From positions 186,001 to 250,000 of the IMG/VR virus record IMGVR_UViG_3300033997_000243: 64,000 bases of DNA; one strand, written 5' to 3'. This document shows positions 1 through 64,000 of this stretch, piece by piece. The notes below the pieces were generated by a model. That model worked only from the letters and a program-made list of their open reading frames with translations. It did not search any database and was not told where the DNA came from. The position numbers were made by a program, and so were the translations under genes. Numbering within the stretch: the first letter of the stretch is position 1; every line of letters begins with the position of its first letter.

Positions 1-230
1 CCGCTATCTATCTTCTGACTTTCTTGAGTTCTTTTCGGTAATAACAATCGATAGTTTTTGTTATCACACAATTGAATAGATGCAAGTTCAAATATATTAC
101 TGTAGCTAAATTTACCTTCGCTAACATTCATACTGTATACCAGTACGGAAATTTTTTGAGAGCAAACATCTACAATAATCTTTGGATAGTCATCTTCCTT
201 GTATGGGTTCTTATCGTACTCAAAGTGCAT
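1..230 (-). CDS. hypothetical protein, runs off the window edge (MHFEYDKNPY...)
   Basis: ATG at 230 with a GAGGG SD; frame open to the window start. Confidence 0.5.
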   Translation of the reverse strand, partial: MHFEYDKNPYKEDDYPKIIVDVCSQKISVLVYSMNVSEGKFSYSNIFELASIQLCDNKNYRLLLPKRTQESQKIDS

Positions 231-270
231 TAACTTTCCCTCTGAATATAACCTAAGCTTTTACACTCGC

Positions 271-732
271 TTACTGTTGGTTCGTACCTTCAACACCGCG
301 CTGTTTGCGATCTTGTGTTCGTGCATCCAACCAATGCAATGCACTTACAATATGTTGCAGCGCTTGTTCATTGGAATTACAAGCGAACGGGCCAGCTTGA
401 AAACCACGAAGTCGGTGAGCGCATATTACCAAAAGATCTTCCATTTGAATTCCATTGACACCATGTTCGTTGATTGGGCCATTTTGGAAATTAATGGCGG
501 CAAGACAAATACTTTGTTCACCGTTAAAAGCGCTTACACTGTAAACATGATTTGCATTACCGTGAGTTGGTAAATCGTCAGCAGTTACAATTGTGTACTC
601 TGTTTTACGAATAGCTAAAACAGCTTGCTTTTGTTCGGCATCGTAATCTTCCATTGCCTGTGTAATCTTTTCAGCAGTAACTTCACCATCTACTGCAATG
701 AAAATAGTTCCTTTTGTTGGATCATCACTCAT
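271..732 (-). CDS. tad1: Tad1-family anti-Thoeris (gcADPR / cyclic nucleotide sponge) protein
   Basis: GNANHVY, INFQNG and DLLVICAHRLRGFQAGPF..N..AL.H...AL.W...R..DR..RGVEGTN match the Tad1 consensus recalled from Clostridium phage Tad1. Confidence 0.8.
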   Translation of the reverse strand: MSDDPTKGTIFIAVDGEVTAEKITQAMEDYDAEQKQAVLAIRKTEYTIVTADDLPTHGNANHVYSVSAFNGEQSICLAAINFQNGPINEHGVNGIQMEDLLVICAHRLRGFQAGPFACNSNEQALQHIVSALHWLDARTQDRKQRGVEGTNQQ

Positions 733-1166
733 TCACTGACCTCGACTTCTTGCAATTGCTCTAAGGGTTCAAAAGTTGATTTGACTCCCATAAGCTTGCG
801 TACTTGATCCATTGCCATTTCACCACGAACAGGTGTAACGCTTAAATACAAATAGTTGTATTCAGTGTGATCTGGATCTTCTGGATTTACATACTGAAGA
901 AGTTCACCAGCTTTCCATTGATAATGATACATGCCAACGACTTTTGTTTCTTCCACTGGATTGCTACTGTTTGAAATAGCATTTACTACACGTTCAAACA
1001 GGTCGGCTGAATAACTGGCCTTTGGGTTGTTCAACCACAAACACTTTTTGTCGAAGTCAACATAAGCCGTGAAATCCGGTAAACTGTGGAGACAGTGAAC
1101 TTCTACAGTCCATCCAGCAGATTCTAAAGTTTCTTTGTGTTGCTCAATAATGCCTGAGTATGACAT
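729..1166 (-). CDS. hypothetical protein
   Basis: ORF with GAAGGA SD; overlaps the downstream start. Confidence 0.6.
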   Translation of the reverse strand: MSYSGIIEQHKETLESAGWTVEVHCLHSLPDFTAYVDFDKKCLWLNNPKASYSADLFERVVNAISNSSNPVEETKVVGMYHYQWKAGELLQYVNPEDPDHTEYNYLYLSVTPVRGEMAMDQVRKLMGVKSTFEPLEQLQEVEVSE

Positions 1167-1199
1167 TTGATTTTCCTTCTAATTGGTGGGTTAAAGTTA

Positions 1200-1991
1200 T
1201 TAAATTTTACAGGCTCCGCCTTCGCAATCTTCCATATCTTCATCTTGTGTTTGAATTTCGATTAAAACATCTGGTATTTCCAGAGAATCAAAATCAACTA
1301 AGGCAAAGTCATCGTCTTTACCTGCTTCAGCACTTAAAGGCAATGTTAATACAAGAACTGGTTGATTCATGTTCACATAAATGCCGAATTGTGCATTTAA
1401 GCATGAGTGAGTTTCACCATGATCGCTGACACTGTAACTACCTTCACGGGTAAATGTTCCTAAAGGAGTATCAGCTGGAAAAATGAAGATTTTGTTTCTC
1501 AGATTTTGCATGTGTTTGGGAAATAAGCCGTCTGTTACTAAAGACACTTCAATATCTTTAATTTTCAAATCAGCTATTTCACCATTCTGCACTAACAAAT
1601 GTTGGTTTTTCGGTTGAAAATGGTTAAACCAAGATTCTTGTTCACTGATAGATGAAAATCCAAGTTCACCAGCCAGCATAATAAATTCTACGCTGTCCTC
1701 AAAATCATCTACTGATTTAATAGCTTCGTAAATAGCATCAGGGGTGAATTGTTTTTCAAGATTAAATTGGTGACTCGCACCATCCAATGTCCAAGACATT
1801 ACTCGATTTTCAAATCCAACCCCAATTTGCTTGTCAGCTTCTGCCTCAAGATGTTCATTCGACATAACTATAGAATCACTTCTCGTTGTAATAAAGCCGT
1901 TCAGCTTAACTCGCTTAAAGAATCGGCGCAACAAATTTGCAGGTTGATCCAAGTTATTCAATACGTTAGTTAAAACAGTAGTTTTGTCCAT
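1200..1991 (-). CDS. hypothetical protein, possibly a degenerate major-capsid-like paralogue, with an NrdA-like C-terminal CEGGACKI tail
   Basis: GAGGTG SD; acidic tail ending DCEGGACKI; weak capsid-like motifs. Confidence 0.5.
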   Translation of the reverse strand: MDKTTVLTNVLNNLDQPANLLRRFFKRVKLNGFITTRSDSIVMSNEHLEAEADKQIGVGFENRVMSWTLDGASHQFNLEKQFTPDAIYEAIKSVDDFEDSVEFIMLAGELGFSSISEQESWFNHFQPKNQHLLVQNGEIADLKIKDIEVSLVTDGLFPKHMQNLRNKIFIFPADTPLGTFTREGSYSVSDHGETHSCLNAQFGIYVNMNQPVLVLTLPLSAEAGKDDDFALVDFDSLEIPDVLIEIQTQDEDMEDCEGGACKI

Positions 1992-2003
1992 TTCGCACCT
2001 CAG

Positions 2004-2360
2004 TTACAGAAAATTTCTGGAATTATTTAAAGGGAATTCTGTTTCTTCTTCGAGATTTTTAGCCGAAGTTATTCGTAGACCACTCATAGGTGAACGTCCA
2101 TTGGCATTCATATAGCGAGTATCTACATGATAATAAACTCTGTTTTCTGATACACGGTCTAAGGCTAAGAATATGGCAAGCACTGACACTAATTCAGGAT
2201 CTTGAGCAAGTTTTTCGTTAATACCGTTAAGTAATTCATCCAGCTTGTCTTTATTAAGTGGAAGGTTCGCATCAAAAACTTCTTGTAATTTTGAGTCAAA
2301 CTCGTATTGAAGATCTCTGTAATCTTCCAGAAAAGCAAACACTTGTTGATGGTTAGACAT
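2004..2360 (-). CDS. hypothetical protein
   Basis: ORF in a packed operon, AGGA SD. Confidence 0.6.
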   Translation of the reverse strand: MSNHQQVFAFLEDYRDLQYEFDSKLQEVFDANLPLNKDKLDELLNGINEKLAQDPELVSVLAIFLALDRVSENRVYYHVDTRYMNANGRSPMSGLRITSAKNLEEETEFPLNNSRNFL

Positions 2361-2368
2361 TTTTCTTC

Positions 2369-2719
2369 CTAAGATTCCTTTAATAAATCTTGTTGTCCTG
2401 AAATACCCTTTAGTAACTGTTCAGTTATCAAAGCGTTCGGTCTAGATCGAGCGTACATAAGTTCGACCAGATAATCATGCAGCGATTTCTCTGGTAAGCC
2501 GTGTTGATCATTTTCACTATCCCAAATAACCTTTCTATTAAAGGATATATAAAATGTCGATTCCACGTACTCAAGTGATAGTAGAGAATATGATTTCCAA
2601 TGATCTTTTGTTTGACCTGATTTTGCAAAACCATCAACTAATTGTTCTATATTGTTATTTATTCTGTCAATGACAGATACAAGTTCTTGCATAAGATTGA
2701 TTGCAGTTTGATTCATCAT
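2369..2719 (-). CDS. hypothetical protein
   Basis: ORF in a packed operon, AAGGA SD. Confidence 0.6.
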   Translation of the reverse strand: MMNQTAINLMQELVSVIDRINNNIEQLVDGFAKSGQTKDHWKSYSLLSLEYVESTFYISFNRKVIWDSENDQHGLPEKSLHDYLVELMYARSRPNALITEQLLKGISGQQDLLKES

Positions 2720-2728
2720 AATATTCCT

Positions 2729-3139
2729 TTAATAGATAAATAAGGGAAGCCAAATATCTGTGAACACTTTTTTAAAATGAGAAGAATGTTTTTCAGCGAA
2801 ACCTTCAAGGAATTCTTGTCGCTGTGCGATAGTTCCATCTGTAGGATCTGCAAATATAGAAACCAAATTACGAGGAAAAGGCTTACCGACCAATTGAGTA
2901 TGTTTTCGATCTAAGTAAGCGTAAATTTGCTTGTTTAGATTTCTACGTTGTTTTCTACGTTGATAAGTAGTCGGAAGTATTTCTTTTTCTTTTGGAAAAC
3001 GCACTAAACAGATATGAAGAGTTTCTGGATGTTTTGCCAAAATTTCTGGATCGACAAGACCTGCGTAGTAGAATACAGATTGTCCTTGCGCCGGAAAATG
3101 CACTTCGAGTGTTCTATCGTTAAGTTTTTTAAATTCCAT
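2729..3139 (-). CDS. hypothetical protein
   Basis: ORF in a packed operon, GGAG SD. Confidence 0.6.
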   Translation of the reverse strand: MEFKKLNDRTLEVHFPAQGQSVFYYAGLVDPEILAKHPETLHICLVRFPKEKEILPTTYQRRKQRRNLNKQIYAYLDRKHTQLVGKPFPRNLVSIFADPTDGTIAQRQEFLEGFAEKHSSHFKKVFTDIWLPLFIY

Positions 3140-3142
3140 TAA

Positions 3143-3493
3143 TTACTCCAGAGTAGAATTGATTTTTCTGTCGAGTGCTTCACGACTTATACCAACAGTA
3201 ATCAACATGTTCAAAACAGTTTCTGCGTGTGGCGCACTACAAACAGATTGCTCAAGATACTGTAATTCTTTTCGCATCTTTTCAATCAAACTTGTTGTGT
3301 ACTTAATGCTGACCATGTTTGCTTCAAAGTTGTTAGGTTTGTACGCTTGTAGCTGACTGACTGGTGGAGGAGTTTTACCTGCACGTATATAACGCTTTGA
3401 CCAAGATTCATATTCTTCAAGCAGCAGTCCAAAAGCTGTTGCCATGTGTTCTTCAGTAAACTGAACGTGTTTTTGTTTTGGATCTGCCGCCAT
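3143..3493 (-). CDS. hypothetical protein (start MAADP)
   Basis: GAGGA SD precedes the ATG at 3493. Confidence 0.6.
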   Translation of the reverse strand: MAADPKQKHVQFTEEHMATAFGLLLEEYESWSKRYIRAGKTPPPVSQLQAYKPNNFEANMVSIKYTTSLIEKMRKELQYLEQSVCSAPHAETVLNMLITVGISREALDRKINSTLE

Positions 3494-3504
3494 CTTATTT
3501 CCTC

Positions 3505-3603
3505 TTAAGACCAATCATCACCTTGACTTTCACGTTTATGTGTTTCGTCATCAGAATATTTTTTGTTGTCAGGATCTGGATATTCTTCATTCCGTTGGCA
3601 CAT
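3505..3603 (-). CDS. small acidic peptide, 32 aa (MCQRNEEYPDPD...)
   Basis: fills the gap between neighbours; GAGG SD; below the ORF-track cutoff. Confidence 0.3.
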   Translation of the reverse strand: MCQRNEEYPDPDNKKYSDDETHKRESQGDDWS

Positions 3604-4081
3604 TACGTTTTTCCTCGAAATCTGATGCCTTTCGTAAAATAATATCCCGCAGTTGAGAATTCAGTAGATAAAGATCTACATATTCTTGCGTATCTTTAAG
3701 ACGTTCACCTCGATTAGATCTCCAATCTTTCATTGGGCCACGATCAACAATTCCGATAAAGTTATCAACCGTATTGTGCATTCTTTCTATGGCCGCATGA
3801 GATACTGGAATTGGCTTACCTATAAAATCAGTTAAGGCTTTTCTTACTTCCAACGCAATAACTTCTTGTGAATTCTCAAACATTTCAAGAAGTTGTTCAC
3901 GAGTTTGTGGAGAAAGAATATTGACGTTAAGGTTTAATGCTTTACTTTCAGCAGACTTTACGGCTTGATCGCAAATTGTTTGTGTTTCTTGCAACAAGCT
4001 ATTGCCATACATCATAGGGTTCAAAGCAATTGACTTTAAATTCTTTTGAATGATCTCTAAAGCAGTTAAAATGTTTTCCAT
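3587..4081 (-). CDS. hypothetical phage protein
   Basis: ORF in the operon; DW...GERLKDT.EY motif. Confidence 0.6.
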   Translation of the reverse strand: MENILTALEIIQKNLKSIALNPMMYGNSLLQETQTICDQAVKSAESKALNLNVNILSPQTREQLLEMFENSQEVIALEVRKALTDFIGKPIPVSHAAIERMHNTVDNFIGIVDRGPMKDWRSNRGERLKDTQEYVDLYLLNSQLRDIILRKASDFEEKRNVPTE

Positions 4082-4082
4082 G

Positions 4083-5030
4083 CTACACCTTAAAATAATC
4101 TTCGGTAAAGATACGTTTATCCATCGGTAATCTTAATTCACCAATCAACTGACCTAGCAAAGAACTATTAACGATTAGCAAGTTTGGCTGGATATTAGGA
4201 TCTTGCTCAACTGTATAACGCTGTGCGTAATAAGCTTTCAGCATTACAATTCGTTGCAATAAATAAGGAATTTTGAAAGTGCTAAGTTGTTTAGGGCTAA
4301 AAGTGAAACGGCCATTGCACTTATTTATTAAATCTTGTGTAATGGTTGGAGGATCTATGCTGTCCTCAAATACCGAATCTGGAAAGAAAGCGGTTTCAGG
4401 GTCGAACATAGTAGAATCTTCTGATTGTTGACCATCTTCAAAATCGTTAACAAACTTTACACCAAGATTATTGGATTTTAGTGAGGGAGCAAATCGAGTC
4501 CCAAACTTAAAATTTTGATTTATGTAGTTGTGTATGCGGAATTCCAAATACTCCTTGTACAACCGCTCGTCCATAACAACCTTTACTTTTGGATGATCCA
4601 ACTTTTTTAAGGTTTCAAACAAGGAAAGTAAATACGCATGGCGGCCATGAACGAAACTTTCACTCACGAATATAAATGTTTGTGAGTTTTTTTCGGTAAG
4701 CAGTTGAATTTTACCTACTGCCTCCGTTTTAAATTCTTCAATCAGTTCATTGCTGTGACTAAAGGGAACTTCAACTTCCAAAAAATTCTTTGAACCTTCA
4801 GTTCCAAATAAATGAGTAAGGTCGTAGGAATGATCATATTGAATAGATGACTCTGAATCAACTTTCATAAGAACAGCAGCAACACTCATTAAGTCACCGT
4901 ACTTACTAAGTGCTTCAACGGAATTTGGTGTAAATGCTTCGGATGCGGCTGAAGCATTATTCACTAAACGATCTAAATAAGCATCACGCATAAAGCGCAA
5001 TTCAGGTAAAGACATTGGAATAATATTCAT
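4083..5030 (-). CDS. hypothetical protein
   Basis: 315-aa ORF in a packed operon. Confidence 0.65.
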   Translation of the reverse strand: MNIIPMSLPELRFMRDAYLDRLVNNASAASEAFTPNSVEALSKYGDLMSVAAVLMKVDSESSIQYDHSYDLTHLFGTEGSKNFLEVEVPFSHSNELIEEFKTEAVGKIQLLTEKNSQTFIFVSESFVHGRHAYLLSLFETLKKLDHPKVKVVMDERLYKEYLEFRIHNYINQNFKFGTRFAPSLKSNNLGVKFVNDFEDGQQSEDSTMFDPETAFFPDSVFEDSIDPPTITQDLINKCNGRFTFSPKQLSTFKIPYLLQRIVMLKAYYAQRYTVEQDPNIQPNLLIVNSSLLGQLIGELRLPMDKRIFTEDYFKV

Positions 5031-5032
5031 TG

Positions 5033-5473
5033 TTAGTTCTCCATTTGTATTTCGATGAATTCTGCTTGCATTCCAAGATTGGCAAGTATAATACTAACCT
5101 GTGTAATGTTTTCACTGGAAATAAATAAGTCACACAACTGGCCAGCTTGATCAGAAGTTTTTATAATGGCTTCCAATTGCTTAATAGCTAACTCAGGTTC
5201 TTGAAAGATTTCAGGATGTACAATAACAAAATCGAAGGGCTTAACATCTTCAGAGTGCAATCCAAGTGGAAGAAAACTGTCTACCATATACTGACTTCCA
5301 ATTTTAATCAGTGCGTTAGCAGCATCGAACAAGTTTGTGTATAGTAAACAATTAGTCCAATTTCTTCCCATAGCCATTGCAATTTGATTTGCCTCTAAGC
5401 CAGCAAACCAAGACATTTGACTTACGGCCAGTGGAAAGAAAGATTCTGGTGTAGTGGAGTGACGTATGATCAT
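5033..5473 (-). CDS. hypothetical protein
   Basis: ORF with ATGA overlap to the upstream gene. Confidence 0.6.
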   Translation of the reverse strand: MIIRHSTTPESFFPLAVSQMSWFAGLEANQIAMAMGRNWTNCLLYTNLFDAANALIKIGSQYMVDSFLPLGLHSEDVKPFDFVIVHPEIFQEPELAIKQLEAIIKTSDQAGQLCDLFISSENITQVSIILANLGMQAEFIEIQMEN

Positions 5474-6255
5474 TTAGATCTCTTTCCCTTATTTTTAGGT
5501 TCAATGTAGGTAACAAAATATTTTGAATTGTCACCAGTATAAAGCAGTGGTACGTTCAACCAATCACAAATGATTTTGCCGAGCTCTTGACCAGTAAGAG
5601 CAATTTCGCAGCCACTGTACATTTTGTTAGCAGCTTTTATGTCTGATCCAGTTGTTATTTTAAACGGAAGATCTTTTTGTGATAATACACGAGTAGGGCG
5701 TTCGCTGTATGGAGTTAGACGAATATCCATTAACTTGGCAATATCATGCAAACACAAATCTAGCATATCGCGCACAACCAACTTTCCAACAAAGAAAGAA
5801 CGGCCCCAATGGAATTCATCCATTAAAGTTTTGTAAAGCAAGTAGCGTTCATCTTTTTGATTCTTTACAAAATCAGGTGGGATAACCACTACTTGTCCAC
5901 GGCCTTTTGAAAAAGTTTCTTTGTAGTCTTGGTTTGTGTATACTGAGCTGGTTTGCAGCATTCCACCTTCAGTCATAATTTGCTGATGAATTATTTTACA
6001 TTCACGACTTGGATATAAAAAAGATTCCACAGAATGAAATTCGGCAATAAAACGAAGAAATACAACTTTCTTACCATTCTTATCGAAGTTGTGGCCGTAA
6101 GCTTTTCCAACTTTACCCCAACGATCTGATTTTGTTGTTATCACACAAATTGTATCGACCGGATTACCAGTCATTAATATGTTGTCGGTTAATTTGTTTT
6201 GCGTGGCAGCCTTGATAAATTCTTTGTATTCAGCTTTTTTAGATAGACTGATCAA
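5470..6255 (-). CDS. hypothetical protein
   Basis: TTG start with a strong GGAGGT SD. Confidence 0.6.
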   Translation of the reverse strand: MISLSKKAEYKEFIKAATQNKLTDNILMTGNPVDTICVITTKSDRWGKVGKAYGHNFDKNGKKVVFLRFIAEFHSVESFLYPSRECKIIHQQIMTEGGMLQTSSVYTNQDYKETFSKGRGQVVVIPPDFVKNQKDERYLLYKTLMDEFHWGRSFFVGKLVVRDMLDLCLHDIAKLMDIRLTPYSERPTRVLSQKDLPFKITTGSDIKAANKMYSGCEIALTGQELGKIICDWLNVPLLYTGDNSKYFVTYIEPKNKGKRSK

Positions 6256-6272
6256 AAACTACCTCCAATTGG

Positions 6273-6294
6273 AAAAGGTGGGACAAAGCCCACC
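6273..6294 (-). terminator. intrinsic terminator after thyA
   Basis: GGTGGG/CCCACC stem followed by a U-tract on the minus strand. Confidence 0.6.
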
Positions 6295-6301
6295 ACAAAT
6301 C

Positions 6302-7561
6302 TTAAATTGCTACATCAGCTGGAATATGACCGCAGTGTTGATAACCTACTACGCGATAGTTTTGTTTACCAAGACCACGCAGATCAGTTTTTTGTTGAGG
6401 GCCAACACCAAAAGTAATTAACAGCGGCAGCGATTTAGAGTTTTCCAGATTGCTACCTTGTGTTTTGAATGCTTCGATATGGTTTTTGTATATGTGAGTA
6501 TCACCAACAAAAATATCCAGTTTACGAGGAATCATTCCGGTGACGGCAGCAACATAGCCATTTAGCATTGCATAGCTTGCTATATTAAATGGAGCGCCCA
6601 AAAATAAATCTTGACTGCGCTGGTACATGGCTAAACTTAATTCGCGTTTAGTCTCAACAAGACCGCTCATTGAAGCCAGAATTTTTAGCAAACTTACTTC
6701 GGACATTTCATACAATTCATTTTCAGTATATTCTACTGGAAAACCGTTGATTGTTGTTTGACCGTCAATTGTGTAAACATTATGAATTGCACGTTCTCCC
6801 ATAATGTTTTCGCCAGCATCGGCAGAACCAAATTGGAAAATTGTGTGACAGGCAGGTAATGCTTGCTTACCAATTTCAACCTGATCTTTTGGTGGCAATC
6901 CATCAACAGGAATTACGTTTGGATTCCAAGCATCCACAATAATACGACGACAATCTGGATAGTTCTTTAAACGATAGATCGCGTTTTTGATCTGATCAAA
7001 TTTGCGAATGAAATAATGCGAACGTACTTGAGTAGCAGGGTTATCAAAATACTCGTAAGAATAAGTTGATTGGCCTTGCAAGCGTGAATCGTTTTGATCG
7101 CAAACATCATCTGACAATGAACGTAAGTAATCAAACTTTGTTTCAAAGTAAGGATCTGTTGAGACAACACGATGAATTTCTTCACGACCTCGCCACTGCT
7201 CACCGTATACTGGGCCAAGATCGCCATTAGCATTTGCCCAACCATCCCAAATGTGAACATCTTCATCCAAAAGTTCTTGGATGTTTGTTTTGCCATCTAA
7301 AAACCAATGTAACTCTTTTGCGGTTCCCCTTAAAAACAATTGTTTGGTTGTAGGCATTGGAAAGCCGCTAAACAGATCTAAAGCTAAATGTTCACCAAAA
7401 GTTTTAATGGTGTCTTGCTGAGTTCTGTTAGATGAAGATGTGCCGTTGTTCAGAATTTTTTCGGCAAGAGCTAAAAAGTCAAAGTCAAATTGGTTTGCAG
7501 GAACTGCGTCACCAAATAATGCGTAACCTTGTTTTAATTTTCCAGGTGGAGATTTAGTCAT
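6302..7561 (-). CDS. thyA: thymidylate synthase with two insertions
   Basis: TTK, GDLGPVYGEQWR, RRIIVDAWNP, LPACH (catalytic Cys), YQRSQD.FLG.PFNIASY and GDTHIY motifs. Confidence 0.95.
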   Translation of the reverse strand: MTKSPPGKLKQGYALFGDAVPANQFDFDFLALAEKILNNGTSSSNRTQQDTIKTFGEHLALDLFSGFPMPTTKQLFLRGTAKELHWFLDGKTNIQELLDEDVHIWDGWANANGDLGPVYGEQWRGREEIHRVVSTDPYFETKFDYLRSLSDDVCDQNDSRLQGQSTYSYEYFDNPATQVRSHYFIRKFDQIKNAIYRLKNYPDCRRIIVDAWNPNVIPVDGLPPKDQVEIGKQALPACHTIFQFGSADAGENIMGERAIHNVYTIDGQTTINGFPVEYTENELYEMSEVSLLKILASMSGLVETKRELSLAMYQRSQDLFLGAPFNIASYAMLNGYVAAVTGMIPRKLDIFVGDTHIYKNHIEAFKTQGSNLENSKSLPLLITFGVGPQQKTDLRGLGKQNYRVVGYQHCGHIPADVAI

Positions 7562-7571
7562 CGAAATTTCC

Positions 7572-7988
7572 TTAGTTGTTTTGAAGAATAAGATTGCGAA
7601 TTACGTCATCGCTTTTTAAAATGTTTTGGCGAACTGATTCCATGCAACCTGTAACCGTTGTTTCGAGTGCTTGCAAACTTTGTTTTATTGAAAGCGAATC
7701 AAATATGAGGACATTGATTTCTCTTTCAAGATCGTCCAGAATATCATCAGGATTAGTAGAGGATTCTAAAGCATGTTGGACAATCTGAATTATTTTTGAC
7801 TGAAGTTCAGTGTTGCAGTCTGCTTCCTGCATTATGGATTCTGGAAGTGGAACCATAACACAAGAATCTATTTTGGTAATTGTGTCTGTAAAATAATACT
7901 GAACAAATGGGCCTTCTGACAATACAGCAATTTCTAAATTGTCCTGTAATAAAGAAATGGACACAAGATAAGGTGTTAGTTTAACCAT
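7572..7988 (-). CDS. hypothetical protein
   Basis: AGGAG SD; upstream CTGTAAAT motif. Confidence 0.65.
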   Translation of the reverse strand: MVKLTPYLVSISLLQDNLEIAVLSEGPFVQYYFTDTITKIDSCVMVPLPESIMQEADCNTELQSKIIQIVQHALESSTNPDDILDDLEREINVLIFDSLSIKQSLQALETTVTGCMESVRQNILKSDDVIRNLILQNN

Positions 7989-8025
7989 TAGTTTTCTCCT
8001 GTATTAACCTTGGATTTACAGTATG
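7986..8025. repeat. 40-bp direct repeat, copy 1 (RBS plus putative promoter)
   Basis: cattagttttctcct-N10-tggatttacagtatg, repeated 460 bp downstream. Confidence 0.9.
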
Positions 8026-8028
8026 TTA

Positions 8029-8448
8029 TTAGGCAGGTACTTCAACATTTGCCCAAAATACAACAGTTCTTCTTACCGTATCTCCCTTCAATACCTTGTG
8101 TTTTGTATTAGGTGGCATCATTATAACGTAAGGTAGTTCACTACTTTGCATAAATAACAATGATCCGCCTTCCCGCCACAATCTTTTATCTTGCGTTAGT
8201 TCAATAATAAAAGTGTGTGCGTTTGGAAAGGCACTATCAATATGTTCACTAATATGATCATCAGGTGCATATTCATTGTATCGTGCGTGAATAATATCAG
8301 CACCTACAAGAGACTGCAACCGCTTATAAATTGGGTTGTCAGGCTTTATGTGATGATGTGAAAAAGATGCACTAAGTTTCTCACTGTTTTCTGTGTAACG
8401 ACACAACTTTTTGTTAGGTAATTCTTTTAACCAATCAGGCACTATCAT
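8029..8448 (-). CDS. 2OG-Fe(II) oxygenase superfamily protein
   Basis: Y..Y...HID (HxD), distal H and RRTVVFW motifs. Confidence 0.75.
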   Translation of the reverse strand: MIVPDWLKELPNKKLCRYTENSEKLSASFSHHHIKPDNPIYKRLQSLVGADIIHARYNEYAPDDHISEHIDSAFPNAHTFIIELTQDKRLWREGGSLLFMQSSELPYVIMMPPNTKHKVLKGDTVRRTVVFWANVEVPA

Positions 8449-8485
8449 TAGTTTTCTCCTTAATTACCTATGGATTTACAGTATG
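8446..8485. repeat. 40-bp direct repeat, copy 2
   Basis: identical 15-nt outer blocks shared with 7986..8025. Confidence 0.9.
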
Positions 8486-8518
8486 CGTATAACAAGAAAT
8501 GTTGAAGTGTACAGACAT

Positions 8519-8544
8519 AAAAAAAGCTGACCGAAGCCAGCTTT
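8519..8544 (-). terminator. intrinsic terminator closing the leader-family operon
   Basis: GCTGGC-TTCG-GTCAGC hairpin followed by 7 U on the minus strand. Confidence 0.8.
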
Positions 8545-8554
8545 AAATATTGGA

Positions 8555-8962
8555 TCATTGAAACTTAACGGTCTTACCCAAATCTTTTGTATTTACTGAA
8601 TACACGGAAGTGGATGGTGGACGTTTGAATTTAATTTCTTTTTGATCCACTGAAACAATTTGTACGGTAGCCACAGGTTTCCATGCTGGTTTTGCTTTGT
8701 CTGTGCCGATTTGTGCAAGTCTCTGCATTACATAAGTATTTCCAACTTTAGGTAACTTAGGTTTTGGCTTGCCTGTGACAGAAACTTTGTATTTATCGGC
8801 TTCTTTTATATCAGCCGCTAATTCTTTTTCAGCTTCTTTCAACTTGAGTTTGGCGTCAGATACTTTATCCTTAGACTTGGCAACTTTTGCCAAAAGTTGA
8901 GCATACTTTTTATCGTCCTTTAATTTGGATGGAACCGAACTTGTTGACACTAATACCTTCAT
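8555..8962 (-). CDS. leader-family protein (MKVLVSTSS), basic coiled coil plus small beta-barrel
   Basis: start reassigned to 8962 by the AAGGA SD and the shared leader. Confidence 0.75.
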   Translation of the reverse strand: MKVLVSTSSVPSKLKDDKKYAQLLAKVAKSKDKVSDAKLKLKEAEKELAADIKEADKYKVSVTGKPKPKLPKVGNTYVMQRLAQIGTDKAKPAWKPVATVQIVSVDQKEIKFKRPPSTSVYSVNTKDLGKTVKFQ

Positions 8963-8972
8963 TTTTATTTCC

Positions 8973-9470
8973 TTATTTCGATTTCTTAACATCTTTTAAA
9001 ATATAGGCAGCTAATTCAGCATACCCACCAGAATTTTTACCAGCACGATCTACTGGTTTGCGTAATTCAGTTAGTTTGTCAATTTGCTTTTCAACAGCAG
9101 ACAATTCTTTACGTAATTGTTTTTGTTTTTCCTTTAATGCTTTAAGTTTAGCATCATTCAGAATTTTGTCTGTGGTTTCAATATTCTTTTCCTCAGAACT
9201 TTGCTTTGAAGGTTTTACATAACTATCAAATATAAACTTAGATCCAATTTCAAGTATTGGTATAACTTTGGTCACACTGGAATTACCAAAAGCATTCTTT
9301 ACCGTAATTTTTCCAGCACGTATGCTTTTAACTCGCACAGCTTTTTCGTGTTTAATCCACTGTCCTACAGTGCGGCCTCTTACCGCAAACTCTTGCTTTT
9401 CTCTCAGCCAATAAACTTTTCCAACTTCAGGCATACTACGCTTAGCGCTTGTTGAGACTAGAATTTTCAT
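8973..9470 (-). CDS. leader-family protein (MKILVSTSA), small beta-barrel plus coiled coil
   Basis: shared leader; AAGGA SD. Confidence 0.75.
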   Translation of the reverse strand: MKILVSTSAKRSMPEVGKVYWLREKQEFAVRGRTVGQWIKHEKAVRVKSIRAGKITVKNAFGNSSVTKVIPILEIGSKFIFDSYVKPSKQSSEEKNIETTDKILNDAKLKALKEKQKQLRKELSAVEKQIDKLTELRKPVDRAGKNSGGYAELAAYILKDVKKSK

Positions 9471-10051
9471 TTTGATTCCTTGAGTTTTTTAAACATTGCC
9501 TGAATCTGTTTTTGCTTTGGAGCAAGTTCATCATGTAGACGATTAAACTCTTCTTCAGACTTTGCTTTAAGAATTTTATAATGATACTTGTGAATTTCGA
9601 TCAATCTCATTATAACTTCTTTTTCACGCTCTACAGCATTTGGGCCATTTAGAGCTTGTGTGATTTCTCTAAGTGCTTGCTGTGCGAGATTAATCCAACG
9701 TGTTTTATCAACGTCAGGCTCCCAAGTATAAACAGCTTCCATATATTCATCGGAAATTTTTTGACCAGCTGTTCTTGGTTTGTCAGTAGTGGCCTTTGGT
9801 TTTCTTTTATTTGGATCAAATGGAATAACAGAAGATTTACTTGAATAGCCACCTATCTGTTTGAATTCTTTTTCCTTTGATGCCCAAACTTTAATATCAG
9901 CTTCACTCATTCGTCTGGCTAAAAAATCGTCCATTGCACTATCTGCCAGCTTAGCCACTTGTCTATCTTCAGATAGTGTTTCGCGTTCAATAGCTTTATA
10001 CGCCAATTGTCTGATTGTAGGTCTAGCACTAACGCTGACTAAAATCTTCAT
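9467..10051 (-). CDS. leader-family protein (MKILVSVSA), helical
   Basis: shared leader; TGATG coupling to the upstream stop. Confidence 0.75.
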   Translation of the reverse strand: MKILVSVSARPTIRQLAYKAIERETLSEDRQVAKLADSAMDDFLARRMSEADIKVWASKEKEFKQIGGYSSKSSVIPFDPNKRKPKATTDKPRTAGQKISDEYMEAVYTWEPDVDKTRWINLAQQALREITQALNGPNAVEREKEVIMRLIEIHKYHYKILKAKSEEEFNRLHDELAPKQKQIQAMFKKLKESK

Positions 10052-10650
10052 CACACATCCTTTAATAAGTCTGCCGAAATGAACTGTCCTTTTTCGAGAA
10101 CAGTTTTGGGAACTATTTTAATACTGGAGTCTAAATATTTAGCAATCTTTTTTGTTGCATATATTGCCTCAAGTTTTCCTTTTCCTTTCCCTATTATTTC
10201 TTTTTCCTTCCACACCCAAGGTTCATCACGCCAGTCGAAAATTTTTGACACACTAGGATCTTTGTTCTTGCTGAGTGAATTCAGATGATCGATCAGAGAA
10301 TCTATATCGAATGCTCCAGCTTCGACATCAACTTTATAAAGTACACCAAAATCTTGCATCGATTTTGATCCGTTTATCTTTATCTTGGCGAATTCCTCAG
10401 CAACCTCACGATCAATAGAAAAACTAGAATCACCAAATACTGCGGTTCTTTTTAAAGTTTCAAATGATTTGGCCGGAAGTTTCATTCCTCTATAAGCTGT
10501 TTGTTTCATTTTAGTTATAAACATTGGAAACGCGGCTTTCATTTTGGGAACTAGATCTTTGTCATTTGTATGAATCCAATCAGACAATAACTCAATCTTT
10601 TCTTTGTTTAAGGATAAGGACTCTGAACTTAAATTTACTAAAATCTTCAT
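10051..10650 (-). CDS. ADP-ribosyltransferase (R-S-E clade) with MKILVNLSS leader
   Basis: AYRG, SSFS..REVAEEFA, GVLYKV and EKEII motifs; start at 10650 by GAGGA SD and ATGA overlap. Confidence 0.7.
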   Translation of the reverse strand: MKILVNLSSESLSLNKEKIELLSDWIHTNDKDLVPKMKAAFPMFITKMKQTAYRGMKLPAKSFETLKRTAVFGDSSFSIDREVAEEFAKIKINGSKSMQDFGVLYKVDVEAGAFDIDSLIDHLNSLSKNKDPSVSKIFDWRDEPWVWKEKEIIGKGKGKLEAIYATKKIAKYLDSSIKIVPKTVLEKGQFISADLLKDV

Positions 10651-10925
10651 TTCATTTCCTCGAAAACGACATTCCAATCTTGTTCAAGTTGATGACGATC
10701 TGGATCAGTATCATAATAAGCGGCAATCGCATAAACTAATTCGCCAATATCACCGGTCAACGTAAATGTTTTATCGACAATTGCCATTGCTTTTGGCATT
10801 CTGGAAATTTTTACCTTTCTACCAACTGCTTTTATTTCGTCTGAAATTTGTTGAGTCGATGAATTCTTTTTAGCCTTAACATGAGCAACAAAAGTACGAG
10901 CAGACAAACTAACTAAGATTTTCAT
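10647..10925 (-). CDS. leader-family protein (MKILVSLSA)
   Basis: start at 10925 with GGAG SD; shared leader. Confidence 0.7.
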   Translation of the reverse strand: MKILVSLSARTFVAHVKAKKNSSTQQISDEIKAVGRKVKISRMPKAMAIVDKTFTLTGDIGELVYAIAAYYDTDPDRHQLEQDWNVVFEEMK

Positions 10926-11238
10926 TAGATTCTCCAGAATAGTTTCCAAGACTTGAGTAACTATAATAAAGTGTTACACAAGTTGGACTGCCTGTACTAA
11001 TGTGACCATCATTTAATTGTGCGCCAAACTTTTCATTAAATTGCCTTGGAATATCAACACACATTAGTTGAGGCACCAACTCTTTCTGAATTTCACGATC
11101 AGTAACCAGCAGTGAAAGATAAATGGCTCCGCGTAAATCTTGTTTTGGTGGGTCAATAGCTACTTTTAAAAATGAAGCACCTACTTTACTAAGTGCTGGA
11201 ATGCTTGCAAATGCCTCAACTAATTTTTCTGTACTCAT
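10909..11238 (-). CDS. hypothetical protein (no leader)
   Basis: AAGGTG SD. Confidence 0.6.
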   Translation of the reverse strand: MSTEKLVEAFASIPALSKVGASFLKVAIDPPKQDLRGAIYLSLLVTDREIQKELVPQLMCVDIPRQFNEKFGAQLNDGHISTGSPTCVTLYYSYSSLGNYSGESNENLS

Positions 11239-11247
11239 ATCACACCT

Positions 11248-11736
11248 TTAATAACTATCAACAGCGGAATAGTCTATGTTATTCAAATCAAGTACGTGAG
11301 TAATGCCTTTAGCTACAGATAGATCGACTGGATCAATTGGATCATTAATTCGTATTGCTGCATTTATCAGATCATATGCAGACCTGAATTTATACTCATT
11401 GCTTACGGTTATAGTTAAATCTTGTAAAATTTCTTTAGCTTTATTAAATGCCGCAGCAGAAACTTCTTGACGGATTGTTTTAATTCTAGGAAACGACTCT
11501 CCTGTATGGAAATTTTTAATTGCTTCAGTTAATTCAGAGAATTGTTCAGGGAGAATTGTATGCAATCGTTTACCCAAAGAATTGCAAACTTTTTCAGTCA
11601 AATAGATAATGTTTCTTAACTCTGGAGTTGGCCCTTTGACTTTCTTAATAAGAGAACTTAATTGTTTATTGAATTTGGTAATCTGTTCACCTGTTGTTAA
11701 GTGCTTAGGTGCGCTTAAACTTACTAAGATCTTCAT
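11248..11736 (-). CDS. leader-family protein (MKILVSLSA), paralogue of 11781..12254
   Basis: shared leader; AFNKAKEIL and DPVDLS..KGITHVL match the neighbour. Confidence 0.75.
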   Translation of the reverse strand: MKILVSLSAPKHLTTGEQITKFNKQLSSLIKKVKGPTPELRNIIYLTEKVCNSLGKRLHTILPEQFSELTEAIKNFHTGESFPRIKTIRQEVSAAAFNKAKEILQDLTITVSNEYKFRSAYDLINAAIRINDPIDPVDLSVAKGITHVLDLNNIDYSAVDSY

Positions 11737-11752
11737 TTTTCTTTCCTTAACG

Positions 11753-11777
11753 AAAATATGGGCCGAAGCCCTATTTT
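11753..11777 (-). terminator. C(UUCG)G hairpin between genes (leaky terminator or stabiliser)
   Basis: GGGC-TTCG-GCCC followed by ATATTTT. Confidence 0.55.
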
Positions 11778-11780
11778 ATA

Positions 11781-12254
11781 CTACACCTTTATTCCGGCCA
11801 TTTTCAGTGCATCAGTAACGCCTTTATATTTTGAAAGGTCACTTACTGGATCTACGTTATCTAAAAGCCTTTTACAGGCGATTGCTAAATTTTTAGCGGT
11901 TTCCCAAGTTTCAGCTTCTGATCCAGTAAGCTTTGTTTGTGCAACAATTTCTTTCAATTTTTTGAAAGCTGTTTGACCTAACTTCAAAAACTTCGGATCT
12001 ACATTGCTGTAATCAGGAGTTATATTTGAGGCACTTGTATCACGAACTTGATCTGTAATTTCCACCATCAAATCGTAAGATTTTTTCAGGGAAGGGTGGC
12101 CACGAAATCCATTACACAACATTGTGCAATTGTTTAATATTGCCCAATGATCAGAATCAAAATGCTTAAACTTTTTGAAATACTTTTTAACAGCGGCATC
12201 TGTCGTAGCCAAAGTAACTTCAGATTTTGCACTTAAGCTTACTAAAATTTTCAT
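11781..12254 (-). CDS. leader-family protein (MKILVSLSA), paralogue of 11248..11736
   Basis: shared leader; AFKKLKEIV and DPVSDLSKYKGVTDAL. Confidence 0.75.
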   Translation of the reverse strand: MKILVSLSAKSEVTLATTDAAVKKYFKKFKHFDSDHWAILNNCTMLCNGFRGHPSLKKSYDLMVEITDQVRDTSASNITPDYSNVDPKFLKLGQTAFKKLKEIVAQTKLTGSEAETWETAKNLAIACKRLLDNVDPVSDLSKYKGVTDALKMAGIKV

Positions 12255-12273
12255 TTATTTTCCTTAATGAAAT

Positions 12274-12289
12274 AGGGGCCGAAGCCCCT
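12274..12289 (-). terminator. C(UUCG)G hairpin between genes
   Basis: AGGGGC-TTCG-GCCCCT. Confidence 0.6.
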
Positions 12290-12293
12290 TGTA

Positions 12294-13328
12294 TTAATTG
12301 TTACCCAAGAAATCTGCTGTAGTAATATGGCTTACTTCAACAACATTGCTTGTTTGTTTATTTGTTGCAACAAGTTTAGCAACGAATGTACCTTCAACCG
12401 CAGCAGTCGGCTGAACGGGTGGCGTAAGTACAGGTTTGAACCAAGCCAAACTTGTACTGTTCTGCACACAACGGAATTGTGGATCGCTTCCACTGTCAAC
12501 AACGTCAGGAACTGCCGCACCAATATCAGTTGTAAGACGCAGAATATATTTCGCACCATCCCACAACAAACGCCAGATCAGCGGATTGGTTTCAGTACCA
12601 TCTGCACTACGATACATAATCAAATCGACATCGTAAAGTTCTGTAATGTTTGTGATAGTTTCGTGTTTACTACCAACACTCCAAGTTACATTCCACTGCT
12701 CGTTATTATTAGCTAACGTCAGAACAGAAGTATTCTCAGACATTACACGACCTTGATCCCATTGACTACGACGATAACTTGTTAACGCCAATTCAATCAA
12801 ATCGTTTTTAGCAATTGAGTATTTCGTACCTGGAATTCCAGTTCCAACATAAAGCGTTGGAGTACCACCAGCTTTAAGGAAACGGCTATCAATTGGTGCA
12901 ATCAAACCGTAAACAGTTTCACCTTCTGGAATAATTGGTTCGGGAGTAACGGGCACAACGATTACACCAGCTTCCTCGATCACTTGTTGAATTTCTTCTT
13001 CATAGTATTCGTTTAAGAAATTTTGAACAGCAGAATTTAATACTGTTGTTTGGCCAGCCGAAGTTGTATTAAACTTCTCTGAAATATCTAACCAATTTTC
13101 AACAATGTTGTTGCGTAATGCTTCAATATCCTCTGGAATTACAGGAGGAAAGCTTTTAGCATCAGTCAAGGCAACTTGTACGGCTCGTCCACCAACTTGT
13201 TGTCCAACAAACATAACTGGATTAAGTAACGGCACTACTTTAATATCGGACGCAGTAATCTTTTTAAGTTTGGCCAATTGATCAAAGCCAGAAATGATTA
13301 CTGTTGCGTATTGAAAACTAACTTTCAT
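12294..13328 (-). CDS. hypothetical protein, probable virion structural protein
   Basis: 344 aa; beta-rich C-terminal domain after a PVTPEP linker; GGAG SD. Confidence 0.5.
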   Translation of the reverse strand: MKVSFQYATVIISGFDQLAKLKKITASDIKVVPLLNPVMFVGQQVGGRAVQVALTDAKSFPPVIPEDIEALRNNIVENWLDISEKFNTTSAGQTTVLNSAVQNFLNEYYEEEIQQVIEEAGVIVVPVTPEPIIPEGETVYGLIAPIDSRFLKAGGTPTLYVGTGIPGTKYSIAKNDLIELALTSYRRSQWDQGRVMSENTSVLTLANNNEQWNVTWSVGSKHETITNITELYDVDLIMYRSADGTETNPLIWRLLWDGAKYILRLTTDIGAAVPDVVDSGSDPQFRCVQNSTSLAWFKPVLTPPVQPTAAVEGTFVAKLVATNKQTSNVVEVSHITTADFLGNN

Positions 13329-13362
13329 TGTTCCGCTCCATTTGTGTAGGTTCCAACTTAAA

Positions 13363-13869
13363 TTATGTAGATAGGGCCGAAATTAGATTCTGCACAAACT
13401 TTTCATAATCAACTTGACCTGTTTTGGTAGCGCTTGCTGTCCTTGCTAATAAATCTGCTTTGTCATTTCCTTCTATTCCGCTGTGACCTTTTACCTTTGT
13501 CATTATTAATCGACCAGACTTATAAAGCTCGTATAATGGTTTGATCAATTCTAAATTTTTGTAGGTTCCGCCTTCAGGTTTTCTCCAATTGTTTTTGGCC
13601 CAACCTTTTGCCCACACAGTAACGCAATTGATTGCATATTGACTATCTGTTAATACTTCAATAACGCAAGTTTTATCCTTAGACAATTTGAAAGGATATA
13701 AACACGCAAGCAACTCCATCTGATTATTTGTAGCATGTCTAAAGCCTTTTGAATATTCTTTTGTTAGTGTTTTACCAGATTTTTCTTTTATCAAAAATAA
13801 TCCAATTCCAGAAGGTCCGGGATTGTTGATGGATGAACCATCAGTATAAGCCAGTATTTTAGACATCAC
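13363..13869 (-). CDS. rnhA: ribonuclease HI
   Basis: YTDGS..NPG, TNNQMEL, TDSQY, KVKGHSG..GN..AD.LA motifs. Confidence 0.95.
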   Translation of the reverse strand: MMSKILAYTDGSSINNPGPSGIGLFLIKEKSGKTLTKEYSKGFRHATNNQMELLACLYPFKLSKDKTCVIEVLTDSQYAINCVTVWAKGWAKNNWRKPEGGTYKNLELIKPLYELYKSGRLIMTKVKGHSGIEGNDKADLLARTASATKTGQVDYEKFVQNLISALST

Positions 13870-13885
13870 ATATTTTCCGTTGTCG

Positions 13886-13911
13886 CTAATTTATAATCAT
13901 ATATTTACAGT
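13886..13911. promoter_or_regulatory. divergent control region: plus-strand TAATTTATA and minus-strand ACTGTAAAT candidate promoters
   Basis: both motifs recur upstream of other genes on their respective strands. Confidence 0.45.
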
Positions 13912-13924
13912 TTCGAGGTGAACT

Positions 13925-14215
13925 ATGGGACTTCCAGTAATAGTAAAGGGAAATAACAGCACAGGCCATCCACCTGGTTTTCCACCAACTCCAGCCGTTC
14001 AAGCAAGTACAAAAGTATTTGCTGCAAAACAACCTATTGTGCGTCAAGGTGACAAATATAAAATACATTGCTTTAACGGCAGTTGTCATGTGCCTACAGT
14101 GGTAAAAGCAAGTACAAAAGTTTTCATTCAAGGAAAAGGTTGTACACGATTGGGCGATAAACTTAGCTGCGGTGATACAGCAAGTGGTGGAATTTCAAAT
14201 GTGAGGGCAGGTTAA
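13925..14215 (+). CDS. PAAR-repeat spike tip protein (T4 gp5.4-like)
   Basis: GH..FPP, three PAAR-like repeats (STKVF..K.PIVRQGD), H/C metal ligands, RLGD.LSCG. Confidence 0.9.
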   Translation: MGLPVIVKGNNSTGHPPGFPPTPAVQASTKVFAAKQPIVRQGDKYKIHCFNGSCHVPTVVKASTKVFIQGKGCTRLGDKLSCGDTASGGISNVRAG

Positions 14216-14649
14216 TGTTCTTTCCTTCAGTTAAATTGGTTAATACGTCTGTAGAGCAAGCTGTGTTTTCTTTTAGATACAGTGACGCTAACCTTGATTT
14301 CGATTCTCAGCCTGATGAATTCATCTATGATATAGATGCAGTCATTCAGGCTTTTCTGCTTTTATTGGCCACTTCAAAAAGAGAACGCTGGTGGCGGCCA
14401 GAATATGGAACATACGATCTTGAAAGATTATTGTTTGAGCCTTTCGATATTGTTACTGCCGACAGAATTGCAGAATCTATTAGGTCTACGAATGAACTAA
14501 GAACAAATGGAAATACTCGCATAGAAATAAGTGGTGTTTCTGTTCAACCTGTTTACGATTCGCAATCTTATTATACAACATTGAGAATAAGTGTGCCTTC
14601 ATTGAATGCAGAAAAGTCTGTAAGTTTTACACTAAGACGGCCAACTTGA
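14215..14649 (+). CDS. baseplate wedge / sheath initiator, gp25-like
   Basis: LL.T...ER.WRPEYG....LLFEP motif. Confidence 0.9.
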   Translation: MFFPSVKLVNTSVEQAVFSFRYSDANLDFDSQPDEFIYDIDAVIQAFLLLLATSKRERWWRPEYGTYDLERLLFEPFDIVTADRIAESIRSTNELRTNGNTRIEISGVSVQPVYDSQSYYTTLRISVPSLNAEKSVSFTLRRPT

Positions 14650-14663
14650 TATAGGGGAATTTT

Positions 14664-16127
14664 ATGGTACGTGCAACAAATTTAAGTAAAGCCGTTGGGT
14701 TCCAACAACACGTAAATGCCATACTAGAAGATTTCAAAAAAGAATATGTGTGGGCCGATAAAGAAAAAAGTAGTTTAGCAATTTTCCTTGTAGATGCTTT
14801 GGCTGGTATAAGTGAAGTTGGACAAACCCACACAATGTTTGCGCTGCGTGAAGCATTTTTAAGAAAGGCCCGAAGAAATAGTAGCATTCTTGCTAACGTA
14901 AAGTTCTTGGGCGTAGAGTTATCAAGAAAAAGTGGATCAGCTACTTTAGCAAACTTACGCAATAACAGTGATACTTCTATACCAGTCGGAGCTTTCACAC
15001 AATTCTCTATTGGTGGCAGAAATTTCTACAACAGTCAAGGTTTCGTACTTGACGCAAAATCAAATAAAAGCGTTGTGCTGAAACAAGGCACGGTGGCAGA
15101 GAAGAATTTCAATTTAGCCAATTACGATCTTACATTTCCCGAAATATATTTAGGTGTTCCAAACTTCATTGTTTCATCAGAAGATCTTCAGGTTCGTGTA
15201 ATAGAATCGAATGGTGTAAGTACGTTGTGGACAAAACATACTGACACACTCTACGAAATGCGCCCTACCTCCAACAGTTATATTGAAAGCACAACTGAAA
15301 ATGGTGATGTTAGTTTTCTGTTTGGTAATGGTACTTATGGACGTAAACTTCCGCCAGATGCAACATTAAATGTTCGTTACATTATTAATGAAGGTGCTGT
15401 TGGTAATATCGGAAGTCCAGGTTCTCGCGTTACCGTAAATACAATTGGTGCTATAAGCGGTGTAACTGAAGAAGCAGCTGTTGGTGGATCTGATCAAATT
15501 GATTCAAATTTTTATAAATTGTATGGATCAAGTTTGTTTGAATCTCGTGGAACATTAATTCGTCAAGCGCATTGGGATGCACTGCAAAGTAGTTATCCTG
15601 ATATAGCGGATTTAGTTGTTCAGGGACAAAGAGAATTGGCTCCAGACGATCCAAGCTGGATGACTACAGTACGTCTTTGTGTGCTGCCAAAAAATAGTAG
15701 CAGTTGGGGCGGTTCAAACCCTAACCCTCAATCTGCTCAGTGGTCGCGCTTTTTAAGTTATGTGCAAGCTCGTTGTGGCAAACTTACTTTGGTGCCACAC
15801 AATCCAGAAAAAATTCTGATAGATGTATTGGTTGATGTTTATATATTTGACGACCAAGATGCCAGTTTAATGGAAGCTACTTTAACAGAAGTAGTTAAAA
15901 AGTTTTTCAGTCGTCGTACTGGAATACTTGGCCGCAAATTTGTTCCAAGCAGCGATTTAGGTGACAGCATCAAATATGAAGCTGATGGATCTAAACGCGA
16001 AGGAATAGATTATATTACTATTCTTCAACCAGACAGACCAATAACACCTGATTCTAAAGTTGCGTATGTTACACCACGTTCAATTAAAGTGCGTGTTAAA
16101 TATACTCAACGTAAACGGGATGCGTAA
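14664..16127 (+). CDS. baseplate wedge protein (gp6 / baseplate J-like)
   Basis: EAFL..ARR.SSI, FG.G.YG..LP, Y....G..GN and GGSD motifs; synteny. Confidence 0.85.
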   Translation: MVRATNLSKAVGFQQHVNAILEDFKKEYVWADKEKSSLAIFLVDALAGISEVGQTHTMFALREAFLRKARRNSSILANVKFLGVELSRKSGSATLANLRNNSDTSIPVGAFTQFSIGGRNFYNSQGFVLDAKSNKSVVLKQGTVAEKNFNLANYDLTFPEIYLGVPNFIVSSEDLQVRVIESNGVSTLWTKHTDTLYEMRPTSNSYIESTTENGDVSFLFGNGTYGRKLPPDATLNVRYIINEGAVGNIGSPGSRVTVNTIGAISGVTEEAAVGGSDQIDSNFYKLYGSSLFESRGTLIRQAHWDALQSSYPDIADLVVQGQRELAPDDPSWMTTVRLCVLPKNSSSWGGSNPNPQSAQWSRFLSYVQARCGKLTLVPHNPEKILIDVLVDVYIFDDQDASLMEATLTEVVKKFFSRRTGILGRKFVPSSDLGDSIKYEADGSKREGIDYITILQPDRPITPDSKVAYVTPRSIKVRVKYTQRKRDA

Positions 16128-19100
16128 TGAAAAGATTAAATGACTTAATGGTAGGTATTCTGAAAGAAAATCCTTTAATGGAAAGTTCACACAGAATAAT
16201 CGATGAATATTTTGTTCGTAATGTAACAAAATTTACTGAACAATTAGAAAGCATACGTACCATAACTCAAGAGACTCCGCAAGAAATTGTGGATGACAGC
16301 ATTCGTCAAATTGGTTTTGATATTCCAAGTTGGATAATGAGAACAAACGGTGAAAATATTCGCCGTTGTTTTTATCACTTGACTCAAGTTTATCAAATTA
16401 ATGGAACTCCTAATTACCCTAAATTTTTAGAGTTCCTTTTAGATCGTGGAATGCGTGTTGTAAATTTATATACGCAAGACTACGTTGAATTTTTCCCACA
16501 ACCGCTAGGTCGTTTAGTTAGTGAAGGTGGTTCTTGGTTTTTAACCACTCACGTAGATCTTGCGGTAATGGCAAATGGAATTCTTGGTCACTATCCTCTG
16601 GAATTGAATGAGCAAGATATTGCTTGGATCAAAACCAACTTAAACTATGAAGCGGCTGAACAGTGGCAAAAAGATGACATCGACTTTGATATTGATCGAA
16701 TGGTGTCTGCTGGAACAGTGTATGGTGTTAATGATGCACTGTATGCTTACATGGTGTTGGATAAGCGAATCATTGATTTGTTTTATCAGTTTGCTCCAAT
16801 AGAAGAAGTGGTACGTGGTATTTACATGACCATTACTGCTCAAGCTAACTTGTACATAACTGGAAGTTTGATTGAAGAACAAATTGATTTCATAGAACTA
16901 AATGGCCCATATCCAACGCAATCAGTTCTTGAATTAAATAGCATGTTAAGTGCAGGACAAGAATATCCTGTATATGGCCGAGTTGTCTGGTCTAATGGAA
17001 TGCAAACTCCAGAAACAGCGGTTATCACTTGGGCAGACCACGGCTATACAATAACCGAAGAAAACAAAATAATATTCGATGAAGTTGAAGCACAATTACG
17101 CAAGGATGTAATCGTCGAATACAAAATTTTAGGTGTTGTTGAAACAACAAGAATAACTTTGTACCAAGGTGATGTCGAATTAGTTCCTTCATCTCTTGTT
17201 ATAAAGGGGCCGAATGTTGTTGCCGAAAATAACACTGTTGCTTTTAACATCATTGGGGATTTTCGTGGGCCGCAAGGTGATGCGAAATTCCGTGAGATCT
17301 ATGATGTAGAAAACGTAAAATTGACTACAAATAGTTCAGATGTAATCATCGAAGGTTTTGATCTTACTGTTAAAAGAATCTTTGAAGATAAAAACATAGT
17401 TGTTCAAGCAGAGTATGAAACAAGTGAAGGTACAAAACTTTATCAGACATTTCCGCTGGTACTTCGTGCTCTACCTAAGCCAATTATTCCAATAGGTGTT
17501 GAATTTGCATTTACTCAAGTTATTTATAACTCTGAAGGTATTATTGTAAACGAAACTCCTCACATTGGCGATTTATTGCAAAACAATTATTACCGTATCA
17601 AAACTACTTTGATCTATAGCGACAATAGTTTAGTTCCAACCGACATGGAAGTAAATTGTTCTAGCTTAGCTATTGTTGTTGAAGCAGACAGAACATTTTT
17701 TGCAAGCGTTGTGAATAGTGACTATGAAAACATTTTTAGTGTTAAGTACACTGAAGGTGAGGAAGTAGTGACGGCTTCTGTCAGCAAGCTTGTTGTTTTT
17801 CCAAAAATAGTTTTGAATAGTTTGGAAATTGTTGGGCCAGATGTTTTGATGGAAGGCAAAACAGAAAACTATTCTGTTCTTGCTCACTGGAGTAATGGCC
17901 AAGTAAGTTCGGTTCCAGAAGCTCAATTGGTAAGTCGTGAAGCATTATTAGGTTCCGAATTTTTATATCCAGTGACTATTGATCGCGGCAGTGTAACTGC
18001 TCCAGTATTAGGAATGACAGCACGATCTCAGTTAACGGCCAGCGTTCAGCGTTATACAGATGGGCATTGGGTTGAAGTTACAAAACTTCTTACTATTAAG
18101 AATAATGATCGTATTGCATCTTCAATAGCAACCATCATGGCAGATCAGGTAACGGAAGGAAACAGAATAGCAATAAACTTCTATGTTACATGGACAGACG
18201 ACAAAGTAACACAAGTTATGCCAACTGCCGTGCGTTTAATAAAACAGGAGAATGGTGTTATTCACAGTGAGGCAGTGCGTGTAGATCCAGATGTTGATAC
18301 AGAAATTGTAGAAACTGGATTTGGCCCACTTCGCATTAAAATGCACCCAACTCAAACTTTTATTGAAACTGAAACTGGATTAGAATGCAGATCTTTAATG
18401 ATCGAGTATGAAGAAAGCGATACGAGTCTTAATGGTTTGTTTAGCATGGAATTCGATTATGATGATCCGTATTCTGCAAATTTAATTTCGGCAAATCGTT
18501 TATTTACAACCGCAGAAAAATTCGTAGGAAGTGAAAGTGTTACTATTCACGTACCTGACGAAATGGCTGAAGGTTCACGACACTTTGCTAAGGCCGTAGT
18601 TCGTTTTGAAAATGGTCTGGATAAAGAAGTTGAAGCCAATTGGAGTGTAGAAGATATTGAAGGTGAGACAGATGATGTTGGTGCTGATGTAAGCGTTAAC
18701 ACATATACCTTACAAAAAATAGTTTATAGCTTAATTGCTTTAGATGAAACAACGCTAATGGATATGTCATTGTCTAACCAAGATTTGACTGCGTTCCAAA
18801 TACGCAATCTTATAAATGGAGATTCAATATTTGCTGAAATGTCAAATCAACCGATTCCAGGACAAACTTGGCCACAAAAACTTTTAATTTTGTTCGCTCA
18901 ATATCCTGAACCTCTTGCCCGTTGTTTAATTCAAACTCGTTTTATAGCCGAAGATGAATTATTTGTATTACGTTGCGGTTTCTTTGCAAAACAAGATGCA
19001 CGTACAATCAAAATCATTAACCGTCCGGTTGAGCCAGATACTCCAATTTTAAGTTGGTACATAACTGGCCCAGTCGAAATAGAAGCGAATCTTTACAACT

Positions 19101-20782
19101 TTTATTCTTACGGTTTAAGTGTTCAATATGCTGATAATGGTGTTGAGTATTTAGTAAGTAATGATTGGGAAGTTGAATTGTATTCCGATGAAACTTTTGA
19201 CCAACGGCGTGAATTGATTCGCACCATTGTATTGCGTGACGGTGACGGAATACTTCCAATGGATAACGATGGAAGTGGCCGTAAAAAAGATGTTGATGAA
19301 CTAACTGCGGAAGAACTGTTAGAGGTTTTACCAACAAGCAGCGTTGTTGACATCGATCAAAATGGTTACTTGTATCCACGTTTAAATGAAAATGCGCGTA
19401 TTGTAGTTACAGCCGTTTATAATGATGGACAACAGCAATTCAGAGAAAATCTTCCAGTTTACATTCGCAAACAAAATACTAGATTGCAGAAAATAGAGGT
19501 AGCTTTAGTTGGGCCAACTGGATCAATAACATTTGACTTTAAAGACAAATTGTTAGATGAACCAAACGCTTGGTCAAACTTGAGTTTGGATGGAGTTGTT
19601 TATTATCAATTCCGTGCTTATTTAACGCGATTTGGAGATCCTGCTCAATACGAATTGGTTGAAAATCTTTTCTGGAAAGCTGAACCTGTAGGCAGTGGCG
19701 TAAGCTTTGACGAGCAAAGCGGCCGACTTTATATTCTTCAACAAACTAACGACAGTGATGTAACAATTGTTGCTTCTTATGAAGAAGAATTTAGAGAAAG
19801 CGAAACAAGTTCAACAGTATTTTTGGAGAGTATAAAGTCATATTCTCTTGTAAAAATAACTGCGACCAAAGCGCTAGATGTTATTGATATTCTTGGTAGT
19901 ACGTTTACAACAAGTGATACAACTTTTTATCCATCTTACCAAGTTTCTCGCCGTGACGGATCTTTGGCAAGTGTTGATGTTGTTTCCTTATCAATAGTTG
20001 AAGCACCTTTAGATATTTCCATAAGTATTGACGGTAAGGGAATAGTAATTCCAAAACGATCAACGGATATAATCATTAAGATTCGTGCTACAGCTGTTGA
20101 AGGTTTACGTACAATCTACAAGGATTTTACGGTAACTATTTTGGCAAGCTTTGTTCCGTTAGAACTACACATAAACAGTAATCCAGCTGGTATTCGTGAT
20201 AATGGAGAATTTTACCTAAAAGCATTTTTAGAAATGCGTGATGGATCTACTTATGATGCAACAACAGATTCTTACTGGCTGTTGGAAACAAAATTGGCAG
20301 GTCTTGAATTAGGTAATAGAACTGGCTTATTGAAAGTTCCTTATGTTGATAAAGACACTGAAATAACCTTTAAAGTTGTGTACACTAGAAACGAGATCGT
20401 GTTTGAAAAAACTCACACAATGATCATTCAATCTAGTTATCCAATTTACTGGGAAGATCCAGTGGCTGCAATCAACGCAACTTATTTCCAGAATGTCATT
20501 GGAAGTGACGAATTCAAAAGATTATTAAGTACAACAGGCGGAAGATTCACTTCATATCCAGCTGCTGCTGAGTATCTTTACTTTGCACATCCGAAAAGTT
20601 TTGGTTTAGCTACGTTCGCCATTATTCCAAGTACAACTGGAGCAATCAATTGGGGCAACATGCAGACACCTGTAGAAGTAACGCGCACCTATATTAATGG
20701 TGTGACTGAACCTTGGTTGATTTATCGTACAGTCAATCGCGGTTTTACTTTAGGTGAATTCAGTGTGGTATATGGGCAGTAA
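16127..20782 (+). CDS. large baseplate wedge protein (gp7-like N-terminus) with tandem Ig-like repeats
   Basis: follows the gp6-like gene; repeated L.I.GP..V.E strands; 1551 aa. Confidence 0.7.
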   Translation: MKRLNDLMVGILKENPLMESSHRIIDEYFVRNVTKFTEQLESIRTITQETPQEIVDDSIRQIGFDIPSWIMRTNGENIRRCFYHLTQVYQINGTPNYPKFLEFLLDRGMRVVNLYTQDYVEFFPQPLGRLVSEGGSWFLTTHVDLAVMANGILGHYPLELNEQDIAWIKTNLNYEAAEQWQKDDIDFDIDRMVSAGTVYGVNDALYAYMVLDKRIIDLFYQFAPIEEVVRGIYMTITAQANLYITGSLIEEQIDFIELNGPYPTQSVLELNSMLSAGQEYPVYGRVVWSNGMQTPETAVITWADHGYTITEENKIIFDEVEAQLRKDVIVEYKILGVVETTRITLYQGDVELVPSSLVIKGPNVVAENNTVAFNIIGDFRGPQGDAKFREIYDVENVKLTTNSSDVIIEGFDLTVKRIFEDKNIVVQAEYETSEGTKLYQTFPLVLRALPKPIIPIGVEFAFTQVIYNSEGIIVNETPHIGDLLQNNYYRIKTTLIYSDNSLVPTDMEVNCSSLAIVVEADRTFFASVVNSDYENIFSVKYTEGEEVVTASVSKLVVFPKIVLNSLEIVGPDVLMEGKTENYSVLAHWSNGQVSSVPEAQLVSREALLGSEFLYPVTIDRGSVTAPVLGMTARSQLTASVQRYTDGHWVEVTKLLTIKNNDRIASSIATIMADQVTEGNRIAINFYVTWTDDKVTQVMPTAVRLIKQENGVIHSEAVRVDPDVDTEIVETGFGPLRIKMHPTQTFIETETGLECRSLMIEYEESDTSLNGLFSMEFDYDDPYSANLISANRLFTTAEKFVGSESVTIHVPDEMAEGSRHFAKAVVRFENGLDKEVEANWSVEDIEGETDDVGADVSVNTYTLQKIVYSLIALDETTLMDMSLSNQDLTAFQIRNLINGDSIFAEMSNQPIPGQTWPQKLLILFAQYPEPLARCLIQTRFIAEDELFVLRCGFFAKQDARTIKIINRPVEPDTPILSWYITGPVEIEANLYNFYSYGLSVQYADNGVEYLVSNDWEVELYSDETFDQRRELIRTIVLRDGDGILPMDNDGSGRKKDVDELTAEELLEVLPTSSVVDIDQNGYLYPRLNENARIVVTAVYNDGQQQFRENLPVYIRKQNTRLQKIEVALVGPTGSITFDFKDKLLDEPNAWSNLSLDGVVYYQFRAYLTRFGDPAQYELVENLFWKAEPVGSGVSFDEQSGRLYILQQTNDSDVTIVASYEEEFRESETSSTVFLESIKSYSLVKITATKALDVIDILGSTFTTSDTTFYPSYQVSRRDGSLASVDVVSLSIVEAPLDISISIDGKGIVIPKRSTDIIIKIRATAVEGLRTIYKDFTVTILASFVPLELHINSNPAGIRDNGEFYLKAFLEMRDGSTYDATTDSYWLLETKLAGLELGNRTGLLKVPYVDKDTEITFKVVYTRNEIVFEKTHTMIIQSSYPIYWEDPVAAINATYFQNVIGSDEFKRLLSTTGGRFTSYPAAAEYLYFAHPKSFGLATFAIIPSTTGAINWGNMQTPVEVTRTYINGVTEPWLIYRTVNRGFTLGEFSVVYGQ

Positions 20783-20794
20783 TACTGCCCTTTT
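20774..20794 (+). terminator. intrinsic terminator
   Basis: GGGCAGT-AAT-ACTGCCC followed by TTTT. Confidence 0.7.
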
Positions 20795-20834
20795 ACATAA
20801 TTTATAAGCATGTGGTTTTACGGGAAATATAAAA

Positions 20835-23189
20835 ATGATTCCAGATCGTTTGATTTTAACACCAGAAGGCGAAGCAGCACTGTTATCCGCAAGTGAGGGT
20901 GGCGTGTTTATTCGCCCTTCTTCGTTTGTTGTAGGAAATTTTTCAGGAACTGAGCCTGAAACAGTTTCAAGCGTTGTACTAGGTGATGTTATTTATTCTG
21001 GCCAACTTTTCTATGTAGAAGTGTTGAATGGCAATACTGCACGTTTCACAATAGAATTACCTGTACTTCCAAACACTGTTAGCATTACAGAAGCCATTGT
21101 TTATTTGGATGATAATGTTCCGCTTGGCCGTGTACGTACAACAGTTCCATATGAAAAAGCTGCGGGGCGCAAAATGCGTTTAAGCTTTATGCTGCATTTG
21201 GATCAAGATCTTGCAAGTGTAATCGATGTTACTTTAAGTACATTCGGATCAGTTCCTGCTTGTGTTGGTGTTGATTTTCTTCCACCAGCTGGAACAGCAA
21301 TAACAAATGCTGTTTTAGTTTTAGATCTGCAAAGCAATGCTGATGGTGAATATTCTCCTGAATTAGCATATCGCTATGGTGCAGGTGGAAATGTTTGGGG
21401 CTTTAGCGGCTATTCAAGATTACACAGCGGAAACGTAACTCCGGTTGATGGCGCAAACTTTTCTGCGGATAGTGTTGTAGAAGATTTTGAATTAGAAAAC
21501 GATGACGAAGTTATTTGTAGCATTAGTGCTGGTAAAGGTGCTGGCGAAACTCGTCGTTTCAAAATTGTAGCTGGAGCATTTGCAGCAACTAATATTGGAT
21601 TTTCTGATATTGATTCTGGAAGTGTCATTCACATCTGGAAACAAATTGTAGGTGCTGGAAGTTCTGGTAGTGGTTTACCAGATCGTAATGGTGTTGGGCC
21701 AGATTGGGTTTTAGCTGCTGGTGAACAAAATGCACAACCTCGCTGGATTCCTCAAAGCGTAGGTAAATCAAGAACTCGTGGTAATATTTATAATCCTCCG
21801 GGAAAATTAAAGATTACACAAATTACCTTGACTCCAACACAAGCGCAAAGAACATTTTTGCTTTACAACGAAGATCCTTTAACAACTGCTGATCCAGAAA
21901 GTTGGATTCATCGTTATAGCTATAGAAAAAATAACAACTATAGCATGATAAGTTTGTCTGGTGCTAATCAACAACGTACCGCATATACATTGGCAAACAA
22001 CAGACTTGAGTTCACTGAAGATGTCCCAGTCGAAGTTACAATCGACGCTCGTTTATTTGAGTTAGAGCCAAGTACAGGATCTCGAATTGATATTCGTAGT
22101 CGTGAACATACTGGTGATGGAATTACACGCGAATTCGATTTACCAGCTATTCCAGAAGATCCAACAAAAGTATTAACTTTCTTTGAACGTACTTTAACTA
22201 ATCCAGCATCATACACAATTGATCTGGTTCGAGGTAAAATTGTTTTCCTTGAAGCAATTGGTATTGGATTACGCTTTGAAGTAAATGTGATAATTCACGA
22301 AGCAGTTGAAAACTTCGCTACGCTAATGCACTCACATTTGGTTACTGTTAGAGATCGTGCTAATGTTTTCGTTCTTCCATTTACACCAAGCAGCAAAGAA
22401 AATGTATTCATTAACGTGAGCGGTTTACACGTTTATAAATCAGAATACGTTTTGGTTGGAAACAAAGTTGTTATGAACAACGATGTTGATCTTGATGTTC
22501 CAATAGAATTCATGATCTTTGAAAACGTAAGATCTGAAGGCACTCCTGATACTGCTTTACGTGGAATGGTTGTTGATGCCATGCTAAGTGGTAACTCAAT
22601 TGAAATGGTACGAAGCGGTGCTGACAGTTTACGCATAGAATTGCCTGAAATAAAATTGTTGAGTGGCAAGAACTGCAAAATCGCCGGACAATTTCCAGAG
22701 TTTGAAGTAAGTTTTGATGCTGGCTCTGAAGTCGGTGGCGGTTACACAGCAATATCGCTTAGTGAATCTGGTGACTCAATTGGTGAGCTGACGTTAACAC
22801 ATCGAATCGATGTTAAAAAAGATTTGTTGGTTAATATCAATGCACATTTTGAAGCGCAGTTGGGTCCTGGTTTTAAATCAAGTTCTGGTACAGAAGAAAT
22901 GCAATTTGCATTAGGTTTCAAAACTTTATCAACAAAAGAACCTGAATTTGGCAGAAACTTAAAGGGTACAGGAACAGCCGGTTTTGCGGTAAGTGCTCCA
23001 GATTCAACCGGAAAAATGGCAATGGCGAATGGTTCAGTAGGTGATGCCGTTACTTTAATTGCTGCGAATAATCCACAAGGTTACGTGGAGATAATTGCAA
23101 AAGTTAAAATAATAGGTGCGGAACTTAGTTCGTATGAATCAAAAATTCGTATATCATTGAATGGTATTGTTGTGCCTATTATTAATTAA
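20835..23189 (+). CDS. baseplate-anchored tail fibre / fibre base protein
   Basis: N-terminal LT..G..AL typical of fibre anchors; GDG.TREFDLP-type repeats. Confidence 0.65.
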   Translation: MIPDRLILTPEGEAALLSASEGGVFIRPSSFVVGNFSGTEPETVSSVVLGDVIYSGQLFYVEVLNGNTARFTIELPVLPNTVSITEAIVYLDDNVPLGRVRTTVPYEKAAGRKMRLSFMLHLDQDLASVIDVTLSTFGSVPACVGVDFLPPAGTAITNAVLVLDLQSNADGEYSPELAYRYGAGGNVWGFSGYSRLHSGNVTPVDGANFSADSVVEDFELENDDEVICSISAGKGAGETRRFKIVAGAFAATNIGFSDIDSGSVIHIWKQIVGAGSSGSGLPDRNGVGPDWVLAAGEQNAQPRWIPQSVGKSRTRGNIYNPPGKLKITQITLTPTQAQRTFLLYNEDPLTTADPESWIHRYSYRKNNNYSMISLSGANQQRTAYTLANNRLEFTEDVPVEVTIDARLFELEPSTGSRIDIRSREHTGDGITREFDLPAIPEDPTKVLTFFERTLTNPASYTIDLVRGKIVFLEAIGIGLRFEVNVIIHEAVENFATLMHSHLVTVRDRANVFVLPFTPSSKENVFINVSGLHVYKSEYVLVGNKVVMNNDVDLDVPIEFMIFENVRSEGTPDTALRGMVVDAMLSGNSIEMVRSGADSLRIELPEIKLLSGKNCKIAGQFPEFEVSFDAGSEVGGGYTAISLSESGDSIGELTLTHRIDVKKDLLVNINAHFEAQLGPGFKSSSGTEEMQFALGFKTLSTKEPEFGRNLKGTGTAGFAVSAPDSTGKMAMANGSVGDAVTLIAANNPQGYVEIIAKVKIIGAELSSYESKIRISLNGIVVPIIN

Positions 23190-23201
23190 GGTCGGTGCGG
23201 T

Positions 23202-24725
23202 ATGGATGATATTACAATTCGTATTGAAGCATTTGAAAACAGATCTGATCTTGATGGAGCAAGAGCAAAAACTTCAGAATTCGGATCAGATGTTGCTTTC
23301 GTACAAGTAGAAGAACCAGATCCGCTTAATATAAAATTTGCGTACAATGCCCAATCAGGTGTTTTATCTTTAATCCGTGGGCCTGATGATATTATTCAGG
23401 CCACTGGTTTTCTTACGCAAAAAAGTTTGGGAACTGGAAGAAGAGGAAAGAAAGGAAAAAGAGGCAAAGACGGTCGTGATGGGAAAACTGGTTACGATGG
23501 TCGTGATGGAAAATCTGGATGTCCTGGAATTCAAGGTGTAAAAGGAAAGAAAGGACTTCCAGGTCGTGATGCTGATGATGGCCCAATTGGGCCAATAGGT
23601 AAAGCTGGTTGTGGTGGTGCTGAAGGTGAAGAAGGTGAAAGAGGAAATAAAGGAATAATCGGCAATGAAGGATCTCAAGGTTTAATGGGATCTAGTTGCA
23701 AGCAAGGGCCGGATGGCCCTGACGGTGAAAAACCTTTGGAAACAGTTTTATTTTCTGACGTTCCACCAGTAGATAATCTGCTTGCTTTTATTTGGGCAAA
23801 ACCTGTCAACAGAGATCAAGTAGATCCAACAGATCCATTGCCGCCAATAGATACTCCGTCACCTTTAAATGGAAGAGTAGATAGTTTATCAATGAATGTT
23901 CCTCCGGTCGGTGCTGGTTGGTATCAAGCAATTCTTTATTTTAAAGTGAATTCTTTAAGTGGTGGAGTTGGGCCTTTTAACTATAAATGGTCTGGTGATT
24001 TTTCGACAAACGCAAATCTTTCAGTAGTTGATACTGGAATGACATCTGCAAACTTGAATTTGAAGTGTAGAATTTATATTGCTGGAACAGAAACCAGAAA
24101 AATTACTGGTGGAATTCGTTGTACAGTAACAGACGTAGGTAACGGCAACAATCCACTACTGTTAGATGCCACTTACACATTCAACATTGTTGCGACGGCT
24201 TCTGGAGGCGGTGACAGTGGAGGCGGTGGTGGAGGCTGTATCGTTTTTGGTCAACGTGTTAATTTAGTAAATGGTGAGCAAATTCAAGTTCAATCTATTT
24301 TACACGGTGACAGTTTAATCGGCGCAAGCATAGAAAGTTTGCCGGACAGCTCTAATGGAAACTCTAAATTTTTAGATTGGTTCACTTCTGATCTTAAATC
24401 GAAAAATACAACTGTCACGGCTATGTCTGTTAAACACGGAACTTACCATAGTTACTACAAAATAAATAATGTTTTGAAAATAACTTTGGAAGAGAACATG
24501 CTTTGCTTGCGCGGAGGCTATTGGTCTTTTAGACGAGTTAAAGATCTTCGTGTTGGAGACTATTTATATCATCGAACAGAAGGTGCTAAAGAAATTCTCA
24601 GCATTGAACAAATAAGTGAACAAGTTAAGACAGTATCTTTAGATGTTGAGACATCAGACACTTACTATGTTGAAGATTATTTAGTTCACAATCTGGATGT
24701 CGGTGGGCCTGTGATTAAGAAATAG
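23202..24725 (+). CDS. collagen-like tail fibre protein with a C-terminal Hint domain
   Basis: about 33 Gly-X-Y triplets, a beta domain, poly-Gly linker, then CIVFG...LVHN. Confidence 0.8.
   Translation: MDDITIRIEAFENRSDLDGARAKTSEFGSDVAFVQVEEPDPLNIKFAYNAQSGVLSLIRGPDDIIQATGFLTQKSLGTGRRGKKGKRGKDGRDGKTGYDGRDGKSGCPGIQGVKGKKGLPGRDADDGPIGPIGKAGCGGAEGEEGERGNKGIIGNEGSQGLMGSSCKQGPDGPDGEKPLETVLFSDVPPVDNLLAFIWAKPVNRDQVDPTDPLPPIDTPSPLNGRVDSLSMNVPPVGAGWYQAILYFKVNSLSGGVGPFNYKWSGDFSTNANLSVVDTGMTSANLNLKCRIYIAGTETRKITGGIRCTVTDVGNGNNPLLLDATYTFNIVATASGGGDSGGGGGGCIVFGQRVNLVNGEQIQVQSILHGDSLIGASIESLPDSSNGNSKFLDWFTSDLKSKNTTVTAMSVKHGTYHSYYKINNVLKITLEENMLCLRGGYWSFRRVKDLRVGDYLYHRTEGAKEILSIEQISEQVKTVSLDVETSDTYYVEDYLVHNLDVGGPVIKK
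24237..24692 (+). other. Hint (intein-like) domain 1
   Basis: block A C-I-V-F-G; block F/G VSLDVE...YYV..YLVHN; residue after HN is Leu; block B His replaced (TLEE). Confidence 0.85.
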
Positions 24726-24736
24726 GTAGGTATTTT

Positions 24737-25381
24737 ATGTTGACGAAAGTTCCAACTAAATTAATTTCAGCGCCTCAAGGAACAAACGGTCAAAGTCTTG
24801 TTGTTCAGGATAAAAGAATAACAGCTCAATCTACTGCAACTCAAACAGTTTCACCTATAGAAGATTGGTTTTATGATGCAAGCGTTGGTGTTCTCACAAT
24901 TCGTTTGTTGAATGGAACAACTCAAACTTTAGGTGGATTTCCAATATTATCTGATATTCCTGAAGGCCCACAAGGAGCACAAGGAGAACCAGGAATTGAT
25001 GGAAAAGATGGTCGTGATGGTCGTGATGGTCGTGATGGCGAAGCTGGTTGTGTAGGTGCAGCTGGTGAAAAAGGTGATGACGGTGATGATGGCCGTGACG
25101 GATTAGAAGGGCCAGTTGGCCCACCAGGTATTCAAGGATGTGAAGGCCCAAGAGGAAAACGTGGGCCAAAAGGTGAAGATGGAGATCAAGGCCCACCTGG
25201 AAAACAAGGTCTTCCAGGAATTGAAGGGCCACCTGGAAAAATGGGAAAACAAGGGCCACCTGGAAGAATAAATATTATTGTAAGTGAAACTGATCCAGGT
25301 CCAAGTTTAGGTAATGGTGGAATTTGGGTTAATCCTTTAATTGGTCAGATAGATGATGATACTGATCAATTTTTTACGTAA
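24737..25381 (+). CDS. collagen-like fibre protein
   Basis: about 33 Gly-X-Y triplets; (GGTCGTGAT)3 DNA repeat; C-terminal DPG...G.IWV. Confidence 0.85.
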   Translation: MLTKVPTKLISAPQGTNGQSLVVQDKRITAQSTATQTVSPIEDWFYDASVGVLTIRLLNGTTQTLGGFPILSDIPEGPQGAQGEPGIDGKDGRDGRDGRDGEAGCVGAAGEKGDDGDDGRDGLEGPVGPPGIQGCEGPRGKRGPKGEDGDQGPPGKQGLPGIEGPPGKMGKQGPPGRINIIVSETDPGPSLGNGGIWVNPLIGQIDDDTDQFFT

Positions 25382-25393
25382 GGAATTTTTAGC

Positions 25394-25888
25394 ATGAGTG
25401 GTTTAACAAAATTAAACTTATCTATGGTAAGTCCACCACTTCAAAATGGCGGAGTTATTGCGTCAGGCCAAAGTCTCACTGTAGATCCAAAAACAATAGA
25501 TCTTTCTGAATTTAGTGGCTACTATGATCGTACACAAGGAATACTAACTTTAAATATTCCTACGATTGGAAAAATTAATATTGGAAATTTTCCAACATCT
25601 GCGGATATTGGTACAGGACGCACAGGGCCAAGTGGTCGGGATGGTGTAGCAGGTGTTGATGGTTTAATCGGTGAAACTGGTCAAAAAGGTTTGCAAGGTT
25701 GTCGTGGGCCAGAAGGCCCACAAGGTCGTCAAGGTGAACGTGGGCCGCGAGGTCTAACTGGGCCGCAAGGTGAACAAGGTATTCAAGGTATTCAAGGCAA
25801 TGACGGTCGTGATGGACGAGTTTTAATTTTTGTTCAAAGTGAAGATCCCGGAAGCGTTGGGGCTGGTGCGCTCTGGGTACGGCCCTAG
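25394..25888 (+). CDS. collagen-like fibre protein
   Basis: about 22 Gly-X-Y triplets; paralogous N- and C-terminal caps. Confidence 0.85.
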   Translation: MSGLTKLNLSMVSPPLQNGGVIASGQSLTVDPKTIDLSEFSGYYDRTQGILTLNIPTIGKINIGNFPTSADIGTGRTGPSGRDGVAGVDGLIGETGQKGLQGCRGPEGPQGRQGERGPRGLTGPQGEQGIQGIQGNDGRDGRVLIFVQSEDPGSVGAGALWVRP

Positions 25889-25945
25889 TAGGTTTGGTTC
25901 TCTCTGGATTATTTAGATCCGAATTTAATTTAAGGAAAATTTAAG

Positions 25946-26410
25946 ATGAAACAACGCAAATTATTTCTACAATCTAGATCGTCTGAATCAGTTGAAAATT
26001 TCATTCAGACAGTAAATTCTCTGGCTCTTAATATGCGTAAAGAACTAAAGAAATTATTTCCAAAATTTATTACGGATGTTCGGGTAAGAAATGACGAGTT
26101 AGGTCGATACATTCTGATTGATTTTATAAATGTAGATCCAAGCGAAGCAACAACTCGTAATAAAGAGGAAGCCAGCGCTAGATTCAGATTTATAGTAAGC
26201 TTTGCTGATTTTATGAATAATCCAAATTCAGTTAAAGGTTTTGAAGTAGAGCCTTTAATGGGTGTGAAAATTAAACATACCAAACATGGATTAGATTATA
26301 AACATATCTCAGATAAAGATATGGGTCGAACACTAGACTTACTGTTAAGCTGGTTTAAATCTCAACGCAACGCCCTGAACAAACTGACACCGAAAGATAA
26401 GGATTTATGA
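25946..26410 (+). CDS. hypothetical protein, paralogue of 26407..26889
   Basis: LFPKF, IDFIN and WFKSQ..AL..L shared with the neighbour. Confidence 0.7.
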   Translation: MKQRKLFLQSRSSESVENFIQTVNSLALNMRKELKKLFPKFITDVRVRNDELGRYILIDFINVDPSEATTRNKEEASARFRFIVSFADFMNNPNSVKGFEVEPLMGVKIKHTKHGLDYKHISDKDMGRTLDLLLSWFKSQRNALNKLTPKDKDL

Positions 26411-26889
26411 TGAAACTTTTCTCGCTATGTATGGATTCACAAACACTGACAAGTTTATCCTTGGATGCAGCTGAAGCCAAATTGAATGCTGAAAATGCTT
26501 TGGAAGAATTCAAGAGCAAAATGAAAATTCTTTTTCCAAATTTTATGCTCAGCGCTAAAATCAAAAACATAATGTCTGGTGAATCACTTGTAATTGATTT
26601 CGCAAATATCTCTGACAAAGATCAGGCTCCACATGGAATTCTTCACAATGTTAGCGGCTTCTTCACAATCATAATGGATGTGAATTACAGCGGTAAAATG
26701 TCGAAACCTATAGAAACATTTCAGATGGAAATGATTCGTGGTGGTGTAAGTCGTAGAGTTCAAAGTTACGGTGTTAAACAATTCAGAAAAATTTCTGGTA
26801 ATTCACCTAGCGAATGTTTATCAAAATTGTTTAAATGGTTTGAGAAAAACGCTGAAGCATTACGCAGTTTGCCTGTTAGCGTTTATTAA
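26407..26889 (+). CDS. hypothetical protein, paralogue of 25946..26410
   Basis: LFPNF, IDFAN and WFEKN..AL..L. Confidence 0.7.
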   Translation: MMKLFSLCMDSQTLTSLSLDAAEAKLNAENALEEFKSKMKILFPNFMLSAKIKNIMSGESLVIDFANISDKDQAPHGILHNVSGFFTIIMDVNYSGKMSKPIETFQMEMIRGGVSRRVQSYGVKQFRKISGNSPSECLSKLFKWFEKNAEALRSLPVSVY

Positions 26890-26909
26890 GTTGTTTAGGG
26901 GAAATAAAA

Positions 26910-29900
26910 ATGGCTCGATTACGCATAAGATCAATTTATAACAACAAATGGCTTGATGTTTGTAATCATCCAGTGTCTTTTAGATCTCCAGACAACAGAT
27001 CTTGGATTCCATTTGACATTAAGCGTATGAGTGTGCGTGACGGTGGCAATTTAAACTGGTTAGAAATTGATTGTAAACCCGATCCACTTTTTGATGAACC
27101 GTGTGCGTTCAAACAAATTGGTAGTGTCAATTGTCCAACTGGAATTGACACTATGGAGTTGGGAAGTGGTGATGGAACTGGAAGTGATGGATTACCTTTT
27201 GATCTTATAACAGGTTATCCAGCGGGTTATGATATGCCAGATGCTGGTGACACAGGTTTTATGTTAGAACGTGCGATAGGAAGTCCTCGCGGTTTTGCAC
27301 TTAAAAGACCTGCATTAAACTATGCTCTTGAATATTACGATCCAGAAGGTGTTACAAGTAATCTAGGTCGTGGCAATTATGCGAACCCAAACTATTTGTG
27401 GGCAACTACTTTTAGTGGTGGCGCTCAAATCACTGAAACAATTTATGATCTTGGTCAAGTTGCTGGATGGTACGAAGTAATATTTGCTTCATACGACGAT
27501 GTAGGTATTAGTGTTGACGTTTATTATTTAGGTCAACGTATCGCAACAACGTGTGGTCGTATTAAAGATCGTTACAAAATTGAATTCTTTTTTGATGCAC
27601 TTGCTGGCGAAGGTGAAAGTCGTGTAATGATACGTGTTCGCGGTCAAGAAAGTACACGTTGGACATACATGGTAACTGGGCCAAAACAAATGCTCAGTGT
27701 TTATGGTTTAGATTTAGAAGATCCACTGCATCAGGTTTTAATCAGAACAGATGAATACAGTGGAACTCCTTTATTTCCTGCACCGTGCCACGCAACAGTT
27801 TTTCCTCGTGACTACAAAACAAATGATGGCAAATGGTTTTACGAATTTCACCACTATGTAGGTGAAAATGCAGATCCAAACGAACTTGCCTTAATGGTTA
27901 TTGATTACACAAGTTGGATGAACCTTGATAAATTTGAAGTTTATCACGGAGGCTTGCGTATCGGTAGCACAATGGATCCAAAAAGTTTGTTGGGAATGAT
28001 TCAATTTTTGTGGGAACCAAATCGTTTTAGTATTCCCGTTCCAGATTTAATGATTCGTGTGAGTGCTGATGTTCGTCAATACGGCGAAGATATTATGAGT
28101 TGGTACTACACATTATTCTGTCAAAACACTCCTGGATACAGAGAAAATCCTTGGGACTGTGAAACTCCTGTTGCTGGTTTAAGTAGCATGGGTCACGGTA
28201 GCACCGAAGATAACTATGACATGGATAACGGTGTTGAGAACGGAGTAGTCAGTATTAAAGCAACAGGTTACGGAGATTTTACTTATACTGTAACCGTCTT
28301 TGACATTGACGGAAAATTAGTTGCGTATACTGAAGGTAAGAGAACTACATTTACTCAATTTTTTATAAAGGCGGCTGAACATGGTGATACTCGTAAACGC
28401 ATTGCTGTACGTATTGATGCACCAATCGGAAGTTCTTGGACTTACTTTGTAGGATGTCCAGTAGAATTACTTGATATTGAATTAGATGATAAAACAATTC
28501 CAGTTTGTAATGATGAATTTGAGATCACTGTTAATGATGTGCAGTGTGTAAAAAGTGATTTTGCTACATTTACAGTTACTTCGAGCTTACCGGTTCCAAA
28601 TGATGTTCATGTAAGTGTTTCGACGCAAGACGGAACTGCGAAAAGTTCTGGCGGTGCAGGATCTGATTATGCTGGATTACCAGACATTTATGGTATTTTT
28701 CAGGATAATGATTCACCCACAGAAACCTCAAACTTCGATAGTAAGACACTGCGTTTTGGTGTACAGAATTGGCCGAATGCTAGTGTTGTATTTGATAATG
28801 GTTGGGGAAATTTGGCAAACCCTGAGCATAAAAATGCTGCGTCTACAAATGATCCTTCTCATATAATGGGAAGAAACACCAACTACTGGCAAAACTTGGA
28901 AACAAGTTCATTCGCTAATCTTTCGCCTGATGCAAAATTAGTTGTGAATGCTTGGAAACATCGTTTAGGAAATTTGAATGGCAAAAGTTGGATTATCTTA
29001 ACGGATAGTGCAGATCCTGCTGGTGATTTTTCTGAAATATGTTCCAACTTTATTCAAAGCATGATAAACATTTATGGCATGAATGTTCATGTTGTGCGTG
29101 ATGATTATACAACTCAAAATTTTACACCATATGATATTATTACGATTGCGAATAGTAGACGTTGGGGTGAAGTTGGTCAATTCAGTGCGGCTGGTGTGCA
29201 TTATATGGCGCGGGTACTTCAAGGATATAAAAGTCCTGTTGGTATTGCCATTGCAGATCAAGTTAAACAAAATCGAGTGCTTCATTGTTATTTTAGAGCG
29301 ACAAACCAACGTCTTGCCCAAAACATTTTAATTCGTGATGTAATGAATTGTTTTGTTGGTGTAAAGTTTTACTGGAACGAGCAGCTGACAAAAAATCCGA
29401 CTAATGCTGATGTTACGCTTGGTCGTCATCTTGCTCAATATCCTGATACTCCATTGTTGACAGGTATTTCTGAAGCAAAAGCTGATTCAGATTTTACTGT
29501 ATTGGATGTTCTTTATATTCCAGCACCGACAACAGTTGATCCTGATTACGTTGCGAAATCTGAAATAGTTACTATACCAACTGGGGCAACTTCAGCTCAA
29601 GTTAAGGTAACAACTTTAGATCCAAAAGCAAGCCCTATTGGGAAAAATTTCTATTTGAACTTAACTGGAACTGACAGCGGAACAATTGTAGATGCTCAAG
29701 GTATTGCAACTTTTGCTAACTCCAATACTTCACCACAACCAGTAGGTGATTTGAACTTCTCACCCTCTTATTTTACTTCACACAGTAAAAATACTTGGGA
29801 TAACTCCGGTGTTAGAGTTTATGGAAGTGCGGTTGCGTTTGCAATAGATTATTCCGGCTTTCCTACCCAAACAAATCCAGGTGGCGTAGAACAGCCTGGA

Positions 29901-30269
29901 AAAATTGCTGTTGTTGAAGCAAATGGTGGTATGGGTACGCAAGCTCAACTTAATAAATACTATACTGCTGGTGATTATCCGTATGATCCTGCACTTACTT
30001 ATGTTTATAAGTGGGAATACTCAGTTAAATTTAATGATGGAAATAGAAAGCTTACTGTTCCGTCGATAGCAACTACTTACGATGTAATGAACAGAATAAC
30101 ATCGTTTGCTGTGAATCAATCGAACGAAGAACATAGCGGATCAGGTTACTCGCTTGTTGTAGAGGCAATATTATGGATCAAAGCAAGTAATGGTGTTGAA
30201 ATGAAAAGTAACTTGGTTACAATCAATATTGTTAGTGATCCAATTTTTGCAGGTGGAAACATTCCGTAA
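26910..30269 (+). CDS. multidomain virion/fibre protein: three beta-sandwich repeats plus a split Calx-beta domain
   Basis: repeated ...V(Y/F).G..IA.T...IRV...W.Y...P modules; T.DGTAKS ... DY...V.IP.G. Confidence 0.7.
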   Translation: MARLRIRSIYNNKWLDVCNHPVSFRSPDNRSWIPFDIKRMSVRDGGNLNWLEIDCKPDPLFDEPCAFKQIGSVNCPTGIDTMELGSGDGTGSDGLPFDLITGYPAGYDMPDAGDTGFMLERAIGSPRGFALKRPALNYALEYYDPEGVTSNLGRGNYANPNYLWATTFSGGAQITETIYDLGQVAGWYEVIFASYDDVGISVDVYYLGQRIATTCGRIKDRYKIEFFFDALAGEGESRVMIRVRGQESTRWTYMVTGPKQMLSVYGLDLEDPLHQVLIRTDEYSGTPLFPAPCHATVFPRDYKTNDGKWFYEFHHYVGENADPNELALMVIDYTSWMNLDKFEVYHGGLRIGSTMDPKSLLGMIQFLWEPNRFSIPVPDLMIRVSADVRQYGEDIMSWYYTLFCQNTPGYRENPWDCETPVAGLSSMGHGSTEDNYDMDNGVENGVVSIKATGYGDFTYTVTVFDIDGKLVAYTEGKRTTFTQFFIKAAEHGDTRKRIAVRIDAPIGSSWTYFVGCPVELLDIELDDKTIPVCNDEFEITVNDVQCVKSDFATFTVTSSLPVPNDVHVSVSTQDGTAKSSGGAGSDYAGLPDIYGIFQDNDSPTETSNFDSKTLRFGVQNWPNASVVFDNGWGNLANPEHKNAASTNDPSHIMGRNTNYWQNLETSSFANLSPDAKLVVNAWKHRLGNLNGKSWIILTDSADPAGDFSEICSNFIQSMINIYGMNVHVVRDDYTTQNFTPYDIITIANSRRWGEVGQFSAAGVHYMARVLQGYKSPVGIAIADQVKQNRVLHCYFRATNQRLAQNILIRDVMNCFVGVKFYWNEQLTKNPTNADVTLGRHLAQYPDTPLLTGISEAKADSDFTVLDVLYIPAPTTVDPDYVAKSEIVTIPTGATSAQVKVTTLDPKASPIGKNFYLNLTGTDSGTIVDAQGIATFANSNTSPQPVGDLNFSPSYFTSHSKNTWDNSGVRVYGSAVAFAIDYSGFPTQTNPGGVEQPGKIAVVEANGGMGTQAQLNKYYTAGDYPYDPALTYVYKWEYSVKFNDGNRKLTVPSIATTYDVMNRITSFAVNQSNEEHSGSGYSLVVEAILWIKASNGVEMKSNLVTINIVSDPIFAGGNIP

Positions 30270-30272
30270 TCA

Positions 30273-30292
30273 AAAGGGGCTTCGGCCCCTTT
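30273..30292 (+). terminator. C(UUCG)G hairpin, possibly bidirectional terminator
   Basis: AAAGGGGC-TTCG-GCCCCTTT. Confidence 0.65.
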
Positions 30293-30311
30293 CACCAAGA
30301 AGAAGAATTTT

Positions 30312-33300
30312 ATGGCAGGAACTCCATTCACAACTATTTACGAAAATTTAGGATCTAATGCGACAACTGTTCCTGGAATTTCGTGGAAGTTTGACCATGA
30401 ATACATTATCTACACGATTGAAAGAAACGCAGATGATGAAGTAGGTGTTGTTTATATAAATACACATGCGGCTTCTCTTCGAGCTATTGATCGTGGATTT
30501 TTAGCTGTAACGGTTGACGCATGGATTGTTCTTGATCGTCAAACAATGCAGATTAAAAGCGAATCACGTAAAGGTGATGCTTGTCCAATTTTAAAAGTTT
30601 TAGAGCGCCCGATTACAGTTGGCGTATCGGACTTTACTTCAGAAAATTGGGAAGTTTATTATTCAGGCCCTGGAGTTGTACAATTAAATATTGACTGGCC
30701 TGATGATTATGAATACGTTATCTTTGTTCACGCAACAGAGCCTCCTGGTCGCTATCCAGATCTTAAGTGGTCTATATGCGCTCACTTCTTTTGTCCGGCA
30801 GCAATGAATGCGAGTGATATAAATGGCGGTGGTTATTTAAAACCGATTGAAGGTGCGTCAGGTGTAATGATGTATCGTGGTCGGTTTTCTAGTCCAACTG
30901 GCAGACATATTCGTAGATTCGACAAAGGTGATGGTTTAATAGCGTATATACTTCGCAGAAAATTTAGAACTGATACCAAAGCAACAACTGAATTTAATAG
31001 TTGGAAGCAACACACGTTTGCACTTCCTAATGGCATACAAGCTGGTGGAAATTGGCGTGATGCTAAACCTTATGCTTGGCCTGATGATACTGAAATAATG
31101 GTAGTGTCACAAGATCCTAAAGGTAGCACAGAAATGGCTACTTCTTATTATTTCACAGATTCAAACATTCAGAATACAACTCAAATAAATTGGCGTGAAC
31201 GCGGTTTATTGTATGATGCGGGTTATGATCATTATATAGAGTTGTTGAAACCTATTTGGCAAAACCGTGGAACCAAACATATCCGTTCAAGTGATGGAAG
31301 AATTTTTGCAGCGTGGGAAAAACTACCCACGTTAGATGTTCCACCGCCAGAACCTCCACCGCCAGTTGATCCTGTAATTGATTGTCGCGCTTGCGTACCA
31401 GCTGGATCTTTGTGGGAGCAAACTGCAAGTATTGAAGTTCGTTTTGTTAAGCCTGATGATTGGCAATTACGCAATTATCGCTATGATTGGCACGGTGACA
31501 TCGGCAACGGTTCTGTGGAATTAATTGGAACCGAAGCTAATGGAAGAATTGCAAAAATTCGTTTTGTAAAAATGTTAGAACCTACCGATGATGGAATAAT
31601 GTTTCCTATCAATGTGGCGGTTACAGTTTATGATATGGATTATGCTTCGGCTGGAGTACAAGATAGTGATACAGCAATCATCGAATTTGAATTACCTTGT
31701 ATTGTAGTGGCGAATCAGCCGGATATAAGTATAGAGGATATTACTGTACTTGAGCAAGACATCAATCATGTCGTACAGGTTACAGTTTCTTTGTCTGAAC
31801 CAGCAACTGCGGAAGCACTAACAGTAGATTGGCAAACTCGTGATGGTACTGCGAAAAGCGATCTGAGTGTTAAAACACTTGCTAGGGATGATTTAGGTAA
31901 TCCATTTATAACCGTTATAGAAAGTTTAGATAGTAAAGTCAGGACTTATATAGATGGTTGTTTTCCAAAATGGTATGCTGCAAGTTTTTACGACAGATTG
32001 AATACACCTAAATTTCAAACAACATTTTTATTCACGCAAAACATAATTAACTGGTTATCCAGAAATAAAGTTGGAGGTCAAGTTTTATTATTAGGTGATA
32101 AGACGAACGATCCTTACAATGTTAAACTATCTAACGCAAATGATTTTTTCCCTGTATTCGATGCCGCAGCAACAGCCACAGGAAGAACTTTAGTTGTTGA
32201 ATATGTCTATGATATAGTTCCATCTAAAGCATATTTCGATTCCTTCGATTGCATTATTTATATAGGCAGTCACTATACAGGCGATCAAGTTAATTCACCT
32301 GAATTTATTACTGCACTTGTAGAAAGTCATTTAGGTGGAATCGGAGCAGCATTTATATCTGATCATGGTGTTGATGATATTAATGGGGCTGGTTTTTTCA
32401 AAGGCGTTAATGAAGTTTTGATCAATGCTTTTGGTATAGGACTAAAGGGCAATATAGATCGCGGATCTATGGTACTTACTGTGGAAAACGCAAAAGCTAC
32501 TTTAGGTGATCATCCATTGTGGGCCGGATTAAGCGGCCAAATAGATGCAGGATCTTCAGAAGCGTATGTTGATGCAATAGATAGTGAACCGGATTATATA
32601 AGTGGTCGAGGAACTTTAGTCTTTGCTGTCGGTGAGCAACACAAAATAATCGAGGTTACAATTGTTGGTGATACTACAATTGAGAATGACGAATATTTTG
32701 AAATAATGATCTCGAATAATAGTCGAGGTCAGATAGTAAAAAATGTTGGTCGTGTTACACTTCAAGATGATGATGCTCAACCTTGCGGTGTCACAACAGG
32801 ATCTGGTGGTACTGGTGTCACAGAAACAGTTCATAATATGGGATCTGAATCAGGCCAAGTAACAGTTGGTTTTGATATGTTCGGTGTTCCAGATATGATG
32901 GAAATTTTTTACGATGGAGTACGCGTAGCCGCAACAAGCAGAGATTTAAGTAATCCATACCCAAGTGGAACTGGACGCTATTACAATCTTCCAAATGGAA
33001 ATAAAGATCTTCCAACTGAAGTAAGTGGTGCTGGTACTCTATCATTTTATTATGAAGGGCCACCAAACAAACCTTCAACAATCATGATTCGTATGACTGG
33101 GCCAGACGGAACTGCATGGAATTACAATTTAGATTGTCCGATTCCTGTTGAGGAGCCGCCACCGCCAGCAGTAACAATTGCTGGAATAAGATTTAGAAAT
33201 TTAGATCCAGCACCTGGAGCAGGAGCAATTGCAATAGGTTATATTGATTTTATAAAATCGGATAGCACTATTTACGATTTTGGTAATGTACTGCAAGATA

Positions 33301-34226
33301 ACTATGTAAATTGTACTTTTGAGCATGGATATACAGAAGGACAACCTGTGCAATATCAAAATAGTTATAAGCCGCGTCAAGCAATTAATGGCTATCAAGA
33401 AGGATCTCAATGCAGTCACCGCGATTACTATGGCCCATTCACAAATGATGCGTACTTATTAATTCGTTTATCTCAAATGACGGATATAATAGGTTTCAAC
33501 ATGATGGATTGGCATTATTGTAATGACAATGGCGCTCCAGTGTTTCGCGCTCCAGCACTTCCATACAGCATAGATCTTTTAGATCAAAATGATAATGTGA
33601 TTTGCACACAAACAGTAACAAGTTATGTTAGTCCGGCGGCAGATACAGTTGGTTACGTTCCAATACAATTCCCTTGCGATCCTGTAATTGGTGGAACAAG
33701 TGTAGGTGGCGGAAGTGCAGATTGTTTTGCATACGGAACTTTGATAACTATGTCTGACGGTTTTGAAAAAGAAATCGAAGATATTGTTATTGGAGAAACA
33801 GTTAAAACTTTTTCCATAGAAGGATTAACTGATGCAAATGCTGAAAATCCTGTGGACTATTTAACTTGGTCAACTTACGATCTGCAAATAAAAGAATCTA
33901 CTGCCGCAGTAACATCAGTTTCTTATCACGAAACTAATCTACATCATAAGATTTGGATAGAAGGCAAAATAGATCCTATAAGGGTCACTGCGGAACATCC
34001 ATTCTTAGTTAAGTTTTCTGATAGAAATGATTGGGTATTTGATTACGCTCGTTATCTTAAAGCAGGTGATACTGTTTTAGATTCAAGTGGTCGGCAAATA
34101 AAAGTTCTATCGAATCAATTGATATACGGAAATATTAAAACTGTCCGTCTGGATGTTGAAACGCTAGATACTTATTTTGCTGGTGGAATTCTTGTACACA
34201 ACAAAGATACTACAATACAACAGTAG
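30312..34226 (+). CDS. multidomain fibre/adhesin protein with a split Calx-beta domain and a C-terminal Hint domain
   Basis: Pro linkers; ISIEDITVLE..DGTAKS / DY..G.L.FA.GE..K.I.V.I.GD...E.DE.F; ends CFAYG...LVHN. Confidence 0.8.
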   Translation: MAGTPFTTIYENLGSNATTVPGISWKFDHEYIIYTIERNADDEVGVVYINTHAASLRAIDRGFLAVTVDAWIVLDRQTMQIKSESRKGDACPILKVLERPITVGVSDFTSENWEVYYSGPGVVQLNIDWPDDYEYVIFVHATEPPGRYPDLKWSICAHFFCPAAMNASDINGGGYLKPIEGASGVMMYRGRFSSPTGRHIRRFDKGDGLIAYILRRKFRTDTKATTEFNSWKQHTFALPNGIQAGGNWRDAKPYAWPDDTEIMVVSQDPKGSTEMATSYYFTDSNIQNTTQINWRERGLLYDAGYDHYIELLKPIWQNRGTKHIRSSDGRIFAAWEKLPTLDVPPPEPPPPVDPVIDCRACVPAGSLWEQTASIEVRFVKPDDWQLRNYRYDWHGDIGNGSVELIGTEANGRIAKIRFVKMLEPTDDGIMFPINVAVTVYDMDYASAGVQDSDTAIIEFELPCIVVANQPDISIEDITVLEQDINHVVQVTVSLSEPATAEALTVDWQTRDGTAKSDLSVKTLARDDLGNPFITVIESLDSKVRTYIDGCFPKWYAASFYDRLNTPKFQTTFLFTQNIINWLSRNKVGGQVLLLGDKTNDPYNVKLSNANDFFPVFDAAATATGRTLVVEYVYDIVPSKAYFDSFDCIIYIGSHYTGDQVNSPEFITALVESHLGGIGAAFISDHGVDDINGAGFFKGVNEVLINAFGIGLKGNIDRGSMVLTVENAKATLGDHPLWAGLSGQIDAGSSEAYVDAIDSEPDYISGRGTLVFAVGEQHKIIEVTIVGDTTIENDEYFEIMISNNSRGQIVKNVGRVTLQDDDAQPCGVTTGSGGTGVTETVHNMGSESGQVTVGFDMFGVPDMMEIFYDGVRVAATSRDLSNPYPSGTGRYYNLPNGNKDLPTEVSGAGTLSFYYEGPPNKPSTIMIRMTGPDGTAWNYNLDCPIPVEEPPPPAVTIAGIRFRNLDPAPGAGAIAIGYIDFIKSDSTIYDFGNVLQDNYVNCTFEHGYTEGQPVQYQNSYKPRQAINGYQEGSQCSHRDYYGPFTNDAYLLIRLSQMTDIIGFNMMDWHYCNDNGAPVFRAPALPYSIDLLDQNDNVICTQTVTSYVSPAADTVGYVPIQFPCDPVIGGTSVGGGSADCFAYGTLITMSDGFEKEIEDIVIGETVKTFSIEGLTDANAENPVDYLTWSTYDLQIKESTAAVTSVSYHETNLHHKIWIEGKIDPIRVTAEHPFLVKFSDRNDWVFDYARYLKAGDTVLDSSGRQIKVLSNQLIYGNIKTVRLDVETLDTYFAGGILVHNKDTTIQQ
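33723..34202 (+). other. Hint (intein-like) domain 2
   Basis: block A CFAYGT.I.M.DG..K.IEDI..G; block B TAEHPF; block G LVHN; residue after HN is Lys. Confidence 0.9.
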
Positions 34227-34323
34227 TGTTTTTAAAATGGCAAAACCTGCTAATTTAAAGTTATAGACAAAACTTCTTCTGTTTCATTGTATTCAGAAGA
34301 AGTTTGTGTACTGGGAGTTTAAA

Positions 34324-34545
34324 ATGCCAAAGGCAGTTGTTTTGAGAGTCAGGGACGTTAAAAACGTCCTTGATCCTTTTCATATAAAGAATTTTCATTT
34401 AGGTGGCTGGCGTGTTCGTCATGAAAACAAATGGATCAGAATGGTTCCAGAAAATACTCTGATTAAAAATCCAGATCATGATCCGGCTGTACACGCACCA
34501 GATGATACTGAATTTCCGTTATATACACAGGTGGTATCAGAATGA
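34324..34545 (+). CDS. small virion-associated protein (start MPKAV)
   Basis: GGGAG SD; R..N.W pattern like the N-terminus of 26910. Confidence 0.55.
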   Translation: MPKAVVLRVRDVKNVLDPFHIKNFHLGGWRVRHENKWIRMVPENTLIKNPDHDPAVHAPDDTEFPLYTQVVSE

Positions 34546-35315
34546 TAACTAGACTACCTTTAGCAATGATCAACGCTGGATCAACAAGTTTAGCAGGACA
34601 AAATGTTACAGTTGTTCAGCCGGGAGTATTAGCTGCACAAGATCCGTCTGCAACTGTTCAACCTGCTGTTATACAAGGAACGTATGACGCGGATAGTGGA
34701 ACAGTTACAATAGTCAATGCTGATAATTCGATAGTTTTAATTTCTGGTTTTCCAACAATAAGAAGTTTACCAACTGGACAACGTGGGCCAGAAGGTAAAC
34801 AAGGTATTTCTGGAGTAGCAGGAAGAAATGGTCGTGATGGTCGTCCTGGAGAACAAGGTTGTCCTGGAGTAAAAGGTGATCGTGGCTTGCGAGGCCCAAT
34901 TGGGCCAGAAGGCCCACGAGGGCCGCAAGGAGAAATCGGCCCCAAAGGTGACAAAGGTGACAAAGGTGACAAAGGTGATGCAGGTATTGATGGCCTTGAA
35001 CCAGAATATGTAAAGACAAGTCGTGGAGCATCTATTTATTTACAAAGAAGCGGTGGAACAATTCAAAGTGGATTTTTTGAAAATGCTCTACAAGACAGAA
35101 CAATAACTTTACTGTTTCCGAGAAATTTAATAAACGGTGTTGTAAGTATTGTATTGTTCTTTAAGAATCCAAGTAGCTACCAAGCTCTGAATTATGAAAT
35201 AGGTGAATATTTCTACGATGATTTAGAAATTGGTGGTGTAACAATAACTCTTAAAGGAACTCCACCTGCACAGCTTGAGCCTTGGCAGTTCTGGTGGTTT
35301 GTAATGGGCGATTAA
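34542..35315 (+). CDS. collagen-like fibre protein with a C-terminal globular domain
   Basis: about 25 Gly-X-Y triplets; (AAAGGTGAC)3 repeat; shared N-cap. Confidence 0.85.
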   Translation: MITRLPLAMINAGSTSLAGQNVTVVQPGVLAAQDPSATVQPAVIQGTYDADSGTVTIVNADNSIVLISGFPTIRSLPTGQRGPEGKQGISGVAGRNGRDGRPGEQGCPGVKGDRGLRGPIGPEGPRGPQGEIGPKGDKGDKGDKGDAGIDGLEPEYVKTSRGASIYLQRSGGTIQSGFFENALQDRTITLLFPRNLINGVVSIVLFFKNPSSYQALNYEIGEYFYDDLEIGGVTITLKGTPPAQLEPWQFWWFVMGD

Positions 35316-35317
35316 TC

Positions 35318-35821
35318 ATGCAACAATCTAAGTACCTTAGTTACGATCCAACTGTTGAAACTGGCCCGAATATTCGCGGTCAATATTCAACAAAAGAACT
35401 GGCTGGAAAAAATCATATTCTTGTCACAGCTCTTGAAGTAGAGCAATTTAGAAAAAACCCAAATGGATTCAGAGTTACACTTGGTAAGTTGGAAAAGATT
35501 AATCAGCCAAACATTTCAACTGTCCAAAGAATGCAGACAGAAAAAGAAATAACAAAAACAACAATCACAAGTCCTTTAGAAATAGAGCACGGTGATGCAA
35601 AATTTGTATATATTCCAGATATGACTTTGCAACTAAATACAGCACTCGGTTTGCATTTATGTATTCACGATAAAAATAAAACGGTAAGTTTGCCTTGTAA
35701 AGTTGTGGAATCAGATACTTGGATATTTCGAGATCACACATATGAAGATCTAGTGCGACTGGCTACTGCTATCAATGATCGCCGTGAATCCATCAGTTCA
35801 GGTGCTTACGAAACTTTGTAA
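35318..35821 (+). CDS. putative tail fibre assembly/accessory protein
   Basis: start MQQSK just after the fibre gene; position typical of fibre chaperones. Confidence 0.45.
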   Translation: MQQSKYLSYDPTVETGPNIRGQYSTKELAGKNHILVTALEVEQFRKNPNGFRVTLGKLEKINQPNISTVQRMQTEKEITKTTITSPLEIEHGDAKFVYIPDMTLQLNTALGLHLCIHDKNKTVSLPCKVVESDTWIFRDHTYEDLVRLATAINDRRESISSGAYETL

Positions 35822-35833
35822 TAGGGTAGATCA

Positions 35834-36748
35834 ATGGACACACTATTAATAGGGCTAGTTAGTGAGTGTTTGAGTAAAGCTGTAGCTTTGGGACTGACGG
35901 CATCCAATAAAATAGTTTTAGCTGTAGGATCTACACAAAACGAAACAGCTTTAATTTATGTCAGTGCTGTTGAACCCACTGGGCCAGAACTTCCACTAAA
36001 TTTTATGTGGATAGTTTCAGATTCTAACAGTGCAGATTATCAGAAGATTCTGAGAAGAACTTCAAAGACTGCAAACTTTCCTTACCAAAATACTTACGAA
36101 TATCCAACGGTATATGCAAACGTAATAAATACATTTCCTGTATATGATGCTGTTGACGGTTTTATTCGCCCTGCATTAGAAAATCATAGATATTCTGTAG
36201 GAAATGCTCATGCTGCTACTCCAACTCAAATTGGAGCAGTTAATATAAATGGCGATACAATGCTTGGCAGTTTAAAAGCCAGAGCAAATTGGAGATCTGT
36301 TCCATTACAACCAGAAGAATTTATTCCTCTGCAAAAAATGACAGATAGCCTTAATAGTCAGACTCAAGGCTTTTACACTATTCTAATGCAGTTATTTAAT
36401 AGAATAGGTGCAGTAGAAACAACTAACGCTCAGTTAGCTCAAAGAATTACAGCTTTAGAGACAACTGGTGGTGGCCAAATAGATCCAAATCTTGTTCCAC
36501 GTACTTATGTACATGAACAAGCAGAAGCAGAACCTACTTGGATTATAAATCACAATCTAGGTACTCAATTCTTAATTGTACAACATTGGGTTCATATTAA
36601 TACACCTGATGGGATAAAATTGGAATTGGCTGGAGCGGAACAAGTTGTTATAGTAAATGACAATTTTGTTTTAATTGATCATACGATACCAGCAACAGGA
36701 ATAGTTGTGTTGTTGGAAGCAGGGTTAGAAGTAGTTCCAGAGGAATAA
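35834..36748 (+). CDS. virion structural protein with H.Q...W.I.HNLG domain
   Basis: GN.H..TP.QIGA..GD.M.G.L fibre motifs, coiled coil, HNLG domain. Confidence 0.65.
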   Translation: MDTLLIGLVSECLSKAVALGLTASNKIVLAVGSTQNETALIYVSAVEPTGPELPLNFMWIVSDSNSADYQKILRRTSKTANFPYQNTYEYPTVYANVINTFPVYDAVDGFIRPALENHRYSVGNAHAATPTQIGAVNINGDTMLGSLKARANWRSVPLQPEEFIPLQKMTDSLNSQTQGFYTILMQLFNRIGAVETTNAQLAQRITALETTGGGQIDPNLVPRTYVHEQAEAEPTWIINHNLGTQFLIVQHWVHINTPDGIKLELAGAEQVVIVNDNFVLIDHTIPATGIVVLLEAGLEVVPEE

Positions 36749-36752
36749 GATC

Positions 36753-37691
36753 ATGCGTTATTTGATAGGTGCATTATTTTTAGCGTTTCAGACTTTTGCC
36801 AACCCTTTGTTGTCTACTGAAAAACCTATCATTTATTACGTAACTCAAAATCCAATCAGCACACATTATGGAGATCCGATAGCCAGTTATTTAGCGTCCA
36901 GATTCAATAGCCATCAAGTTCTTGCATATTATATGCAAATGGATGTTGGAGGTTCAAGATCTAATGAAAAGTATTTACTGGATATTGTAGTTCGTGATGT
37001 GCAAAATGTTAAACCAGCTTATGTGTTTGTGTACAATTCTGGAATAGCTGCTGATTTGAAGCGAGAGCTAGGAAATAAATTTATTGTAGCTGATTTTTCT
37101 ATAGTATCTTCCAGCACAGATATTGTTATTGAGAATCCTATAGCTAAATTGCTACACGTTTTATCTGAATTCGATTATGAATACGGCAGGGTTCATATCT
37201 TAACAGATCAAACAAATCAAAGTGGGCGCAATGCTAGACTTTACAAAACTCTGTTACTAAATCAAGGCATAAAGGAAAATTTGGTTGAGATTCATAAATT
37301 TGAGAATGTCAAACAACTGGAATTGAAGCTAAGATCTTTAAATGCAGAGCCGCACGGAATTATTATAAATGCGATGTATGTTCTAAAGGATCAGGAACTA
37401 AGTAAGTTTAGTTATGCGGTCGATCTAAAAAACATTGTTGTACGCATTAACCGAAAACACATTGATGTAAATGGTTATCTAAGCCCTGAAGAAAACGAAG
37501 CGCTAATATTTTCAATTGACACAAAAACGGCTGGTGATTATTTTGCAAATAGTGTTTTAGGAACCAAAACTAAACTCAGTGGTACTGTTAAATTTAGAGT
37601 CACATTAAATGCAAAGCGCATGAATGAACTTGGCTTTAAAGATAACTATCTTCGCGGCCTTCATAATGTGGATGCACTAACAAATGACTAA
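36753..37691 (+). CDS. secreted periplasmic-binding-protein-like (ABC_sub_bind-like) protein
   Basis: signal peptide MRYLIGALFLAFQTFA; alternating alpha/beta pattern; C-terminal LNAKRMNELG like the family IN.K.A..LG motif. Confidence 0.55.
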   Translation: MRYLIGALFLAFQTFANPLLSTEKPIIYYVTQNPISTHYGDPIASYLASRFNSHQVLAYYMQMDVGGSRSNEKYLLDIVVRDVQNVKPAYVFVYNSGIAADLKRELGNKFIVADFSIVSSSTDIVIENPIAKLLHVLSEFDYEYGRVHILTDQTNQSGRNARLYKTLLLNQGIKENLVEIHKFENVKQLELKLRSLNAEPHGIIINAMYVLKDQELSKFSYAVDLKNIVVRINRKHIDVNGYLSPEENEALIFSIDTKTAGDYFANSVLGTKTKLSGTVKFRVTLNAKRMNELGFKDNYLRGLHNVDALTND

Positions 37692-37977
37692 CTTTAGCCA
37701 AAAACAAGTTAAGTGGATTTTCCTTATATTGCTTTTATTTGTTCTCGGTGTTGTGTTCGGTGATTTTTATTTAAACCGAGAAGATGACAAACAAAAAGCA
37801 ATACGAGAAGAATTCGTACTTTGTGTCAGCGCTGTATGCTTAAATAAAAAAGTTGGGCAACAGTGTGTAGAAATGGCTCCTGTTATTGCTCGTGTTGTTG
37901 TGGCTGAAGATTCTGTTGAACGTGATGCTAAAAGGTTAATCATTGAGACTGGTAATGAATGCTCAGTACACAACTAG
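37684..37977 (+). CDS. small single-TM protein with a 4-Cys soluble domain (antiholin-like topology)
   Basis: N-terminal hydrophobic helix; four Cys. Confidence 0.55.
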   Translation: MTNFSQKQVKWIFLILLLFVLGVVFGDFYLNREDDKQKAIREEFVLCVSAVCLNKKVGQQCVEMAPVIARVVVAEDSVERDAKRLIIETGNECSVHN

Positions 37978-37992
37978 ATAAAGGGTTGACGG

Positions 37993-38526
37993 ATGGGCGG
38001 CTTTTTTGAGTATTTATCAAGTTCAGCCCCAAGCACAGTGATACTTGCAGTATTACTTGTTGCCTGTGGTTGGTATTTGTATAGCCACGGCTTACCTGCT
38101 ATTCAAAACCAAAAGACGTTCGAGGAAGAACGGGAAAAGTGGCAGAAAGAAAAAGATGAATTAAATGAGGTTATTAAAAACCACGTAACGCAAGATTCGA
38201 CAGAACAACTTCTGTTAGATCTAATAAAAACATGCCAAGCAACTCACGAAATGGTATCTAGCTTAGTAGTAGAAACTGATAAAGAGTTTGTTGAATTGGC
38301 AGGTAAACTGGATAAACTTATCGGTACATTGAAAGAAGTTTCGGCAAGCAGTGATAGCACATTATTGCGAAGGGTAGAAGGACTAGATGCCGAACTCAGG
38401 CTTATAACCCAACAAGTCAGTGCAGTAAGTTACCGATTAGCAACAATAACTGGTTTGTTGATCGGAAATCAACAGAGGTCTGCGCTATCTGATTTAATGG
38501 GGAACGACGTAAAGGATCTCAAATGA
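37993..38526 (+). CDS. single-TM coiled-coil membrane protein
   Basis: TM segment VILAVLLVACGWYLY followed by heptads. Confidence 0.6.
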   Translation: MGGFFEYLSSSAPSTVILAVLLVACGWYLYSHGLPAIQNQKTFEEEREKWQKEKDELNEVIKNHVTQDSTEQLLLDLIKTCQATHEMVSSLVVETDKEFVELAGKLDKLIGTLKEVSASSDSTLLRRVEGLDAELRLITQQVSAVSYRLATITGLLIGNQQRSALSDLMGNDVKDLK

Positions 38527-39254
38527 AAGATCTTGCATTTAAAGCCATTGTCAGTTTAGCAAATAGCCATGTTGAACAAAAGAAACATCATTTGATTACA
38601 ATGTTTTTAAACAGTCAAAGATATAAATTTTCGGAAACAAGTTTGTTTGTACTTGAGTCTGAAATAGATTTACTCAGTGAAACAATTCGTTGCATGGAAA
38701 ACGAATTTCTAAATAATTTAGACATAGAGGCTGCGAGAGTAAATATCATCAATGATCTGCAAAGAGCAATGACATATCAAATTGCAAGCTTAAAATCTAG
38801 GTCTGAGTTAGATCCAAAATTGCGTCTTGTGTACTTGAACATAAAGCAAAAGTACATAAGGGTCGTGGCGGAACGTGTCAATTCTTTGATACAGTCTAGC
38901 CGAGAAGCAAGCTACACAGAAACCGCAAACTTTTTGTGTAGCGTTTTAAACCATGTTGGTTTTATTTTAAGTGAAATCGACTATCTGGTTTTTTGTAAAT
39001 CTCAAGAAAATTTTGATCCTTTTATCACACTTGATTATTTAGATCTCATATTCACAAGAGATATAGATAAAACATTTGTTGTAGAAAGATTGAAATTCTA
39101 TAAGGACAATGGACTTTTGAGAGACAAATTTCTTTGTGTGAAATCGTATTTAAACGCTGAGCGGTTGGAAAGTGATCAAACGCTCAACGATACTTACGAG
39201 TTGACACTAGAGGAAATAAAGAAGTGCGGGTTTGAAATTGTTTGTATTCTTTAA
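38523..39254 (+). CDS. hypothetical helical protein
   Basis: ATGA-coupled ORF. Confidence 0.6.
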   Translation: MKDLAFKAIVSLANSHVEQKKHHLITMFLNSQRYKFSETSLFVLESEIDLLSETIRCMENEFLNNLDIEAARVNIINDLQRAMTYQIASLKSRSELDPKLRLVYLNIKQKYIRVVAERVNSLIQSSREASYTETANFLCSVLNHVGFILSEIDYLVFCKSQENFDPFITLDYLDLIFTRDIDKTFVVERLKFYKDNGLLRDKFLCVKSYLNAERLESDQTLNDTYELTLEEIKKCGFEIVCIL

Positions 39255-39277
39255 TCACATTACCGAGGTAAGTTTTC

Positions 39278-40972
39278 ATGTCTAAACAATATGGTTCTTT
39301 AACTTTTATGGGCCAAGGCCAAATCAAAAATTTCACACCTGAGAAACTGGTAGCTGATCCAGCTGGCGCAGGTTTGTGGGAAGGTCGTGTATGGACAAAC
39401 ACAACTGACAATGTTATTCGCTTTTATTTAGATGGCGAAGTAAAACAATTTGCCGAAGGTGGTTCACTGGACGATTATTTACGTCGTGACGGTTCACTGG
39501 CAATGTTAGGTGCTTTGCTGTTAGACAGCGATGATCAAAGTGCTGCTACTGATTTAACTGCAATCAGTAAAGGTCACTTAGATACTCAATTAGCTACCAA
39601 ACAAAACACTATCACTGGTGCTGCCACTTCAATCACTACCGCTGATTTAACTGCTGAGCGTGTTGCTGTTTCTGATGCTTCAGGTAAAGTTGCAGTTTCT
39701 ACTGTAACAACTACTGAATTAGGTTATGTTGGTGGCGTTACTGGCCCAATCCAAACTCAATTGGATGGAAAACAAGCTGATTTAGGCTTCACTCCAGTAA
39801 ACCGTGCTGGCGACAGCATGACTGGTCAGTTAGCAATGAACGACAATCGCATTAGTGGTGTTGGTGCGCCGTTGAATGCAACTGATGTCGCTCGTAAAAT
39901 CGATTTAGAAACTGCCATTGCAAATCTGAACTGGCAAGATGATGTGTTAGCAATTCAAGTTGATAACACATTAGTTCCACAGACTGTTGAAGGTGCTCGC
40001 TATATCGTTACTGATGTTGCGAATCTGAATGCAGGTTTCGGAACTATCGCTGGTGTTGGTGACAACGACATCGTTGAATATATGGATGGATCTTTCGTAG
40101 TTGCCTACGATATTTCTACAGCTGGTGCAAATGCCGCTGGTACTTTTGCTACCAACTTAGATGATGGTTCATTCTATCGTTACAACGGCGCTTGGGCACG
40201 TTTTGAAGGTGTCGATTCAATCGTTGCGGGTATCGGTTTAGTTCGTAGCGGAAATACTTTCAACGTAAACATGGGTGCTGGTATTTCTCAGTTACCTACT
40301 GATGAAGTTGGTATTGATGTTCGCGCTAACAGCGGTTTATTCTTAACTGTTGATGGTTCAACTGCTTCTACTGATACTTCTGCTGCTTTAGCTGTTTTAT
40401 TACAGTCTGCTGGTGGTTTAAGTTTCGGTGTCGATGGTGGCGTACAAATCGCTTCGCAAGGCGTTACTGCTGCAATGTTAGGTGCAGTTGTTGGTAACGG
40501 TTTAGCTGGTGGTAACGGTGTTGCGATTTCTGTTACTGCTGGTGATGGTATCACTGTTGATGGTTCTGGTGTAAGTGTTGACGAAACTTTCTTAGATGGT
40601 CTGTATGCACGTTTAGATGGTGCGGATTTCACTGGTGCTGTTACAGTTCAAGCTCCGACTGTTGATGCAAACCCTGCTCGTAAACTGGATCTGGATAACT
40701 TAGATACAGAATTAAGTGGCGCAATCAACGATGTGAACACGCGCATTTCTGCTGGTTACTTCGTTTATGATGGTACTGCAACAGCTGCTTCTACCCACAC
40801 TGTAACACACGGTATGGGCCAGAAATATGTCGGTGTAACTGTTGTAGATGAATTCGACAACGTAGTTGGTGTTGACGAAATTACTTTCGTTGATGCAAAC
40901 AGCTTTACTGTTGACGTAATTCCTGCAAGTAAAATCCGTGTTATCGCTGTCGGTGCTGCACCTTTAATTTAA
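39278..40972 (+). CDS. abundant fibre/whisker-like structural protein
   Basis: GD.MTG.L and G.GL repeats; strong GGT/GCT/TTA codon bias; C-terminal HGMG domain. Confidence 0.7.
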   Translation: MSKQYGSLTFMGQGQIKNFTPEKLVADPAGAGLWEGRVWTNTTDNVIRFYLDGEVKQFAEGGSLDDYLRRDGSLAMLGALLLDSDDQSAATDLTAISKGHLDTQLATKQNTITGAATSITTADLTAERVAVSDASGKVAVSTVTTTELGYVGGVTGPIQTQLDGKQADLGFTPVNRAGDSMTGQLAMNDNRISGVGAPLNATDVARKIDLETAIANLNWQDDVLAIQVDNTLVPQTVEGARYIVTDVANLNAGFGTIAGVGDNDIVEYMDGSFVVAYDISTAGANAAGTFATNLDDGSFYRYNGAWARFEGVDSIVAGIGLVRSGNTFNVNMGAGISQLPTDEVGIDVRANSGLFLTVDGSTASTDTSAALAVLLQSAGGLSFGVDGGVQIASQGVTAAMLGAVVGNGLAGGNGVAISVTAGDGITVDGSGVSVDETFLDGLYARLDGADFTGAVTVQAPTVDANPARKLDLDNLDTELSGAINDVNTRISAGYFVYDGTATAASTHTVTHGMGQKYVGVTVVDEFDNVVGVDEITFVDANSFTVDVIPASKIRVIAVGAAPLI

Positions 40973-40989
40973 TTTTTACGGCTAATAAC

Positions 40990-41022
40990 AATTGGGGCGG
41001 CATTTGACTGCCCCAATTTTTT
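40990..41022 (+). terminator. intrinsic terminator
   Basis: AATTGGGGCGG...CTGCCCCAATT followed by TTTT. Confidence 0.75.
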
Positions 41023-41047
41023 ATCATTTTCTTTAATGAGGAAACCT

Positions 41048-41656
41048 ATGAAAGTCTTAGGTAGAACAAACTTCATGGGAAACGCCGTAAAAAATTTGGC
41101 CTTTAGTGCTGACGACGATGGTGTCGAATTTGCAGGTGAAGGTCGAATAGTGCGTGTCCAAGGTCGTCTGCTTATGGGTGTAACTATTGTTGATGGTCAA
41201 ACAACTTCTTTAGGTTGGGTGCAACTTCTGCAAGAGAAAAATACTTATACGCACGAACAACAAACTCCATCGACAGTTTGGACAGTGCAACACAATATGA
41301 ACAGTACACGTTTAATTGTGCAGCCTTGGCCGGATGGTGAAGTTGCTACAGCGCAAGAAATTATTACATTAGATGCTGACACAGTTCAGATTACATTTAA
41401 CGTAGCAGTTTCTGGTGTTGCAACAATTATGGTTGGTAACATTGATGGTTTAGCTAAACCAGATATTCGTTATGAGCAACCGTTCACCAGTCAAACAACT
41501 GTTACGGTAAATCACAACTTAGGTTATGATCCAGCAATTCGCGTTCTGAACGCTTACGGAATGGAAATTTTGAATTACGAATTATCCAGTCCTTCAGTGA
41601 ATCAAAGTGTGCTGACGTTTACAACTTCTTCAACTGGAACAGTTTACTGTTTATAA
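41048..41656 (+). CDS. virion protein with two HNxG domains
   Basis: THEQ.TPS..W...HNM and VNHNLG; start by GAGGA SD. Confidence 0.7.
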   Translation: MKVLGRTNFMGNAVKNLAFSADDDGVEFAGEGRIVRVQGRLLMGVTIVDGQTTSLGWVQLLQEKNTYTHEQQTPSTVWTVQHNMNSTRLIVQPWPDGEVATAQEIITLDADTVQITFNVAVSGVATIMVGNIDGLAKPDIRYEQPFTSQTTVTVNHNLGYDPAIRVLNAYGMEILNYELSSPSVNQSVLTFTTSSTGTVYCL

Positions 41657-41666
41657 GGAGTAAGTT

Positions 41667-41897
41667 ATGGCATCAGTTCGTTTGGTAGGTCAAGGTGGCT
41701 ATACTCACACGCAACAAACTCCAAGTACAATGTGGTTGGTTGAGCACAATTTAGGTCGTGTTCCATTGTTGGAAGTGTTTGTAAATCACCAAGGCATTCT
41801 GCAAAAAATTCAGCCAAAATCTATAGAGCAACAATCTGGTAATATTACCAAGATTCATTTCTCTGTTCCGATGACTGGCAATGTTCGCGCATTGTAG
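41667..41897 (+). CDS. stand-alone HNLG-domain virion protein
   Basis: YTHTQQTPSTMWLVEHNLG. Confidence 0.7.
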   Translation: MASVRLVGQGGYTHTQQTPSTMWLVEHNLGRVPLLEVFVNHQGILQKIQPKSIEQQSGNITKIHFSVPMTGNVRAL

Positions 41898-41907
41898 GAG
41901 AAATTAA

Positions 41908-42456
41908 ATGTTATTAGATGGCGCTTCTTTGCTTGATGGAAGTACGCTGGAAATTTCACCTGTTGAAGAAGGTGCAAGTTTTCCAGCGTCACCAACTGAC
42001 GGCAAACGCTTTAAGAAAACTGGAACAGGTGCAGGCAATTATGTGTACTCCGCATTTTTGTCAACTTGGATTCTGGTAACAAACGTAGCCTTTAACAGCT
42101 ATGATATTAGTTCGAGCATTTTTGATCGTCCACGTAGCAGTGATGTTGTGGTCAGACATTTAGCAGCAAGAACTTTTTATCTAAAGGCTGGATTGGCTGG
42201 ATGTTCTGCAAGAGCAAACGTAGCTGCAACAGCACAAACAGTATTTACTATTAATGCTGTTCGTAGTGGCGTAACAACTCAAATAGGAACCTTAACTTTT
42301 GCAGCTGGTGCAACTGTTGGTGTTTATGCGAGTTTAGCTGGTGCAAACTCTATTATCTTTGGTGTAGGTGATGAATTAACGATTGTAGCTCCGGCCACTC
42401 GTGATACAACACTGTCAACAATTGCTATTACAATGGCAGGACTTTTATTCGTCTGA
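41908..42456 (+). CDS. virion fibre-associated protein
   Basis: FP.SP.DG motif; beta-sandwich ending GD.L.I.AP...D.TL. Confidence 0.6.
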   Translation: MLLDGASLLDGSTLEISPVEEGASFPASPTDGKRFKKTGTGAGNYVYSAFLSTWILVTNVAFNSYDISSSIFDRPRSSDVVVRHLAARTFYLKAGLAGCSARANVAATAQTVFTINAVRSGVTTQIGTLTFAAGATVGVYASLAGANSIIFGVGDELTIVAPATRDTTLSTIAITMAGLLFV

Positions 42457-42463
42457 GGTTAGT

Positions 42464-43384
42464 ATGGATCTTATACAGTGGGAAAAGTCAGCACTTACAA
42501 ATTTGACGGGTAACACAAATGGAAATACTGATTGGCTATTTGGCTACCTAAATACAGCGCAGACGGACTTGCTGCTAGAAGATCCTGTCTCGCTTTCTTC
42601 TTTTGAATTCATGTCACAAAATTGTATTGCAAGTAGATTAATTAGCTTGCGTAATATATATCCAGCGGTAAATCCTTACGCTGATTTAATTTTTGCAGAT
42701 AGCGGAAGATTATTTCACCACAGAGGTACGCTGGATATTTCAGGTTCAAACTTAAGACGCGCAATACCAACTCGTATTTATTTTGAAGGTGTAACTGATT
42801 CGCAATGGAATGCTACACTTACCCCGTTTTATACCCCAACACTTCTGGCCGGAATTTCTCGATTACAGCGAGTTAGTATTCCGATCACTGCTTTTGTTAT
42901 CTACGAATTTCAGAACCCAACAACTATAAAGAATATTGCTTACGCTCACTTTGCAGGAAGTGCGGCAAACTCAAGACCTTTAGGTCTTTCAGTTCAATAC
43001 AAAGTTGGCGATCAATGGTTTTCTGCTGATACCATTACTTTAACAGATGCCAACACGAACATAGTAAATAAAGTCTTTGATATTCCTGAATGTACTGCAA
43101 TTAAAATAGGCACTATAAATTCAGGAAGTAAAATAGGTTGGCAATTTAGTTATCTGACATTTGAGACAGATTCCGATTATATATTGGAGGAGACAGTTGA
43201 ATCTTTAATTGTCTGCCCTATGCCTATAGCTGGACACACTTCACCTGCAACTTGGGAACCGAGCAGCGTAAGAATATTTTCTTATGATTTAAGTGAAATC
43301 AAATTGAATACACTTCAAACAAATCGTTTCATTGAAATGAATTTGATTGCGGGTCGTATGGAAGCAAGGGCCACATTAACATGA
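42464..43384 (+). CDS. array member, long type (discoidin-like insert)
   Basis: start MDLIQ by GAGG SD; YEF..P..I...L.VQY..G..W pattern. Confidence 0.55.
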   Translation: MDLIQWEKSALTNLTGNTNGNTDWLFGYLNTAQTDLLLEDPVSLSSFEFMSQNCIASRLISLRNIYPAVNPYADLIFADSGRLFHHRGTLDISGSNLRRAIPTRIYFEGVTDSQWNATLTPFYTPTLLAGISRLQRVSIPITAFVIYEFQNPTTIKNIAYAHFAGSAANSRPLGLSVQYKVGDQWFSADTITLTDANTNIVNKVFDIPECTAIKIGTINSGSKIGWQFSYLTFETDSDYILEETVESLIVCPMPIAGHTSPATWEPSSVRIFSYDLSEIKLNTLQTNRFIEMNLIAGRMEARATLT

Positions 43385-43887
43385 AAATGAATAAAGCCGC
43401 TGCTAGTTTATTGTACCAAAGAAATTTGGGCACTACTGCTTTAAGGTATCACATAATTTTTGTTCGTGGTAATACACACACGACGACAGAGTTAGATACA
43501 CTGTTCAATGCAACAAACGGAATCTTTACCAATATAGCAACCTTGATAACTCAGATAGGTTCGCGTGGCGGTGCTGTGTTAGCACAAGCAGAATTAATAA
43601 CAACGCAAAATCCAGCAATGAAAGCAAACTTTCCTAGCTTATTAGATTTTGATTGGAGTAAAGTAGCGCCAACTGTTATGGTTTCAGGTCAACCTGATTG
43701 GTTTTTGATTTATCCAAGAACAACAAACGTAGCTTACAATGCTAATGGTGCGTCAAACTTTTTAATACGTGGCAGCATAACAGATTTTTCAGGTGACGGT
43801 GATTTGCGTGTTGGAAATCGCAACATGACAGTTGGTGAAATTTATGAAATGACAAACTGCAAAATAAGGCAGGTAGGTCATGAATAA
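43381..43887 (+). CDS. array member, short scaffold type
   Basis: MKMNKA start; G.PDWF; GSI.D..G.GDL. Confidence 0.6.
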   Translation: MKMNKAAASLLYQRNLGTTALRYHIIFVRGNTHTTTELDTLFNATNGIFTNIATLITQIGSRGGAVLAQAELITTQNPAMKANFPSLLDFDWSKVAPTVMVSGQPDWFLIYPRTTNVAYNANGASNFLIRGSITDFSGDGDLRVGNRNMTVGEIYEMTNCKIRQVGHE

Positions 43888-44272
43888 TTTAATCAAAGAC
43901 GTCAATTATTTTGACAAAAATTTCGATCAGAATAAATTTGTGTTTTTTCCAAAACAAGTCACTTGGGATCTATCTTTAAACGGCACTAATGTAATTCAAG
44001 GTAACAACCCTCAAGTTGATTATGTGCCGACGCCAGAAATAGTAAATTTAATTCATCCTGTTATAAATGCTGGATTAATTTACTCGGCTGGATTGCCAAG
44101 TATTTCTATTTTTGTACAACCTCAGTTCATTGATATGCCTTTTGTGGCTACGCAGCTTAACTCGAATGTTGTATTTCAAACGTATACAGCCATCATAAAT
44201 TTTGAAGCAACTACATTGCCAACTTTAAATGTAATGAATGCTGCTTTCTTTACACTTCAGATAGGGGTATGA
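43880..44272 (+). CDS. array member, type C (paralogue of 48316)
   Basis: YF...FD...FP..VT.D. Confidence 0.5.
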   Translation: MNNLIKDVNYFDKNFDQNKFVFFPKQVTWDLSLNGTNVIQGNNPQVDYVPTPEIVNLIHPVINAGLIYSAGLPSISIFVQPQFIDMPFVATQLNSNVVFQTYTAIINFEATTLPTLNVMNAAFFTLQIGV

Positions 44273-44273
44273 A

Positions 44274-45266
44274 ATGAAAACTTTTGGAATGAATCCAACT
44301 TTAGTTGAATCATTTAAGAACATTATGCCAACAAGGAATCTTGCGTATTTCTTTGATGGCACAATGCCAGCGGATTTTAATTCATTAGGTTTTCCGCAAA
44401 CAGCAGCAGGTTTAATTGAAAACTGTAAGAACGCTTGTGTCATTACAAGCTACTTCACAGACAACCGCAACGTGAATTTTGTGAATGCAGGATCATTAAT
44501 AAAGTCTGGCGATTTGGTTGCTGTATATCGCGGTGAAGTTGTGTCAGTTAAAGACGGAGCAAGTAATCCAACAGCTTTTGATGATCATTTGATTTATTAT
44601 CCAAGAAAAATCACCTGCAAAAATGACTACAGAGATCACAACACTTTTATGTCTGTCATGTATAAAATGCAAGGTGATTATGGTTTTGACGGATTAGATA
44701 CTTTCATTGCGCGTACAACAGAAAATGATGAAACTATCGAATTTGAATACGATACACCAAGAGCAGTAAACTGTTTTGGTATCAAGCAAAGCACAACAGC
44801 CGCGCAAGTAATGTATCAATTTCACATTGAATATTGGAATGGATCTGCTTGGACATTGATTGATACAAGTCCAATAAATCAAATTGGCTATTGGATAGTT
44901 AAATTTGCTGAGATAACGGCTACTCGTTTCAGAATCCGTAAAGTAAGTACAACTGGGACAGCCGCGAATATAGATTTAGCTTTCGCTTATTTTGGTAAGT
45001 TTGGATTCAGTGCCGGTGACATTCGTAAAAACGTAGCTGTTCCACAATACGCCATTATTGTTCCAGAGCATATTAGTGCGGCTACCTACACAAACTTGTT
45101 ATCAAAACAAAACGACACTTATGGAAACCGTAATCAAAATACTGAACATCTTATAATGTGCAGTGCAGGTCTGCCAAGCCAAAGCGTTTACATGAAAATG
45201 AACGCACCTACAACAGACGAATACAACAAATACAACTACTATTTAGTAGTTGGGCAGATTATATAA
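44274..45266 (+). CDS. array member, long type with F5/8 type C (discoidin)-like domain
   Basis: FDGTMP; IEFEYDTP..VN...IEYWNGSAW...ITATRFRI. Confidence 0.65.
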   Translation: MKTFGMNPTLVESFKNIMPTRNLAYFFDGTMPADFNSLGFPQTAAGLIENCKNACVITSYFTDNRNVNFVNAGSLIKSGDLVAVYRGEVVSVKDGASNPTAFDDHLIYYPRKITCKNDYRDHNTFMSVMYKMQGDYGFDGLDTFIARTTENDETIEFEYDTPRAVNCFGIKQSTTAAQVMYQFHIEYWNGSAWTLIDTSPINQIGYWIVKFAEITATRFRIRKVSTTGTAANIDLAFAYFGKFGFSAGDIRKNVAVPQYAIIVPEHISAATYTNLLSKQNDTYGNRNQNTEHLIMCSAGLPSQSVYMKMNAPTTDEYNKYNYYLVVGQII

Positions 45267-45275
45267 GGCGGCCTT

Positions 45276-46409
45276 ATGTTGAATGCAGGATTAAACGATA
45301 CTGTATTTAGATCTATCGAGAACAATATTACAATTGAAGGGTTGTCCATATCAAACACGGTTTATCTATTCAGTGGAGATCCTCCAATAGATATAAGTGA
45401 TATGATGCTTACATTGACTGGGAATTTGGATGTAGATACTTCTTATTTAGTTAATAGGGCTGACGCTATATTAGATCTTGATTTTTCGGTAACACGAGAT
45501 TCTACATCTATAAAATTTAATATAGCAAATGGATTTTTTGGAAATTATTTTGAAAAATTTTTAGCATATAAAGGTAAGCCTGACTTAAATGTTTATGATA
45601 CTGGATTAGCGGCTTACAGAAATCTTGGAGACTGTATAGTATATTACGCAAACAGTATAGCTTCAAACTATTCAGTAAGTTCAGGACTGCCTTCAGTAAC
45701 CATACCCACAAGACAGTCTCCTAATGTGAGAAATGATACTCATATAGAAAATTCTGCATTCTCAGGCAAATATCTAAGAGGCAGATATAACATTAGCAGT
45801 TGGTATTTCTATATGGGCCGCAGAGCCAATAATAAAAATGCCAGTGGTCAAGACTTGCCAACTAATAACCATCGTGGTCATGGTATGGTCATATTCGATT
45901 CTCCCATTGAGGCTGATTTTATTATGTTCAGCCTTGTGCATGATGGAACGACTATATATAATACCAACTTATCTAGTCTCAGTCTTATACTTGAAGATAA
46001 TACTTTTGTTGAACTTCCAGTATTTGGCGTCAGTCCGTCAGGAATCATATATTTAGTTCCATTTGCGAAAAGAACTATAAAGGGCGTGAGAATGGCAAAT
46101 GCCTACCAGCCTATAAATACTTCTACTCAAACTTTCTGTAACTACTATTGTCCGATTTTTACTGTAGGTCTTTCTGAATACCAGACAACAGATTTGGCAA
46201 ATCCAACAAGAGATATTATAACTCATGCACTTGTAGTGCCGACCTTAAATCCTGTAAGACAATCTCAAGCTACAAAGAGTCAACCTTTGATGTTGCTTAG
46301 TGTGGGAAATGAGGAAAGTTCAGCAGAACTTAAAGTTCAAGCACCTGATAGTATGTACATATCTTCTAGCAGTGTTGTAGATAAAACACTAATGGAATTG
46401 CCAAAATAA
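45276..46409 (+). CDS. array member, long type (close paralogue of 51719)
   Basis: MLNAGLND, LFSG.PP, R.LGDC, H...FD.P..ADF. Confidence 0.65.
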   Translation: MLNAGLNDTVFRSIENNITIEGLSISNTVYLFSGDPPIDISDMMLTLTGNLDVDTSYLVNRADAILDLDFSVTRDSTSIKFNIANGFFGNYFEKFLAYKGKPDLNVYDTGLAAYRNLGDCIVYYANSIASNYSVSSGLPSVTIPTRQSPNVRNDTHIENSAFSGKYLRGRYNISSWYFYMGRRANNKNASGQDLPTNNHRGHGMVIFDSPIEADFIMFSLVHDGTTIYNTNLSSLSLILEDNTFVELPVFGVSPSGIIYLVPFAKRTIKGVRMANAYQPINTSTQTFCNYYCPIFTVGLSEYQTTDLANPTRDIITHALVVPTLNPVRQSQATKSQPLMLLSVGNEESSAELKVQAPDSMYISSSSVVDKTLMELPK

Positions 46410-46492
46410 ACTGGGTTTAAAGTTTTGAATAAATAAGTTATTATCATCCAAGTAGATAAGATCTTAATAATCAAACAATTTTGGAAATAAAC

Positions 46493-47059
46493 ATGAAAAT
46501 TAATAAAGCTTTTGCTGATCAGATGCTACTTATCTATGGGCAGAATTATGCAGCCACAACTTTGACTCAAACTTCAGGAGTTATATTTAGTTTGTGGAGT
46601 GGGGCAGAACTTTCTCAGACTGAAATGAATGTCATTCGTGACACATTCACAGACGCAAATGGAATTATTGCAGGTAATTGGCCAGCTACTTTAATGGGGC
46701 CAAATGGAAGAGTTGAATTGGCACGTTTATACGTACCAACTTTCTCGCAAAGATCGGATAATAGCGAACCTAATGCTCTAAGAAAAAAATTTGAACTATC
46801 AAAAATAACAAGTTTAATGACTATTCTTGCGGCGGGTAACGCAGGATCATTTACATTATCCATAACAGGATCTAGTTGGACTGGATGGACATCTGCCGCA
46901 GCAAACTCTAGCCGTGTTATATATAATGGTTCAGTAGGAAATTTAGAAAGTAATGCTGATATTAAGTTTCCTACAACTTCAATAGCTTTGGATAGTAAAA
47001 TTAAACCTACCGACATAAATTTCCAATTTAATTTCCCAAGTTTAGAAATGATTTGGTAA
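46493..47059 (+). CDS. array member, short scaffold type
   Basis: start MKINKA; SLWSG; GSVG...S.ADI. Confidence 0.6.
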   Translation: MKINKAFADQMLLIYGQNYAATTLTQTSGVIFSLWSGAELSQTEMNVIRDTFTDANGIIAGNWPATLMGPNGRVELARLYVPTFSQRSDNSEPNALRKKFELSKITSLMTILAAGNAGSFTLSITGSSWTGWTSAAANSSRVIYNGSVGNLESNADIKFPTTSIALDSKIKPTDINFQFNFPSLEMIW

Positions 47060-47074
47060 TAGAGGCGACACACA

Positions 47075-47602
47075 ATGAAAATGAATACTGGTGCTTTATT
47101 AGCAAGTACATATGCTTTGCACAGAAACGATCTTGCAAATACTACGGCTGTTTCAGTTAGTTTGTTTACTGGTGGCCCATTAACTCAAGCCGAAGAAGAT
47201 TATATAAACAGTGCTACTGTTACAGCAGCTTCAACAGGTTTGATTAGTCACAGTTTAGCCAGAACAAATTTAATTTCAACACGTACTGAACTTGGTCAAC
47301 TGTTTTTACCTACTTTCACTCAGAAGAAAATAGGTGGGAATGTACATGAACGCATTTGGATGTTCACACAACGCACAGAAGAAATGACTGGATTAGCTAA
47401 TGGAGATCCAACACTTGCAATGATTTCACTTCATGGTGGTGCAGCTGTTTATACAGCTGGAAACATTTGCAGAATGTTAATGTTGTGTTCAGTAGGTAAC
47501 GTAGGTTCAGGTGCTGAATTTGAACACAATGGCCCAATAGTAACTGGACAGCGTTACAAAATAAACGACTTCAAGTTTACCATTCAAAACTTGTTAGGTT
47601 AA
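47075..47602 (+). CDS. array member, short scaffold type
   Basis: SLFTGG; ELG.L.LPTF.Q shared with 46493; SVG..GSGAE. Confidence 0.6.
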   Translation: MKMNTGALLASTYALHRNDLANTTAVSVSLFTGGPLTQAEEDYINSATVTAASTGLISHSLARTNLISTRTELGQLFLPTFTQKKIGGNVHERIWMFTQRTEEMTGLANGDPTLAMISLHGGAAVYTAGNICRMLMLCSVGNVGSGAEFEHNGPIVTGQRYKINDFKFTIQNLLG

Positions 47603-47606
47603 GTTT

Positions 47607-48242
47607 ATGGGAAATGTTTATACTCATAATCATGGAACGGAACCTAAAGTCGTTCAAGTATACAAGCCATTTTTCAACAATAGCTTAGCTAACGGCCCAT
47701 TACGTCAATTTATTTCCTACCCACAATCAAGCGCACCTACTGCACGAATAGGTCAGTTTGATGGATATGAGTGGGGATATAACACAGACGGATCGCAGTA
47801 CGGAATAGTGCGATTTAATGGAGTAGCAGTCCCAAATCAAGCTGAAACTTTTGCTATGTTGCAATCAAAATATTCGATTGGTGTAAATCAAAATATTAAT
47901 ACCAATCCGATATTTTATTCAGTTTACGCAAAGACTGATCTGGAAGATCCAATAGAGAGTGTTGTATGCGAATATAATGCTTCCAACCACAAAGTATTTT
48001 CATATTCAAATGGAACAAGAACTTGGTCAGCCACTATAGATGGAATAACTTATGGATGGCGCAGCTATTCTAACATAGAAGGTGCGGCTGGCTACTTGAA
48101 TGATTTTACGATTAACGGTCAAGGCTCTGCTAATATTGCAGTGCGAGATTATATTTTAAATTTATGCACTGTAGGTTCAGTTGTTCAATCTGGTGAGCCA
48201 ATAAGAAGTGCCGTCTGCGTTAAAACGTATTCGGTATCTTAA
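47607..48242 (+). CDS. hypothetical aromatic-rich protein with an internal duplication
   Basis: A.I..FDGYEWGY and ATIDGITYGW repeats. Confidence 0.55.
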   Translation: MGNVYTHNHGTEPKVVQVYKPFFNNSLANGPLRQFISYPQSSAPTARIGQFDGYEWGYNTDGSQYGIVRFNGVAVPNQAETFAMLQSKYSIGVNQNINTNPIFYSVYAKTDLEDPIESVVCEYNASNHKVFSYSNGTRTWSATIDGITYGWRSYSNIEGAAGYLNDFTINGQGSANIAVRDYILNLCTVGSVVQSGEPIRSAVCVKTYSVS

Positions 48243-48315
48243 ATAACGATAACGGATTAAAATAAAACTGGGAAAATGAAACGCAGTATGTTCTGCATTT
48301 AATAGGAGACATCTG

Positions 48316-48777
48316 ATGCCTAGTGTATATGTCGCGGCATACTATGCAAACAGATTTGATCCAGATACATTGTTTCCTGAAACGGTCACGATTGATGGCG
48401 ATCAAGTTTTTTTGTCAGACGGAAATCCTTCATTGGCACAAAGAGGTCAGTACAATATAGATCAAAGCTTTTTAAGTTTCTTGAGTCTAACTTATCTGAA
48501 CATGCCAGAAGTATTTTTCGATCAAGTAGCGACTACAGTTGAACGACCTTTAGTTCCACAAGCAAGTTCATACTTGTTAAGTAGTTCAATAAATGAATTG
48601 CAAATACCATACACTGTAGTAGAAGTTAAATCAAATTTTGGACAAGTATTTGTACAGAATTCTCTGCATACAGTTAGTGTGTTATTGCCTCAAGATCCTG
48701 ATTTAGATTTTAATGCTACTGCATTTGTGCAGTACAATCTGATGAATGAATCTACATTAACCTCAACTTTGATATAA
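48316..48777 (+). CDS. array member, type C (paralogue of 43880)
   Basis: YY.NRFD...LFP.TVT.D. Confidence 0.5.
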   Translation: MPSVYVAAYYANRFDPDTLFPETVTIDGDQVFLSDGNPSLAQRGQYNIDQSFLSFLSLTYLNMPEVFFDQVATTVERPLVPQASSYLLSSSINELQIPYTVVEVKSNFGQVFVQNSLHTVSVLLPQDPDLDFNATAFVQYNLMNESTLTSTLI

Positions 48778-48787
48778 GGGCGCAGTT

Positions 48788-49738
48788 ATGTATTTTGCAG
48801 CAGAAAATGCGAATATGGTAAGTATGCAAGCGCAAGCTGGCACACAATGGAATCTTTTTCTGATGACTGGTGATGTTCCAACTTCAGTAAATGAAGTTCA
48901 TACAGAAATCGGCTTGTCAGATATGAAAGGCATTTATGCAAATGCCATTGCAGGTTTACGTTTACTGTCTGTAAACAGCACAACATACGGAACAGAATTA
49001 GTTGCATTTGAAAACGTAGCTCAACTTTTCACACTTAAAATGCACGGTGCAAGATCTACTAATGGTCTGGCTGGCATTCAACTGTTACCACAATCTATTG
49101 ATTCAAACATTCAAGGACTGGAAAAACCAGCTGGTTTTGTGAATGGATTAGAATCTATGGCACTGGCTCCAGCAACAGCCACAACTCATATAACAACTGA
49201 TGGTTGGATTGAATATGATTTTGGTGATGCTGTTAGTGTGAACCGTGTTGTATACGGAAATTTTGTTACTACCACAAGAAATCCAAGCACAATGGCGATT
49301 GAATATTTGAACGGAAGTGCTTGGGTTGTAGCAGCCACAGGCATCGCTGTTAAAACGTACAATGCCGCTGGTATTGAATCAACTTTTGCTCCAATAAGTG
49401 CGCGTCGTTGGAGAGTTCGTTTTCTGGATAACACCGGAACTGTTGCAGCAAATACATTAGTGTATAACTATATTCGCTTCTTTGCTTCGGCAGTACCAAG
49501 TAATGTAATGTCAAAAGAAAATATTCCTGTAACCTGGGGTATTTTAGTTCCGGCAGCTCCAGTAGCTTCTATCTACGAAAGTTTGTTTGCTCAACGTGTA
49601 CCCGCATTTATTTTTACATTAGGTGGGCCAGCTGACGGTGGCGTGGGTTTATTAAACCGCAGTAGCGGAACAATCGAAGATATTTTTAGTGTTATCAGTC
49701 TTAAACTTAAAACTGCTGTAGTCACGGAGGTAGCATAA
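48788..49738 (+). CDS. array member, long type with F5/8 type C (discoidin)-like domain
   Basis: LMTG.VP; WIEYDFG..V.V...IEY.NGSAW...ISARRWRV. Confidence 0.7.
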   Translation: MYFAAENANMVSMQAQAGTQWNLFLMTGDVPTSVNEVHTEIGLSDMKGIYANAIAGLRLLSVNSTTYGTELVAFENVAQLFTLKMHGARSTNGLAGIQLLPQSIDSNIQGLEKPAGFVNGLESMALAPATATTHITTDGWIEYDFGDAVSVNRVVYGNFVTTTRNPSTMAIEYLNGSAWVVAATGIAVKTYNAAGIESTFAPISARRWRVRFLDNTGTVAANTLVYNYIRFFASAVPSNVMSKENIPVTWGILVPAAPVASIYESLFAQRVPAFIFTLGGPADGGVGLLNRSSGTIEDIFSVISLKLKTAVVTEVA

Positions 49739-50274
49739 TGTTATTAGCAACTGATGCGATGATTCCACTGTTGAATCAATCACCAATTTTAGGTGTAACA
49801 AACCGCAAAATGCTTACTCTGTATGATGGCACCATGCCAACAAAAGAAGATTTGGAAGCTGCTTTATATTCCACTACTTCAGGATCAGGTATTGCAAGTA
49901 CAACTCGCGGTTTGTATCGTCAAGATCTTATTCACAATCTTGCACTTGCAAAAGGCGGGATATTACGTGGTTACGTAAACTATCCAACAAACTTTGCACT
50001 TCAAATGCAAGGTGCAAACAAATTGCGCTTTCCATTATCCGAACGTCCAGAAGAATTGATTAAGTCTGCGATTGGTAACGTAACTTATTTTATTCTGGCA
50101 GTTGTTGCCAGTACAGTTGTTGCCCCAACAACTAACGGTGCAGTTCACTGGGTAGGTATTGGTACTGTTGGTGCGGCTGGAAGTGGGGCTGATATGATTT
50201 TGTTCGGCGGCGCAATTGATAATACACGCGCAGTTAAAATGAATGATCAAATATTCACTTTTGACGGAGTATAA
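49738..50274 (+). CDS. array member, short scaffold type
   Basis: LYDGTMPT; GTVG..GSGADM. Confidence 0.6.
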   Translation: MLLATDAMIPLLNQSPILGVTNRKMLTLYDGTMPTKEDLEAALYSTTSGSGIASTTRGLYRQDLIHNLALAKGGILRGYVNYPTNFALQMQGANKLRFPLSERPEELIKSAIGNVTYFILAVVASTVVAPTTNGAVHWVGIGTVGAAGSGADMILFGGAIDNTRAVKMNDQIFTFDGV

Positions 50275-50276
50275 CC

Positions 50277-51185
50277 ATGATATTCCATTCAGGAGTTAAC
50301 GCACCCAATAGTATTCAAGACTATTTCGGTGCTTCTGGATGGCATTCATTTTTCTTTTCGGCAGCGGATTTGGGTTTAACTCTTCCAGTTAGTTTTGAGG
50401 AATTGACGGAAGAGTTTTTAAAATTCAATCCGCACGATGTAGATGCGTTGATTAATAACTGTCGAGCAGTATCATTACTGACCTCAAGTGTTGTTAATGG
50501 AAACTTGGTATATAATCACGCATCTTCATTAATTCCTATGAGAAAAATGGGGCCAGATGTTTCCAATCCAAGATACGGCAATGATCCCCTTTATCAAGGC
50601 CGCATTTTAAATGTTTGGAGTACAGGAGACAGAACTCAATTTACTTTTGCTGAGAAATGTGCGCTACTTGGTAGACAATCAACTTATGTGACTTTTGCTC
50701 AAACAGCATTAGGTCATAAAATAGAATTAGACTGTTCCGCGCAAAAGATAAATTTTATTGACATGGATTTTGGTTCTGTTGTTCCAAACTTCAATATCAA
50801 AACCGTGGCTAATGGAGTAGAGCTTGAACACGTTGTTACTAAAGTAGCGAACAATCGTTTCATGTTCAATAACACAAGAACAGATGTAACTAAAGTTATT
50901 ATCGAGTTTACAGCCGGACAACCAGCTTTTGATCTAAAATCTATTAAGATCATGACAGATAATATTAATGGACATTCAGCAGTATCAATTAATTTTGCTC
51001 TGTTACGTCCAGTAAGTGTAACCGGCAGTTTATTACCAGTAGGTGCAGATTATCCTTTCATGGTAATATCTTCTGGTGGAACAAATGCAACAACGGAAAT
51101 GCGTTTAGACATAGGAACAAAGCAATCTGGCGAAGATGTTGTTGTAATGCACTGTCAAATTCGTCCTCAAGTAGTGGAGATTTAA
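50277..51185 (+). CDS. array member, long type
   Basis: MIFHSG.N start; beta-sandwich insert; G......E.RL end. Confidence 0.55.
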   Translation: MIFHSGVNAPNSIQDYFGASGWHSFFFSAADLGLTLPVSFEELTEEFLKFNPHDVDALINNCRAVSLLTSSVVNGNLVYNHASSLIPMRKMGPDVSNPRYGNDPLYQGRILNVWSTGDRTQFTFAEKCALLGRQSTYVTFAQTALGHKIELDCSAQKINFIDMDFGSVVPNFNIKTVANGVELEHVVTKVANNRFMFNNTRTDVTKVIIEFTAGQPAFDLKSIKIMTDNINGHSAVSINFALLRPVSVTGSLLPVGADYPFMVISSGGTNATTEMRLDIGTKQSGEDVVVMHCQIRPQVVEI

Positions 51186-51187
51186 TT

Positions 51188-51679
51188 ATGATTGGATTAT
51201 CCACTAGCATGAAAGCTTTACTTGGAGCCAAGTACGAACAAACAGCTGTAGCTAAAAAAGTAATGTGGGTTATGGGAGGCACTATGCCAACTCAAGCTCA
51301 AATTGCTGCATTAGTTCAGGCTGATGGTTCAATAAGTAGTAACGCATTAAAAGCATTAGGTACTTTAAGATTAAGTGTTACATATCCAGCCACTGTTGTT
51401 CCATTACGTACCGGAATAAACCTAGTAAGTTGGTTATTAAGTCAACGCGGTGAAACTTTCACAGTTAACTCACCTGGTGCTGCCGATTGGTTTGTTTTTA
51501 TGTATGTGCAAACTAACATCAACGAACCGAACTACACAACAGACGCCAAGATTTATCAATGTTTCATCGGTAAAGTTGGTGACATAGGTGAAACTGGAGT
51601 CGATATGGAATTATTAGGTTCAATGATTGAATCTGATAAACTATATAAAACTACAGACTTTGAAATTAAATCTATATAA
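51188..51679 (+). CDS. array member, short scaffold type
   Basis: MGGTMPT; G.ADWF; GKVGD...G.DM. Confidence 0.6.
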   Translation: MIGLSTSMKALLGAKYEQTAVAKKVMWVMGGTMPTQAQIAALVQADGSISSNALKALGTLRLSVTYPATVVPLRTGINLVSWLLSQRGETFTVNSPGAADWFVFMYVQTNINEPNYTTDAKIYQCFIGKVGDIGETGVDMELLGSMIESDKLYKTTDFEIKSI

Positions 51680-51685
51680 GTATTT

Positions 51686-51699
51686 GGGGCTTCGGCCCC
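51686..51699 (+). terminator. C(UUCG)G hairpin
   Basis: GGGGC-TTCG-GCCCC with no clear U-tract. Confidence 0.45.
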
Positions 51700-51718
51700 T
51701 CTACTTAAGGAAAAATTT

Positions 51719-52849
51719 ATGCTGACCGCAGGATTAAATGAAAACTTAGTAAGAACATTAATTAACACTGCAACAATTAATTCCATAACACATCAAAGTG
51801 TTTTGTATATGTTTAGCGGTTCAGTTCCACCAAGTCTTGAATCATTAGATTTGAATGTAGGTTCCTTGACAGAAAATCTCAAGTCGCTACTTCAAAGCGC
51901 CGATGGTGTATGTTTTCCAAATATAGCTCTGGATAAATCAGATGGTTTGAAAATAAAGGCAAATATATCAAGCGGTGATTTTGGTGGAATAAGAGAAAAG
52001 ATTGGGACAAAGAAAGGAGCTTATATTCCAGATATTTCACAACAAGTATTTGATCTTAATACTTCTGGAAATAGAGCTTTAGGTGATTGTGTCTTATATA
52101 GATTAAATAATGCTTGGGCAGATTGGCAAGCTGGAACGGGCTTGCCTGCACTCGTTATTCCTCCTGTGTTACCTCCACTGGATTCAGTAAATTCATTATT
52201 GCAGATGACTGGAATAAATTGTCAATCGGGTCAAAAAATACGTACATTTGAACAATTGGATTCTTATGGAACTTATTTAGGCCGTAGAGGATCTACAACA
52301 GCAGGTGTTACTAACGATAGCCACAGAGCACACACTGCTATAGTGTTTGATGAACCAGTTCAAGCGGATTTTCTTTTATTCAGAATGCTTTGCCAAAATA
52401 ACGTGGCTACAAGAACTTTTTCAAACGTATCTTTAATTTTGCCAAATAATTCGATAGTGGAATTGCCTACATTCACGGCAACACAAAATATAAGTTACGT
52501 ACTCAACTTTACAAAAACTTTGATAAAGGGTTTACGTTTGGCAACAACACATCAAACTTTTAGTTCAACCCAAGCCAGATTCTATGCAACTTACTTTACG
52601 GCAGGTCTTAAAGATTGGGAATTAGAATCTGACTTAAGTGATAACACGAGAAATCCTTTTACTTGGGGTATTTTAGTGCCAACACCAGATCCAACTGCTT
52701 CGGCCTTAACCGAAAGAAAATTACCTTTAGCCTTGGTTACAATAGGTGATCCAGCAAGCGGCGCTGATATAGAATTCAATGGAAGATCTGAACATTATAT
52801 CAGACCAAATTGCATTGTAAACAAACAATTGTTTGAACTTAATTTATAA
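51719..52849 (+). CDS. array member, long type (close paralogue of 45276)
   Basis: MLTAGLNE, MFSG.VPP, RALGDC, H...FDEP..ADF, IG...SGADI. Confidence 0.65.
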   Translation: MLTAGLNENLVRTLINTATINSITHQSVLYMFSGSVPPSLESLDLNVGSLTENLKSLLQSADGVCFPNIALDKSDGLKIKANISSGDFGGIREKIGTKKGAYIPDISQQVFDLNTSGNRALGDCVLYRLNNAWADWQAGTGLPALVIPPVLPPLDSVNSLLQMTGINCQSGQKIRTFEQLDSYGTYLGRRGSTTAGVTNDSHRAHTAIVFDEPVQADFLLFRMLCQNNVATRTFSNVSLILPNNSIVELPTFTATQNISYVLNFTKTLIKGLRLATTHQTFSSTQARFYATYFTAGLKDWELESDLSDNTRNPFTWGILVPTPDPTASALTERKLPLALVTIGDPASGADIEFNGRSEHYIRPNCIVNKQLFELNL

Positions 52850-52863
52850 CATAAGGAAATAAA

Positions 52864-53211
52864 ATGGAGCAAGTAACAGCAACTCAACTACTTGGCCCAC
52901 TGATGAAATATTCATGGGATTATCTTATCTTAGCCTACGCATTTACTTTGCTTGGTGTAGCAATACACTGGGTTAAAAAATGTGTGCAGGATAAACTGGA
53001 CTTTGTGAAATACTGGACTTGCAACAAGCAAAGCAGTATTTTAGTTGTCTTAACTACAACAGCTGGTTATTTTACCACGCTTATCATTGATCCGAATCCA
53101 AATTTAATGACGTTTATTGGTATTAGTTATATGGCCGATAGCATATTAAACAGGGACGGTGGCCCAAAGGTGAATCCAAATGTCAGAACTCCAGACGAAC
53201 CAAGTTATTGA
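52864..53211 (+). CDS. putative holin
   Basis: small protein with 2-3 TM helices and a charged C-tail at the head of the lysis cluster. Confidence 0.6.
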   Translation: MEQVTATQLLGPLMKYSWDYLILAYAFTLLGVAIHWVKKCVQDKLDFVKYWTCNKQSSILVVLTTTAGYFTTLIIDPNPNLMTFIGISYMADSILNRDGGPKVNPNVRTPDEPSY

Positions 53212-53542
53212 AGTTAAAGAAGTGTGGTATAAAAAGTGGGGTAAGTATATTCTTATGGGATTACTTGCTATACTTACACTGGGCGCGTATGCTTATGCAG
53301 CGCGTTCAAAAAACCCTACGGCTACAACTGATAAACTTGATGAAATCGACAGAGATATTATTGAGGATAAAATTGTTGATGCGAATGCTGTAGGAAAAGA
53401 AATAGAGGCAGAGCAATCCGATATGCAACAAATTAAGGTTGCTGGTCAAGATGCTTTTGATTCTGTTGCAGATCAAGCAGTTAATAAAACCGATGATCAA
53501 AAGATTGCGGATTTTAATGCAAGTATGAAAAAACGGAGATAG
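53180..53542 (+). CDS. putative inner-membrane spanin (i-spanin)
   Basis: basic N-terminus, one TM, helical periplasmic part. Confidence 0.55.
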   Translation: MSELQTNQVIEVKEVWYKKWGKYILMGLLAILTLGAYAYAARSKNPTATTDKLDEIDRDIIEDKIVDANAVGKEIEAEQSDMQQIKVAGQDAFDSVADQAVNKTDDQKIADFNASMKKRR

Positions 53543-53545
53543 TCA

Positions 53546-54055
53546 ATGGCTACAGAAAATTACTTGGTAAAACATTCAGAGCAAATTTCTGTAGCCAATG
53601 CCTTCTCTGCGAAATTTCACAATAGTCTGAAAATCGAAGCACATGATGGCGGCTACAAGTTTAATTTACTTGCAGATTTTAGTATGGATTTTTGTTGGGA
53701 CATAGAAAATAATTGCCCTATACTTCCAACAGATAATAAGTTACGTAAGTTCAAGATCGCGACGTTAACAGCAAGAGAAGGTTTTGAATCTGATCTTATT
53801 AGTAGTCCTCGATTCCTATGGTCGCTGTTTCCTCCATTTGGTAGTGGACTAAAGGCATCGGTTATTCATGATCTACTTTATAGAAATGATATTCCTTCTC
53901 CATCAGGGCAATTTTACACGCAGAAAGATGCGGACTTAATTTTTAAAATAGGTTTAATTGTTGAAGGCGTAACCGACAGAAAATCTTGGGCAATGTACAA
54001 TGCACTTCGTTTAGTTGGATTTCGTGCTTGGGAAGAAAACAGGGGAATGAAATGA
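53546..54055 (+). CDS. DUF1353-family protein
   Basis: GF.SDL.S.PR..W..FPP.G....A.V.HD.LY and AD..F...M..A.R..G. Confidence 0.85.
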   Translation: MATENYLVKHSEQISVANAFSAKFHNSLKIEAHDGGYKFNLLADFSMDFCWDIENNCPILPTDNKLRKFKIATLTAREGFESDLISSPRFLWSLFPPFGSGLKASVIHDLLYRNDIPSPSGQFYTQKDADLIFKIGLIVEGVTDRKSWAMYNALRLVGFRAWEENRGMK

Positions 54056-54516
54056 AATACGCTCTAATTGTTTTATCAATGTTTCTTTTTGGATGTGCTA
54101 GTGCGCCAGAGCCAAGAGAAATACAGACCAAAAAGATTGCAGAATTCGTACACAAAGAAGTAACTCCTGTGAGTATTCCAGAAGCCTTCACGCATGATGT
54201 AGGTAAGTACAAAGACGCCAACGGTAAAACATGGGCGCTTGTTGATCCAGATGATTTGGTAAAAATAGAGCAAGCGTATATCAGTGCTGAATCTAATGCA
54301 GCACTTGTGGAACAGGCCAATTTAATTTTAGAATTAACTGTCCAACGCGCAAACTTAATTCGTGAGCTTGCAGAGCTAGAGGAATACAGAGCATTGAAAA
54401 TGGAAGTTGTTTTAAAGGATGAAAGGGAAAGCAGAAGGGAAGAACAGTTGCGGAATAGTATTGAAAGCATAACACTGAAAATAATTACTGCACTTGCATT
54501 AGTCGTAGCAATATGA
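54052..54516 (+). CDS. lipoprotein, putative outer-membrane spanin
   Basis: start MKYAL at 54052; lipobox LFG-C; coiled coil; hydrophobic C-terminus. Confidence 0.6.
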   Translation: MKYALIVLSMFLFGCASAPEPREIQTKKIAEFVHKEVTPVSIPEAFTHDVGKYKDANGKTWALVDPDDLVKIEQAYISAESNAALVEQANLILELTVQRANLIRELAELEEYRALKMEVVLKDERESRREEQLRNSIESITLKIITALALVVAI

Positions 54517-54551
54517 GAAAGGGGAGCCATTACGGTTCCCTTTTCTTTTTT
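54517..54551 (+). terminator. terminator ending the late operon at the convergent junction
   Basis: GGGGAGCC...GGTTCCCT hairpin with a long U-tract. Confidence 0.75.
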
Positions 54552-54563
54552 CAACAAGTAAAT

Positions 54564-55397
54564 TTAAACTCGTGATCCAAAATCACGCATGGCTCCTGTA
54601 GGATCTGCGATGAATAACTCTCCAAGTAAAGATCCTTTTATATTTGGGTTGACTTCCCAAGTAGCGCGACGTATGAATAAATTAACGCGACATTTTAAAA
54701 AGGTATCATCATCGAAAACCGAACTTATCGAAATAAAGAGAGGTGCATTATGTGCAATGCTCGACATCTTTAAAGAATTAAGTCGGTCAATTGGATTCAT
54801 TGATTTATTTTTTACTGCTTTATATCTCCAAGCTAACTCTTCAGATATATAACCAATACATCTTCCAAGTTCAAAATAATCAGCGTTTCCTGAATTTGGA
54901 ATACCATCACACAAAACCACGGTGAATCCAGAATTCATTAGAATTCGTGCAGCTGTCTGATTTCCTGATTCAAACATTTCCACAGTAAAGGCTGCTTTAA
55001 AGGCTGTTAAAGTTTCACATATACTTCTTACATGATCTTCAACATTTGCATTCGGCACATCAATATGAAAATAATCTTTTGACTGTGTAGAATTCTGACC
55101 TAAATTAAATTCTTCTGAGAAGCTAGATATATAGCTCACTAAAGCTCTTAACAAATAAGATTTACCGGATCTTTGACCTATAAGAAGGCTAGATGTCAAA
55201 GCCTGTTCCCTGTAGTAACTAGCATCTAACTGCAAGTTACCAACATCTAAATAAGTGCAAGGTTTCGGAATGTTTATACCGTCTCTTTTTAAGAATTCAT
55301 CAGGCTTAACTTGACCGAATATCTGACTTCCAATCAAAATTAAATCAGGCCACATTCCATCATGGTATTTTGTACAAAATTGGAAAAAAGATTGCAT
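54564..55397 (-). CDS. truncated terminase-large-subunit-like ATPase domain
   Basis: Walker A GQRSGKS, degenerate Walker B (YISEELA), ISISS and TWEVNP...DP..A.RDFG; no nuclease domain. Confidence 0.6.
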   Translation of the reverse strand: MQSFFQFCTKYHDGMWPDLILIGSQIFGQVKPDEFLKRDGINIPKPCTYLDVGNLQLDASYYREQALTSSLLIGQRSGKSYLLRALVSYISSFSEEFNLGQNSTQSKDYFHIDVPNANVEDHVRSICETLTAFKAAFTVEMFESGNQTAARILMNSGFTVVLCDGIPNSGNADYFELGRCIGYISEELAWRYKAVKNKSMNPIDRLNSLKMSSIAHNAPLFISISSVFDDDTFLKCRVNLFIRRATWEVNPNIKGSLLGELFIADPTGAMRDFGSRV

Positions 55398-55406
55398 AAT
55401 TTACCC

Positions 55407-56279
55407 TCAGTCATTCAATATTTGTTTATTGAATATAAATAAGTATTCATTGTCTGATGGAACAGGGCTACCGAACTCACACTGAACAACCTTTGGAAAT
55501 GCAATTCCTTGTAAGCAAAAACCAATTGAGTCCAAGTCCAAAGCTTCCGTCAGCTCTACTATATTATTCAAATCTTTTGAGTTTGGTGCAATTCGAGTTA
55601 CCCAAAATTTAGTCTGTCTCTTATCAAGTTTAATGCCTTCAAAGATGCCAGTGATTCTTTCTATAGTGGTATAAGAATCCAAGAAAAACAGTTTTGGTTG
55701 TTTTTCGCGCCACTCTTTATATACCCTTATATCCAGCAATGTAGGATCTGCTGGAATAACTGCTGAAATAGATTTAACGCTGATTGCGAAATATTCCGAA
55801 GATGCAGTTCCCATGTGAAAAGCAAAGGAAATAGGTGCGTTAAAGAAATCACACAATTTCTTAGTAACGTGCTTTATCTTTGGTCGATTTAAAATTTCTT
55901 GATTTTGTGAATAAGAAATATGTTTGGCCAAATGTGCAGGTTTTGTATTATGCTTAGCACGAATAGCCTCAATATTATTTTCAGCGCGATTTATTTCACT
56001 TTTAAAAATTGATTCAAGTGAAACGCTATGCAAATCACACACTGATAATAATGTAATCAGTGTACCTGCTGCTTCCTGGTCTACTTCACCTTTTGGTCGG
56101 CTGTAAACGTGATCTAAAATACTATCCATTTGATCCCGCGATAATCCTATAGCCTGACACAATTCTACACATTCTTCTGCAAAACGAAAACTGCGTTCAC
56201 TCTTGTCATTTGTGTGTTCAACACCAAAACAATTAGTAAGCCAGTTTCTAACCCTGACTTTCATCTGCTGTAAATTCAT
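55407..56279 (-). CDS. MazG-like nucleotide pyrophosphohydrolase fused to an unknown domain
   Basis: RF.EE..EL.QA and V.QE..G motifs; start MNLQQ by GGAG SD. Confidence 0.7.
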   Translation of the reverse strand: MNLQQMKVRVRNWLTNCFGVEHTNDKSERSFRFAEECVELCQAIGLSRDQMDSILDHVYSRPKGEVDQEAAGTLITLLSVCDLHSVSLESIFKSEINRAENNIEAIRAKHNTKPAHLAKHISYSQNQEILNRPKIKHVTKKLCDFFNAPISFAFHMGTASSEYFAISVKSISAVIPADPTLLDIRVYKEWREKQPKLFFLDSYTTIERITGIFEGIKLDKRQTKFWVTRIAPNSKDLNNIVELTEALDLDSIGFCLQGIAFPKVVQCEFGSPVPSDNEYLFIFNKQILND

Positions 56280-56769
56280 CAACTTTCTCCTGTGTGCCAA
56301 TCACATCCGACATAAATTGTTTTGCTTTTAACACAACATGAGTGCAGCCTTGTTGCTCAACACAACTGGTTAAAAAGTTTGCCCAGTTCTTGTTCATCAT
56401 GGTTAAGAATTCTTTTGGAGATCCGCGCTTAGCGTAACGCTGCATATACTCCACTTTTAAATTCTTTTCAGGATAAACCAGAGTGAAGTCAATTCCAGCA
56501 TCTACCAAAGCTTGACGCACAGCATCATGCGAACTAACAAGCAAATAATCACATTGGTAACGAGCTTCTTCAATGTGTTTAATGTAATTTGCCGGAAAAT
56601 CATCTTTAGGGAATTTTGAACTGTCGCTATCCATAACAGTAAAGCCTAATTCCTGTTGACGATTGAAAAAGTGAGTTTTGCCAATCCCAGGAAATCCACA
56701 AATAATTTGAGCGCTTTTTTGCGGAACTGACTTAGGTTTGTTTTTGTTTAATGATACCAAAATTTTCAT
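56248..56769 (-). CDS. P-loop nucleotide-kinase-like protein with MKILVSL leader
   Basis: IICGFPGIGKT, DSDSS.F and R...RG motifs. Confidence 0.75.
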   Translation of the reverse strand: MKILVSLNKNKPKSVPQKSAQIICGFPGIGKTHFFNRQQELGFTVMDSDSSKFPKDDFPANYIKHIEEARYQCDYLLVSSHDAVRQALVDAGIDFTLVYPEKNLKVEYMQRYAKRGSPKEFLTMMNKNWANFLTSCVEQQGCTHVVLKAKQFMSDVIGTQEKVDEFTADESQG

Positions 56770-56783
56770 AATTGTTTCCTTCC

Positions 56784-56990
56784 CTAGTTTTTAACAAGAG
56801 GAATATTAATCGATAAATCTTGCACAGTGGCGTCACGATATACTTTGTGTTGATTCATATTTGAAGCCAACTCAATTTGATATACAAGTAAAACAGTGCC
56901 ATCTTCTAAAGTGTGAGGGCGCAATCGTGAATTTCCTGTAGGAAAATATTTAGTTTCTGGATGCGGTGGAACATTAGAGCTTGTTGACAT
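56784..56990 (-). CDS. small hypothetical phage protein
   Basis: AAGGA SD; packed operon. Confidence 0.6.
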   Translation of the reverse strand: MSTSSNVPPHPETKYFPTGNSRLRPHTLEDGTVLLVYQIELASNMNQHKVYRDATVQDLSINIPLVKN

Positions 56991-57003
56991 TAAATTAATT
57001 CCT

Positions 57004-57519
57004 TTAACAGACTAATTGCTGCGGTTGAGGTTTTAATTCCAAAGAGTTTAACGCATCCATTGCTGGAATGCTGTGCCAACTGTAAACTAAAGCCCTTAAC
57101 TTCACATCAGGTTGAATGCACTTGTTTTGTTTAACAAGTTTAATCACGCTTGCAATAAAGTTGTCTATCATTGCCGTTTTCGCGTTTGGATCAGATTTTA
57201 ACGCAAGCTCAGCAACAAATTTATAATTACGTGCAGCAAACGGACGTTGCATTAAAATCCAATCACGCGAAGATGAAGCAATACGTAACTGAATTATCTC
57301 ACGATCCGAATAACCATAGGCTATACATAAATCAGCGTGATATTTAGTGTAGCGCTTTACACCATCAAAAACAACTGGAATACTCACACCATATTTAGCA
57401 GCGGATTCACTAACAGACAGGCTACCACACAAGACGTCATGCACAGCATGTACACTTTTACTTATTACAGGCTTGGCCTTGATCATGTTGTAAATTGTCC
57501 AAAATTGATCTGAAGTCAT
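57004..57519 (-). CDS. HTH DNA-binding protein (TrfB/KorA-like N-terminus)
   Basis: MT..QF...A..DVL..G.S..E.A.KYGVS...V...VKR. Confidence 0.55.
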   Translation of the reverse strand: MTSDQFWTIYNMIKAKPVISKSVHAVHDVLCGSLSVSESAAKYGVSIPVVFDGVKRYTKYHADLCIAYGYSDREIIQLRIASSSRDWILMQRPFAARNYKFVAELALKSDPNAKTAMIDNFIASVIKLVKQNKCIQPDVKLRALVYSWHSIPAMDALNSLELKPQPQQLVC

Positions 57520-57534
57520 AGAGTGCCGTAACCT

Positions 57535-57663
57535 TTAATCTAGTTCTTTTGCTACATAACTGAGTGCGTTGCTTGCCACGAGTAAAGTAGATACTACAAT
57601 TGTACTTGCAATGTAAATAAGTACAGCACGAATAAAAGGATTCATCTTTTTCATATACATCAT
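57535..57663 (-). CDS. small membrane peptide, 42 aa (MMYMKKMNPFIRAVLIYIAS...)
   Basis: ATGA overlap with the upstream stop; one TM helix; not in the ORF track. Confidence 0.5.
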   Translation of the reverse strand: MMYMKKMNPFIRAVLIYIASTIVVSTLLVASNALSYVAKELD

Positions 57664-57878
57664 TTTGTTTGTTTTCCCTGATCTCCACGCCACACTAAAG
57701 CATCAGCTTGTCCAGTAAATACTTTCCAAGCTAAACTTAAACGAGTACGTAAACTTGGAAGCGATAATGGACGAGAAGCAGTCCAACAACTTGCACCCTG
57801 ACGAGTAATTTGTGTTTGCGTTTCAGAGTCCCGAATATCATCGGCTTGAAACAATTGAGGAGTTTGATACTCAAACAT
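57660..57878 (-). CDS. small conserved-type phage protein
   Basis: W..SRP...RL..AW.VFTG.ADA..W; GGAG SD before MFEYQ. Confidence 0.65.
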   Translation of the reverse strand: MFEYQTPQLFQADDIRDSETQTQITRQGASCWTASRPLSLPSLRTRLSLAWKVFTGQADALVWRGDQGKQTK

Positions 57879-57896
57879 AATAATCTCCAATAGGAA

Positions 57897-57914
57897 ACGA
57901 GGCCGAAGCCTCGT
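57897..57914 (-). terminator. C(UUCG)G hairpin terminator
   Basis: ACGAGGC-TTCG-GCCTCGT followed by TT. Confidence 0.6.
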
Positions 57915-57917
57915 ATA

Positions 57918-58724
57918 TTAAATGCTGAATGCGCTCAACCGATTCTTTTTACCAGTACGCGCAGTTTCTGTTGTGCTAATATGAACCCAACCAGTAAATG
58001 CACCCATATTTGGTTTATGGAATTCAAGAATCAACTGATCATACTGAATCTTACTATCATTTTTGATCCAGTTGAATAAAGATCCATTACTTCCACTCTT
58101 AGTAACTTCAAGATCAACAGCTTCACCTAACGGATGCTGCTTGCCAGCGTAATAGCGATCCCAAAGTTCTAAAATAATCGCATACGTGTGAGTTTTTGAA
58201 TTCAGTGCATTCCGAACTAAATCACGATGATACATAGTTGAATTAATTATGGTAACTAATTCAGCGGCTGTAGGCTCACTGTTGTTGCTGCGACGATAAG
58301 ACTTTGTAACGTATTTACTAAAGCCGTCTTTATAGGTAGCCATGTACTCAACTTCAGGGCCGCGATACCAACTGTTAGGTGTAAAGCCGCCAAACTTATT
58401 GCGGATAACTTCCAAACAAGTTTTAGCTGTGTAACGTGCATTTTCAACAATGTGAATCATGTTGGCAGGTACACGATTTTCAAGGCCATACTTAGTGGCG
58501 TTATCACTACGAATCAACTCTTTATATTTAAAGTTGTCGCTTAAAAGTTCGTCAGGATTAATATCTAAGTAACCATCACCATCTTTATCACGGTAACGAT
58601 CTAAAAGAGTTTGATGTACTTCTTCGGCACTTACCTGCTGTTCAACCAAAATAAATCCTTTTGGATTCAAGTTCACTTTGGCTTCAGTAGCGGTCATATA
58701 CGGATTTGAGTTTGTGAAAAACAT
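57918..58724 (-). CDS. peptidase M15-family protein (candidate endolysin) with an insertion
   Basis: LS.NF...EL.RS, LE.IR..FG...NSWYR, QH..GEAVD, DQLILE and WVHIS. Confidence 0.8.
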   Translation of the reverse strand: MFFTNSNPYMTATEAKVNLNPKGFILVEQQVSAEEVHQTLLDRYRDKDGDGYLDINPDELLSDNFKYKELIRSDNATKYGLENRVPANMIHIVENARYTAKTCLEVIRNKFGGFTPNSWYRGPEVEYMATYKDGFSKYVTKSYRRSNNSEPTAAELVTIINSTMYHRDLVRNALNSKTHTYAIILELWDRYYAGKQHPLGEAVDLEVTKSGSNGSLFNWIKNDSKIQYDQLILEFHKPNMGAFTGWVHISTTETARTGKKNRLSAFSI

Positions 58725-58727
58725 GAA

Positions 58728-59408
58728 TTATCCTCTCTCAATGTTATCAAAAATATCGGCAGGTTTTGCCCTACGTTTAACGCTACGTGCTTGCGCGGCA
58801 GAATTACATTTTGCCTTATCCACCAAGTAATTTTCAAGCTTAGGAAGTGTATTAAACGCCTGAAGAATTTTCTTCAGTATAATATCGTATTCCTTTTTAA
58901 TTTTCTCAGAAGGTTCTTTATTTGATTTGCCGTGAGAAACATTTTTATCTATGAATAAAATTCTTAGATAGTGATCATGCAGCTTGTATAAAACTTCTGG
59001 ATCTTCAATGTCTTTCATTAGCGACCAAGGAACATTTATTCTATTCCCGATCTCTAAAAGATCATAGTGATGTCCGTGGTATTCAATATAATCACGGCCA
59101 AGATCGCGTAACATACCTTTAATATCAGCACCATAAATTCCATAGTATGCAGCTATATAAACTGGTGAACAATCAAAAGCAGAAGCAAGTTCATCAATAG
59201 TGCATAACCGATTTCCATAACGAATACGAACATAAGGACTTGCGTACTGAGATTTTTCAGGTAATTTAATCAATTCATTTGGAATAGATTCAAGTCGTTT
59301 TTCGCACTCACAAACAACACCCATCGTTGTATTGAATTTTGAGTTTGCTGTGCGGTGAACAATGCTGTAACACTTTCCGTACTCAGCTAATAGTTGTTTT
59401 GCTTTCAT
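58728..59408 (-). CDS. DNA-binding protein resembling homing-endonuclease accessory modules
   Basis: CEC motif and two I.Y.G....L.E...... HTH-like repeats; no HNH core seen. Confidence 0.4.
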   Translation of the reverse strand: MKAKQLLAEYGKCYSIVHRTANSKFNTTMGVVCECEKRLESIPNELIKLPEKSQYASPYVRIRYGNRLCTIDELASAFDCSPVYIAAYYGIYGADIKGMLRDLGRDYIEYHGHHYDLLEIGNRINVPWSLMKDIEDPEVLYKLHDHYLRILFIDKNVSHGKSNKEPSEKIKKEYDIILKKILQAFNTLPKLENYLVDKAKCNSAAQARSVKRRAKPADIFDNIERG

Positions 59409-59409
59409 C

Positions 59410-59865
59410 TTAGTTTAGCCTGTGAGGAATAAATTCTGGAATATCAGATAACAATTCATCTAACTGCGTTTTGACAGTGGTAAGAACAGTTTTTCTTATA
59501 CCAACTACATCAGGACTTACTGTAGTCTGATCAATAACAAGAGGAATTTCAATTTGAGCAAATAATTCGCCGTCTTGTTTTTCCATTATCACAGTAGCTA
59601 CTGTCATAAACAAAGTGCAATCTTCAAGACGTTCTGCACCATAATTAAAAATATTTCCTTCATCTATAAAAGATTGAAGATACTCATTGTAACTCTGCGA
59701 CTCTTGATCTTCAGGATCTTGAATCAACTCAAGCTTACCCCAATGCTTGGATGTACTTACAGGAAACTCTGTCAACTGAACATCGACAAGCAAAAGATGG
59801 GAAGGCAGCGATTGATTTAAAATATCACGCCACCAAGTTGTACTTGAATAAGGTTGTATCTGCAA
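59410..59865 (-). CDS. hypothetical protein
   Basis: TTG start with GGAGG SD. Confidence 0.55.
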   Translation of the reverse strand: MQIQPYSSTTWWRDILNQSLPSHLLLVDVQLTEFPVSTSKHWGKLELIQDPEDQESQSYNEYLQSFIDEGNIFNYGAERLEDCTLFMTVATVIMEKQDGELFAQIEIPLVIDQTTVSPDVVGIRKTVLTTVKTQLDELLSDIPEFIPHRLN

Positions 59866-59867
59866 AA

Positions 59868-60701
59868 CTAAGCCTCCATTATGGCTTCTACTTGATTTAA
59901 AATATGAAGATAATGCAAGTCGTGATGTCTTGGGCTTGAATTACTTACAATGCGTAAATGCCCGTCAATAGACTTAATGCAAACTCTGTCGTGATTTAAT
60001 CCAAAATATTTACCGCTCAAGCTAGTGCAAATATCAAGGTCGTAAGTTCTGTATATGAAAAGAGCATATTCATTCATCCAAGATGTCAAACGCCAAATAT
60101 CCATTTCGTCAGAGGTGGATTTGTTTTCGGCTCTGCTTTCAATTAAATCAAATGAATATTTCATTTCAAGCAAAGACTGTACGTTCAACATAAGAGTCTG
60201 ATCTTTTATCAGAAAAATTTTACCTATGCCCGACACATCAAGCTGAGAATCAATTAAGCGATTTAACTTTGAACAAATTGGAAATCCAAAAGATGTTAAC
60301 GCTTTATCAGAAATAGAATCTTTATGGCCATATTTGAAATACCAAGTATCTTCTATTTTTGTAACGGTAACAAAGCTTTCTGTAAAATTGCTTCTCAATG
60401 TATTTATTAATTCACTATGCTCGATAAGTCTAGCCAGCCTGTCAGTTAAAGAATTTGAGGAAGCAGGAACCAAATAGCAAGGAATATCATATCCATGATA
60501 AAGCACGGCATTCATAACTCGTGTCATGCTTGTACTAAAGCAATCAATACGATCTTTAGTTACCTTGAAGATATAAGTACGATTGTATTTTGTTGTGAGT
60601 CTCTCTAAAGCCTCCGAATTATCTTCTAACAAAGACAAGTCTGAGGACTCTTGACTTATAAAACAACGAACAGCTTCATTAGCTGAAAATTGAGTGATCA
60701 T
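59868..60701 (-). CDS. hypothetical protein
   Basis: 277-aa ORF, AGGTG SD. Confidence 0.6.
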   Translation of the reverse strand: MITQFSANEAVRCFISQESSDLSLLEDNSEALERLTTKYNRTYIFKVTKDRIDCFSTSMTRVMNAVLYHGYDIPCYLVPASSNSLTDRLARLIEHSELINTLRSNFTESFVTVTKIEDTWYFKYGHKDSISDKALTSFGFPICSKLNRLIDSQLDVSGIGKIFLIKDQTLMLNVQSLLEMKYSFDLIESRAENKSTSDEMDIWRLTSWMNEYALFIYRTYDLDICTSLSGKYFGLNHDRVCIKSIDGHLRIVSNSSPRHHDLHYLHILNQVEAIMEA

Positions 60702-60728
60702 GATTCACCTGTTATCAGAACTAACAGG

Positions 60729-60748
60729 TTGGGAGCCTAAGCCCCCAA
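60729..60748 (-). terminator. intergenic hairpin
   Basis: TTGGGGGC-TTAG-GCTCCCAA on the minus strand. Confidence 0.4.
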
Positions 60749-60753
60749 ACTTT

Positions 60754-61428
60754 TTAGTTTTTGTTTTTGACTTTGCTGTAATACTTAGGAACTGAAGTCA
60801 AACTCAGTCTTTTGAAAAAATTATGATCTCGAACAACAGATGCAGGAAGGAAAACTGTTAAGTTGTGGCGAGTACCATCAAAAGACCGATTTAAAGCATC
60901 TTCTATTTCTTCCCAAGGTGTACCATAAGAAGAATCGTTACCGAAAAAATAAAGTCCGATGTTGGTCGGTTTATCAAAATCTTCCAACAATTGATTAAAG
61001 CCAGATTCTACAGAATCCAGATCAACGTGGTGAACTTTATTATCTGGAACTTTGTGTCCAAAAGTATTTTGCACGAATATTGTAGTAATATCGAGTTTGC
61101 GTCCGGCATTTCTCTGGTCAACTATGTTAGGTAACTCTGAAGCCGGATAGCAAGAATATTTAAAATGCTTTCCTAGTGCAGTACGTCCGGTGAATTTGCA
61201 AGCAGCTTCTGCTTTAATAAGTTCAGGTATAAACTTATGCAAAGAACCCACAAGACCTTTAGGAACATGGGACGTATTTGAGGCAACAACCAAATCAGAA
61301 AAATTATTTCTTACGCTGTGTACTATAGCGTCCAAGAAATGATCGGTTATCATATAGTTAACTGAATTTGTTTTGCAGCCCAAGCCACCTTTAACCAGCT
61401 GTTGAAGTCTTTGTTCTAATGTTGTCAT
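60754..61428 (-). CDS. divergent macro-domain protein
   Basis: VV.SN....KGL...L, LG, FVQ..FG, D.D....F..L, G.PW..I...L and LTVF match the Poa1p/TARG-like macro fold. Confidence 0.55.
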   Translation of the reverse strand: MTTLEQRLQQLVKGGLGCKTNSVNYMITDHFLDAIVHSVRNNFSDLVVASNTSHVPKGLVGSLHKFIPELIKAEAACKFTGRTALGKHFKYSCYPASELPNIVDQRNAGRKLDITTIFVQNTFGHKVPDNKVHHVDLDSVESGFNQLLEDFDKPTNIGLYFFGNDSSYGTPWEEIEDALNRSFDGTRHNLTVFLPASVVRDHNFFKRLSLTSVPKYYSKVKNKN

Positions 61429-61442
61429 AATATTTCCCCTCG

Positions 61443-62411
61443 CTAACAGTTGAATGTTTCTTTGAACTCAAACTGTTTTTCTACAGAACGAACTTTTCGT
61501 TCGACTTTTTTAGACCAAGGTTCCAACAGATAGGTCGATAATCGTGTATCTACCTTTAAGTCTTTCTTGATCTCAACTAAATCTCTGCACATAAAACAAA
61601 GATCTTGATAAAATGGATCTTTGAGTTTTTTTCCCAAAGCGCCTTTATGTTCTGCTTGGAATATAGAATCAAGATCTTCATACTGCATCAACAATTCGAT
61701 AGCTGTTTTATCTCCGACGCCTGGAATGCCTGGAATGTTATCGCTCTGATCTCCTGTCAGTGCCAAAAGATCCACAAACATTGGAGGAATAACGCCATAC
61801 TTTTCAAGACAACTTTGATATGTAATATCTTGTTCTTCACTGTTGTCTTGTTTTGGTAAACGTAACCTTGTATCAGGTTTTAATAACTGAGCGAAATCAC
61901 CGTCACGACTCCAAATATATTTACGACATTTTAGTTGGAAACACAAGCTTCCTATAATATCGTCGGCCTCACCGTGAACAGAAGTTATAGGGTGAATTCC
62001 ACGCGCAGTCAAAATATCAATAATCATTTTTAATTGTGGGCGAAGTGCAATACTTTTAGCATCGTCACCGTCAGAAAAACGATTACCTTTATAACCACTT
62101 AAATATTTTTCTGGAAATTTAGCAGCATCTTCTCCGCGTAAACGCTTTTCCATGAAATCGCGCATTATTTTCTTGCGCTTGTCCGAACCTTTTTTGTGGT
62201 CAAATACAACAGCTAAAATAACTTGACCTCGTGACGCTAATCTTCTGCGAATAAGAGCATTTAGCATAACGCAAAAAGTTTTAGCTGCTCCAGTAGGTGT
62301 TCCGTCTTTTAACGTCATTCCCTTATTTTTTAAACTGGAGTAATATGCTCGATTGAGCCAATTGTGGCCGTCAATAATATCTATAACCGGATTAGGTTTG
62401 ATTTTACTCAT
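61443..62411 (-). CDS. 5'-3' exonuclease / flap endonuclease (PolI N-terminal, T5 D15-like)
   Basis: IDG.N...RAYY, YK.NR, EADD.IG, SRDGD..QL and GD.SDNIPG.PGVG.KTA. Confidence 0.95.
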   Translation of the reverse strand: MSKIKPNPVIDIIDGHNWLNRAYYSSLKNKGMTLKDGTPTGAAKTFCVMLNALIRRRLASRGQVILAVVFDHKKGSDKRKKIMRDFMEKRLRGEDAAKFPEKYLSGYKGNRFSDGDDAKSIALRPQLKMIIDILTARGIHPITSVHGEADDIIGSLCFQLKCRKYIWSRDGDFAQLLKPDTRLRLPKQDNSEEQDITYQSCLEKYGVIPPMFVDLLALTGDQSDNIPGIPGVGDKTAIELLMQYEDLDSIFQAEHKGALGKKLKDPFYQDLCFMCRDLVEIKKDLKVDTRLSTYLLEPWSKKVERKVRSVEKQFEFKETFNC

Positions 62412-63109
62412 TTGATTATCCCATGTTCGGATAGTTGAATTCTTTCCAATTTATCCGAATCGACCATTAGATTGTATACTAATGGATTTACAGTTTGCGC
62501 TACGTAAGGAGTTTCAGTTTCTTTAGATGCTTTTAACCAACGTAAAGATTTAGCATTTACGTGAACAACTCGTTTTGGCTTAACTTGTGTAATAAGCCAC
62601 TTTTCAAAAAAGCAACCAACGCTGCGATGACACTCAGCAAATTCTTCAAGCTTTTTCGGAGCGAGTATTCCAGAAAGCGTTTTGTATTCTGAAATAATAG
62701 ATCCATTTTCTACTGTATGTATGTCCACAAACTGAAAACTTTTTCCTATAGTCCCCATATTCATAGGAACGCCAGCAAAAATAAAAGATCTTATGTCCGA
62801 TTCTGTTTTCATGTTTTCTAACAACAGACAGAGAACTTTATTCCCACCAAAGAAATGCTTTATGTTTTCAACAGTCAGGTCATAAATATTGTTTATGACA
62901 ACAAGATCTGTTATCACAGGTTTGAACGGCACATCTTCTGGATTAGCGCATAAATAAACGGAATACTTATCACGCACAAATTTTCTTTTCTTTAAAGGAT
63001 TTGGCCAGCTGCCTCTGATTATATATTGCCTTCCATGTATGTCACAGAAATCTGGCCCTTGCTTTTTAGCTGTGTTACTGCAACCACACGAATATAAAGT
63101 GCATATCAT
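62408..63109 (-). CDS. hypothetical protein with an N-terminal Zn-binding motif
   Basis: CGC...C..H; AGGAG SD. Confidence 0.6.
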   Translation of the reverse strand: MICTLYSCGCSNTAKKQGPDFCDIHGRQYIIRGSWPNPLKKRKFVRDKYSVYLCANPEDVPFKPVITDLVVINNIYDLTVENIKHFFGGNKVLCLLLENMKTESDIRSFIFAGVPMNMGTIGKSFQFVDIHTVENGSIISEYKTLSGILAPKKLEEFAECHRSVGCFFEKWLITQVKPKRVVHVNAKSLRWLKASKETETPYVAQTVNPLVYNLMVDSDKLERIQLSEHGIIK

Positions 63110-63147
63110 AAATCTCTCCTATTACTAAAGAAAGATTTACAGTTTTA

Positions 63148-63450
63148 CTAATGCCACTCGGCTCGTTGGTTAATTAATTTCTGGTCTGGATGATTTTGAA
63201 TAAAGGTAGAAAGGTTCCTGTGTAGCTTTCTGCAATTAAGGCGTCCATTTGTATAGCAATAGCAACTTAACTTATCTGGAACCATAAGCGGCATTACCTG
63301 TTGGACTTTCTTTTTAAAGGTTTCCATATAGCGCTGCGCTTCTAGTGTATCGCTTGTATCACATAAAACAACAGTAAGTTCTCCTGCCATTTGATTGCGT
63401 ACAAAATGATTAACGGTTAAAACTGAGGAATGTACAAGTTGAATATTCAT
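63148..63450 (-). CDS. hypothetical protein (start MNIQL)
   Basis: AGGA SD before the ATG at 63450. Confidence 0.55.
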   Translation of the reverse strand: MNIQLVHSSVLTVNHFVRNQMAGELTVVLCDTSDTLEAQRYMETFKKKVQQVMPLMVPDKLSCYCYTNGRLNCRKLHRNLSTFIQNHPDQKLINQRAEWH

Positions 63451-63465
63451 AATGAAATTCCTAAT

Positions 63466-63492
63466 AAAAAAGGGCGACACTGGGCCGCCCTT
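63466..63492 (-). terminator. intrinsic terminator
   Basis: AAGGGCGG...TCGCCCTT followed by a U-tract on the minus strand. Confidence 0.65.
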
Positions 63493-63506
63493 CCTTGGGT
63501 TAACTG

Positions 63507-63884
63507 TTATTCAAAGTCATCTTCTTCAGATTCAGCATCTTCAAAGGACGGTATGATTGTAATCAAAATGGTTTGACGAGTACCAAGCGCTAATAACGTA
63601 ACGCCTGAAATCATTGCAATGTTTTCAACGCCATCTTCTTCAGCTGAAGATTCGTCACCAACATACAATTCGTTTTCTTCCTGAAATTCACCAAAAGCAT
63701 CCACTAAAATTTCAGCTGTTTCGTAGTTAACGATCTCACCAAGATTTACGTATTTATCGTACTCTTGTTCAAAGCGTTTTAAGGTTTCCAGATCTTCCCC
63801 ATTGAAATTTCCAACAGGTAATATAACCAGTGCAGGGGCAGAACTCAAATCAACCTGAGAAAAATCAAACAAAGTTTCCATCAT
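63507..63884 (-). CDS. acidic hypothetical protein
   Basis: AAGGA SD; D/E-rich. Confidence 0.6.
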   Translation of the reverse strand: MMETLFDFSQVDLSSAPALVILPVGNFNGEDLETLKRFEQEYDKYVNLGEIVNYETAEILVDAFGEFQEENELYVGDESSAEEDGVENIAMISGVTLLALGTRQTILITIIPSFEDAESEEDDFE

Positions 63885-64000
63885 TACTTCCTTTACTTTT
63901 TAAGTTGAGATAAAACTGCTTGCATAAGCAGTTTGTTCGGTATGGTTGCCATCATAAAATAAAACAAGTAAGCATCTTGTTGACTAGAAGGCAACTTATA

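Follow-up and report, generated by a model that had tools for sequence, protein, structure and literature searches.

Why should the fibre protein of a phage end in a Hint domain, and what might such a domain do there when its block B lacks the usual His and only ten residues follow it? The question is raised by an open reading frame at 23202..24725 (+ strand) of the window, the whole 64,000-nucleotide stretch analyzed here, which covers positions 186,001 to 250,000 of virus record IMGVR_UViG_3300033997_000243. It encodes a collagen-like tail-fibre or virion protein of 507 amino acids with a C-terminal Hint module and comes from an uncultured phage with a 319.5-kb (~320 kb) genome. To our knowledge, self-removing C-terminal domains on phage fibres are known only as S74 chaperones. 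The S74 domain is found at the C-terminus of trimeric phage fibres, such as T5 pb1 and the endosialidases, and cuts itself off after the fibre has assembled (PMC7824862, PMC4690869). We utilize structure prediction, profile searches and comparison with relatives to describe the module, and weigh what it may do on the fibre.

Architecture of the protein

The product of the gene is matched over its full length by phrog_38766 'virion structural protein' (1.4e-70). Its N-terminal beta domain (aa 1-76, 23202..23429, + strand; AF2 strands at aa 20-68 with pLDDT 56-75) is common to shorter collagen paralogues, a 214-aa one being 37% identical over aa 46-202, and is presumed to be the virion-attachment end. 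A collagen GXY stalk follows (aa 77-177, 23430..23732, + strand; Pfam Collagen 8.9e-14, aa 79-128 and onward), in which Gly occupies every third column of the orthologue alignment without exception and Cys107 and Cys166 are invariant. Beyond the stalk lies a beta-sandwich of ~115 aa (aa 218-333, 23853..24200, + strand; AF2 all-beta, pLDDT 74-94) with a GGxGPFxYxW motif, a weak Pfam match to the SprB repeat (E 0.081) and only weak PKD/Big (PKD/Ig-like) leads in the Atlas, none of which scores above 0.82. A reading made earlier from the letters alone had described a Hint domain behind poly-Gly on a collagen fibre; collagen, Gly run and Hint are all there, but this sandwich intervenes.

The Gly-rich linker GGGDSGGGGGG (aa 335-345, 24204..24236, + strand), evident from the sequence and with pLDDT <50, ends in Gly345, the -1 residue of the N-terminal scissile bond. 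The Hint (BIL-like) domain, recognized by AF2, Foldseek and profile, runs for 152 aa from Cys346 to Asn497 (aa 346-497, 24237..24692, + strand). Cys346 (24237..24239, + strand), Hint residue 1 and the nucleophile of the N-S acyl shift, is invariant in both alignments, and the block G pair His496-Asn497 (24687..24692, + strand; VHN is aa 495-497), the site of Asn cyclisation, is invariant among orthologues. Block B reads T428-L-E-E431 (TLEE; 24483..24494, + strand), with E431 in the place of the catalytic His, and is accompanied by His457 (24570..24572, + strand). The protein closes with a 10-aa C-terminal tail, LDVGGPVIKK (aa 498-507, 24693..24722, + strand; pLDDT <50), whose Leu498 is the +1 residue. 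Each string quoted in the earlier reading (GGGDSGGGGGG, C, TLEE, VHN and LDVGGPVIKK) is thus present in the translation. No downstream domain joined by frameshift or readthrough was seen; the stop codon is at 24723-24725 and the next gene starts at 24737. Since 10 residues only follow Asn497, the protein has neither a toxin domain nor a functional C-extein.

The domain is closest to BIL domains

Direct searches with the Hint domain gave sub-threshold Pfam matches (Intein_splicing E 0.013, PT-HINT E 0.13) and, by phmmer against the PDB, E 0.07 at best. These matches were too weak and profile and structure searches were therefore needed. The AF2 model of aa 335-507 has a pLDDT of 89.1 and a pTM of 0.85, and its 58 Foldseek matches in the PDB at E <=1e-3 are all BIL domains, inteins or Hedgehog. 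Best among them is BIL2 (6y75/6tmm; 8.5e-9, probability 1.0), and it ranks together with the C. thermocellum BIL 2lwy (1.3e-7, target-normalised TM 0.81) above inteins and Hedgehog (1at0 at 4.2e-5). The family profile returns the same ranking, with BIL2 at 6.7e-18, 2lwy at 1e-15 over nearly its full length, and bona fide inteins at 1.5e-10 or weaker; between the BILs and the inteins falls 8w20, a 1368-aa 'Intein C-terminal splicing domain-containing protein' (2.4e-11). The identification as Hint is accordingly far beyond chance, and the proposal that a collagen-like fibre protein carries a terminal domain of the BIL kind is borne out, the assignment to BIL being made by profile, Foldseek and motif states.

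The motif states agree with this placement. The fold of the Hint superfamily, a pseudo-two-fold beta horseshoe, and its first-residue nucleophile (Cys or Ser) are present, as is the A-type BIL combination of Cys1 (Cys346), a C-terminal His-Asn (His496-Asn497) and a non-nucleophilic residue thereafter (Leu498). The superfamily's block B TxxH is found here with its Thr (Thr428) and with Glu431 at the His position; since a few natural inteins are also without the block B His, TLEE is compatible with superfamily membership (PMC7664689, PMC6333167). The domain shares with the C. thermocellum BIL the Hint fold, Cys1, the block B Thr, the C-terminal His-Asn followed by a non-nucleophilic residue and the absence of an endonuclease, and with A-type BILs in general a placement in those parts of extracellular or structural proteins that are not conserved. 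It differs from them in the Glu that replaces the block B His in the clade to which this protein belongs, in being strictly C-terminal with a 10-aa flank and a long Gly run ahead, and in having a phage collagen-like fibre as its host protein. Studies by Dassa et al. in 2004 and Aranko et al. in 2013 reportedly described N- and C-terminal cleavage by BIL domains together with some aminolytic ligation.

The likeness to the Hedgehog Hog domain (1at0) lies in a C-terminal Hint that detaches the N-terminal part at Gly|Cys via a thioester, as is predicted here. Hog domains are not known to have a terminal His-Asn step; they carry a sterol-recognition extension and use cholesterol as the nucleophile. 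A Hedgehog-type sterol reaction was rejected for the present protein: His-Asn is invariant among the orthologues, no sterol-recognition extension is present and the protein ends 10 residues after the pair.

Orthologues and genome context

Among 50,697 phage records megablast returned nothing for the gene, its relatives there being detectable at the protein level only; orthologues were found in 54 phage records. Two of them, Y3_110 of Erwinia phage vB_EamM_Y3 and BN7874_136 of phage NCTB, are annotated 'putative phage tail protein, contains intein domain' and are 30-33% identical to the present product, which they resemble in gene position, N-terminal domain, collagen, beta-sandwich, Hint and a Lys-x end of the tail. 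They differ in having kept a canonical T-x-E/Q-H block B; TxxH is kept in the orthologues of Erwinia, Dickeya and Yersinia phages and of NCTB. Most orthologues are also without the long Gly run and without a 12-aa insert after the first hairpin. At +1 the orthologues have L, R, A, T, M or V, with Thr in Y3_110, Yoloswag gp103 and AD1_108 in contrast to Leu498, while Asp499 is present in 10/11 (Val in NCTB) and Lys506 in 11/11.

Baseplate wedge and tail protein genes lie directly upstream, and synteny around the locus is kept with Y3, AD1, Yoloswag, NCTB and a Yersinia phage. To judge from its genes, the source phage is a jumbo myophage with Erwinia phage Y3, Yoloswag, Dickeya phage AD1 and phage NCTB among its relatives, and the fibre or 'hair' protein gene can be assigned to its baseplate/tail module. 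Some jumbo myophages of this kind are 'hairy', and their hair proteins are still unidentified (PMC6143709).

The 319.5-kb genome encodes two Hint domains only, at 24237-24692 and 33723-34202 of the window. The second (33723..34202, + strand) forms the C-terminus of a 1304-aa Calx-beta protein (ORF 30312-34226) of the tail module, in the same operon as the fibre gene. It is canonical (Cys...TAEHP...HN), ends in a 7-aa tail KDTTIQQ, is 32% identical to the first (E 7e-17) and passes the Pfam PT-HINT cut-off (31.8 bits against 27.7). NCTB additionally encodes a free-standing Hint without Cys1 and without TxxH, and non-catalytic use of the fold therefore exists in this phage group.

A family of short-tailed Hint modules on phage structural proteins

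An exhaustive profile search recovered 5871 relatives at E <=1e-3, as compared with 4 proteins found by a word-index homologue search. Among 122 full family domains Cys1 and HN are each present in 121, the block B Thr in 108 and the block B His in 104. The residue at +1 is most often Ala (27), Lys (22), Leu (14) or Val (12), is never Cys and is nucleophilic in nine only (Ser 7, Thr 2). The earlier reading had taken the Leu after HN to preclude canonical splicing. The Leu is real, but most members of this family have a non-nucleophilic +1, which is also a trait of BIL domains, and Leu498 is therefore normal.

Most domains (93/122) end within 15 aa of the protein C-terminus, and a Gly run (four or more Gly among the 11 residues preceding Cys1) is found in 71 of 97 members. 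The bodies ahead of the Hint range in those 97 from about 15 to 1466 aa, two members being barely more than the Hint itself, and reach about 2700 aa among the relatives carried by 21 viral contigs. The module is thus almost always C-terminal on varied phage structural proteins, and together these sequences make up a large, metagenomic and apparently phage-borne family. Within the literature searched there is no report of Hint or BIL domains on phage fibres or of the biochemistry of this family, the papers on AD1, PaBG, CBB, MIJ3, phiCbK and a jumbo-phage review do not mention the module, and for none of the orthologues was a proteomic or biochemical study found.

These distributions bear on the idea that the module is a mobile intein of the usual sort, or a pretoxin-HINT from which a C-terminal toxin is set free. 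Such an origin is hinted at by the weak Pfam matches to Intein_splicing and PT-HINT and by the paralogue that passes the latter's cut-off. It is nevertheless extremely improbable given that the protein stops so soon after Asn497, that the 152-aa mini domain has no homing-endonuclease insert and that the module sits at the C-terminus of unrelated bodies rather than within a conserved site of a host protein. Pretoxin-HINT (PF07591) as such was rejected at 12.9 bits, there being no downstream toxin domain. A class 1 intein was likewise rejected, with neither Cys, Ser or Thr at +1 nor a C-extein; canonical splicing is excluded because the +1 residue is Leu, as had been argued from the sequence at the outset.

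A clade that has exchanged the block B His for Glu

The absence of a block B His, noted in the earlier reading, is confirmed, as a derived state of one small clade. In a 99-sequence alignment, 92 domains outside the clade have the block B Thr in 97% and the His in 99%, and Glu takes the place of that His in all 7 clade members aligned as well as in two further sequences, L013 and L014. Through the family profile E431 aligns with the catalytic H69 of BIL2. The nine Glu sequences, including the present one, are monophyletic (FastTree support 0.998) and span 36-98% identity, with the replacing Glu itself invariant. All nine keep Cys1, Thr94, Glu96, Glu149, Asp152, His162 and Asn163 (numbered from aa 335, so that position 123 is His457). 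A His at position 457 is found in 9/9 Glu-variant domains as compared with 7/122 His-type domains, and tree and alignment indicate that the block B His became Glu once in the clade, with a His appearing at 457. The domain is under purifying selection: 15 synonymous and 0 non-synonymous differences separate it from that of its near relative L013, and dN/dS for the mid domain of the same pair is 0.16.

We also folded the Hint as two chains. The halves reassemble with an ipSAE of 0.87 as compared with 0.00 for the best control. That mark is reached by 58/80 solved complexes and 2/110 mismatched pairs, counts that apply only approximately given that we used our own alignment. The partner chains had a pLDDT of 83 or more, and 88% or more of the contacts recurred between runs. 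In this fold strand 119-122 pairs with strand 100-102, which adjoins block B. Residue 123 (His457) lies on the former strand but is not among the touching residues, and no contact of it with E431 or Cys346 is listed.

A catalytically dead Hint would stay on the virion as a distal fibre knob, as a binding or spacing module, and the earlier reading had allowed for an inactive variant. One argument for it comes from the Ssp DnaB intein, which cannot do without its block B His if Gly stands at -1, loss of the His then abolishing the N-S shift (PMC6333167); the same combination is seen here. The degenerate free-standing Hint of NCTB is an example of non-catalytic use of the fold, and a lack of non-synonymous change would suit any folded functional domain. 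On the other hand, a dead Hint should relax at Cys1 and Asn, and the NCTB copy did so at Cys1 and block B. The Glu clade, down to 36% identity, instead retains in 9/9 members Cys1, Thr, His-Asn, two acidic block F residues and the substituted Glu, and it keeps the Gly tether and short tail exactly as in His-bearing relatives. An inactive domain is consequently disfavoured, and we regard it as unlikely. In some natural inteins compensating residues sustain activity although the block B His is missing (PMC7664689, PMC6333167), and in the Glu clade the chemistry is probably kept and activated differently, perhaps in a slower or condition-dependent way. In this clade nature has in effect tested the superfamily's most conserved catalytic residue: His has given way to Glu with Gly -1 and the other catalytic residues retained. 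If active, the variant would represent a new way of driving the N-S acyl shift and could serve for making protein thioesters.

A self-removing cap as the preferred reading

The role best supported for the module remains the autoprocessing one, as the sequence-only reading had proposed. We think it probable, if by a modest measure, that the last 173 residues are an A-type-BIL-like autoprocessing cassette at the distal end of a collagen-like fibre, from which it removes itself. BIL domains are defined by having no +1 nucleophile and give mainly cleaved products, being cut at both the N- and the C-terminal side and to some extent ligated through aminolysis (PMC7664689). By analogy with the Hint superfamily we infer the occurrence, timing and products of cleavage as follows. 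The flexible Gly tether would allow a monomeric Hint to fold beside a multimeric stalk. After folding, Cys346 would attack the Gly345 carbonyl in an N-S acyl shift and yield a Gly thioester, and cyclisation of Asn497 would cut the Asn497|Leu498 bond. The thioester could then be resolved by water or by the freed amine of the tail peptide, a BIL-type ligation without a side-chain nucleophile. A 17-kDa Hint would thereby leave the mature fibre, whose end would be the Gly run, alone or followed by the decapeptide. Counted against this reading are the Gly at -1 in the absence of the block B His, the fact that purifying selection on the Hint also fits a purely structural role, and the conserved Asp499 and Lys506, which simple cleavage and disposal does not explain.

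The conserved Lys opens a different course for the thioester. In the Tetrahymena thermophila BUBL1 polyubiquitin-like locus, BIL2 (6y75, 6tmm) resembles the present domain in an N-flank that ends in Gly and in a non-nucleophilic +1 residue, and its thioester is resolved by a Lys amine without other enzymes, forming a Lys(epsilon)-C-terminus isopeptide (PMC8616854). Ligation of a Gly thioester therefore has a real precedent, and the best structural and profile match is the domain that performs it. A conjugation device like BIL2/BUBL would have an epsilon-amine capture the Gly345 thioester and give an isopeptide-capped or stapled fibre tip, the amine coming from Lys506 of the same or a neighbouring chain or from a Lys on a virion or host-surface protein. 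The oligo-Gly C-terminus recalls ubiquitin's, and Lys506, the invariant residue of the orthologues, is part of a wider pattern. In the 99-sequence alignment, where the tail after HN has a median of 7 aa, Lys occurs in the last two residues of 50/99 tails, with ~9% expected from composition and 12/58 among the ORFs of the window, the 99 sequences counted being related to each other; it is the penultimate residue in 20/21 viral-contig relatives.

Against conjugation, the Lys keeps its place relative to the C-terminus rather than to the active site, disorder is predicted for the tail (pLDDT <50), proteins of AT-rich genomes often end in Lys, and simple cleavage is what BIL domains mostly do (PMC7664689). 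BIL2 itself differs in having a block B His, H69, switched by Zn where the present Hint has E431, and in being a eukaryotic domain with ubiquitin-like domains on both sides as opposed to a decapeptide as the C-flank. We therefore hold conjugation to be rather improbable. A fuller version, in which the cassette is a virion conjugation device that makes an isopeptide-stapled tip and in which the His-to-Glu and His457 rewiring makes the step conditional, is somewhat more doubtful again. If true, it would give viruses their first example of Hint-mediated enzyme-free ligation, as a parallel to BIL2/BUBL, and passing a Gly thioester to Lys would constitute a new kind of virion cross-link.

Removal of a cap, the reading that we prefer, would have broader consequences. 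A BIL-type Hint on a flexible Gly tether would be a second and chemically different self-removal system besides S74. It would be attached to thousands of structural proteins, including tail-module proteins of 'hairy' jumbo myophages, and the contexts examined (54 phage records and 21 viral contigs) are viral. The S74 chaperone is an analogue in function only, with an unrelated fold and chemistry (a Ser-Lys dyad, trimeric) and no sequence match in the present protein; as an identity for the module it was rejected, the reading frame at 23202-24725 having no Pfam match to Peptidase S74. One member of the Hint family, P0031, adjoins a gene that bears S74.

Architecture of the fibre protein

The open reading frame at 23202-24725 (+) encodes a 507-aa protein that over its full length resembles PHROG 38766 'virion structural protein' (1.4e-70) and contains collagen repeats (Pfam match, 8.9e-14). 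All of the strings quoted in the sequence-only reading are found in its translation, namely the Gly-rich run GGGDSGGGGGG (aa 335-345; 24204-24236), Cys346 (24237-24239), the block B motif T-L-E-E (aa 428-431; 24483-24494), V-H-N (aa 495-497) and the tail LDVGGPVIKK (aa 498-507) with the stop codon directly after it, all on the plus strand. A monomer AF2 model divides the protein into an N-terminal beta domain (aa 1-76), a collagen stalk and linker with the low pLDDT expected for them in a monomer model, a confidently modelled beta-sandwich (aa 218-333) with weak PKD/Ig-like leads at most, a disordered Gly tether, the Hint domain and a disordered tail. Thus, the collagen and the Hint domain proposed earlier are both present, but they do not adjoin each other, as the globular beta-sandwich lies between them.

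Identity of the Hint domain

Direct Pfam matches of the Hint domain fall below threshold. Modelling aa 335-507 with AF2 and 99 homologues (pLDDT 89.1, pTM 0.85) gives a structure for which Foldseek retrieves Hint proteins exclusively, the top match being the bacterial intein-like (BIL) domain BIL2 of the Tetrahymena BUBL1 locus (8.5e-9) and the second a Clostridium thermocellum BIL domain (1.3e-7), with inteins and Hedgehog ranking below both. The same order is obtained when the family profile is compared with PDB sequences (BIL2 6.7e-18, C. thermocellum BIL 1e-15, best bona fide intein 1.5e-10), and the block B His of the family aligns to the catalytic H69 of BIL2. Additionally, a paralogous Hint domain (33723-34202, +) at the C-terminus of a 1304-aa protein (30312-34226, +), with 32% identity to the first (E 7e-17) and a canonical T-A-E-H block B, clears the Pfam PT-HINT cut-off unaided; these two are the only Hint domains in the 319.5-kb genome. 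Structure, profile and same-genome paralogue are three independent lines that agree and settle the Hint identity, and the most fitting assignment is an A-type-BIL-like autoprocessing cassette.

The 1304-aa protein also has a Calx-beta domain and ends in GGGSAD-Cys ... TAEHP ... HN-KDTTIQQ; its orthologues in NCTB and Yoloswag are annotated 'large intein domain protein', and both it and the 1119-aa protein encoded upstream match phrog_26008. The profile also matches residues 1083-1223 of chain A of PDB 8w20/8w22, a solved 1368-aa 'Intein C-terminal splicing domain-containing protein', better (2.4e-11) than any bona fide intein.

A family of Hint-capped phage proteins

An exhaustive profile search identified 5871 related proteins at E <= 1e-3, of which 1615 reach E <= 1e-10. 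Among the best 152 of the 5871 there are 122 complete domains, in which Cys1 and His-Asn are each present in 121, the block B Thr in 108 and the block B His in 104, and in which 93 end no more than 15 residues from the protein C-terminus. The +1 residue in these 122 domains is A in 27, K in 22, L in 14, V in 12, S in 7, T in 2 and never Cys. A non-nucleophilic +1 is therefore the family norm, and the Leu emphasized in the sequence-only reading is present but ordinary. Such a residue defines BIL domains, whose main activity is cleavage and not splicing (PMC7664689).

Within the same best 152, at least four Gly occur in the 11 residues before Cys1 in 71 of 97 strictly C-terminal copies, whose bodies are about 15 to 1466 aa long and include collagen in only 15 of these copies. 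Relatives are carried by 21 IMG/VR viral contigs, some in proteins of up to ~2700 aa and some behind Gly runs of up to 12, and the BFVD matches are uncultured Caudovirales proteins. These counts indicate that Gly run, Cys, Hint, His-Asn and a 3-20 residue tail together make up a portable cassette at the C-terminus of phage structural proteins, which constitute a large and unstudied family.

Tandem Hint domains linked as HN-[K/R]-C-C occur in four metagenomic proteins (P0005, P0017, P0048 and P0093), where many internal copies lack the block B Thr and His; these could be polyprotein-like arrays. NCTB also encodes, directly after its collagen-Hint gene, a free-standing 153-aa Hint-fold protein (BN7874_135; L001:9482-9943) that keeps His-Asn without Cys1 and TxxH, and this points to a non-catalytic role for the Hint fold among these phages.

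A clade-specific Glu in block B

The non-canonical block B is genuine. Across 99 aligned C-terminal domains, all seven members of the window's group have Glu at the position of E431, and 99% of the 92 others have His there. Two further Glu variants occur on viral contigs: L013, whose Hint region is 98% identical, and L014 (41%; a 286-kb contig). All nine form a single clade (support 0.998), so the His-to-Glu change happened once; orthologues outside it have T-H/P-E-H or T-E-Q-H. Clade members are 36-98% identical to the window, and Cys1, Thr94, Glu96, Glu97, Glu149, Asp152, His162 and Asn163 are invariant throughout. The Hint codons differ from those of L013 by 15 synonymous and 0 non-synonymous changes (dS 0.18), while dN/dS is 0.16 in the beta-sandwich. 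This codon pattern shows strong purifying selection on a natural His-less Hint variant.

Characterised Hint and BIL domains suggest the following route: Cys346 would attack the Gly345 carbonyl, Asn497 would cyclise, the thioester would be hydrolysed or undergo aminolysis by the freed tail, and the fibre would lose the Hint domain from its distal end. The block B His is missing from a few natural inteins, which make up for it at other positions (PMC7664689, PMC6333167). In Ssp DnaB this His is essential precisely when Gly is at -1 (PMC6333167), and -1 is likewise Gly here, as would fit a dead, structural Hint. We consider such a loss of activity unlikely, as every other catalytic residue is kept over deep divergence, and for this reason we lean towards a catalytic chemistry that is retained but rewired.

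A candidate for such rewiring is His457 (profile position 123), which is found in 9/9 Glu-clade domains and in 7/122 His-type domains, a co-variation that counts as one event because the clade is monophyletic. When folded as two chains the Hint domain reassembles (ipSAE 0.87, best control 0.00), passing a mark reached by 58/80 solved complexes and 2/110 mismatched pairs, counts that are rough since our own alignment was used; partner pLDDT is at least 83 and contact agreement between runs at least 88%. Strand 119-122 pairs in this model with strand 100-102, directly after block B, which would place His457 one or two register steps from Glu431; His457 is absent from the listed touching residues.

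The tail lysine and a proposed ligation

Orthologue tails read x-D-x6-K-x, with Lys506 invariant and Asp499 present in all but NCTB. A Lys is last or penultimate in 50/99 family tails (~9% expected from composition), related sequences whose counts are non-independent, and in 12/58 ORFs of the AT-rich window; it is penultimate in 20/21 viral-contig relatives. Simple discard of the Hint domain does not account for this conservation. The sequence-only reading had proposed that a Gly thioester might be ligated to another virion part, an idea with concrete precedent because BIL2, the closest solved relative, resolves its thioester through a Lys of its own C-flank to form an isopeptide (PMC8616854). 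Despite this precedent and the enrichment of the Lys, its capture of the Gly thioester seems improbable here, as the Lys (tail, 24693-24722) keeps a constant distance from the C-terminus rather than from the active site and the tail is predicted to be disordered. Overall, the sequence-only reading is supported in part.

Genomic context

The source is a 319,518-bp IMG/VR virus record with direct terminal repeats and a GC content of ~37-38%, of which bases 186001-250000 were analyzed. The fibre gene sits within a co-directional tail module in the order baseplate wedge (phrog_219), 1551-aa tail protein (phrog_14098), 784-aa protein, fibre gene, two shorter collagen paralogues, two small ORFs, 1119-aa protein, 1304-aa Calx-beta/Hint protein and a terminator-like hairpin. 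This hairpin (34348-34374, +; a 12-bp stem followed by a T run), the strongest of the region, lies just 3' of the second Hint gene and probably ends a long tail operon starting near 14664. The gene order is common to Erwinia phages Y3 and Yoloswag, Dickeya phage AD1, phage NCTB, Yersinia phage fHe-Yen9-02, Alcaligenes phage Afa-NA1 and one metagenomic contig. The cultured jumbo members Y3 and AD1 are the 'hairy Myoviridae', in which the proteins forming the hairs have yet to be assigned (PMC6143709). The presence of a Hint domain in the fibre orthologues is not new, since those of Y3 and NCTB are annotated 'putative phage tail protein, contains intein domain'; the literature searched held no biochemical or proteomic account of it.

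Four collagen-like paralogues (23202-24725, 24737-25381, 25394-25888 and 34542-35315) share an N-terminal module and a post-collagen 'IW..P' motif, with Cys residues conserved within the GXY run, and three of the four genes adjoin each other in every relative. It is conceivable that they form hetero-oligomeric stalks in which one chain alone bears the head and Hint domain. Two overlapping tandem paralogues (25946-26410 and 26407-26889, +; 27% identity, E 6e-11) with no PHROG or Pfam match separate the collagen genes from the 1119-aa gene; Y3, AD1 and the Yersinia phage lack them at the corresponding place. Finally, a 304-aa ORF within the module (35834-36748, +) matches phrog_24148 'HNH endonuclease' (3e-28), a label that seems questionable for a gene in this setting; a gene with a similar annotation follows the collagen genes of Yoloswag.

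What the first reader, a model, noticed from the sequence alone, without database searches (positions are those of the whole stretch)
23202..35315. Four collagen paralogues with cysteines in exact register and a 30-residue period
Seen: 23202, 24737, 25394 and 34542 share an N-cap (Y(D/N)..G.L.....GF(P/L)), and each has Gly-Cys at the 10th triplet (GCP, GCV, GCR, GCP). 23202 and 24737 have a second Cys exactly 10 triplets later, and 23202 a third another 10 later. 23202 is basic where 24737 is acidic (GVKGKK vs GEKGDDGDD). Inference: heterotrimeric or disulfide/metal-knotted collagen fibres, unusual for prokaryotic collagens, which are mostly described as homotrimers.
Basis: partly seen in the sequence, partly recalled or inferred. 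Interest (0 to 1): 0.65.

Follow-up and report, generated by a model that had tools for sequence, protein, structure and literature searches.

The report
Cysteine-registered collagen fibres of jumbo phage
Four collagen-shafted tail-fibre proteins of a 320-kb jumbo phage carry a cysteine at the same spot of the triple helix in nearly every relative, and two of them look built to pair with each other, which would be a natural hetero-assembled, disulfide-stapled collagen outside animals.

Summary
The window is part of a 319.5-kb jumbo myovirus related to Lu11, PaBG, Y3, AD1 and NCTB, the 'hairy Myoviridae'. Its baseplate module encodes four collagen-shaft proteins: A 23202, B 24737, C 25394 and D 34542. 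Each has a beta N-cap followed by Gly-X-Y triplets, with Cys at the X position of triplet 10.

That Cys is present in 110 of 110 orthologues from 28 loci. It is the only invariant non-Gly shaft residue, and both Cys codons are used. A wider search found a few exceptions, mostly in A.

A and B stand apart from C and D:
- their rods have equal length, 33-34 triplets (C has 23, D 25);
- the second Cys, at triplet 20, is present in both or in neither in 34 of 34 genomes, across at least 4 independent changes;
- their charges are complementary in register;
- A lacks the N-terminal peptide shared by B, C and D.

D ends in a gp53/pyocin-like fibre tip.

My best reading is that Cys10 is an outward-facing thiol that staples fibres after lysis, and that A and B form an in-register pair. 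I cannot say whether that pair is one heterotrimer or two adjacent trimers. A mixed trimer of all four chains is not supported, and there is no evidence for a metal knot. No paper I could search describes any of this.

The parts
23202..24725 (+). Fibre A (507 aa). It has its own N-terminus without the peptide shared by B, C and D. Domains: N-cap at residues 45-78 (23334-23435); shaft at 79-177 (23436-23732), 29 triplets, then Cys, then 3 more; C-cap at 178-201; Ig/SprB-like middle; Hint-like end at 346-507 (24237-24722).
   Evidence: (phrog_38766 over residues 45-500, E 1e-70)
23520..23522 (+). A Cys107, triplet 10 position X (TGT)
23610..23612 (+). A Cys137, triplet 20 position X. Its presence is coupled to B Cys135 across genomes.
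23697..23699 (+). A Cys166, in the Gly position of triplet 30. It is conserved in every A orthologue of the first 28 loci.
24737..25381 (+). Fibre B (214 aa). Domains: shared N-terminal peptide (LT+xPxxhI); N-cap at residues 43-76; 34-triplet shaft at 77-178 (24965-25270); C-cap at 179-200.
25049..25051 (+). B Cys105, triplet 10 position X
25139..25141 (+). B Cys135, triplet 20 position X
25394..25888 (+). Fibre C (164 aa). It has the same N-terminal peptide, N-cap and C-cap as B but only 23 triplets (25616-25822). Cys103 is at 25700-25702.
34542..35315 (+). Fibre D (257 aa). Domains: shared N-terminal peptide; N-cap; 25-triplet shaft (34776-35000) with Cys107 at 34860-34862; all-beta C-terminal tip at residues 154-257 (35001-35312), like AP22 gp53 and R-pyocin fibre tips.
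14215..23189 (+). Upstream baseplate context: gp25-like (14215-14649), gp6-like wedge (14664-16127), a 1551-aa tail protein (16127-20782), and a 784-aa conserved neighbour (20835-23189) that I used as the tree marker.
   Evidence: synteny

Best explanation
The four ORFs are the conserved fibre set (A, B, C, D) of the Lu11/PaBG/Y3-type jumbo myoviruses. They are encoded in the baseplate module and are the candidates for the thin 'hairs' of these virions.

Each chain has a short beta-meander N-cap that probably nucleates and aligns the trimer, a Gly-X-Y shaft, and a C-cap or tip.

The Cys at position X of triplet 10 lies about 8 nm from the cap. It is a selected, outward-facing thiol. I propose that after lysis it oxidises to a disulfide that ties neighbouring triple helices together, as the single in-helix cysteines of collagen VI do, rather than knotting the three chains of one helix.

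A and B form a dedicated in-register pair. A has no docking peptide of its own and poor self-complementary charge. It has the same rod length as B and charges that complement B. Its second Cys is gained and lost together with B's.

That second Cys lies ten triplets further on, which is one superhelical turn of a 10/3 collagen helix. It therefore faces the same side as the first and can reach the same partner rod.

C (short) and D (receptor-binding tip) are most likely ordinary homotrimers that share the docking peptide and the staple.

Shown here: conservation, coupling, rod lengths, charge patterns and gene context. Inferred: that disulfides form, the bundle geometry, and the identification with the 'hairs'.
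For: - Kinship and synteny with Lu11, PaBG, NCTB, AD1 and HRDY3. This group is described as 'hairy Myoviridae', the hair proteins are said to be unknown, and the 272/164/210-aa 'tail fibers' (D, C and B here) are named as candidates (PMC6143709).
- Cys10 is present in 110 of 110 module proteins from 28 loci. It is invariant among 74 distinct sequences. TGC and TGT are both used in every paralogue. Among 50%-identity representatives of 1.84 billion proteins, 45 of 47 full-module hits have the Cys.
- The 784-aa neighbour has no conserved Cys, so the likeliest partners are the fibres themselves.
- A/B coupling at triplet 20: both or neither in 34 of 34 genomes. Five loci picked because B has it all had it in A, and four picked because B lacks it all lacked it in A. 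The tree needs at least 4 changes, all concordant.
- The C-cap Trp lies 117-120 residues from the shaft start in A, 119-121 in B and 86-91 in C.
- Net charge of A against B gives r = -0.79 over 24 lineages.
- In a crude interchain charge-pair score the A homotrimer is unfavourable in many lineages (window -11.5). A/B mixtures gain while the other pairs do not. Cognate pairs score above non-cognate pairs. All 9 new loci are positive. The in-register score exceeds shuffled B in 23 of 23 lineages.
- B, C and D share an N-terminal peptide that A lacks.
- The D tip resembles gp53 and pyocin fibre tips.
- Collagen VI precedent for in-helix Cys driving higher-order assembly (PMC3950771).
Against: - There is no experimental or structural evidence that any of these thiols is oxidised, or that the fibres lie side by side.
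- Cys10 is not strictly coupled between A and B. A lacks it in L091, L098, L099 and L100 while B keeps it where B is on the contig (L098, L099, L100); L091 ends before B. Only in L092/L093 do both lack it.
- The concordance rests on 4 independent contrasts, so the sign test gives only p = 0.125.
- The net-charge anticorrelation was weak in the independent second set (r = -0.38, not significant).
- In the PaBG and Lu11 clades the A homotrimer scores well and A/B mixing gains nothing.
- The charge score is my own crude construct. It takes the best of three registers for mixed trimers, which biases them upward.
- The outward geometry of X positions and the 10/3 repeat come from textbook collagen geometry. 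They were not computed on a model of these proteins.
- The link to the 'hairs' is only by candidate status in the literature.
Confidence: 0.45

Rival explanations
1. True heterotrimer. A and B chains fold into one triple helix (A1B2 or A2B1), selected by complementary charges as in designed ABC collagen peptides. The Cys residues lock the register.
For: - A and B have equal spacing between N-cap and C-cap.
- The A homotrimer is electrostatically poor while A/B mixtures are favourable. The effect is specific to the A/B pair and to cognate partners.
- The genes are adjacent, separated by 11-nt gaps.
- A lacks the docking peptide, so it would be carried by B.
- The triplet-20 Cys is coupled between A and B.
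Against: - X-position side chains at the same level of one helix point away from each other, roughly 8 A between C-beta atoms by textbook geometry, so same-level X-X disulfides inside a helix are strained.
- A carries a Gly-to-Ala break at triplet 16 and a Cys in the Gly position of triplet 30. B does not share either.
- A has a large C-terminal extension and B has none.
- My score cannot separate an intra-helix contact from side-by-side complementarity.
Confidence: 0.25
2. All four proteins are independent homotrimers. Cys10 is an intra-trimer staple that stabilises a proline-poor helix just after the nucleating N-cap. The second Cys in A and B is extra stabilisation of the two longest rods, gained or lost together because of shared selection such as habitat or temperature, not because they touch.
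For: - Every paralogue has Cys10, including D, which has a homotrimer-type tip.
- A can lose Cys10 while B keeps it.
- A and B are the longest rods.
- Homotrimers are the rule in phage fibres and bacterial collagens.
Against: - Three Cys per level leave one unpaired.
- The outward X-position geometry argues against pairing inside one helix.
- This reading does not explain the in-register charge complementarity, the poor A homotrimer score, the matched A and B lengths, or the missing docking peptide in A.
- Lu11-like D rods of 44-49 triplets are longer than A or B yet have only Cys10.
Confidence: 0.2
3. The cysteines are not disulfide partners. They bind a metal, carry a modification, or link covalently to another virion protein or a host-surface molecule.
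For: - The distance from the anchor is fixed in all paralogues.
- Virions are assembled in a reducing cytoplasm.
- A Hint-like thioester-forming domain sits on A and on ORF 30312.
Against: - The neighbouring 784-aa protein has no conserved Cys.
- No His/Cys cluster surrounds the site.
- Outward X positions cannot form a tri-thiolate site within one helix.
- The A/B coupling at triplet 20 points to a Cys-Cys pair.
Confidence: 0.08
4. The register is a relic of recent duplication or gene conversion among the paralogues and has no function.
For: A, B and C are tandem genes.
Against: - The paralogues are only 29-36% identical.
- The four-gene set predates the split of clades that are themselves about 30% identical in a neighbouring gene.
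- Both Cys codons are used.
- The sequence flanking the Cys differs between A and B.
Confidence: 0.02

Closest known systems
Collagen VI (and the collagen IV 7S region): single cysteines inside the N-terminal part of the triple helix that drive higher-order assembly
   Same: A lone Cys sits within the Gly-X-Y shaft near its N-terminal end. It is conserved in all paralogous chains. In collagen VI such cysteines are needed to join triple helices into dimers and tetramers. The shaft matches collagen VI chains as generic collagen.
   Different: There are no vWF-A domains and no coiled-coil chain selection. The shafts are far shorter (23-34 triplets against about 112). The setting is viral, with assembly in a bacterial cytoplasm. 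The role of the Cys is untested here.
C1q and the collectins: bouquets of collagen stalks held by N-terminal interchain disulfides; C1q is an A-B-C heterotrimer with A-B and C-C bridges
   Same: Several paralogous collagen chains come from clustered genes. Cys is in register near the N-terminus. An A-B-specific bridge is suggested by the coupled Cys. Globular tips recognise targets.
   Different: The Cys lies inside the helix, not in a pre-collagen segment. There is no gC1q domain; the D tip looks like phage gp53 and pyocin tips. Chain lengths differ between paralogues, so an A-B-C trimer is excluded.
Collagen-like phage tail fibres and bacterial collagen-like proteins (for example S. aureus phage 80alpha 'Fiber Upper' gp68, PDB 6v8i; BclA, PDB 1wck; PHROG 'collagen like minor tail')
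   Same: A Gly-X-Y shaft lies between non-collagen caps in a virion fibre. The Pfam Collagen and PHROG tail-fibre families match.
   Different: Those are described as homotrimers without cross-links. Here there is a family-wide in-helix Cys, a fixed N-cap, and a coupled pair of paralogues.
AP22 gp53 and R-type pyocin tail-fibre tips (PF21882 Gp53-like_C)
   Same: The C-terminal domain of D matches. Foldseek's top hit is 4mtm (E 4.5e-4), followed by 6ct8, 6cl5, 6cl6 and 6cxb. D orthologues in L098 and L099 carry PF21882.
   Different: The model has low confidence (pLDDT 62). The window's own D gave no Pfam hit. The shaft is collagen rather than beta-helix.
Hint / bacterial intein-like (BIL) C-terminal autoprocessing domains
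   Same: The end of A is 31% identical to the end of ORF 30312-34226, and that ORF matches PT-HINT and intein models. A Gly run precedes the first Cys, and an His-Asn pair lies near the end.
   Different: The window's A reads TLEEN where relatives read T-x-x-H-P, so the block-B His is missing. Pfam does not detect the domain in A. Activity is untested.

Membership tests
Collagen triple-helix repeat (PF01391) | Uninterrupted Gly-X-Y repeats scoring above the Pfam gathering threshold | tested here: met
   All four score 42.7-61.1 bits against a cut-off of 27.2. Run lengths are 23-34 triplets.
Collagen triple-helix repeat (PF01391) | The chains actually form a trimeric triple helix | not testable with these tools
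   This needs CD, melting curves or a structure. The one multimer job gave no verdict.
Fibre set of Lu11/PaBG/Y3/AD1-type ('hairy') jumbo myoviruses | Orthology and conserved gene order in the baseplate module: gp25-like, gp6-like, giant tail protein, about 780-aa protein, A, B, C, ..., D | tested here: met
   tblastn hits. Annotated neighbourhoods of NCTB, Lu11, PaBG, AD1 and HRDY3. 22 IMG/VR loci. 11 further contigs.
Fibre set of Lu11/PaBG/Y3/AD1-type ('hairy') jumbo myoviruses | The proteins are in the virion and form the hairs | not testable with these tools
   RefSeq calls the AD1 homologues 'virion structural protein'. The literature says the hair proteins are unknown and names these fibres as candidates.
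C1q-like heterotrimeric collagen | Three different chains of matching collagen length in one helix | tested here: not met
   C has 23 triplets and D 24-49, against 33-34 in A and B. Only A and B match in length.
C1q-like heterotrimeric collagen | C-terminal gC1q/TNF-like domain | tested here: not met
   No Pfam C1q hit. The D tip resembles gp53 and pyocin fibre tips.
Collagen VI-type assembly cysteine | A single conserved Cys within the N-terminal part of the triple-helical domain in each chain | tested here: met
   Cys is at triplet 10 position X in all four, and is conserved.
Collagen VI-type assembly cysteine | The Cys forms disulfides between triple helices | not testable with these tools
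   This needs non-reducing gels or disulfide mapping.
Collagen III-type cystine knot | Two adjacent Cys (Cys-Cys) at the end of the helix | tested here: not met
   There is no Cys-Cys pair. Cys10 and Cys20 are single and lie mid-helix.
Hint / BIL autoprocessing domain (C-terminus of A) | N-terminal nucleophile Cys, block-B T-x-x-H, and a C-terminal His-Asn | tested here: inconclusive
   Cys346 follows a Gly run and His-Asn is present. Block B reads TLEEN in the window's A but T-x-x-H-P in ORF 30312 and in AD1-like and NCTB A proteins. Pfam finds nothing in A.

The most novel reading that the evidence does not exclude
A and B are chains of a natural heterotrimeric, or covalently hetero-paired, collagen. 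Partner choice is set by in-register charge complementarity and locked by cysteines spaced one 10/3 superhelical turn apart. That would be a viral collagen assembly code evolved independently of animal collagens, and the molecular basis of the 'hairs' of hairy jumbo phages.
Probability: 0.4. Interest if true: 0.8.

Novelty: new variant of a known kind. Interest (0 to 1): 0.62.

Why it matters
Reviews describe bacterial and phage collagen-like proteins as homotrimers that lack cross-links and higher-order assembly (PMC8968730). That limits their use as models and as materials for heterotrimeric animal collagens.

A natural, short, hydroxyproline-free pair of chains that selects its partner by charge and fixes the register by cysteines would give three things:
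- a ready-made scaffold for recombinant heterotrimeric or cross-linked collagens;
- a test bed for rules of chain selection;
- candidate proteins for the unexplained 'hairs' of a widespread group of jumbo phages, including phages of Erwinia, Dickeya and Pseudomonas that are studied for biocontrol.

If the cysteines turn out to be only intra-trimer staples, the finding is still a clean, family-defining motif for annotation.

Tried and rejected
- Megablast of the A-C region against phage records found only a 39-base chance-like match. Relatives appear only at the protein level.
- The N-cap has no solved relative by sequence; all PDB hits fall on the collagen part. The AlphaFold2 model of the module gives a confident three-strand meander only (pLDDT about 90 for residues 40-64, mean 71.5). 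Foldseek found no significant match for it.
- Complex prediction with A(45-205) plus two copies of B(38-214) gave no verdict: score 0.32 against a mark of 0.34, controls 0.00-0.01. I count it neither for nor against binding.
- I looked for a conserved Cys partner in the 784-aa neighbour and found none.
- I had hypothesised that Cys10 of A and B are obligate partners. L098, L099 and L100 reject this, since A lacks Cys10 while B keeps it.
- The net-charge anticorrelation between A and B was strong in the first set (r = -0.94). It was weak in the independent set (r = -0.38), so I rely on it only in combination (r = -0.79).
- A mixed trimer of all four chains, and C/D heterotrimers, are rejected on shaft lengths and on charge scores.
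- Pfam did not detect the Hint domain in A. A BLASTP comparison with ORF 30312 did.
- Literature: no paper I could search mentions collagen, cysteines or heterotrimers for these proteins. The Lu11 genome paper is not held, and I could not read the Y3 paper.
- I did not use the read-mapping tools.
Full report
What the window is. The window is bases 186001-250000 of a 319,518-bp viral contig with direct terminal repeats. GC content is about 38%. Genes 14215-23189 encode a gp25-like protein, a gp6-like baseplate wedge, a 1551-aa tail protein and a 784-aa conserved protein. The four collagen ORFs follow in the same strand block. Protein searches place the phage with Phage NCTB, Pseudomonas phages Lu11, PaBG and HRDY3, Dickeya phage AD1 and Erwinia phages of the Y3 type. 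Gene order is the same around the collagen genes in these phages. The group has been called 'hairy Myoviridae'. The authors state that the proteins forming the hairs are unknown and name the three small 'tail fiber' proteins of 272, 164 and 210 aa as candidates (PMC6143709). Those are the counterparts of D, C and B here. None of the papers I could search mentions collagen repeats or cysteines in these proteins.

Checking the observation. The ORFs at 23202 (A, 507 aa), 24737 (B, 214 aa), 25394 (C, 164 aa) and 34542 (D, 257 aa) all exceed the Pfam Collagen threshold. They are the only such genes in the genome. Counting from the first triplet after the N-cap, each has Cys at the X position of triplet 10. 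A and B have a second Cys at the X position of triplet 20. A's third Cys comes 29 residues later, not 30, and replaces the Gly of triplet 30.

Conservation. I collected the orthologous loci from five annotated phages and 22 IMG/VR contigs. Every genome with enough sequence has one A, B, C and D, and two genomes have extra copies. All 110 proteins that carry the N-cap module have Cys at triplet 10, position X. Every A has the Cys at triplet 30, position 1. Among 74 distinct module sequences that are 23-47% identical to the first sequence, the invariant columns are the shaft glycines, one N-cap Gly and this Cys. TGC and TGT are both used in every paralogue, so selection acts on the residue and not on the DNA. 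A profile search of 1.84 billion representative proteins found about 47 proteins with the full module. Of these, 45 have the Cys and two do not. A word search seeded with one of the exceptions, plus contig look-ups, showed where the rule breaks. A lacks Cys10 in five contigs of two lineages. B lacks it in one lineage. One C-type protein lacks it. Cys10 is therefore a strong family hallmark but not absolute, and A is the chain that most easily does without it.

Architecture. B, C and D begin with a shared peptide (Leu-Thr-Arg/Lys, then Pro, then a hydrophobic residue) that A lacks. All four then have an N-cap of about 35 residues, which AlphaFold2 models as a three-strand beta meander with pLDDT near 90. 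It has no detectable solved relative. The shafts have paralogue-specific lengths that are conserved across clades:
- A: 29 triplets, then Cys, then about 3 more triplets
- B: 34 triplets
- C: 23 triplets
- D: 24-25 triplets, or 44-49 in Lu11-like phages

A, B and C share a C-cap ending in a hydrophobic-Trp motif. That Trp lies 117-120 residues from the shaft start in A, 119-121 in B and 86-91 in C. A and B rods are therefore equally long in five of six clades. D ends in an all-beta domain whose low-confidence model (pLDDT 62) best matches the tail-fibre tip of Acinetobacter phage AP22 gp53 and the R-pyocin fibre tips. D orthologues in two contigs carry Pfam Gp53-like_C. These differences exclude a trimer that mixes all four chains in register. 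They also make D, and by its simple cap-shaft-cap design C, most likely ordinary homotrimers.

The A-B pair. Four independent lines single out A and B.

1. Rod length. The rods are equal in length, as described above.

2. The triplet-20 Cys. It is present in both A and B or in neither. In the first 28 loci it occurred in both in the window clade and the PaBG clade, and in neither elsewhere. I then picked five more contigs because their B has the Cys, and all five A proteins had it. I picked four whose B lacks it, and all four A proteins lacked it. On a tree of the neighbouring 784-aa protein from 34 genomes, the state changes at least four times, also when only well-supported branches are counted. 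A and B agree in 34 of 34 genomes. With four contrasts the sign test cannot go below p = 0.125, so this is strong but not yet formally significant. The sequences around the Cys differ between A and B, which argues against gene conversion.

3. Charge. The net charge of the first 29 triplets of A and B is anticorrelated. The figures are r = -0.94 in the first 15 lineages, -0.92 over six clade means, -0.38 in nine new lineages, and -0.79 overall. The sign also flips between clades. A is basic and B acidic in the window and NCTB types. A is very acidic and B basic in L023 and L026. I also built a crude score of interchain charge pairs: Y of one chain against X of the next chain in the same and the following triplet. 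It makes the A homotrimer unfavourable in the window (-11.5), NCTB, L023/L026, L097 and L100. The B, C and D homotrimers are mostly favourable. A/B mixtures gain about 4-5 units over the homotrimers on average, and about 20 in the window. All other pairings gain about zero or lose. Cognate A/B pairs score higher than A with a foreign B (4.8 against 1.1). The observed in-register score exceeds the mean for shuffled B in 23 of 23 lineages. The score is my own, and it favours mixtures slightly because the best of three registers is taken. The other pairings serve as the control for that bias.

4. Docking peptide. A lacks the N-terminal peptide shared by the other three. This would fit a chain that is carried by a partner.

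Mechanism. Two points rest on established collagen geometry and not on a computation here. First, X-position side chains point outward, and at one level of a helix they lie roughly 100 degrees apart around the axis. A same-level X-X disulfide inside one undistorted helix is therefore unlikely, and a three-thiolate metal site is impossible. Natural intra-helix knots sit at helix ends with adjacent cysteines, which these proteins lack. Second, in the 10/3 form expected for proline-poor sequences, one chain makes a full superhelical turn in ten triplets (about 8.6 nm). Cys10 and Cys20 of a chain therefore face the same side, as needed to bridge twice to one parallel, in-register partner rod. Both helical forms have been seen in one collagen crystal structure; I take that from a title cited in PMC12562938. 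The closest precedent for single in-helix cysteines near the N-terminal end of a shaft is collagen VI, where they are needed to join triple helices into dimers and tetramers.

From this I propose that Cys10 staples neighbouring fibres about 8 nm above their anchor once the virion is in an oxidising medium. I also propose that A rides on B as an in-register partner. The sequence data do not decide whether A and B share one triple helix or lie side by side. The outward geometry and A's own Gly-position breaks at triplets 16 and 30 favour two rods. The poor A homotrimer score and the missing docking peptide favour one mixed helix. The single multimer job I could run (A plus two B) fell just under the tool's mark and counts as no answer.

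Comparison and novelty. Collagen-like shafts in phage fibres are well known (PHROG tail-fibre and 'collagen like minor tail' families; solved examples). [quoted passage not shown] The new elements here are these:
- a defined N-cap with a fixed in-helix cysteine across a whole family of paralogues;
- a second cysteine one 10/3 turn further that co-varies between two paralogues;
- charge complementarity that flips sign together in both partners.

This is a new variant of a known kind. If the A-B assembly is confirmed it would be a viral counterpart of the chain-selection and cross-linking logic of C1q or collagen VI, reached independently.

Limits. No experiment supports oxidation, contact or virion location. 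The number of independent evolutionary events is small. The charge model is crude. The two structure models are of limited confidence. The identification with the 'hairs' is a literature-based guess.

Noticed in passing
window 24237-24722 (end of A) and 33723-34223 (end of ORF 30312-34226): Both proteins end in a Hint/intein-like domain that starts with Cys after a Gly run and ends with His-Asn. They are 31% identical to each other. The large ORF matches PT-HINT and intein models. The window's A reads TLEEN where ORF 30312 and the AD1-like and NCTB A proteins have T-x-x-H-P, so its N-terminal cleavage step may be dead. PaBG-, Lu11- and L023-type A proteins lack the domain altogether.
   Followed up: partly
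window 25946-26410 and 26407-26889: Two overlapping tandem ORFs (154 and 160 aa) are 27% identical to each other. They have no Pfam or PHROG match. They sit between C and the 1119-aa protein. NCTB, Lu11, PaBG and AD1 have no genes of that size at this place.
   Followed up: partly
window 26910-30269 and 30312-34226: Two giant neighbours (1119 and 1304 aa) both match phrog_26008 and contain Calx-beta-like segments. They lie between C and D, as the 'large intein domain protein' does in NCTB.
   Followed up: no
protein P0010 (5095 aa, from the representative library): This protein carries at least seven tandem copies of the N-cap plus a short collagen stretch. Each copy has Gln where the fibre family has Cys. 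The module therefore also exists as an internal repeat of a giant protein, without the thiol.
   Followed up: no
L023:4540-9123 and L026:10001-11071: These relatives have extra paralogues (356-920 aa) with 33 triplets, the B-type C-cap and long C-terminal domains. All of them have Cys10.
   Followed up: no
L007:10796-11482, L010:10557-11477, L027-L031 (Lu11-like A): The Lu11-like A proteins are short. They end the shaft with a Cys-rich junction: Cys at triplet 28 position Y, at triplet 30 position 1, and again 8 residues later. This recalls the two-Cys junction of FACIT collagens.
   Followed up: no
L091, L092, L098, L099 (A orthologues): In this clade A has lost Cys10 and carries its distal Cys at triplet 29 position X instead of in the Gly position of triplet 30.
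   Followed up: partly
window 23481-23483 region (A triplet 16) and L007 A triplet 6: There are single Gly-to-Ala breaks in the A shaft: triplet 16 reads Ala-Asp-Asp in the window, and triplet 6 reads Ala-Glu-Asp in Lu11. The other paralogues have no such breaks.
   Followed up: no
window 35834-36748: This ORF matches a PHROG labelled 'HNH endonuclease' (E 3e-28), and its PaBG and AD1 counterparts are annotated that way. Pfam finds no HNH or any other domain in it, and it sits inside the fibre module. The label may be a propagated misannotation.
   Followed up: no
L096:10757-11635 (minus strand): In this relative an HNH_3 endonuclease gene is inserted on the opposite strand between B and C.
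   Followed up: no

What the first reader, a model, noticed from the sequence alone, without database searches (positions are those of the whole stretch)
28518..32775. Two Calx-beta domains split at the identical loop (after DGTAKS) by homologous alpha/beta inserts
Seen: the Calx-beta N-half ends DGTAKS at 28646 and 31859, and the C-half resumes at (D/E)PDY at 29538 and 32586. The inserts (about 297 and 242 aa) resemble each other (VFDNGW/YIDGCF, IILTD/LLLGD, YDII/FDCII, DTPLLTG/DHPLWAG) and look flavodoxin- or GATase-like. Inference: Calx-beta serves as a display scaffold for exchangeable receptor-binding or enzymatic domains.
Basis: partly seen in the sequence, partly recalled or inferred. 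Interest (0 to 1): 0.6.

Follow-up and report, generated by a model that had tools for sequence, protein, structure and literature searches.

The report
Alpha/beta head nested in Calx-beta
Two neighbouring tail-module proteins of a 320-kb jumbo phage each carry a sugar-enzyme-like alpha/beta domain inserted into exactly the same loop of a Calx-beta sandwich, and one of the two inserts is the fastest-evolving part of the locus, which points to a host-recognition head on a rigid pedestal.

Summary
In P0001 (window 26910-30269) and P0002 (30312-34226), a Calx-beta domain is interrupted between DGTAKS and (D/E)PDY by 297 and 242 residues. This is the DGTAxA|GxDY loop of NCX1 CBD1.

- **One domain from two halves.** Removing the inserts in silico restores single full-length Calx-beta matches. 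In the AlphaFold model of P0002 the halves pack as one sandwich (Z 11.3, 2.2 A over 104 residues against CBD1).
- **The insert.** It is an autonomous ThuA-like / class I glutamine-amidotransferase-like domain. It is closest in shape to the glycopeptide-binding N-terminal domain of the IMPa peptidase.
- **The family.** It has about 200 representative clusters. Most members are free-standing at the N-terminus of about 600-aa jumbo-phage virion proteins (phrog_11065, phiKZ gp201). The Calx-nested form makes up about a quarter and has essentially one origin.
- **The two inserts are distant homologues.** Profile score is 36.5 against a shuffled maximum of 27.1, and both models share the same top PDB match.
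- **Empty site.** Phage NCTB's P0002 orthologue has an uninterrupted loop.
- **Divergence.** Against a 98-100% identical relative, the P0002 insert falls to 70-75% nucleotide identity, and the changes lie in loops around a conserved pocket.

Best reading: a receptor-binding head on a Calx-beta pedestal. Exchange of unrelated cassettes is not supported.

The parts
26910..30269 (+). Gene for P0001 (1119 aa). It has an N-terminal phrog_26008 region (aa 1-532), a split Calx-beta with insert, and a C-terminal region of unknown fold.
28512..28646 (+). P0001 Calx-beta N-half (aa 535-579), ending in DGTAKS.
   Evidence: Pfam profile positions 22-59. Local Calx HMM positions 4-59, 23 bits.
28647..29537 (+). 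P0001 insert (aa 580-876). It is a divergent, conserved copy of the ThuA-like alpha/beta domain. It lacks the family's D-H and H residues.
   Evidence: Family profile E 2e-4 to 7e-4 and hhalign E 2.2e-4. Shuffle control. Top PDB match is IMPa 5kdv_A, Z 7.0, from a low-confidence model. 99.3% aa identity to the close relative.
29538..29723 (+). P0001 Calx-beta C-half (aa 877-938), starting at DPDY. The acidic Ca2+-site residues are not kept.
   Evidence: Local Calx HMM positions 52-115, 27 bits; 66 bits as one domain after in-silico excision. BLASTP to Calx C-halves, E 7e-7.
30312..34226 (+). Gene for P0002 (1304 aa). It has an N-terminal region, a split Calx-beta with insert, a beta-sandwich module shared with P0001, a further region of unknown fold, and a C-terminal Hint domain.
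31707..31859 (+). P0002 Calx-beta N-half (aa 466-516), ending in DGTAKS.
   Evidence: Local Calx HMM positions 2-53, 33 bits. Aligns to NCX1 CBD1 up to DGTANA.
31860..32585 (+). P0002 insert (aa 517-758). It is a canonical member of the ThuA-like / IMPa-N-domain-like alpha/beta family and keeps the conserved residues D526, D548, K553, D596, D684, H685, N700, R717, H734, S749 and E750.
   Evidence: AF2 model. IMPa 5kdv_A Z 11.1 over 176 residues; 1t0b Z 8.2. Atlas top match is an M60/TCAF_N protein. 197 representative clusters. Residue conservation.
31904..32503 (+). Divergence hot spot inside the P0002 insert: 70-75% nt identity to a relative that is 98-100% identical elsewhere.
32586..32777 (+). 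P0002 Calx-beta C-half (aa 759-822), starting at EPDY. It keeps the acidic motifs that align with those of NCX1 and CALX CBD1.
   Evidence: Pfam profile positions 54-118, E 1e-9. Local HMM positions 53-117, 56 bits. Alignments.
33723..34223 (+). C-terminal Hint (intein-like) domain of P0002 (aa 1138-1304). It starts with Cys and ends ..VHN followed by Lys.
   Evidence: PT-HINT, Hom_end_hint and Intein_splicing matches. Homologous to the C-terminus of ORF 23202-24725.

Best explanation
**Setting.** P0001 and P0002 are adjacent large proteins of the tail-fibre/baseplate module of a complete 319.5-kb jumbo phage. Each contains a nested domain: an alpha/beta domain of about 245-300 residues, of the ThuA-like / class I glutamine-amidotransferase-like fold, inserted into one loop of a Calx-beta sandwich. 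The loop is the one between DGTAxA and GxDY. The two Calx halves close into one sandwich, so the alpha/beta domain projects from one tip of it.

**Shown**
- The architecture and the exact insertion point.
- The autonomy of the insert family, which is mostly free-standing in jumbo-phage virion proteins such as phiKZ gp201 and RP12 ORF136.
- Essentially a single origin of the nested form.
- An empty-site orthologue in phage NCTB.
- Very uneven divergence of the P0002 insert compared with its scaffold.

**Inferred**
- The P0002 insert is a host-surface (probably glycan) binding head whose specificity evolves quickly.
- Its conserved polar residues sit at the C-terminal ends of the parallel strands, which is the usual ligand site of this fold. 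The variable patches lie in the loops around them.
- The Calx-beta is a rigid pedestal. In P0002 it is probably stabilised by Ca2+, because the insert leaves the sandwich next to residues that align with the CBD1 Ca2+ ligands.
- The P0001 copy is an older, diverged paralogue that has lost the D-H and H residues. It likely has a constant binding or structural role.
For: **Architecture**
- Exact coordinates and half-domain matches.
- Fold of the reassembled Calx-beta: NCX1 CBD1 3gin_A, Z 11.3, rmsd 2.2 A, 104 of 116 residues aligned, spanning model residues 3..358.

**Insert fold**
- IMPa 5kdv_A residues 109-300: Z 11.1, 176 residues aligned.
- ThuA-like 1t0b: Z 8.2.
- Atlas top match is an M60-like peptidase carrying TCAF_N.
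- ThuA Pfam hits in 11 of 100 domain segments, plus OST48_N and GIFT.
- Family profile against PDB 2gk3: E 0.0023.
- The IMPa N-terminal domain holds a ligand-binding exosite (PMC10550946).

**Family and evolution**
- 197 representative clusters. Of 132 with the full domain, 31 are nested and 101 are free-standing, starting near residue 41.
- The free-standing members match phrog_11065, 'virion structural protein'. phiKZ gp201 holds the domain at E 4.9e-57.
- The nested form needs 2 changes on the tree, against a shuffled mean of 28.
- NCTB_131 has an empty site. PaBG_248 has a P0001-like N-terminus with a canonical insert.

**Homology of the two inserts**
- (profile comparison and shuffle control).
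- The same top PDB chain for both models.
- The NCTB_132 predicted structure matches the P0002 model over 489 columns, E 6.6e-13.

**Specificity role**
- Nucleotide identity to a close relative is 70-75% in the P0002 insert and 98-100% around the locus.
- Amino-acid identity is 75.6% in the insert, 94.2% in the N-half and 98.7% in the C-half. dN is 0.184 in the insert and 0.006-0.026 in the two Calx halves.
- The 59 changes cluster after the DGxFPKxY motif and after strands 1-3. Only 3 of 43 family-conserved positions change.

**Tail context**
-.
Against: - No binding or enzymatic activity has been tested, and the host is unknown.
- The P0002 model is of moderate confidence only (pLDDT 68.5). 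The P0001 model is poor (49.8), so the packing of its halves rests on sequence.
- dS is saturated (about 1.2) across a recombinant patch covering P0002 aa 331-1030. Part of the divergence is imported rather than selected in place, and dN/dS in the insert is 0.15, not above 1.
- The free-standing relatives (phiKZ gp201) sit beside a virion-packaged helicase gene, not tail genes. Their place in the virion is not known: gp201 is not mentioned in the main text of the phiKZ cryo-EM atlas paper.
- The strongly conserved D/D/H/H/E/R set could equally mark an enzyme or a metal site.
Confidence: 0.55

Rival explanations
1. One reading: the Calx-beta loop is a docking site into which different, unrelated receptor-binding or enzymatic cassettes are exchanged.
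For: - Presence or absence at orthologous sites: NCTB_131 is empty while P0002 is filled.
- PaBG_248 combines a P0001-like N-terminus with a P0002-type insert and carries an extra piece of about 220 aa nested inside the insert.
- A recombinant patch spans the module.
Against: - All 31 nested representatives, together with P0001, NCTB_132, PaBG_248 and JA33_092, carry the same domain family at the same HMM position.
- The nested copies form essentially one clade.
- No heterologous domain was found at the site.
Confidence: 0.15
2. The insert is an enzyme, for example a hydrolase, lyase or esterase acting on capsule, LPS or another surface polymer. The conserved D596, D684-H685, H734 and S749-E750 would act as catalytic or metal-binding residues at the position of the ancestral nucleophile elbow.
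For: - About 25 residues are at least 90% conserved across 132 representatives that share only about 25-30% identity, including an acidic/His cluster.
- These residues follow strands 1 and 4, where class I GATases, peptidase E and ThuA-like proteins have their active sites (secondary structure; fold matches).
- Several family members carry carbohydrate-related partner domains such as 3keto-disac_hyd and CBM-like modules.
Against: - There is no Cys-His-Glu triad.
- The closest structural relative, the IMPa N-terminal domain, is a non-catalytic exosite domain.
- Related GIFT and OST48_N domains are non-enzymatic (general knowledge).
- P0001's copy has lost the D-H and H residues yet is kept at 99% identity.
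Confidence: 0.25
3. The insert has a purely structural role, such as oligomerisation or attachment to other baseplate or fibre proteins. The local divergence would be only a hitch-hiking recombinant patch.
For: - GATase-like domains serve as oligomerisation or protein-interaction modules elsewhere, for example the GH42 trimerisation domain and IFT52 GIFT (general knowledge).
- dS is raised over the whole patch aa 331-1030, not only in the insert.
- P0001's insert is highly conserved.
Against: - Within the same patch, the Calx halves have dN/dS of 0.01-0.02 and 94-99% aa identity, while the insert has 75.6% identity and dN about 7 to 30 times higher.
- The changes and indels concentrate in loops on one face of the domain, both between close relatives and across the family.
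Confidence: 0.15
4. The two Calx halves are not one domain. They might be independent remnants, or they might pair between different subunits by domain swapping.
For: - Only a monomer was modelled.
- The P0001 model is of low confidence, and its halves align to NCX1 only at Z 5.1.
Against: - In the P0002 model the halves superpose on CBD1 at 2.2 A over 104 residues.
- Excision restores a full-length HMM match that scores higher than the sum of the halves.
- An orthologue with the uninterrupted domain exists.
Confidence: 0.04

Closest known systems
Calx-beta domain (Pfam PF03160; NCX1 and CALX CBD1, PDB 3gin, 2dpk, 3ead)
   Same: - The same beta-sandwich (Z 11.3, 2.2 A, 33% identity over 104 residues).
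- The DGTA...DY motif.
- In P0002, the acidic D/E motifs and the terminal DDD that align with the CBD1 motifs.
   Different: - Known Calx-beta domains are continuous. Here 242-297 residues forming a separate alpha/beta domain sit between DGTAxA and GxDY.
- A full-text search for Calx-beta together with 'domain insertion' gave one paper, on the adhesion receptor ADGRV1, which I did not open. This is not proof that the arrangement is undescribed.
- P0001's copy has lost the acidic residues.
N-terminal domain of the IMPa / TCAF-type M60-like peptidases (PDB 5kdv, 7jtv; Pfam PF18650, PF27016)
   Same: - Best structural match of both inserts: Z 11.1 over 176 residues for P0002 and Z 7.0 over 175 residues for P0001.
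- The Atlas top match is an M60-like peptidase with TCAF_N.
- The IMPa domain carries a ligand-binding exosite (PMC10550946).
   Different: - There is no detectable sequence relationship (4-9% identity) and no Pfam hit.
- The context differs: a secreted peptidase there, a phage tail protein here.
- Whether the ligand site is at an equivalent position was not tested.
ThuA-like / class I glutamine-amidotransferase-like superfamily (Pfam ThuA PF06283; PDB 1t0b, 2gk3; peptidase E S51; GIFT / OST48_N)
   Same: - Three-layer alpha/beta fold with parallel strands.
- Weak but repeated sequence hits: ThuA in 11 of 100 members (best E 1.1e-4) and 2gk3 at E 0.0023.
- Fold matches.
   Different: - There is no Cys-His-Glu triad. 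A conserved T-D-H-G follows strand 4 instead.
- It has its own N-terminal beta-hairpin and the DGGFPKxYN motif.
- P0002 itself does not reach any Pfam threshold.
phrog_11065 'virion structural protein' (phiKZ gp201, Ralstonia phage RP12 ORF136, Pseudomonas phage Noxifer gp229)
   Same: The same domain family by sequence: E 1e-17 to 1e-57.
   Different: - In these proteins the domain is free-standing at residues of about 41-295 of about 600-aa proteins, with no Calx-beta around it.
- Their genes lie beside a virion helicase gene rather than tail-fibre genes.
- Function and place in the virion are unknown.

Membership tests
Calx-beta (PF03160) | Sequence match to the family model above its curated cut-off | tested here: met
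   - P0002: 39-43.8 bits against a cut-off of 27.
- P0001 alone is below the Pfam cut-off (17.8-20.6 bits). It scores 49 bits as two halves and 66 bits after in-silico excision against a local HMM built from 405 Calx-beta domains.
Calx-beta (PF03160) | Seven-stranded beta-sandwich that superposes on CBD1 | tested here: met
   - P0002 model: 3gin_A, Z 11.3, rmsd 2.2 A, 104 of 116 residues, spanning both halves.
- P0001: inconclusive. The model is poor and Z is 5.1.
Calx-beta (PF03160) | One continuous domain | tested here: not met
   Both copies are interrupted at HMM position 52/53 by 242 and 297 residues. They are Calx-beta domains with a nested insertion.
Calx-beta (PF03160) | Acidic Ca2+-coordinating residues as in NCX1 CBD1 | tested here: inconclusive
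   - P0002 keeps the D of PDY, D-x(3)-E-x-D-E and the terminal DDD, all aligned with the CBD1/CALX motifs. These residues are invariant in its homologues.
- P0001 lacks them.
- Which CBD1 residues bind Ca2+ is taken from memory of the CBD1 structures. No binding was tested.
Class I glutamine amidotransferase-like / ThuA-like | Three-layer alpha/beta fold of the superfamily | tested here: met
   - 1t0b: Z 8.2 over 145 residues.
- Peptidase E and cyanophycinase-like hits.
- 2gk3: E 0.0023 with the family profile.
Class I glutamine amidotransferase-like / ThuA-like | Sequence membership in Pfam ThuA (PF06283) | tested here: inconclusive
   11 of 100 family segments hit ThuA at E <= 1 (best 1.1e-4). 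P0002 and P0001 themselves give no hit.
Class I glutamine amidotransferase (catalytic) | Cys-His-Glu triad with Cys at the nucleophile elbow | tested here: not met
   No conserved Cys. The position after strand 4 carries conserved T-D-H-G in the family and A-x-Q in the P0001 group.
IMPa N-terminal domain / TCAF_N | Sequence match to PF18650 or PF27016 | tested here: not met
   No Pfam hit at E <= 10 for either insert. There is only a fold resemblance.
phrog_11065 virion structural protein | Sequence match to the PHROG model | tested here: inconclusive
   - P0002 does not list phrog_11065 at E <= 0.01.
- Its insert profile retrieves proteins that match phrog_11065 at E 1e-116 to 1e-170. A nested member, P0090, matches at 2.8e-19.
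Hint / intein-like domain (C-terminus of P0002) | Cys1, TxxH block, terminal HN | tested here: met
   - PT-HINT at 27.1 bits, just under its 27.7 cut-off, plus two other Hint families.
- The sequence shows CFAYG.., TAEHP and ..VHN.
- The residue after HN is Lys, so protein splicing is not expected (inference).

The most novel reading that the evidence does not exclude
The nested module could be a Ca2+-dependent adsorption switch that uses a host-recognition head common to jumbo phages. The head leaves the Calx-beta sandwich directly beside the residues that align with the CBD1 Ca2+ ligands. Ca2+ occupancy would then set the rigidity or orientation of the head. The same head family, free-standing in phiKZ gp201-type virion proteins, would be a widespread and so far unrecognised receptor-binding (or surface-glycan-processing) module of jumbo phages.
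Probability: 0.15. Interest if true: 0.7.

Novelty: new variant of a known kind. Interest (0 to 1): 0.5.

Why it matters
- **A candidate specificity determinant.** Host-recognition proteins of jumbo phages are mostly unannotated. This work names a concrete, bounded domain (P0002 aa 517-758) as the likely specificity determinant of one lineage.
- **A wider family.** It links that domain to about 200 clusters of uncharacterised virion proteins, including phiKZ gp201, and places the family in the ThuA / GATase-like superfamily, next to a known glycopeptide-binding exosite domain.
- **A clean case of domain nesting.** There is an empty-site orthologue, a single origin, a diverged paralogue in the neighbouring gene and a second-order nested insertion in the PaBG lineage. 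This makes it useful for studying how phage tail proteins gain modules, and for engineering heads onto a stable pedestal.

Tried and rejected
- **BLASTP between the two inserts:** not significant (E 0.4).
- **hhalign of narrow insert profiles:** E 0.65 and 0.31. The signal appeared only with the 132-member profile. In a genome-wide search, that profile does not reach E 0.05 for P0001.
- **AlphaFold of the P0001 segment:** poor model, pLDDT 49.8. No coordinates are available in the script box.
- **ESM Atlas feature search with the P0001 insert:** no usable hit.
- **tblastn of the P0001 insert against GenBank phages:** no match at E <= 1. megablast of the locus: no match.
- **Single-sequence scans of IMG/VR:** gave only the one close relative.
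- **Pfam on either insert alone:** nothing.
- **Pfam on the extra nested piece of the PaBG lineage:** nothing.
- **Literature:**
  - The one paper holding both 'Calx-beta' and 'domain insertion' is about the receptor ADGRV1 and was not opened.
  - The listed results of a two-of-three-term search on Calx-beta, jumbo phage and tail fiber contained none with 'Calx-beta'.
  - gp201 does not appear in the main text of the phiKZ atlas paper.
  - The gp201/gp203 numbers in the other papers refer to different phages.
- **Weak match set aside:** a fungal galectin matched the N-terminal hairpin of the family profile at E 0.088. I treated this as chance.
- **Not used:** read mapping, complex prediction and alternative genetic codes.

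Full report
**Setting.** The window is positions 186001-250000 of a complete 319,518-bp virus record with direct terminal repeats. The finding lies in two adjacent + strand genes:
- P0001: window 26910-30269, 1119 aa.
- P0002: window 30312-34226, 1304 aa.

Upstream lie a large tail protein (phrog_14098) and three collagen-like tail-fibre genes, and another tail-fibre gene lies downstream. The same gene order occurs in Phage NCTB, Dickeya phage JA33, Pseudomonas phage PaBG and Salmonella phage Sen-NF. In all of these the neighbouring genes are annotated as tail or tail-fibre proteins.

**The observation.**
- The coordinates are exact. DGTAKS ends at nt 28646 and nt 31859, (D/E)PDY starts at nt 29538 and nt 32586, and the inserts are 297 and 242 residues.
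- Pfam sees the N-half of Calx-beta in P0001 and the C-half in P0002. It sees both halves when P0002 is cut to 465-835.
- I built a local Calx-beta HMM (118 positions) from 405 uninterrupted domains of unrelated proteins. It matches P0002 at HMM 2-53 (aa 466-516) and HMM 53-117 (aa 758-822). It matches P0001 at HMM 4-59 (aa 535-589) and HMM 52-115 (aa 875-938).
- Removing residues 517-758 or 580-876 in a script gives single full-length matches of 110 and 66 bits. This is more than the sum of the halves. An alternative cut in P0001 (591-876) scores lower, at 55 bits.
- In NCX1 CBD1, the residues aligned to the two sides of the P0002 break are neighbours in the chain (..DGTANA | GSDY..).
- In the whole genome, the half-domain profiles find only these two proteins, and each finds the other.

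**Do the halves make one domain?**
- The AlphaFold model of P0002 465-835 was built from an alignment of 9 sequences. It has pLDDT 68.5 and pTM 0.63.
- In an exhaustive structural search, the best match is NCX1 CBD1 (3gin_A): Z 11.3, rmsd 2.2 A, 104 of 116 residues, 33% identity, spanning model residues 3 to 358. That span is possible only if the two halves pack together.
- For P0001 the model is poor (pLDDT 49.8) and the corresponding match is weak (Z 5.1). For that copy the claim rests on sequence.

**What the insert is.**
- The next-best structural match of the P0002 model is residues 109-300 of the IMPa metallopeptidase: Z 11.1 over 176 residues. A ThuA-like protein (1t0b) follows at Z 8.2 over 145 residues.
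- The Atlas search puts an M60-like peptidase with a TCAF_N domain first.
- The poor P0001 model has the same IMPa chain as its best match out of 48,161 (Z 7.0), followed by S51 peptidase E structures.
- A profile of the P0002-type insert (A3) found 197 representative clusters among 1.84 billion proteins.
- Of 100 domain segments, 11 hit Pfam ThuA (best E 1.1e-4). Others hit OST48_N, DUF7408 and IFT52_GIFT.
- The family profile hits PDB 2gk3 at E 0.0023. From memory, 2gk3 is a class I GATase-like protein of unknown function.
- There is no Cys-His-Glu triad. The family instead keeps D526, D548-G-G-F-P-K-x-Y-N, D596, T-D684-H685-G, N700, R717, H734-P-L and S749-E750 (P0002 numbering).
- By the model's secondary structure, D596 and D684-H685 directly follow parallel strands 1 and 4.
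- A published description places a ligand-bound exosite in the IMPa N-terminal domain (PMC10550946).

**Distribution and history.**
- Of 132 representatives with the whole domain, 101 have it free-standing. It typically starts at residue 41 of proteins of about 640 aa. The other 31 have it between Calx-beta halves.
- The free-standing proteins are phrog_11065, 'virion structural protein'. They include RP12 ORF136, Noxifer gp229 and phiKZ gp201.
- On a maximum-likelihood tree of the domain, the nested state needs 2 changes, against a shuffled mean of 28. The clade holding all 31 nested copies has 32 leaves. The nesting therefore arose essentially once.
- Phage NCTB's orthologue of P0002 aligns to P0002 aa 12-514 and then directly to aa 761-837. 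A four-residue loop stands where P0002 has the insert. This is an empty site.
- PaBG gp248 has a P0001-like N-terminal part. Its insert is a canonical P0002-type domain that is itself interrupted by about 220 further residues of unknown kind.

**Are the two inserts homologous?**
- Pairwise and narrow-profile comparisons fail.
- The 132-member profile matches the P0001 group at E 2e-4 to 7e-4 in a targeted search.
- hhalign gives E 2.2e-4 over 197 collinear columns. The score of 36.5 exceeds all 200 column-shuffled controls (mean 14.6, sd 2.8, maximum 27.1) and the reversed control (14.6).
- Further support:
  - both models share the same top PDB chain;
  - the predicted structure of NCTB_132 carries a P0001-type insert by sequence and matches the P0002 model at E 6.6e-13 over 489 columns;
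  - the insertion point is identical.
- I take homology as likely. The P0001 group has replaced the family's D-H with x-Q and the H of GDHPL with T.

**Evidence on function.**
- A close relative (IMG/VR contig UViG_3300024308_000188) is 98-100% identical in nucleotides across most of the locus.
- Identity drops to 86-88% over window 31304-33403, and to 70-75% at 31904-32503, inside the P0002 insert.
- Amino-acid identity is 75.6% in the insert, 94.2% in the Calx N-half and 98.7% in the C-half. dN is 0.184 in the insert and 0.006-0.026 in the two Calx halves.
- dS is high (0.5-1.2) over aa 331-1030, so this stretch is a recombinant patch. dN/dS in the insert is 0.15.
- P0001's insert is 99.3% identical.
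- The 59 amino-acid changes cluster at aa 556-569, 598-612, 629-638 and 654-658. These follow the DGxFPKxY motif and strands 1-3. Only 3 of 43 family-conserved positions differ.
- The same stretches carry the indels among more distant homologues.
- A conserved pocket ringed by variable loops, on a conserved pedestal, in a tail-fibre gene cluster, is the pattern expected of a receptor-binding head. This is an inference. An enzyme acting on a surface polymer, or a structural role, cannot be excluded.

**The scaffold.** P0002's Calx-beta keeps the acidic motifs that align with those of CBD1 and CALX: the D of PDY, D-x(3)-E-x-D-E and the terminal DDD. These are invariant in its homologues. From memory of the CBD1 structures, these are the Ca2+ ligands and they lie at the tip where the insert emerges. 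Ca2+ stabilisation of the junction is therefore plausible but untested. P0001's scaffold lacks them.

**Comparison with what is known.** Calx-beta, the ThuA/GATase-like fold and nested domains are all known. I could not find the following described anywhere:
- this particular nesting;
- the domain family itself, which has no Pfam model and only a PHROG labelled 'virion structural protein';
- its behaviour as the divergence hot spot of a jumbo-phage tail protein.

I rate it a new variant of a known kind.

**Method notes.** The in-silico excision was done inside a script, on a phage structural protein. No alternative genetic code was used.

Noticed in passing
window 33723-34223 (P0002 aa 1138-1304) and window 24237-24698 (ORF 23202-24725, aa 346-499): Two tail-module proteins end in homologous Hint (intein-like) domains: BLASTP E 7e-19, and both run from a Cys to ..LVHN. 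In P0002 the residue after HN is Lys, so splicing is unlikely. Self-cleavage, or transfer of the mature C-terminus to another molecule, seems more likely. Relatives are annotated 'intein domain protein' (NCTB).
   Followed up: partly
window 27432-27683 (P0001 aa 175-258) and window 32820-33140 (P0002 aa 837-943): P0001 and P0002 share a beta-rich module of about 100 aa (BLASTP E 2e-5). This is the stretch of P0002 that hits phrog_26008. PaBG gp248 has two copies. No Pfam family was found.
   Followed up: partly
window 31304-33403 (P0002 aa 331-1030): This is a recombinant patch relative to IMG/VR contig UViG_3300024308_000188. dS is 0.5-1.2 here and 0.03-0.17 in most of the other segments compared, though the 45-codon P0001 Calx N-half reaches 0.39.
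   Followed up: yes
L009 (PaBG gp248 aa 617-836); also representatives P0201, P0218 and P0210: In the PaBG lineage the nested alpha/beta domain is itself interrupted by about 220 residues, after the DGGFPK motif region. This is a domain within a domain within a domain. The extra piece has no Pfam match.
   Followed up: partly
L020 (phiKZ 208214-210163, gp201) and L008 (Noxifer gp229): The free-standing form of the domain sits in a conserved cluster with a small protein and a virion-associated DEAD/SNF2 helicase gene (phiKZ gp201-gp203; Noxifer gp229-gp231). This is not a tail-fibre context. Its place in the virion is unknown.
   Followed up: partly
L001 (Phage NCTB genes 131 and 132): The domain arrangement is shuffled relative to this phage. 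The C-terminal Hint domain sits on the P0001 orthologue (gene 132) in NCTB, but on P0002 here. The NCTB P0002 orthologue (gene 131) has neither the insert nor the Hint domain.
   Followed up: partly
window 26910-27027 (P0001 aa 1-39): The ESM Atlas holds this protein starting at residue 40. Alignments to Dickeya JA33 gp093 and PaBG gp248 begin at residue 1, which favours the longer reading.
   Followed up: partly
window ~14000 and ~54500-56000: GC skew changes sign and the coding strand switches at both places. They bound the long + strand block that holds the tail module. No tRNA genes are present in the window.
   Followed up: no
window 35834-36748: A 304-aa ORF just downstream of the tail-fibre genes matches phrog_24148, labelled 'HNH endonuclease' (E 3e-28). 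It also matches phrog_13325, which hits the big tail protein at 16127-20782 as well. The endonuclease label may be misleading.
   Followed up: no
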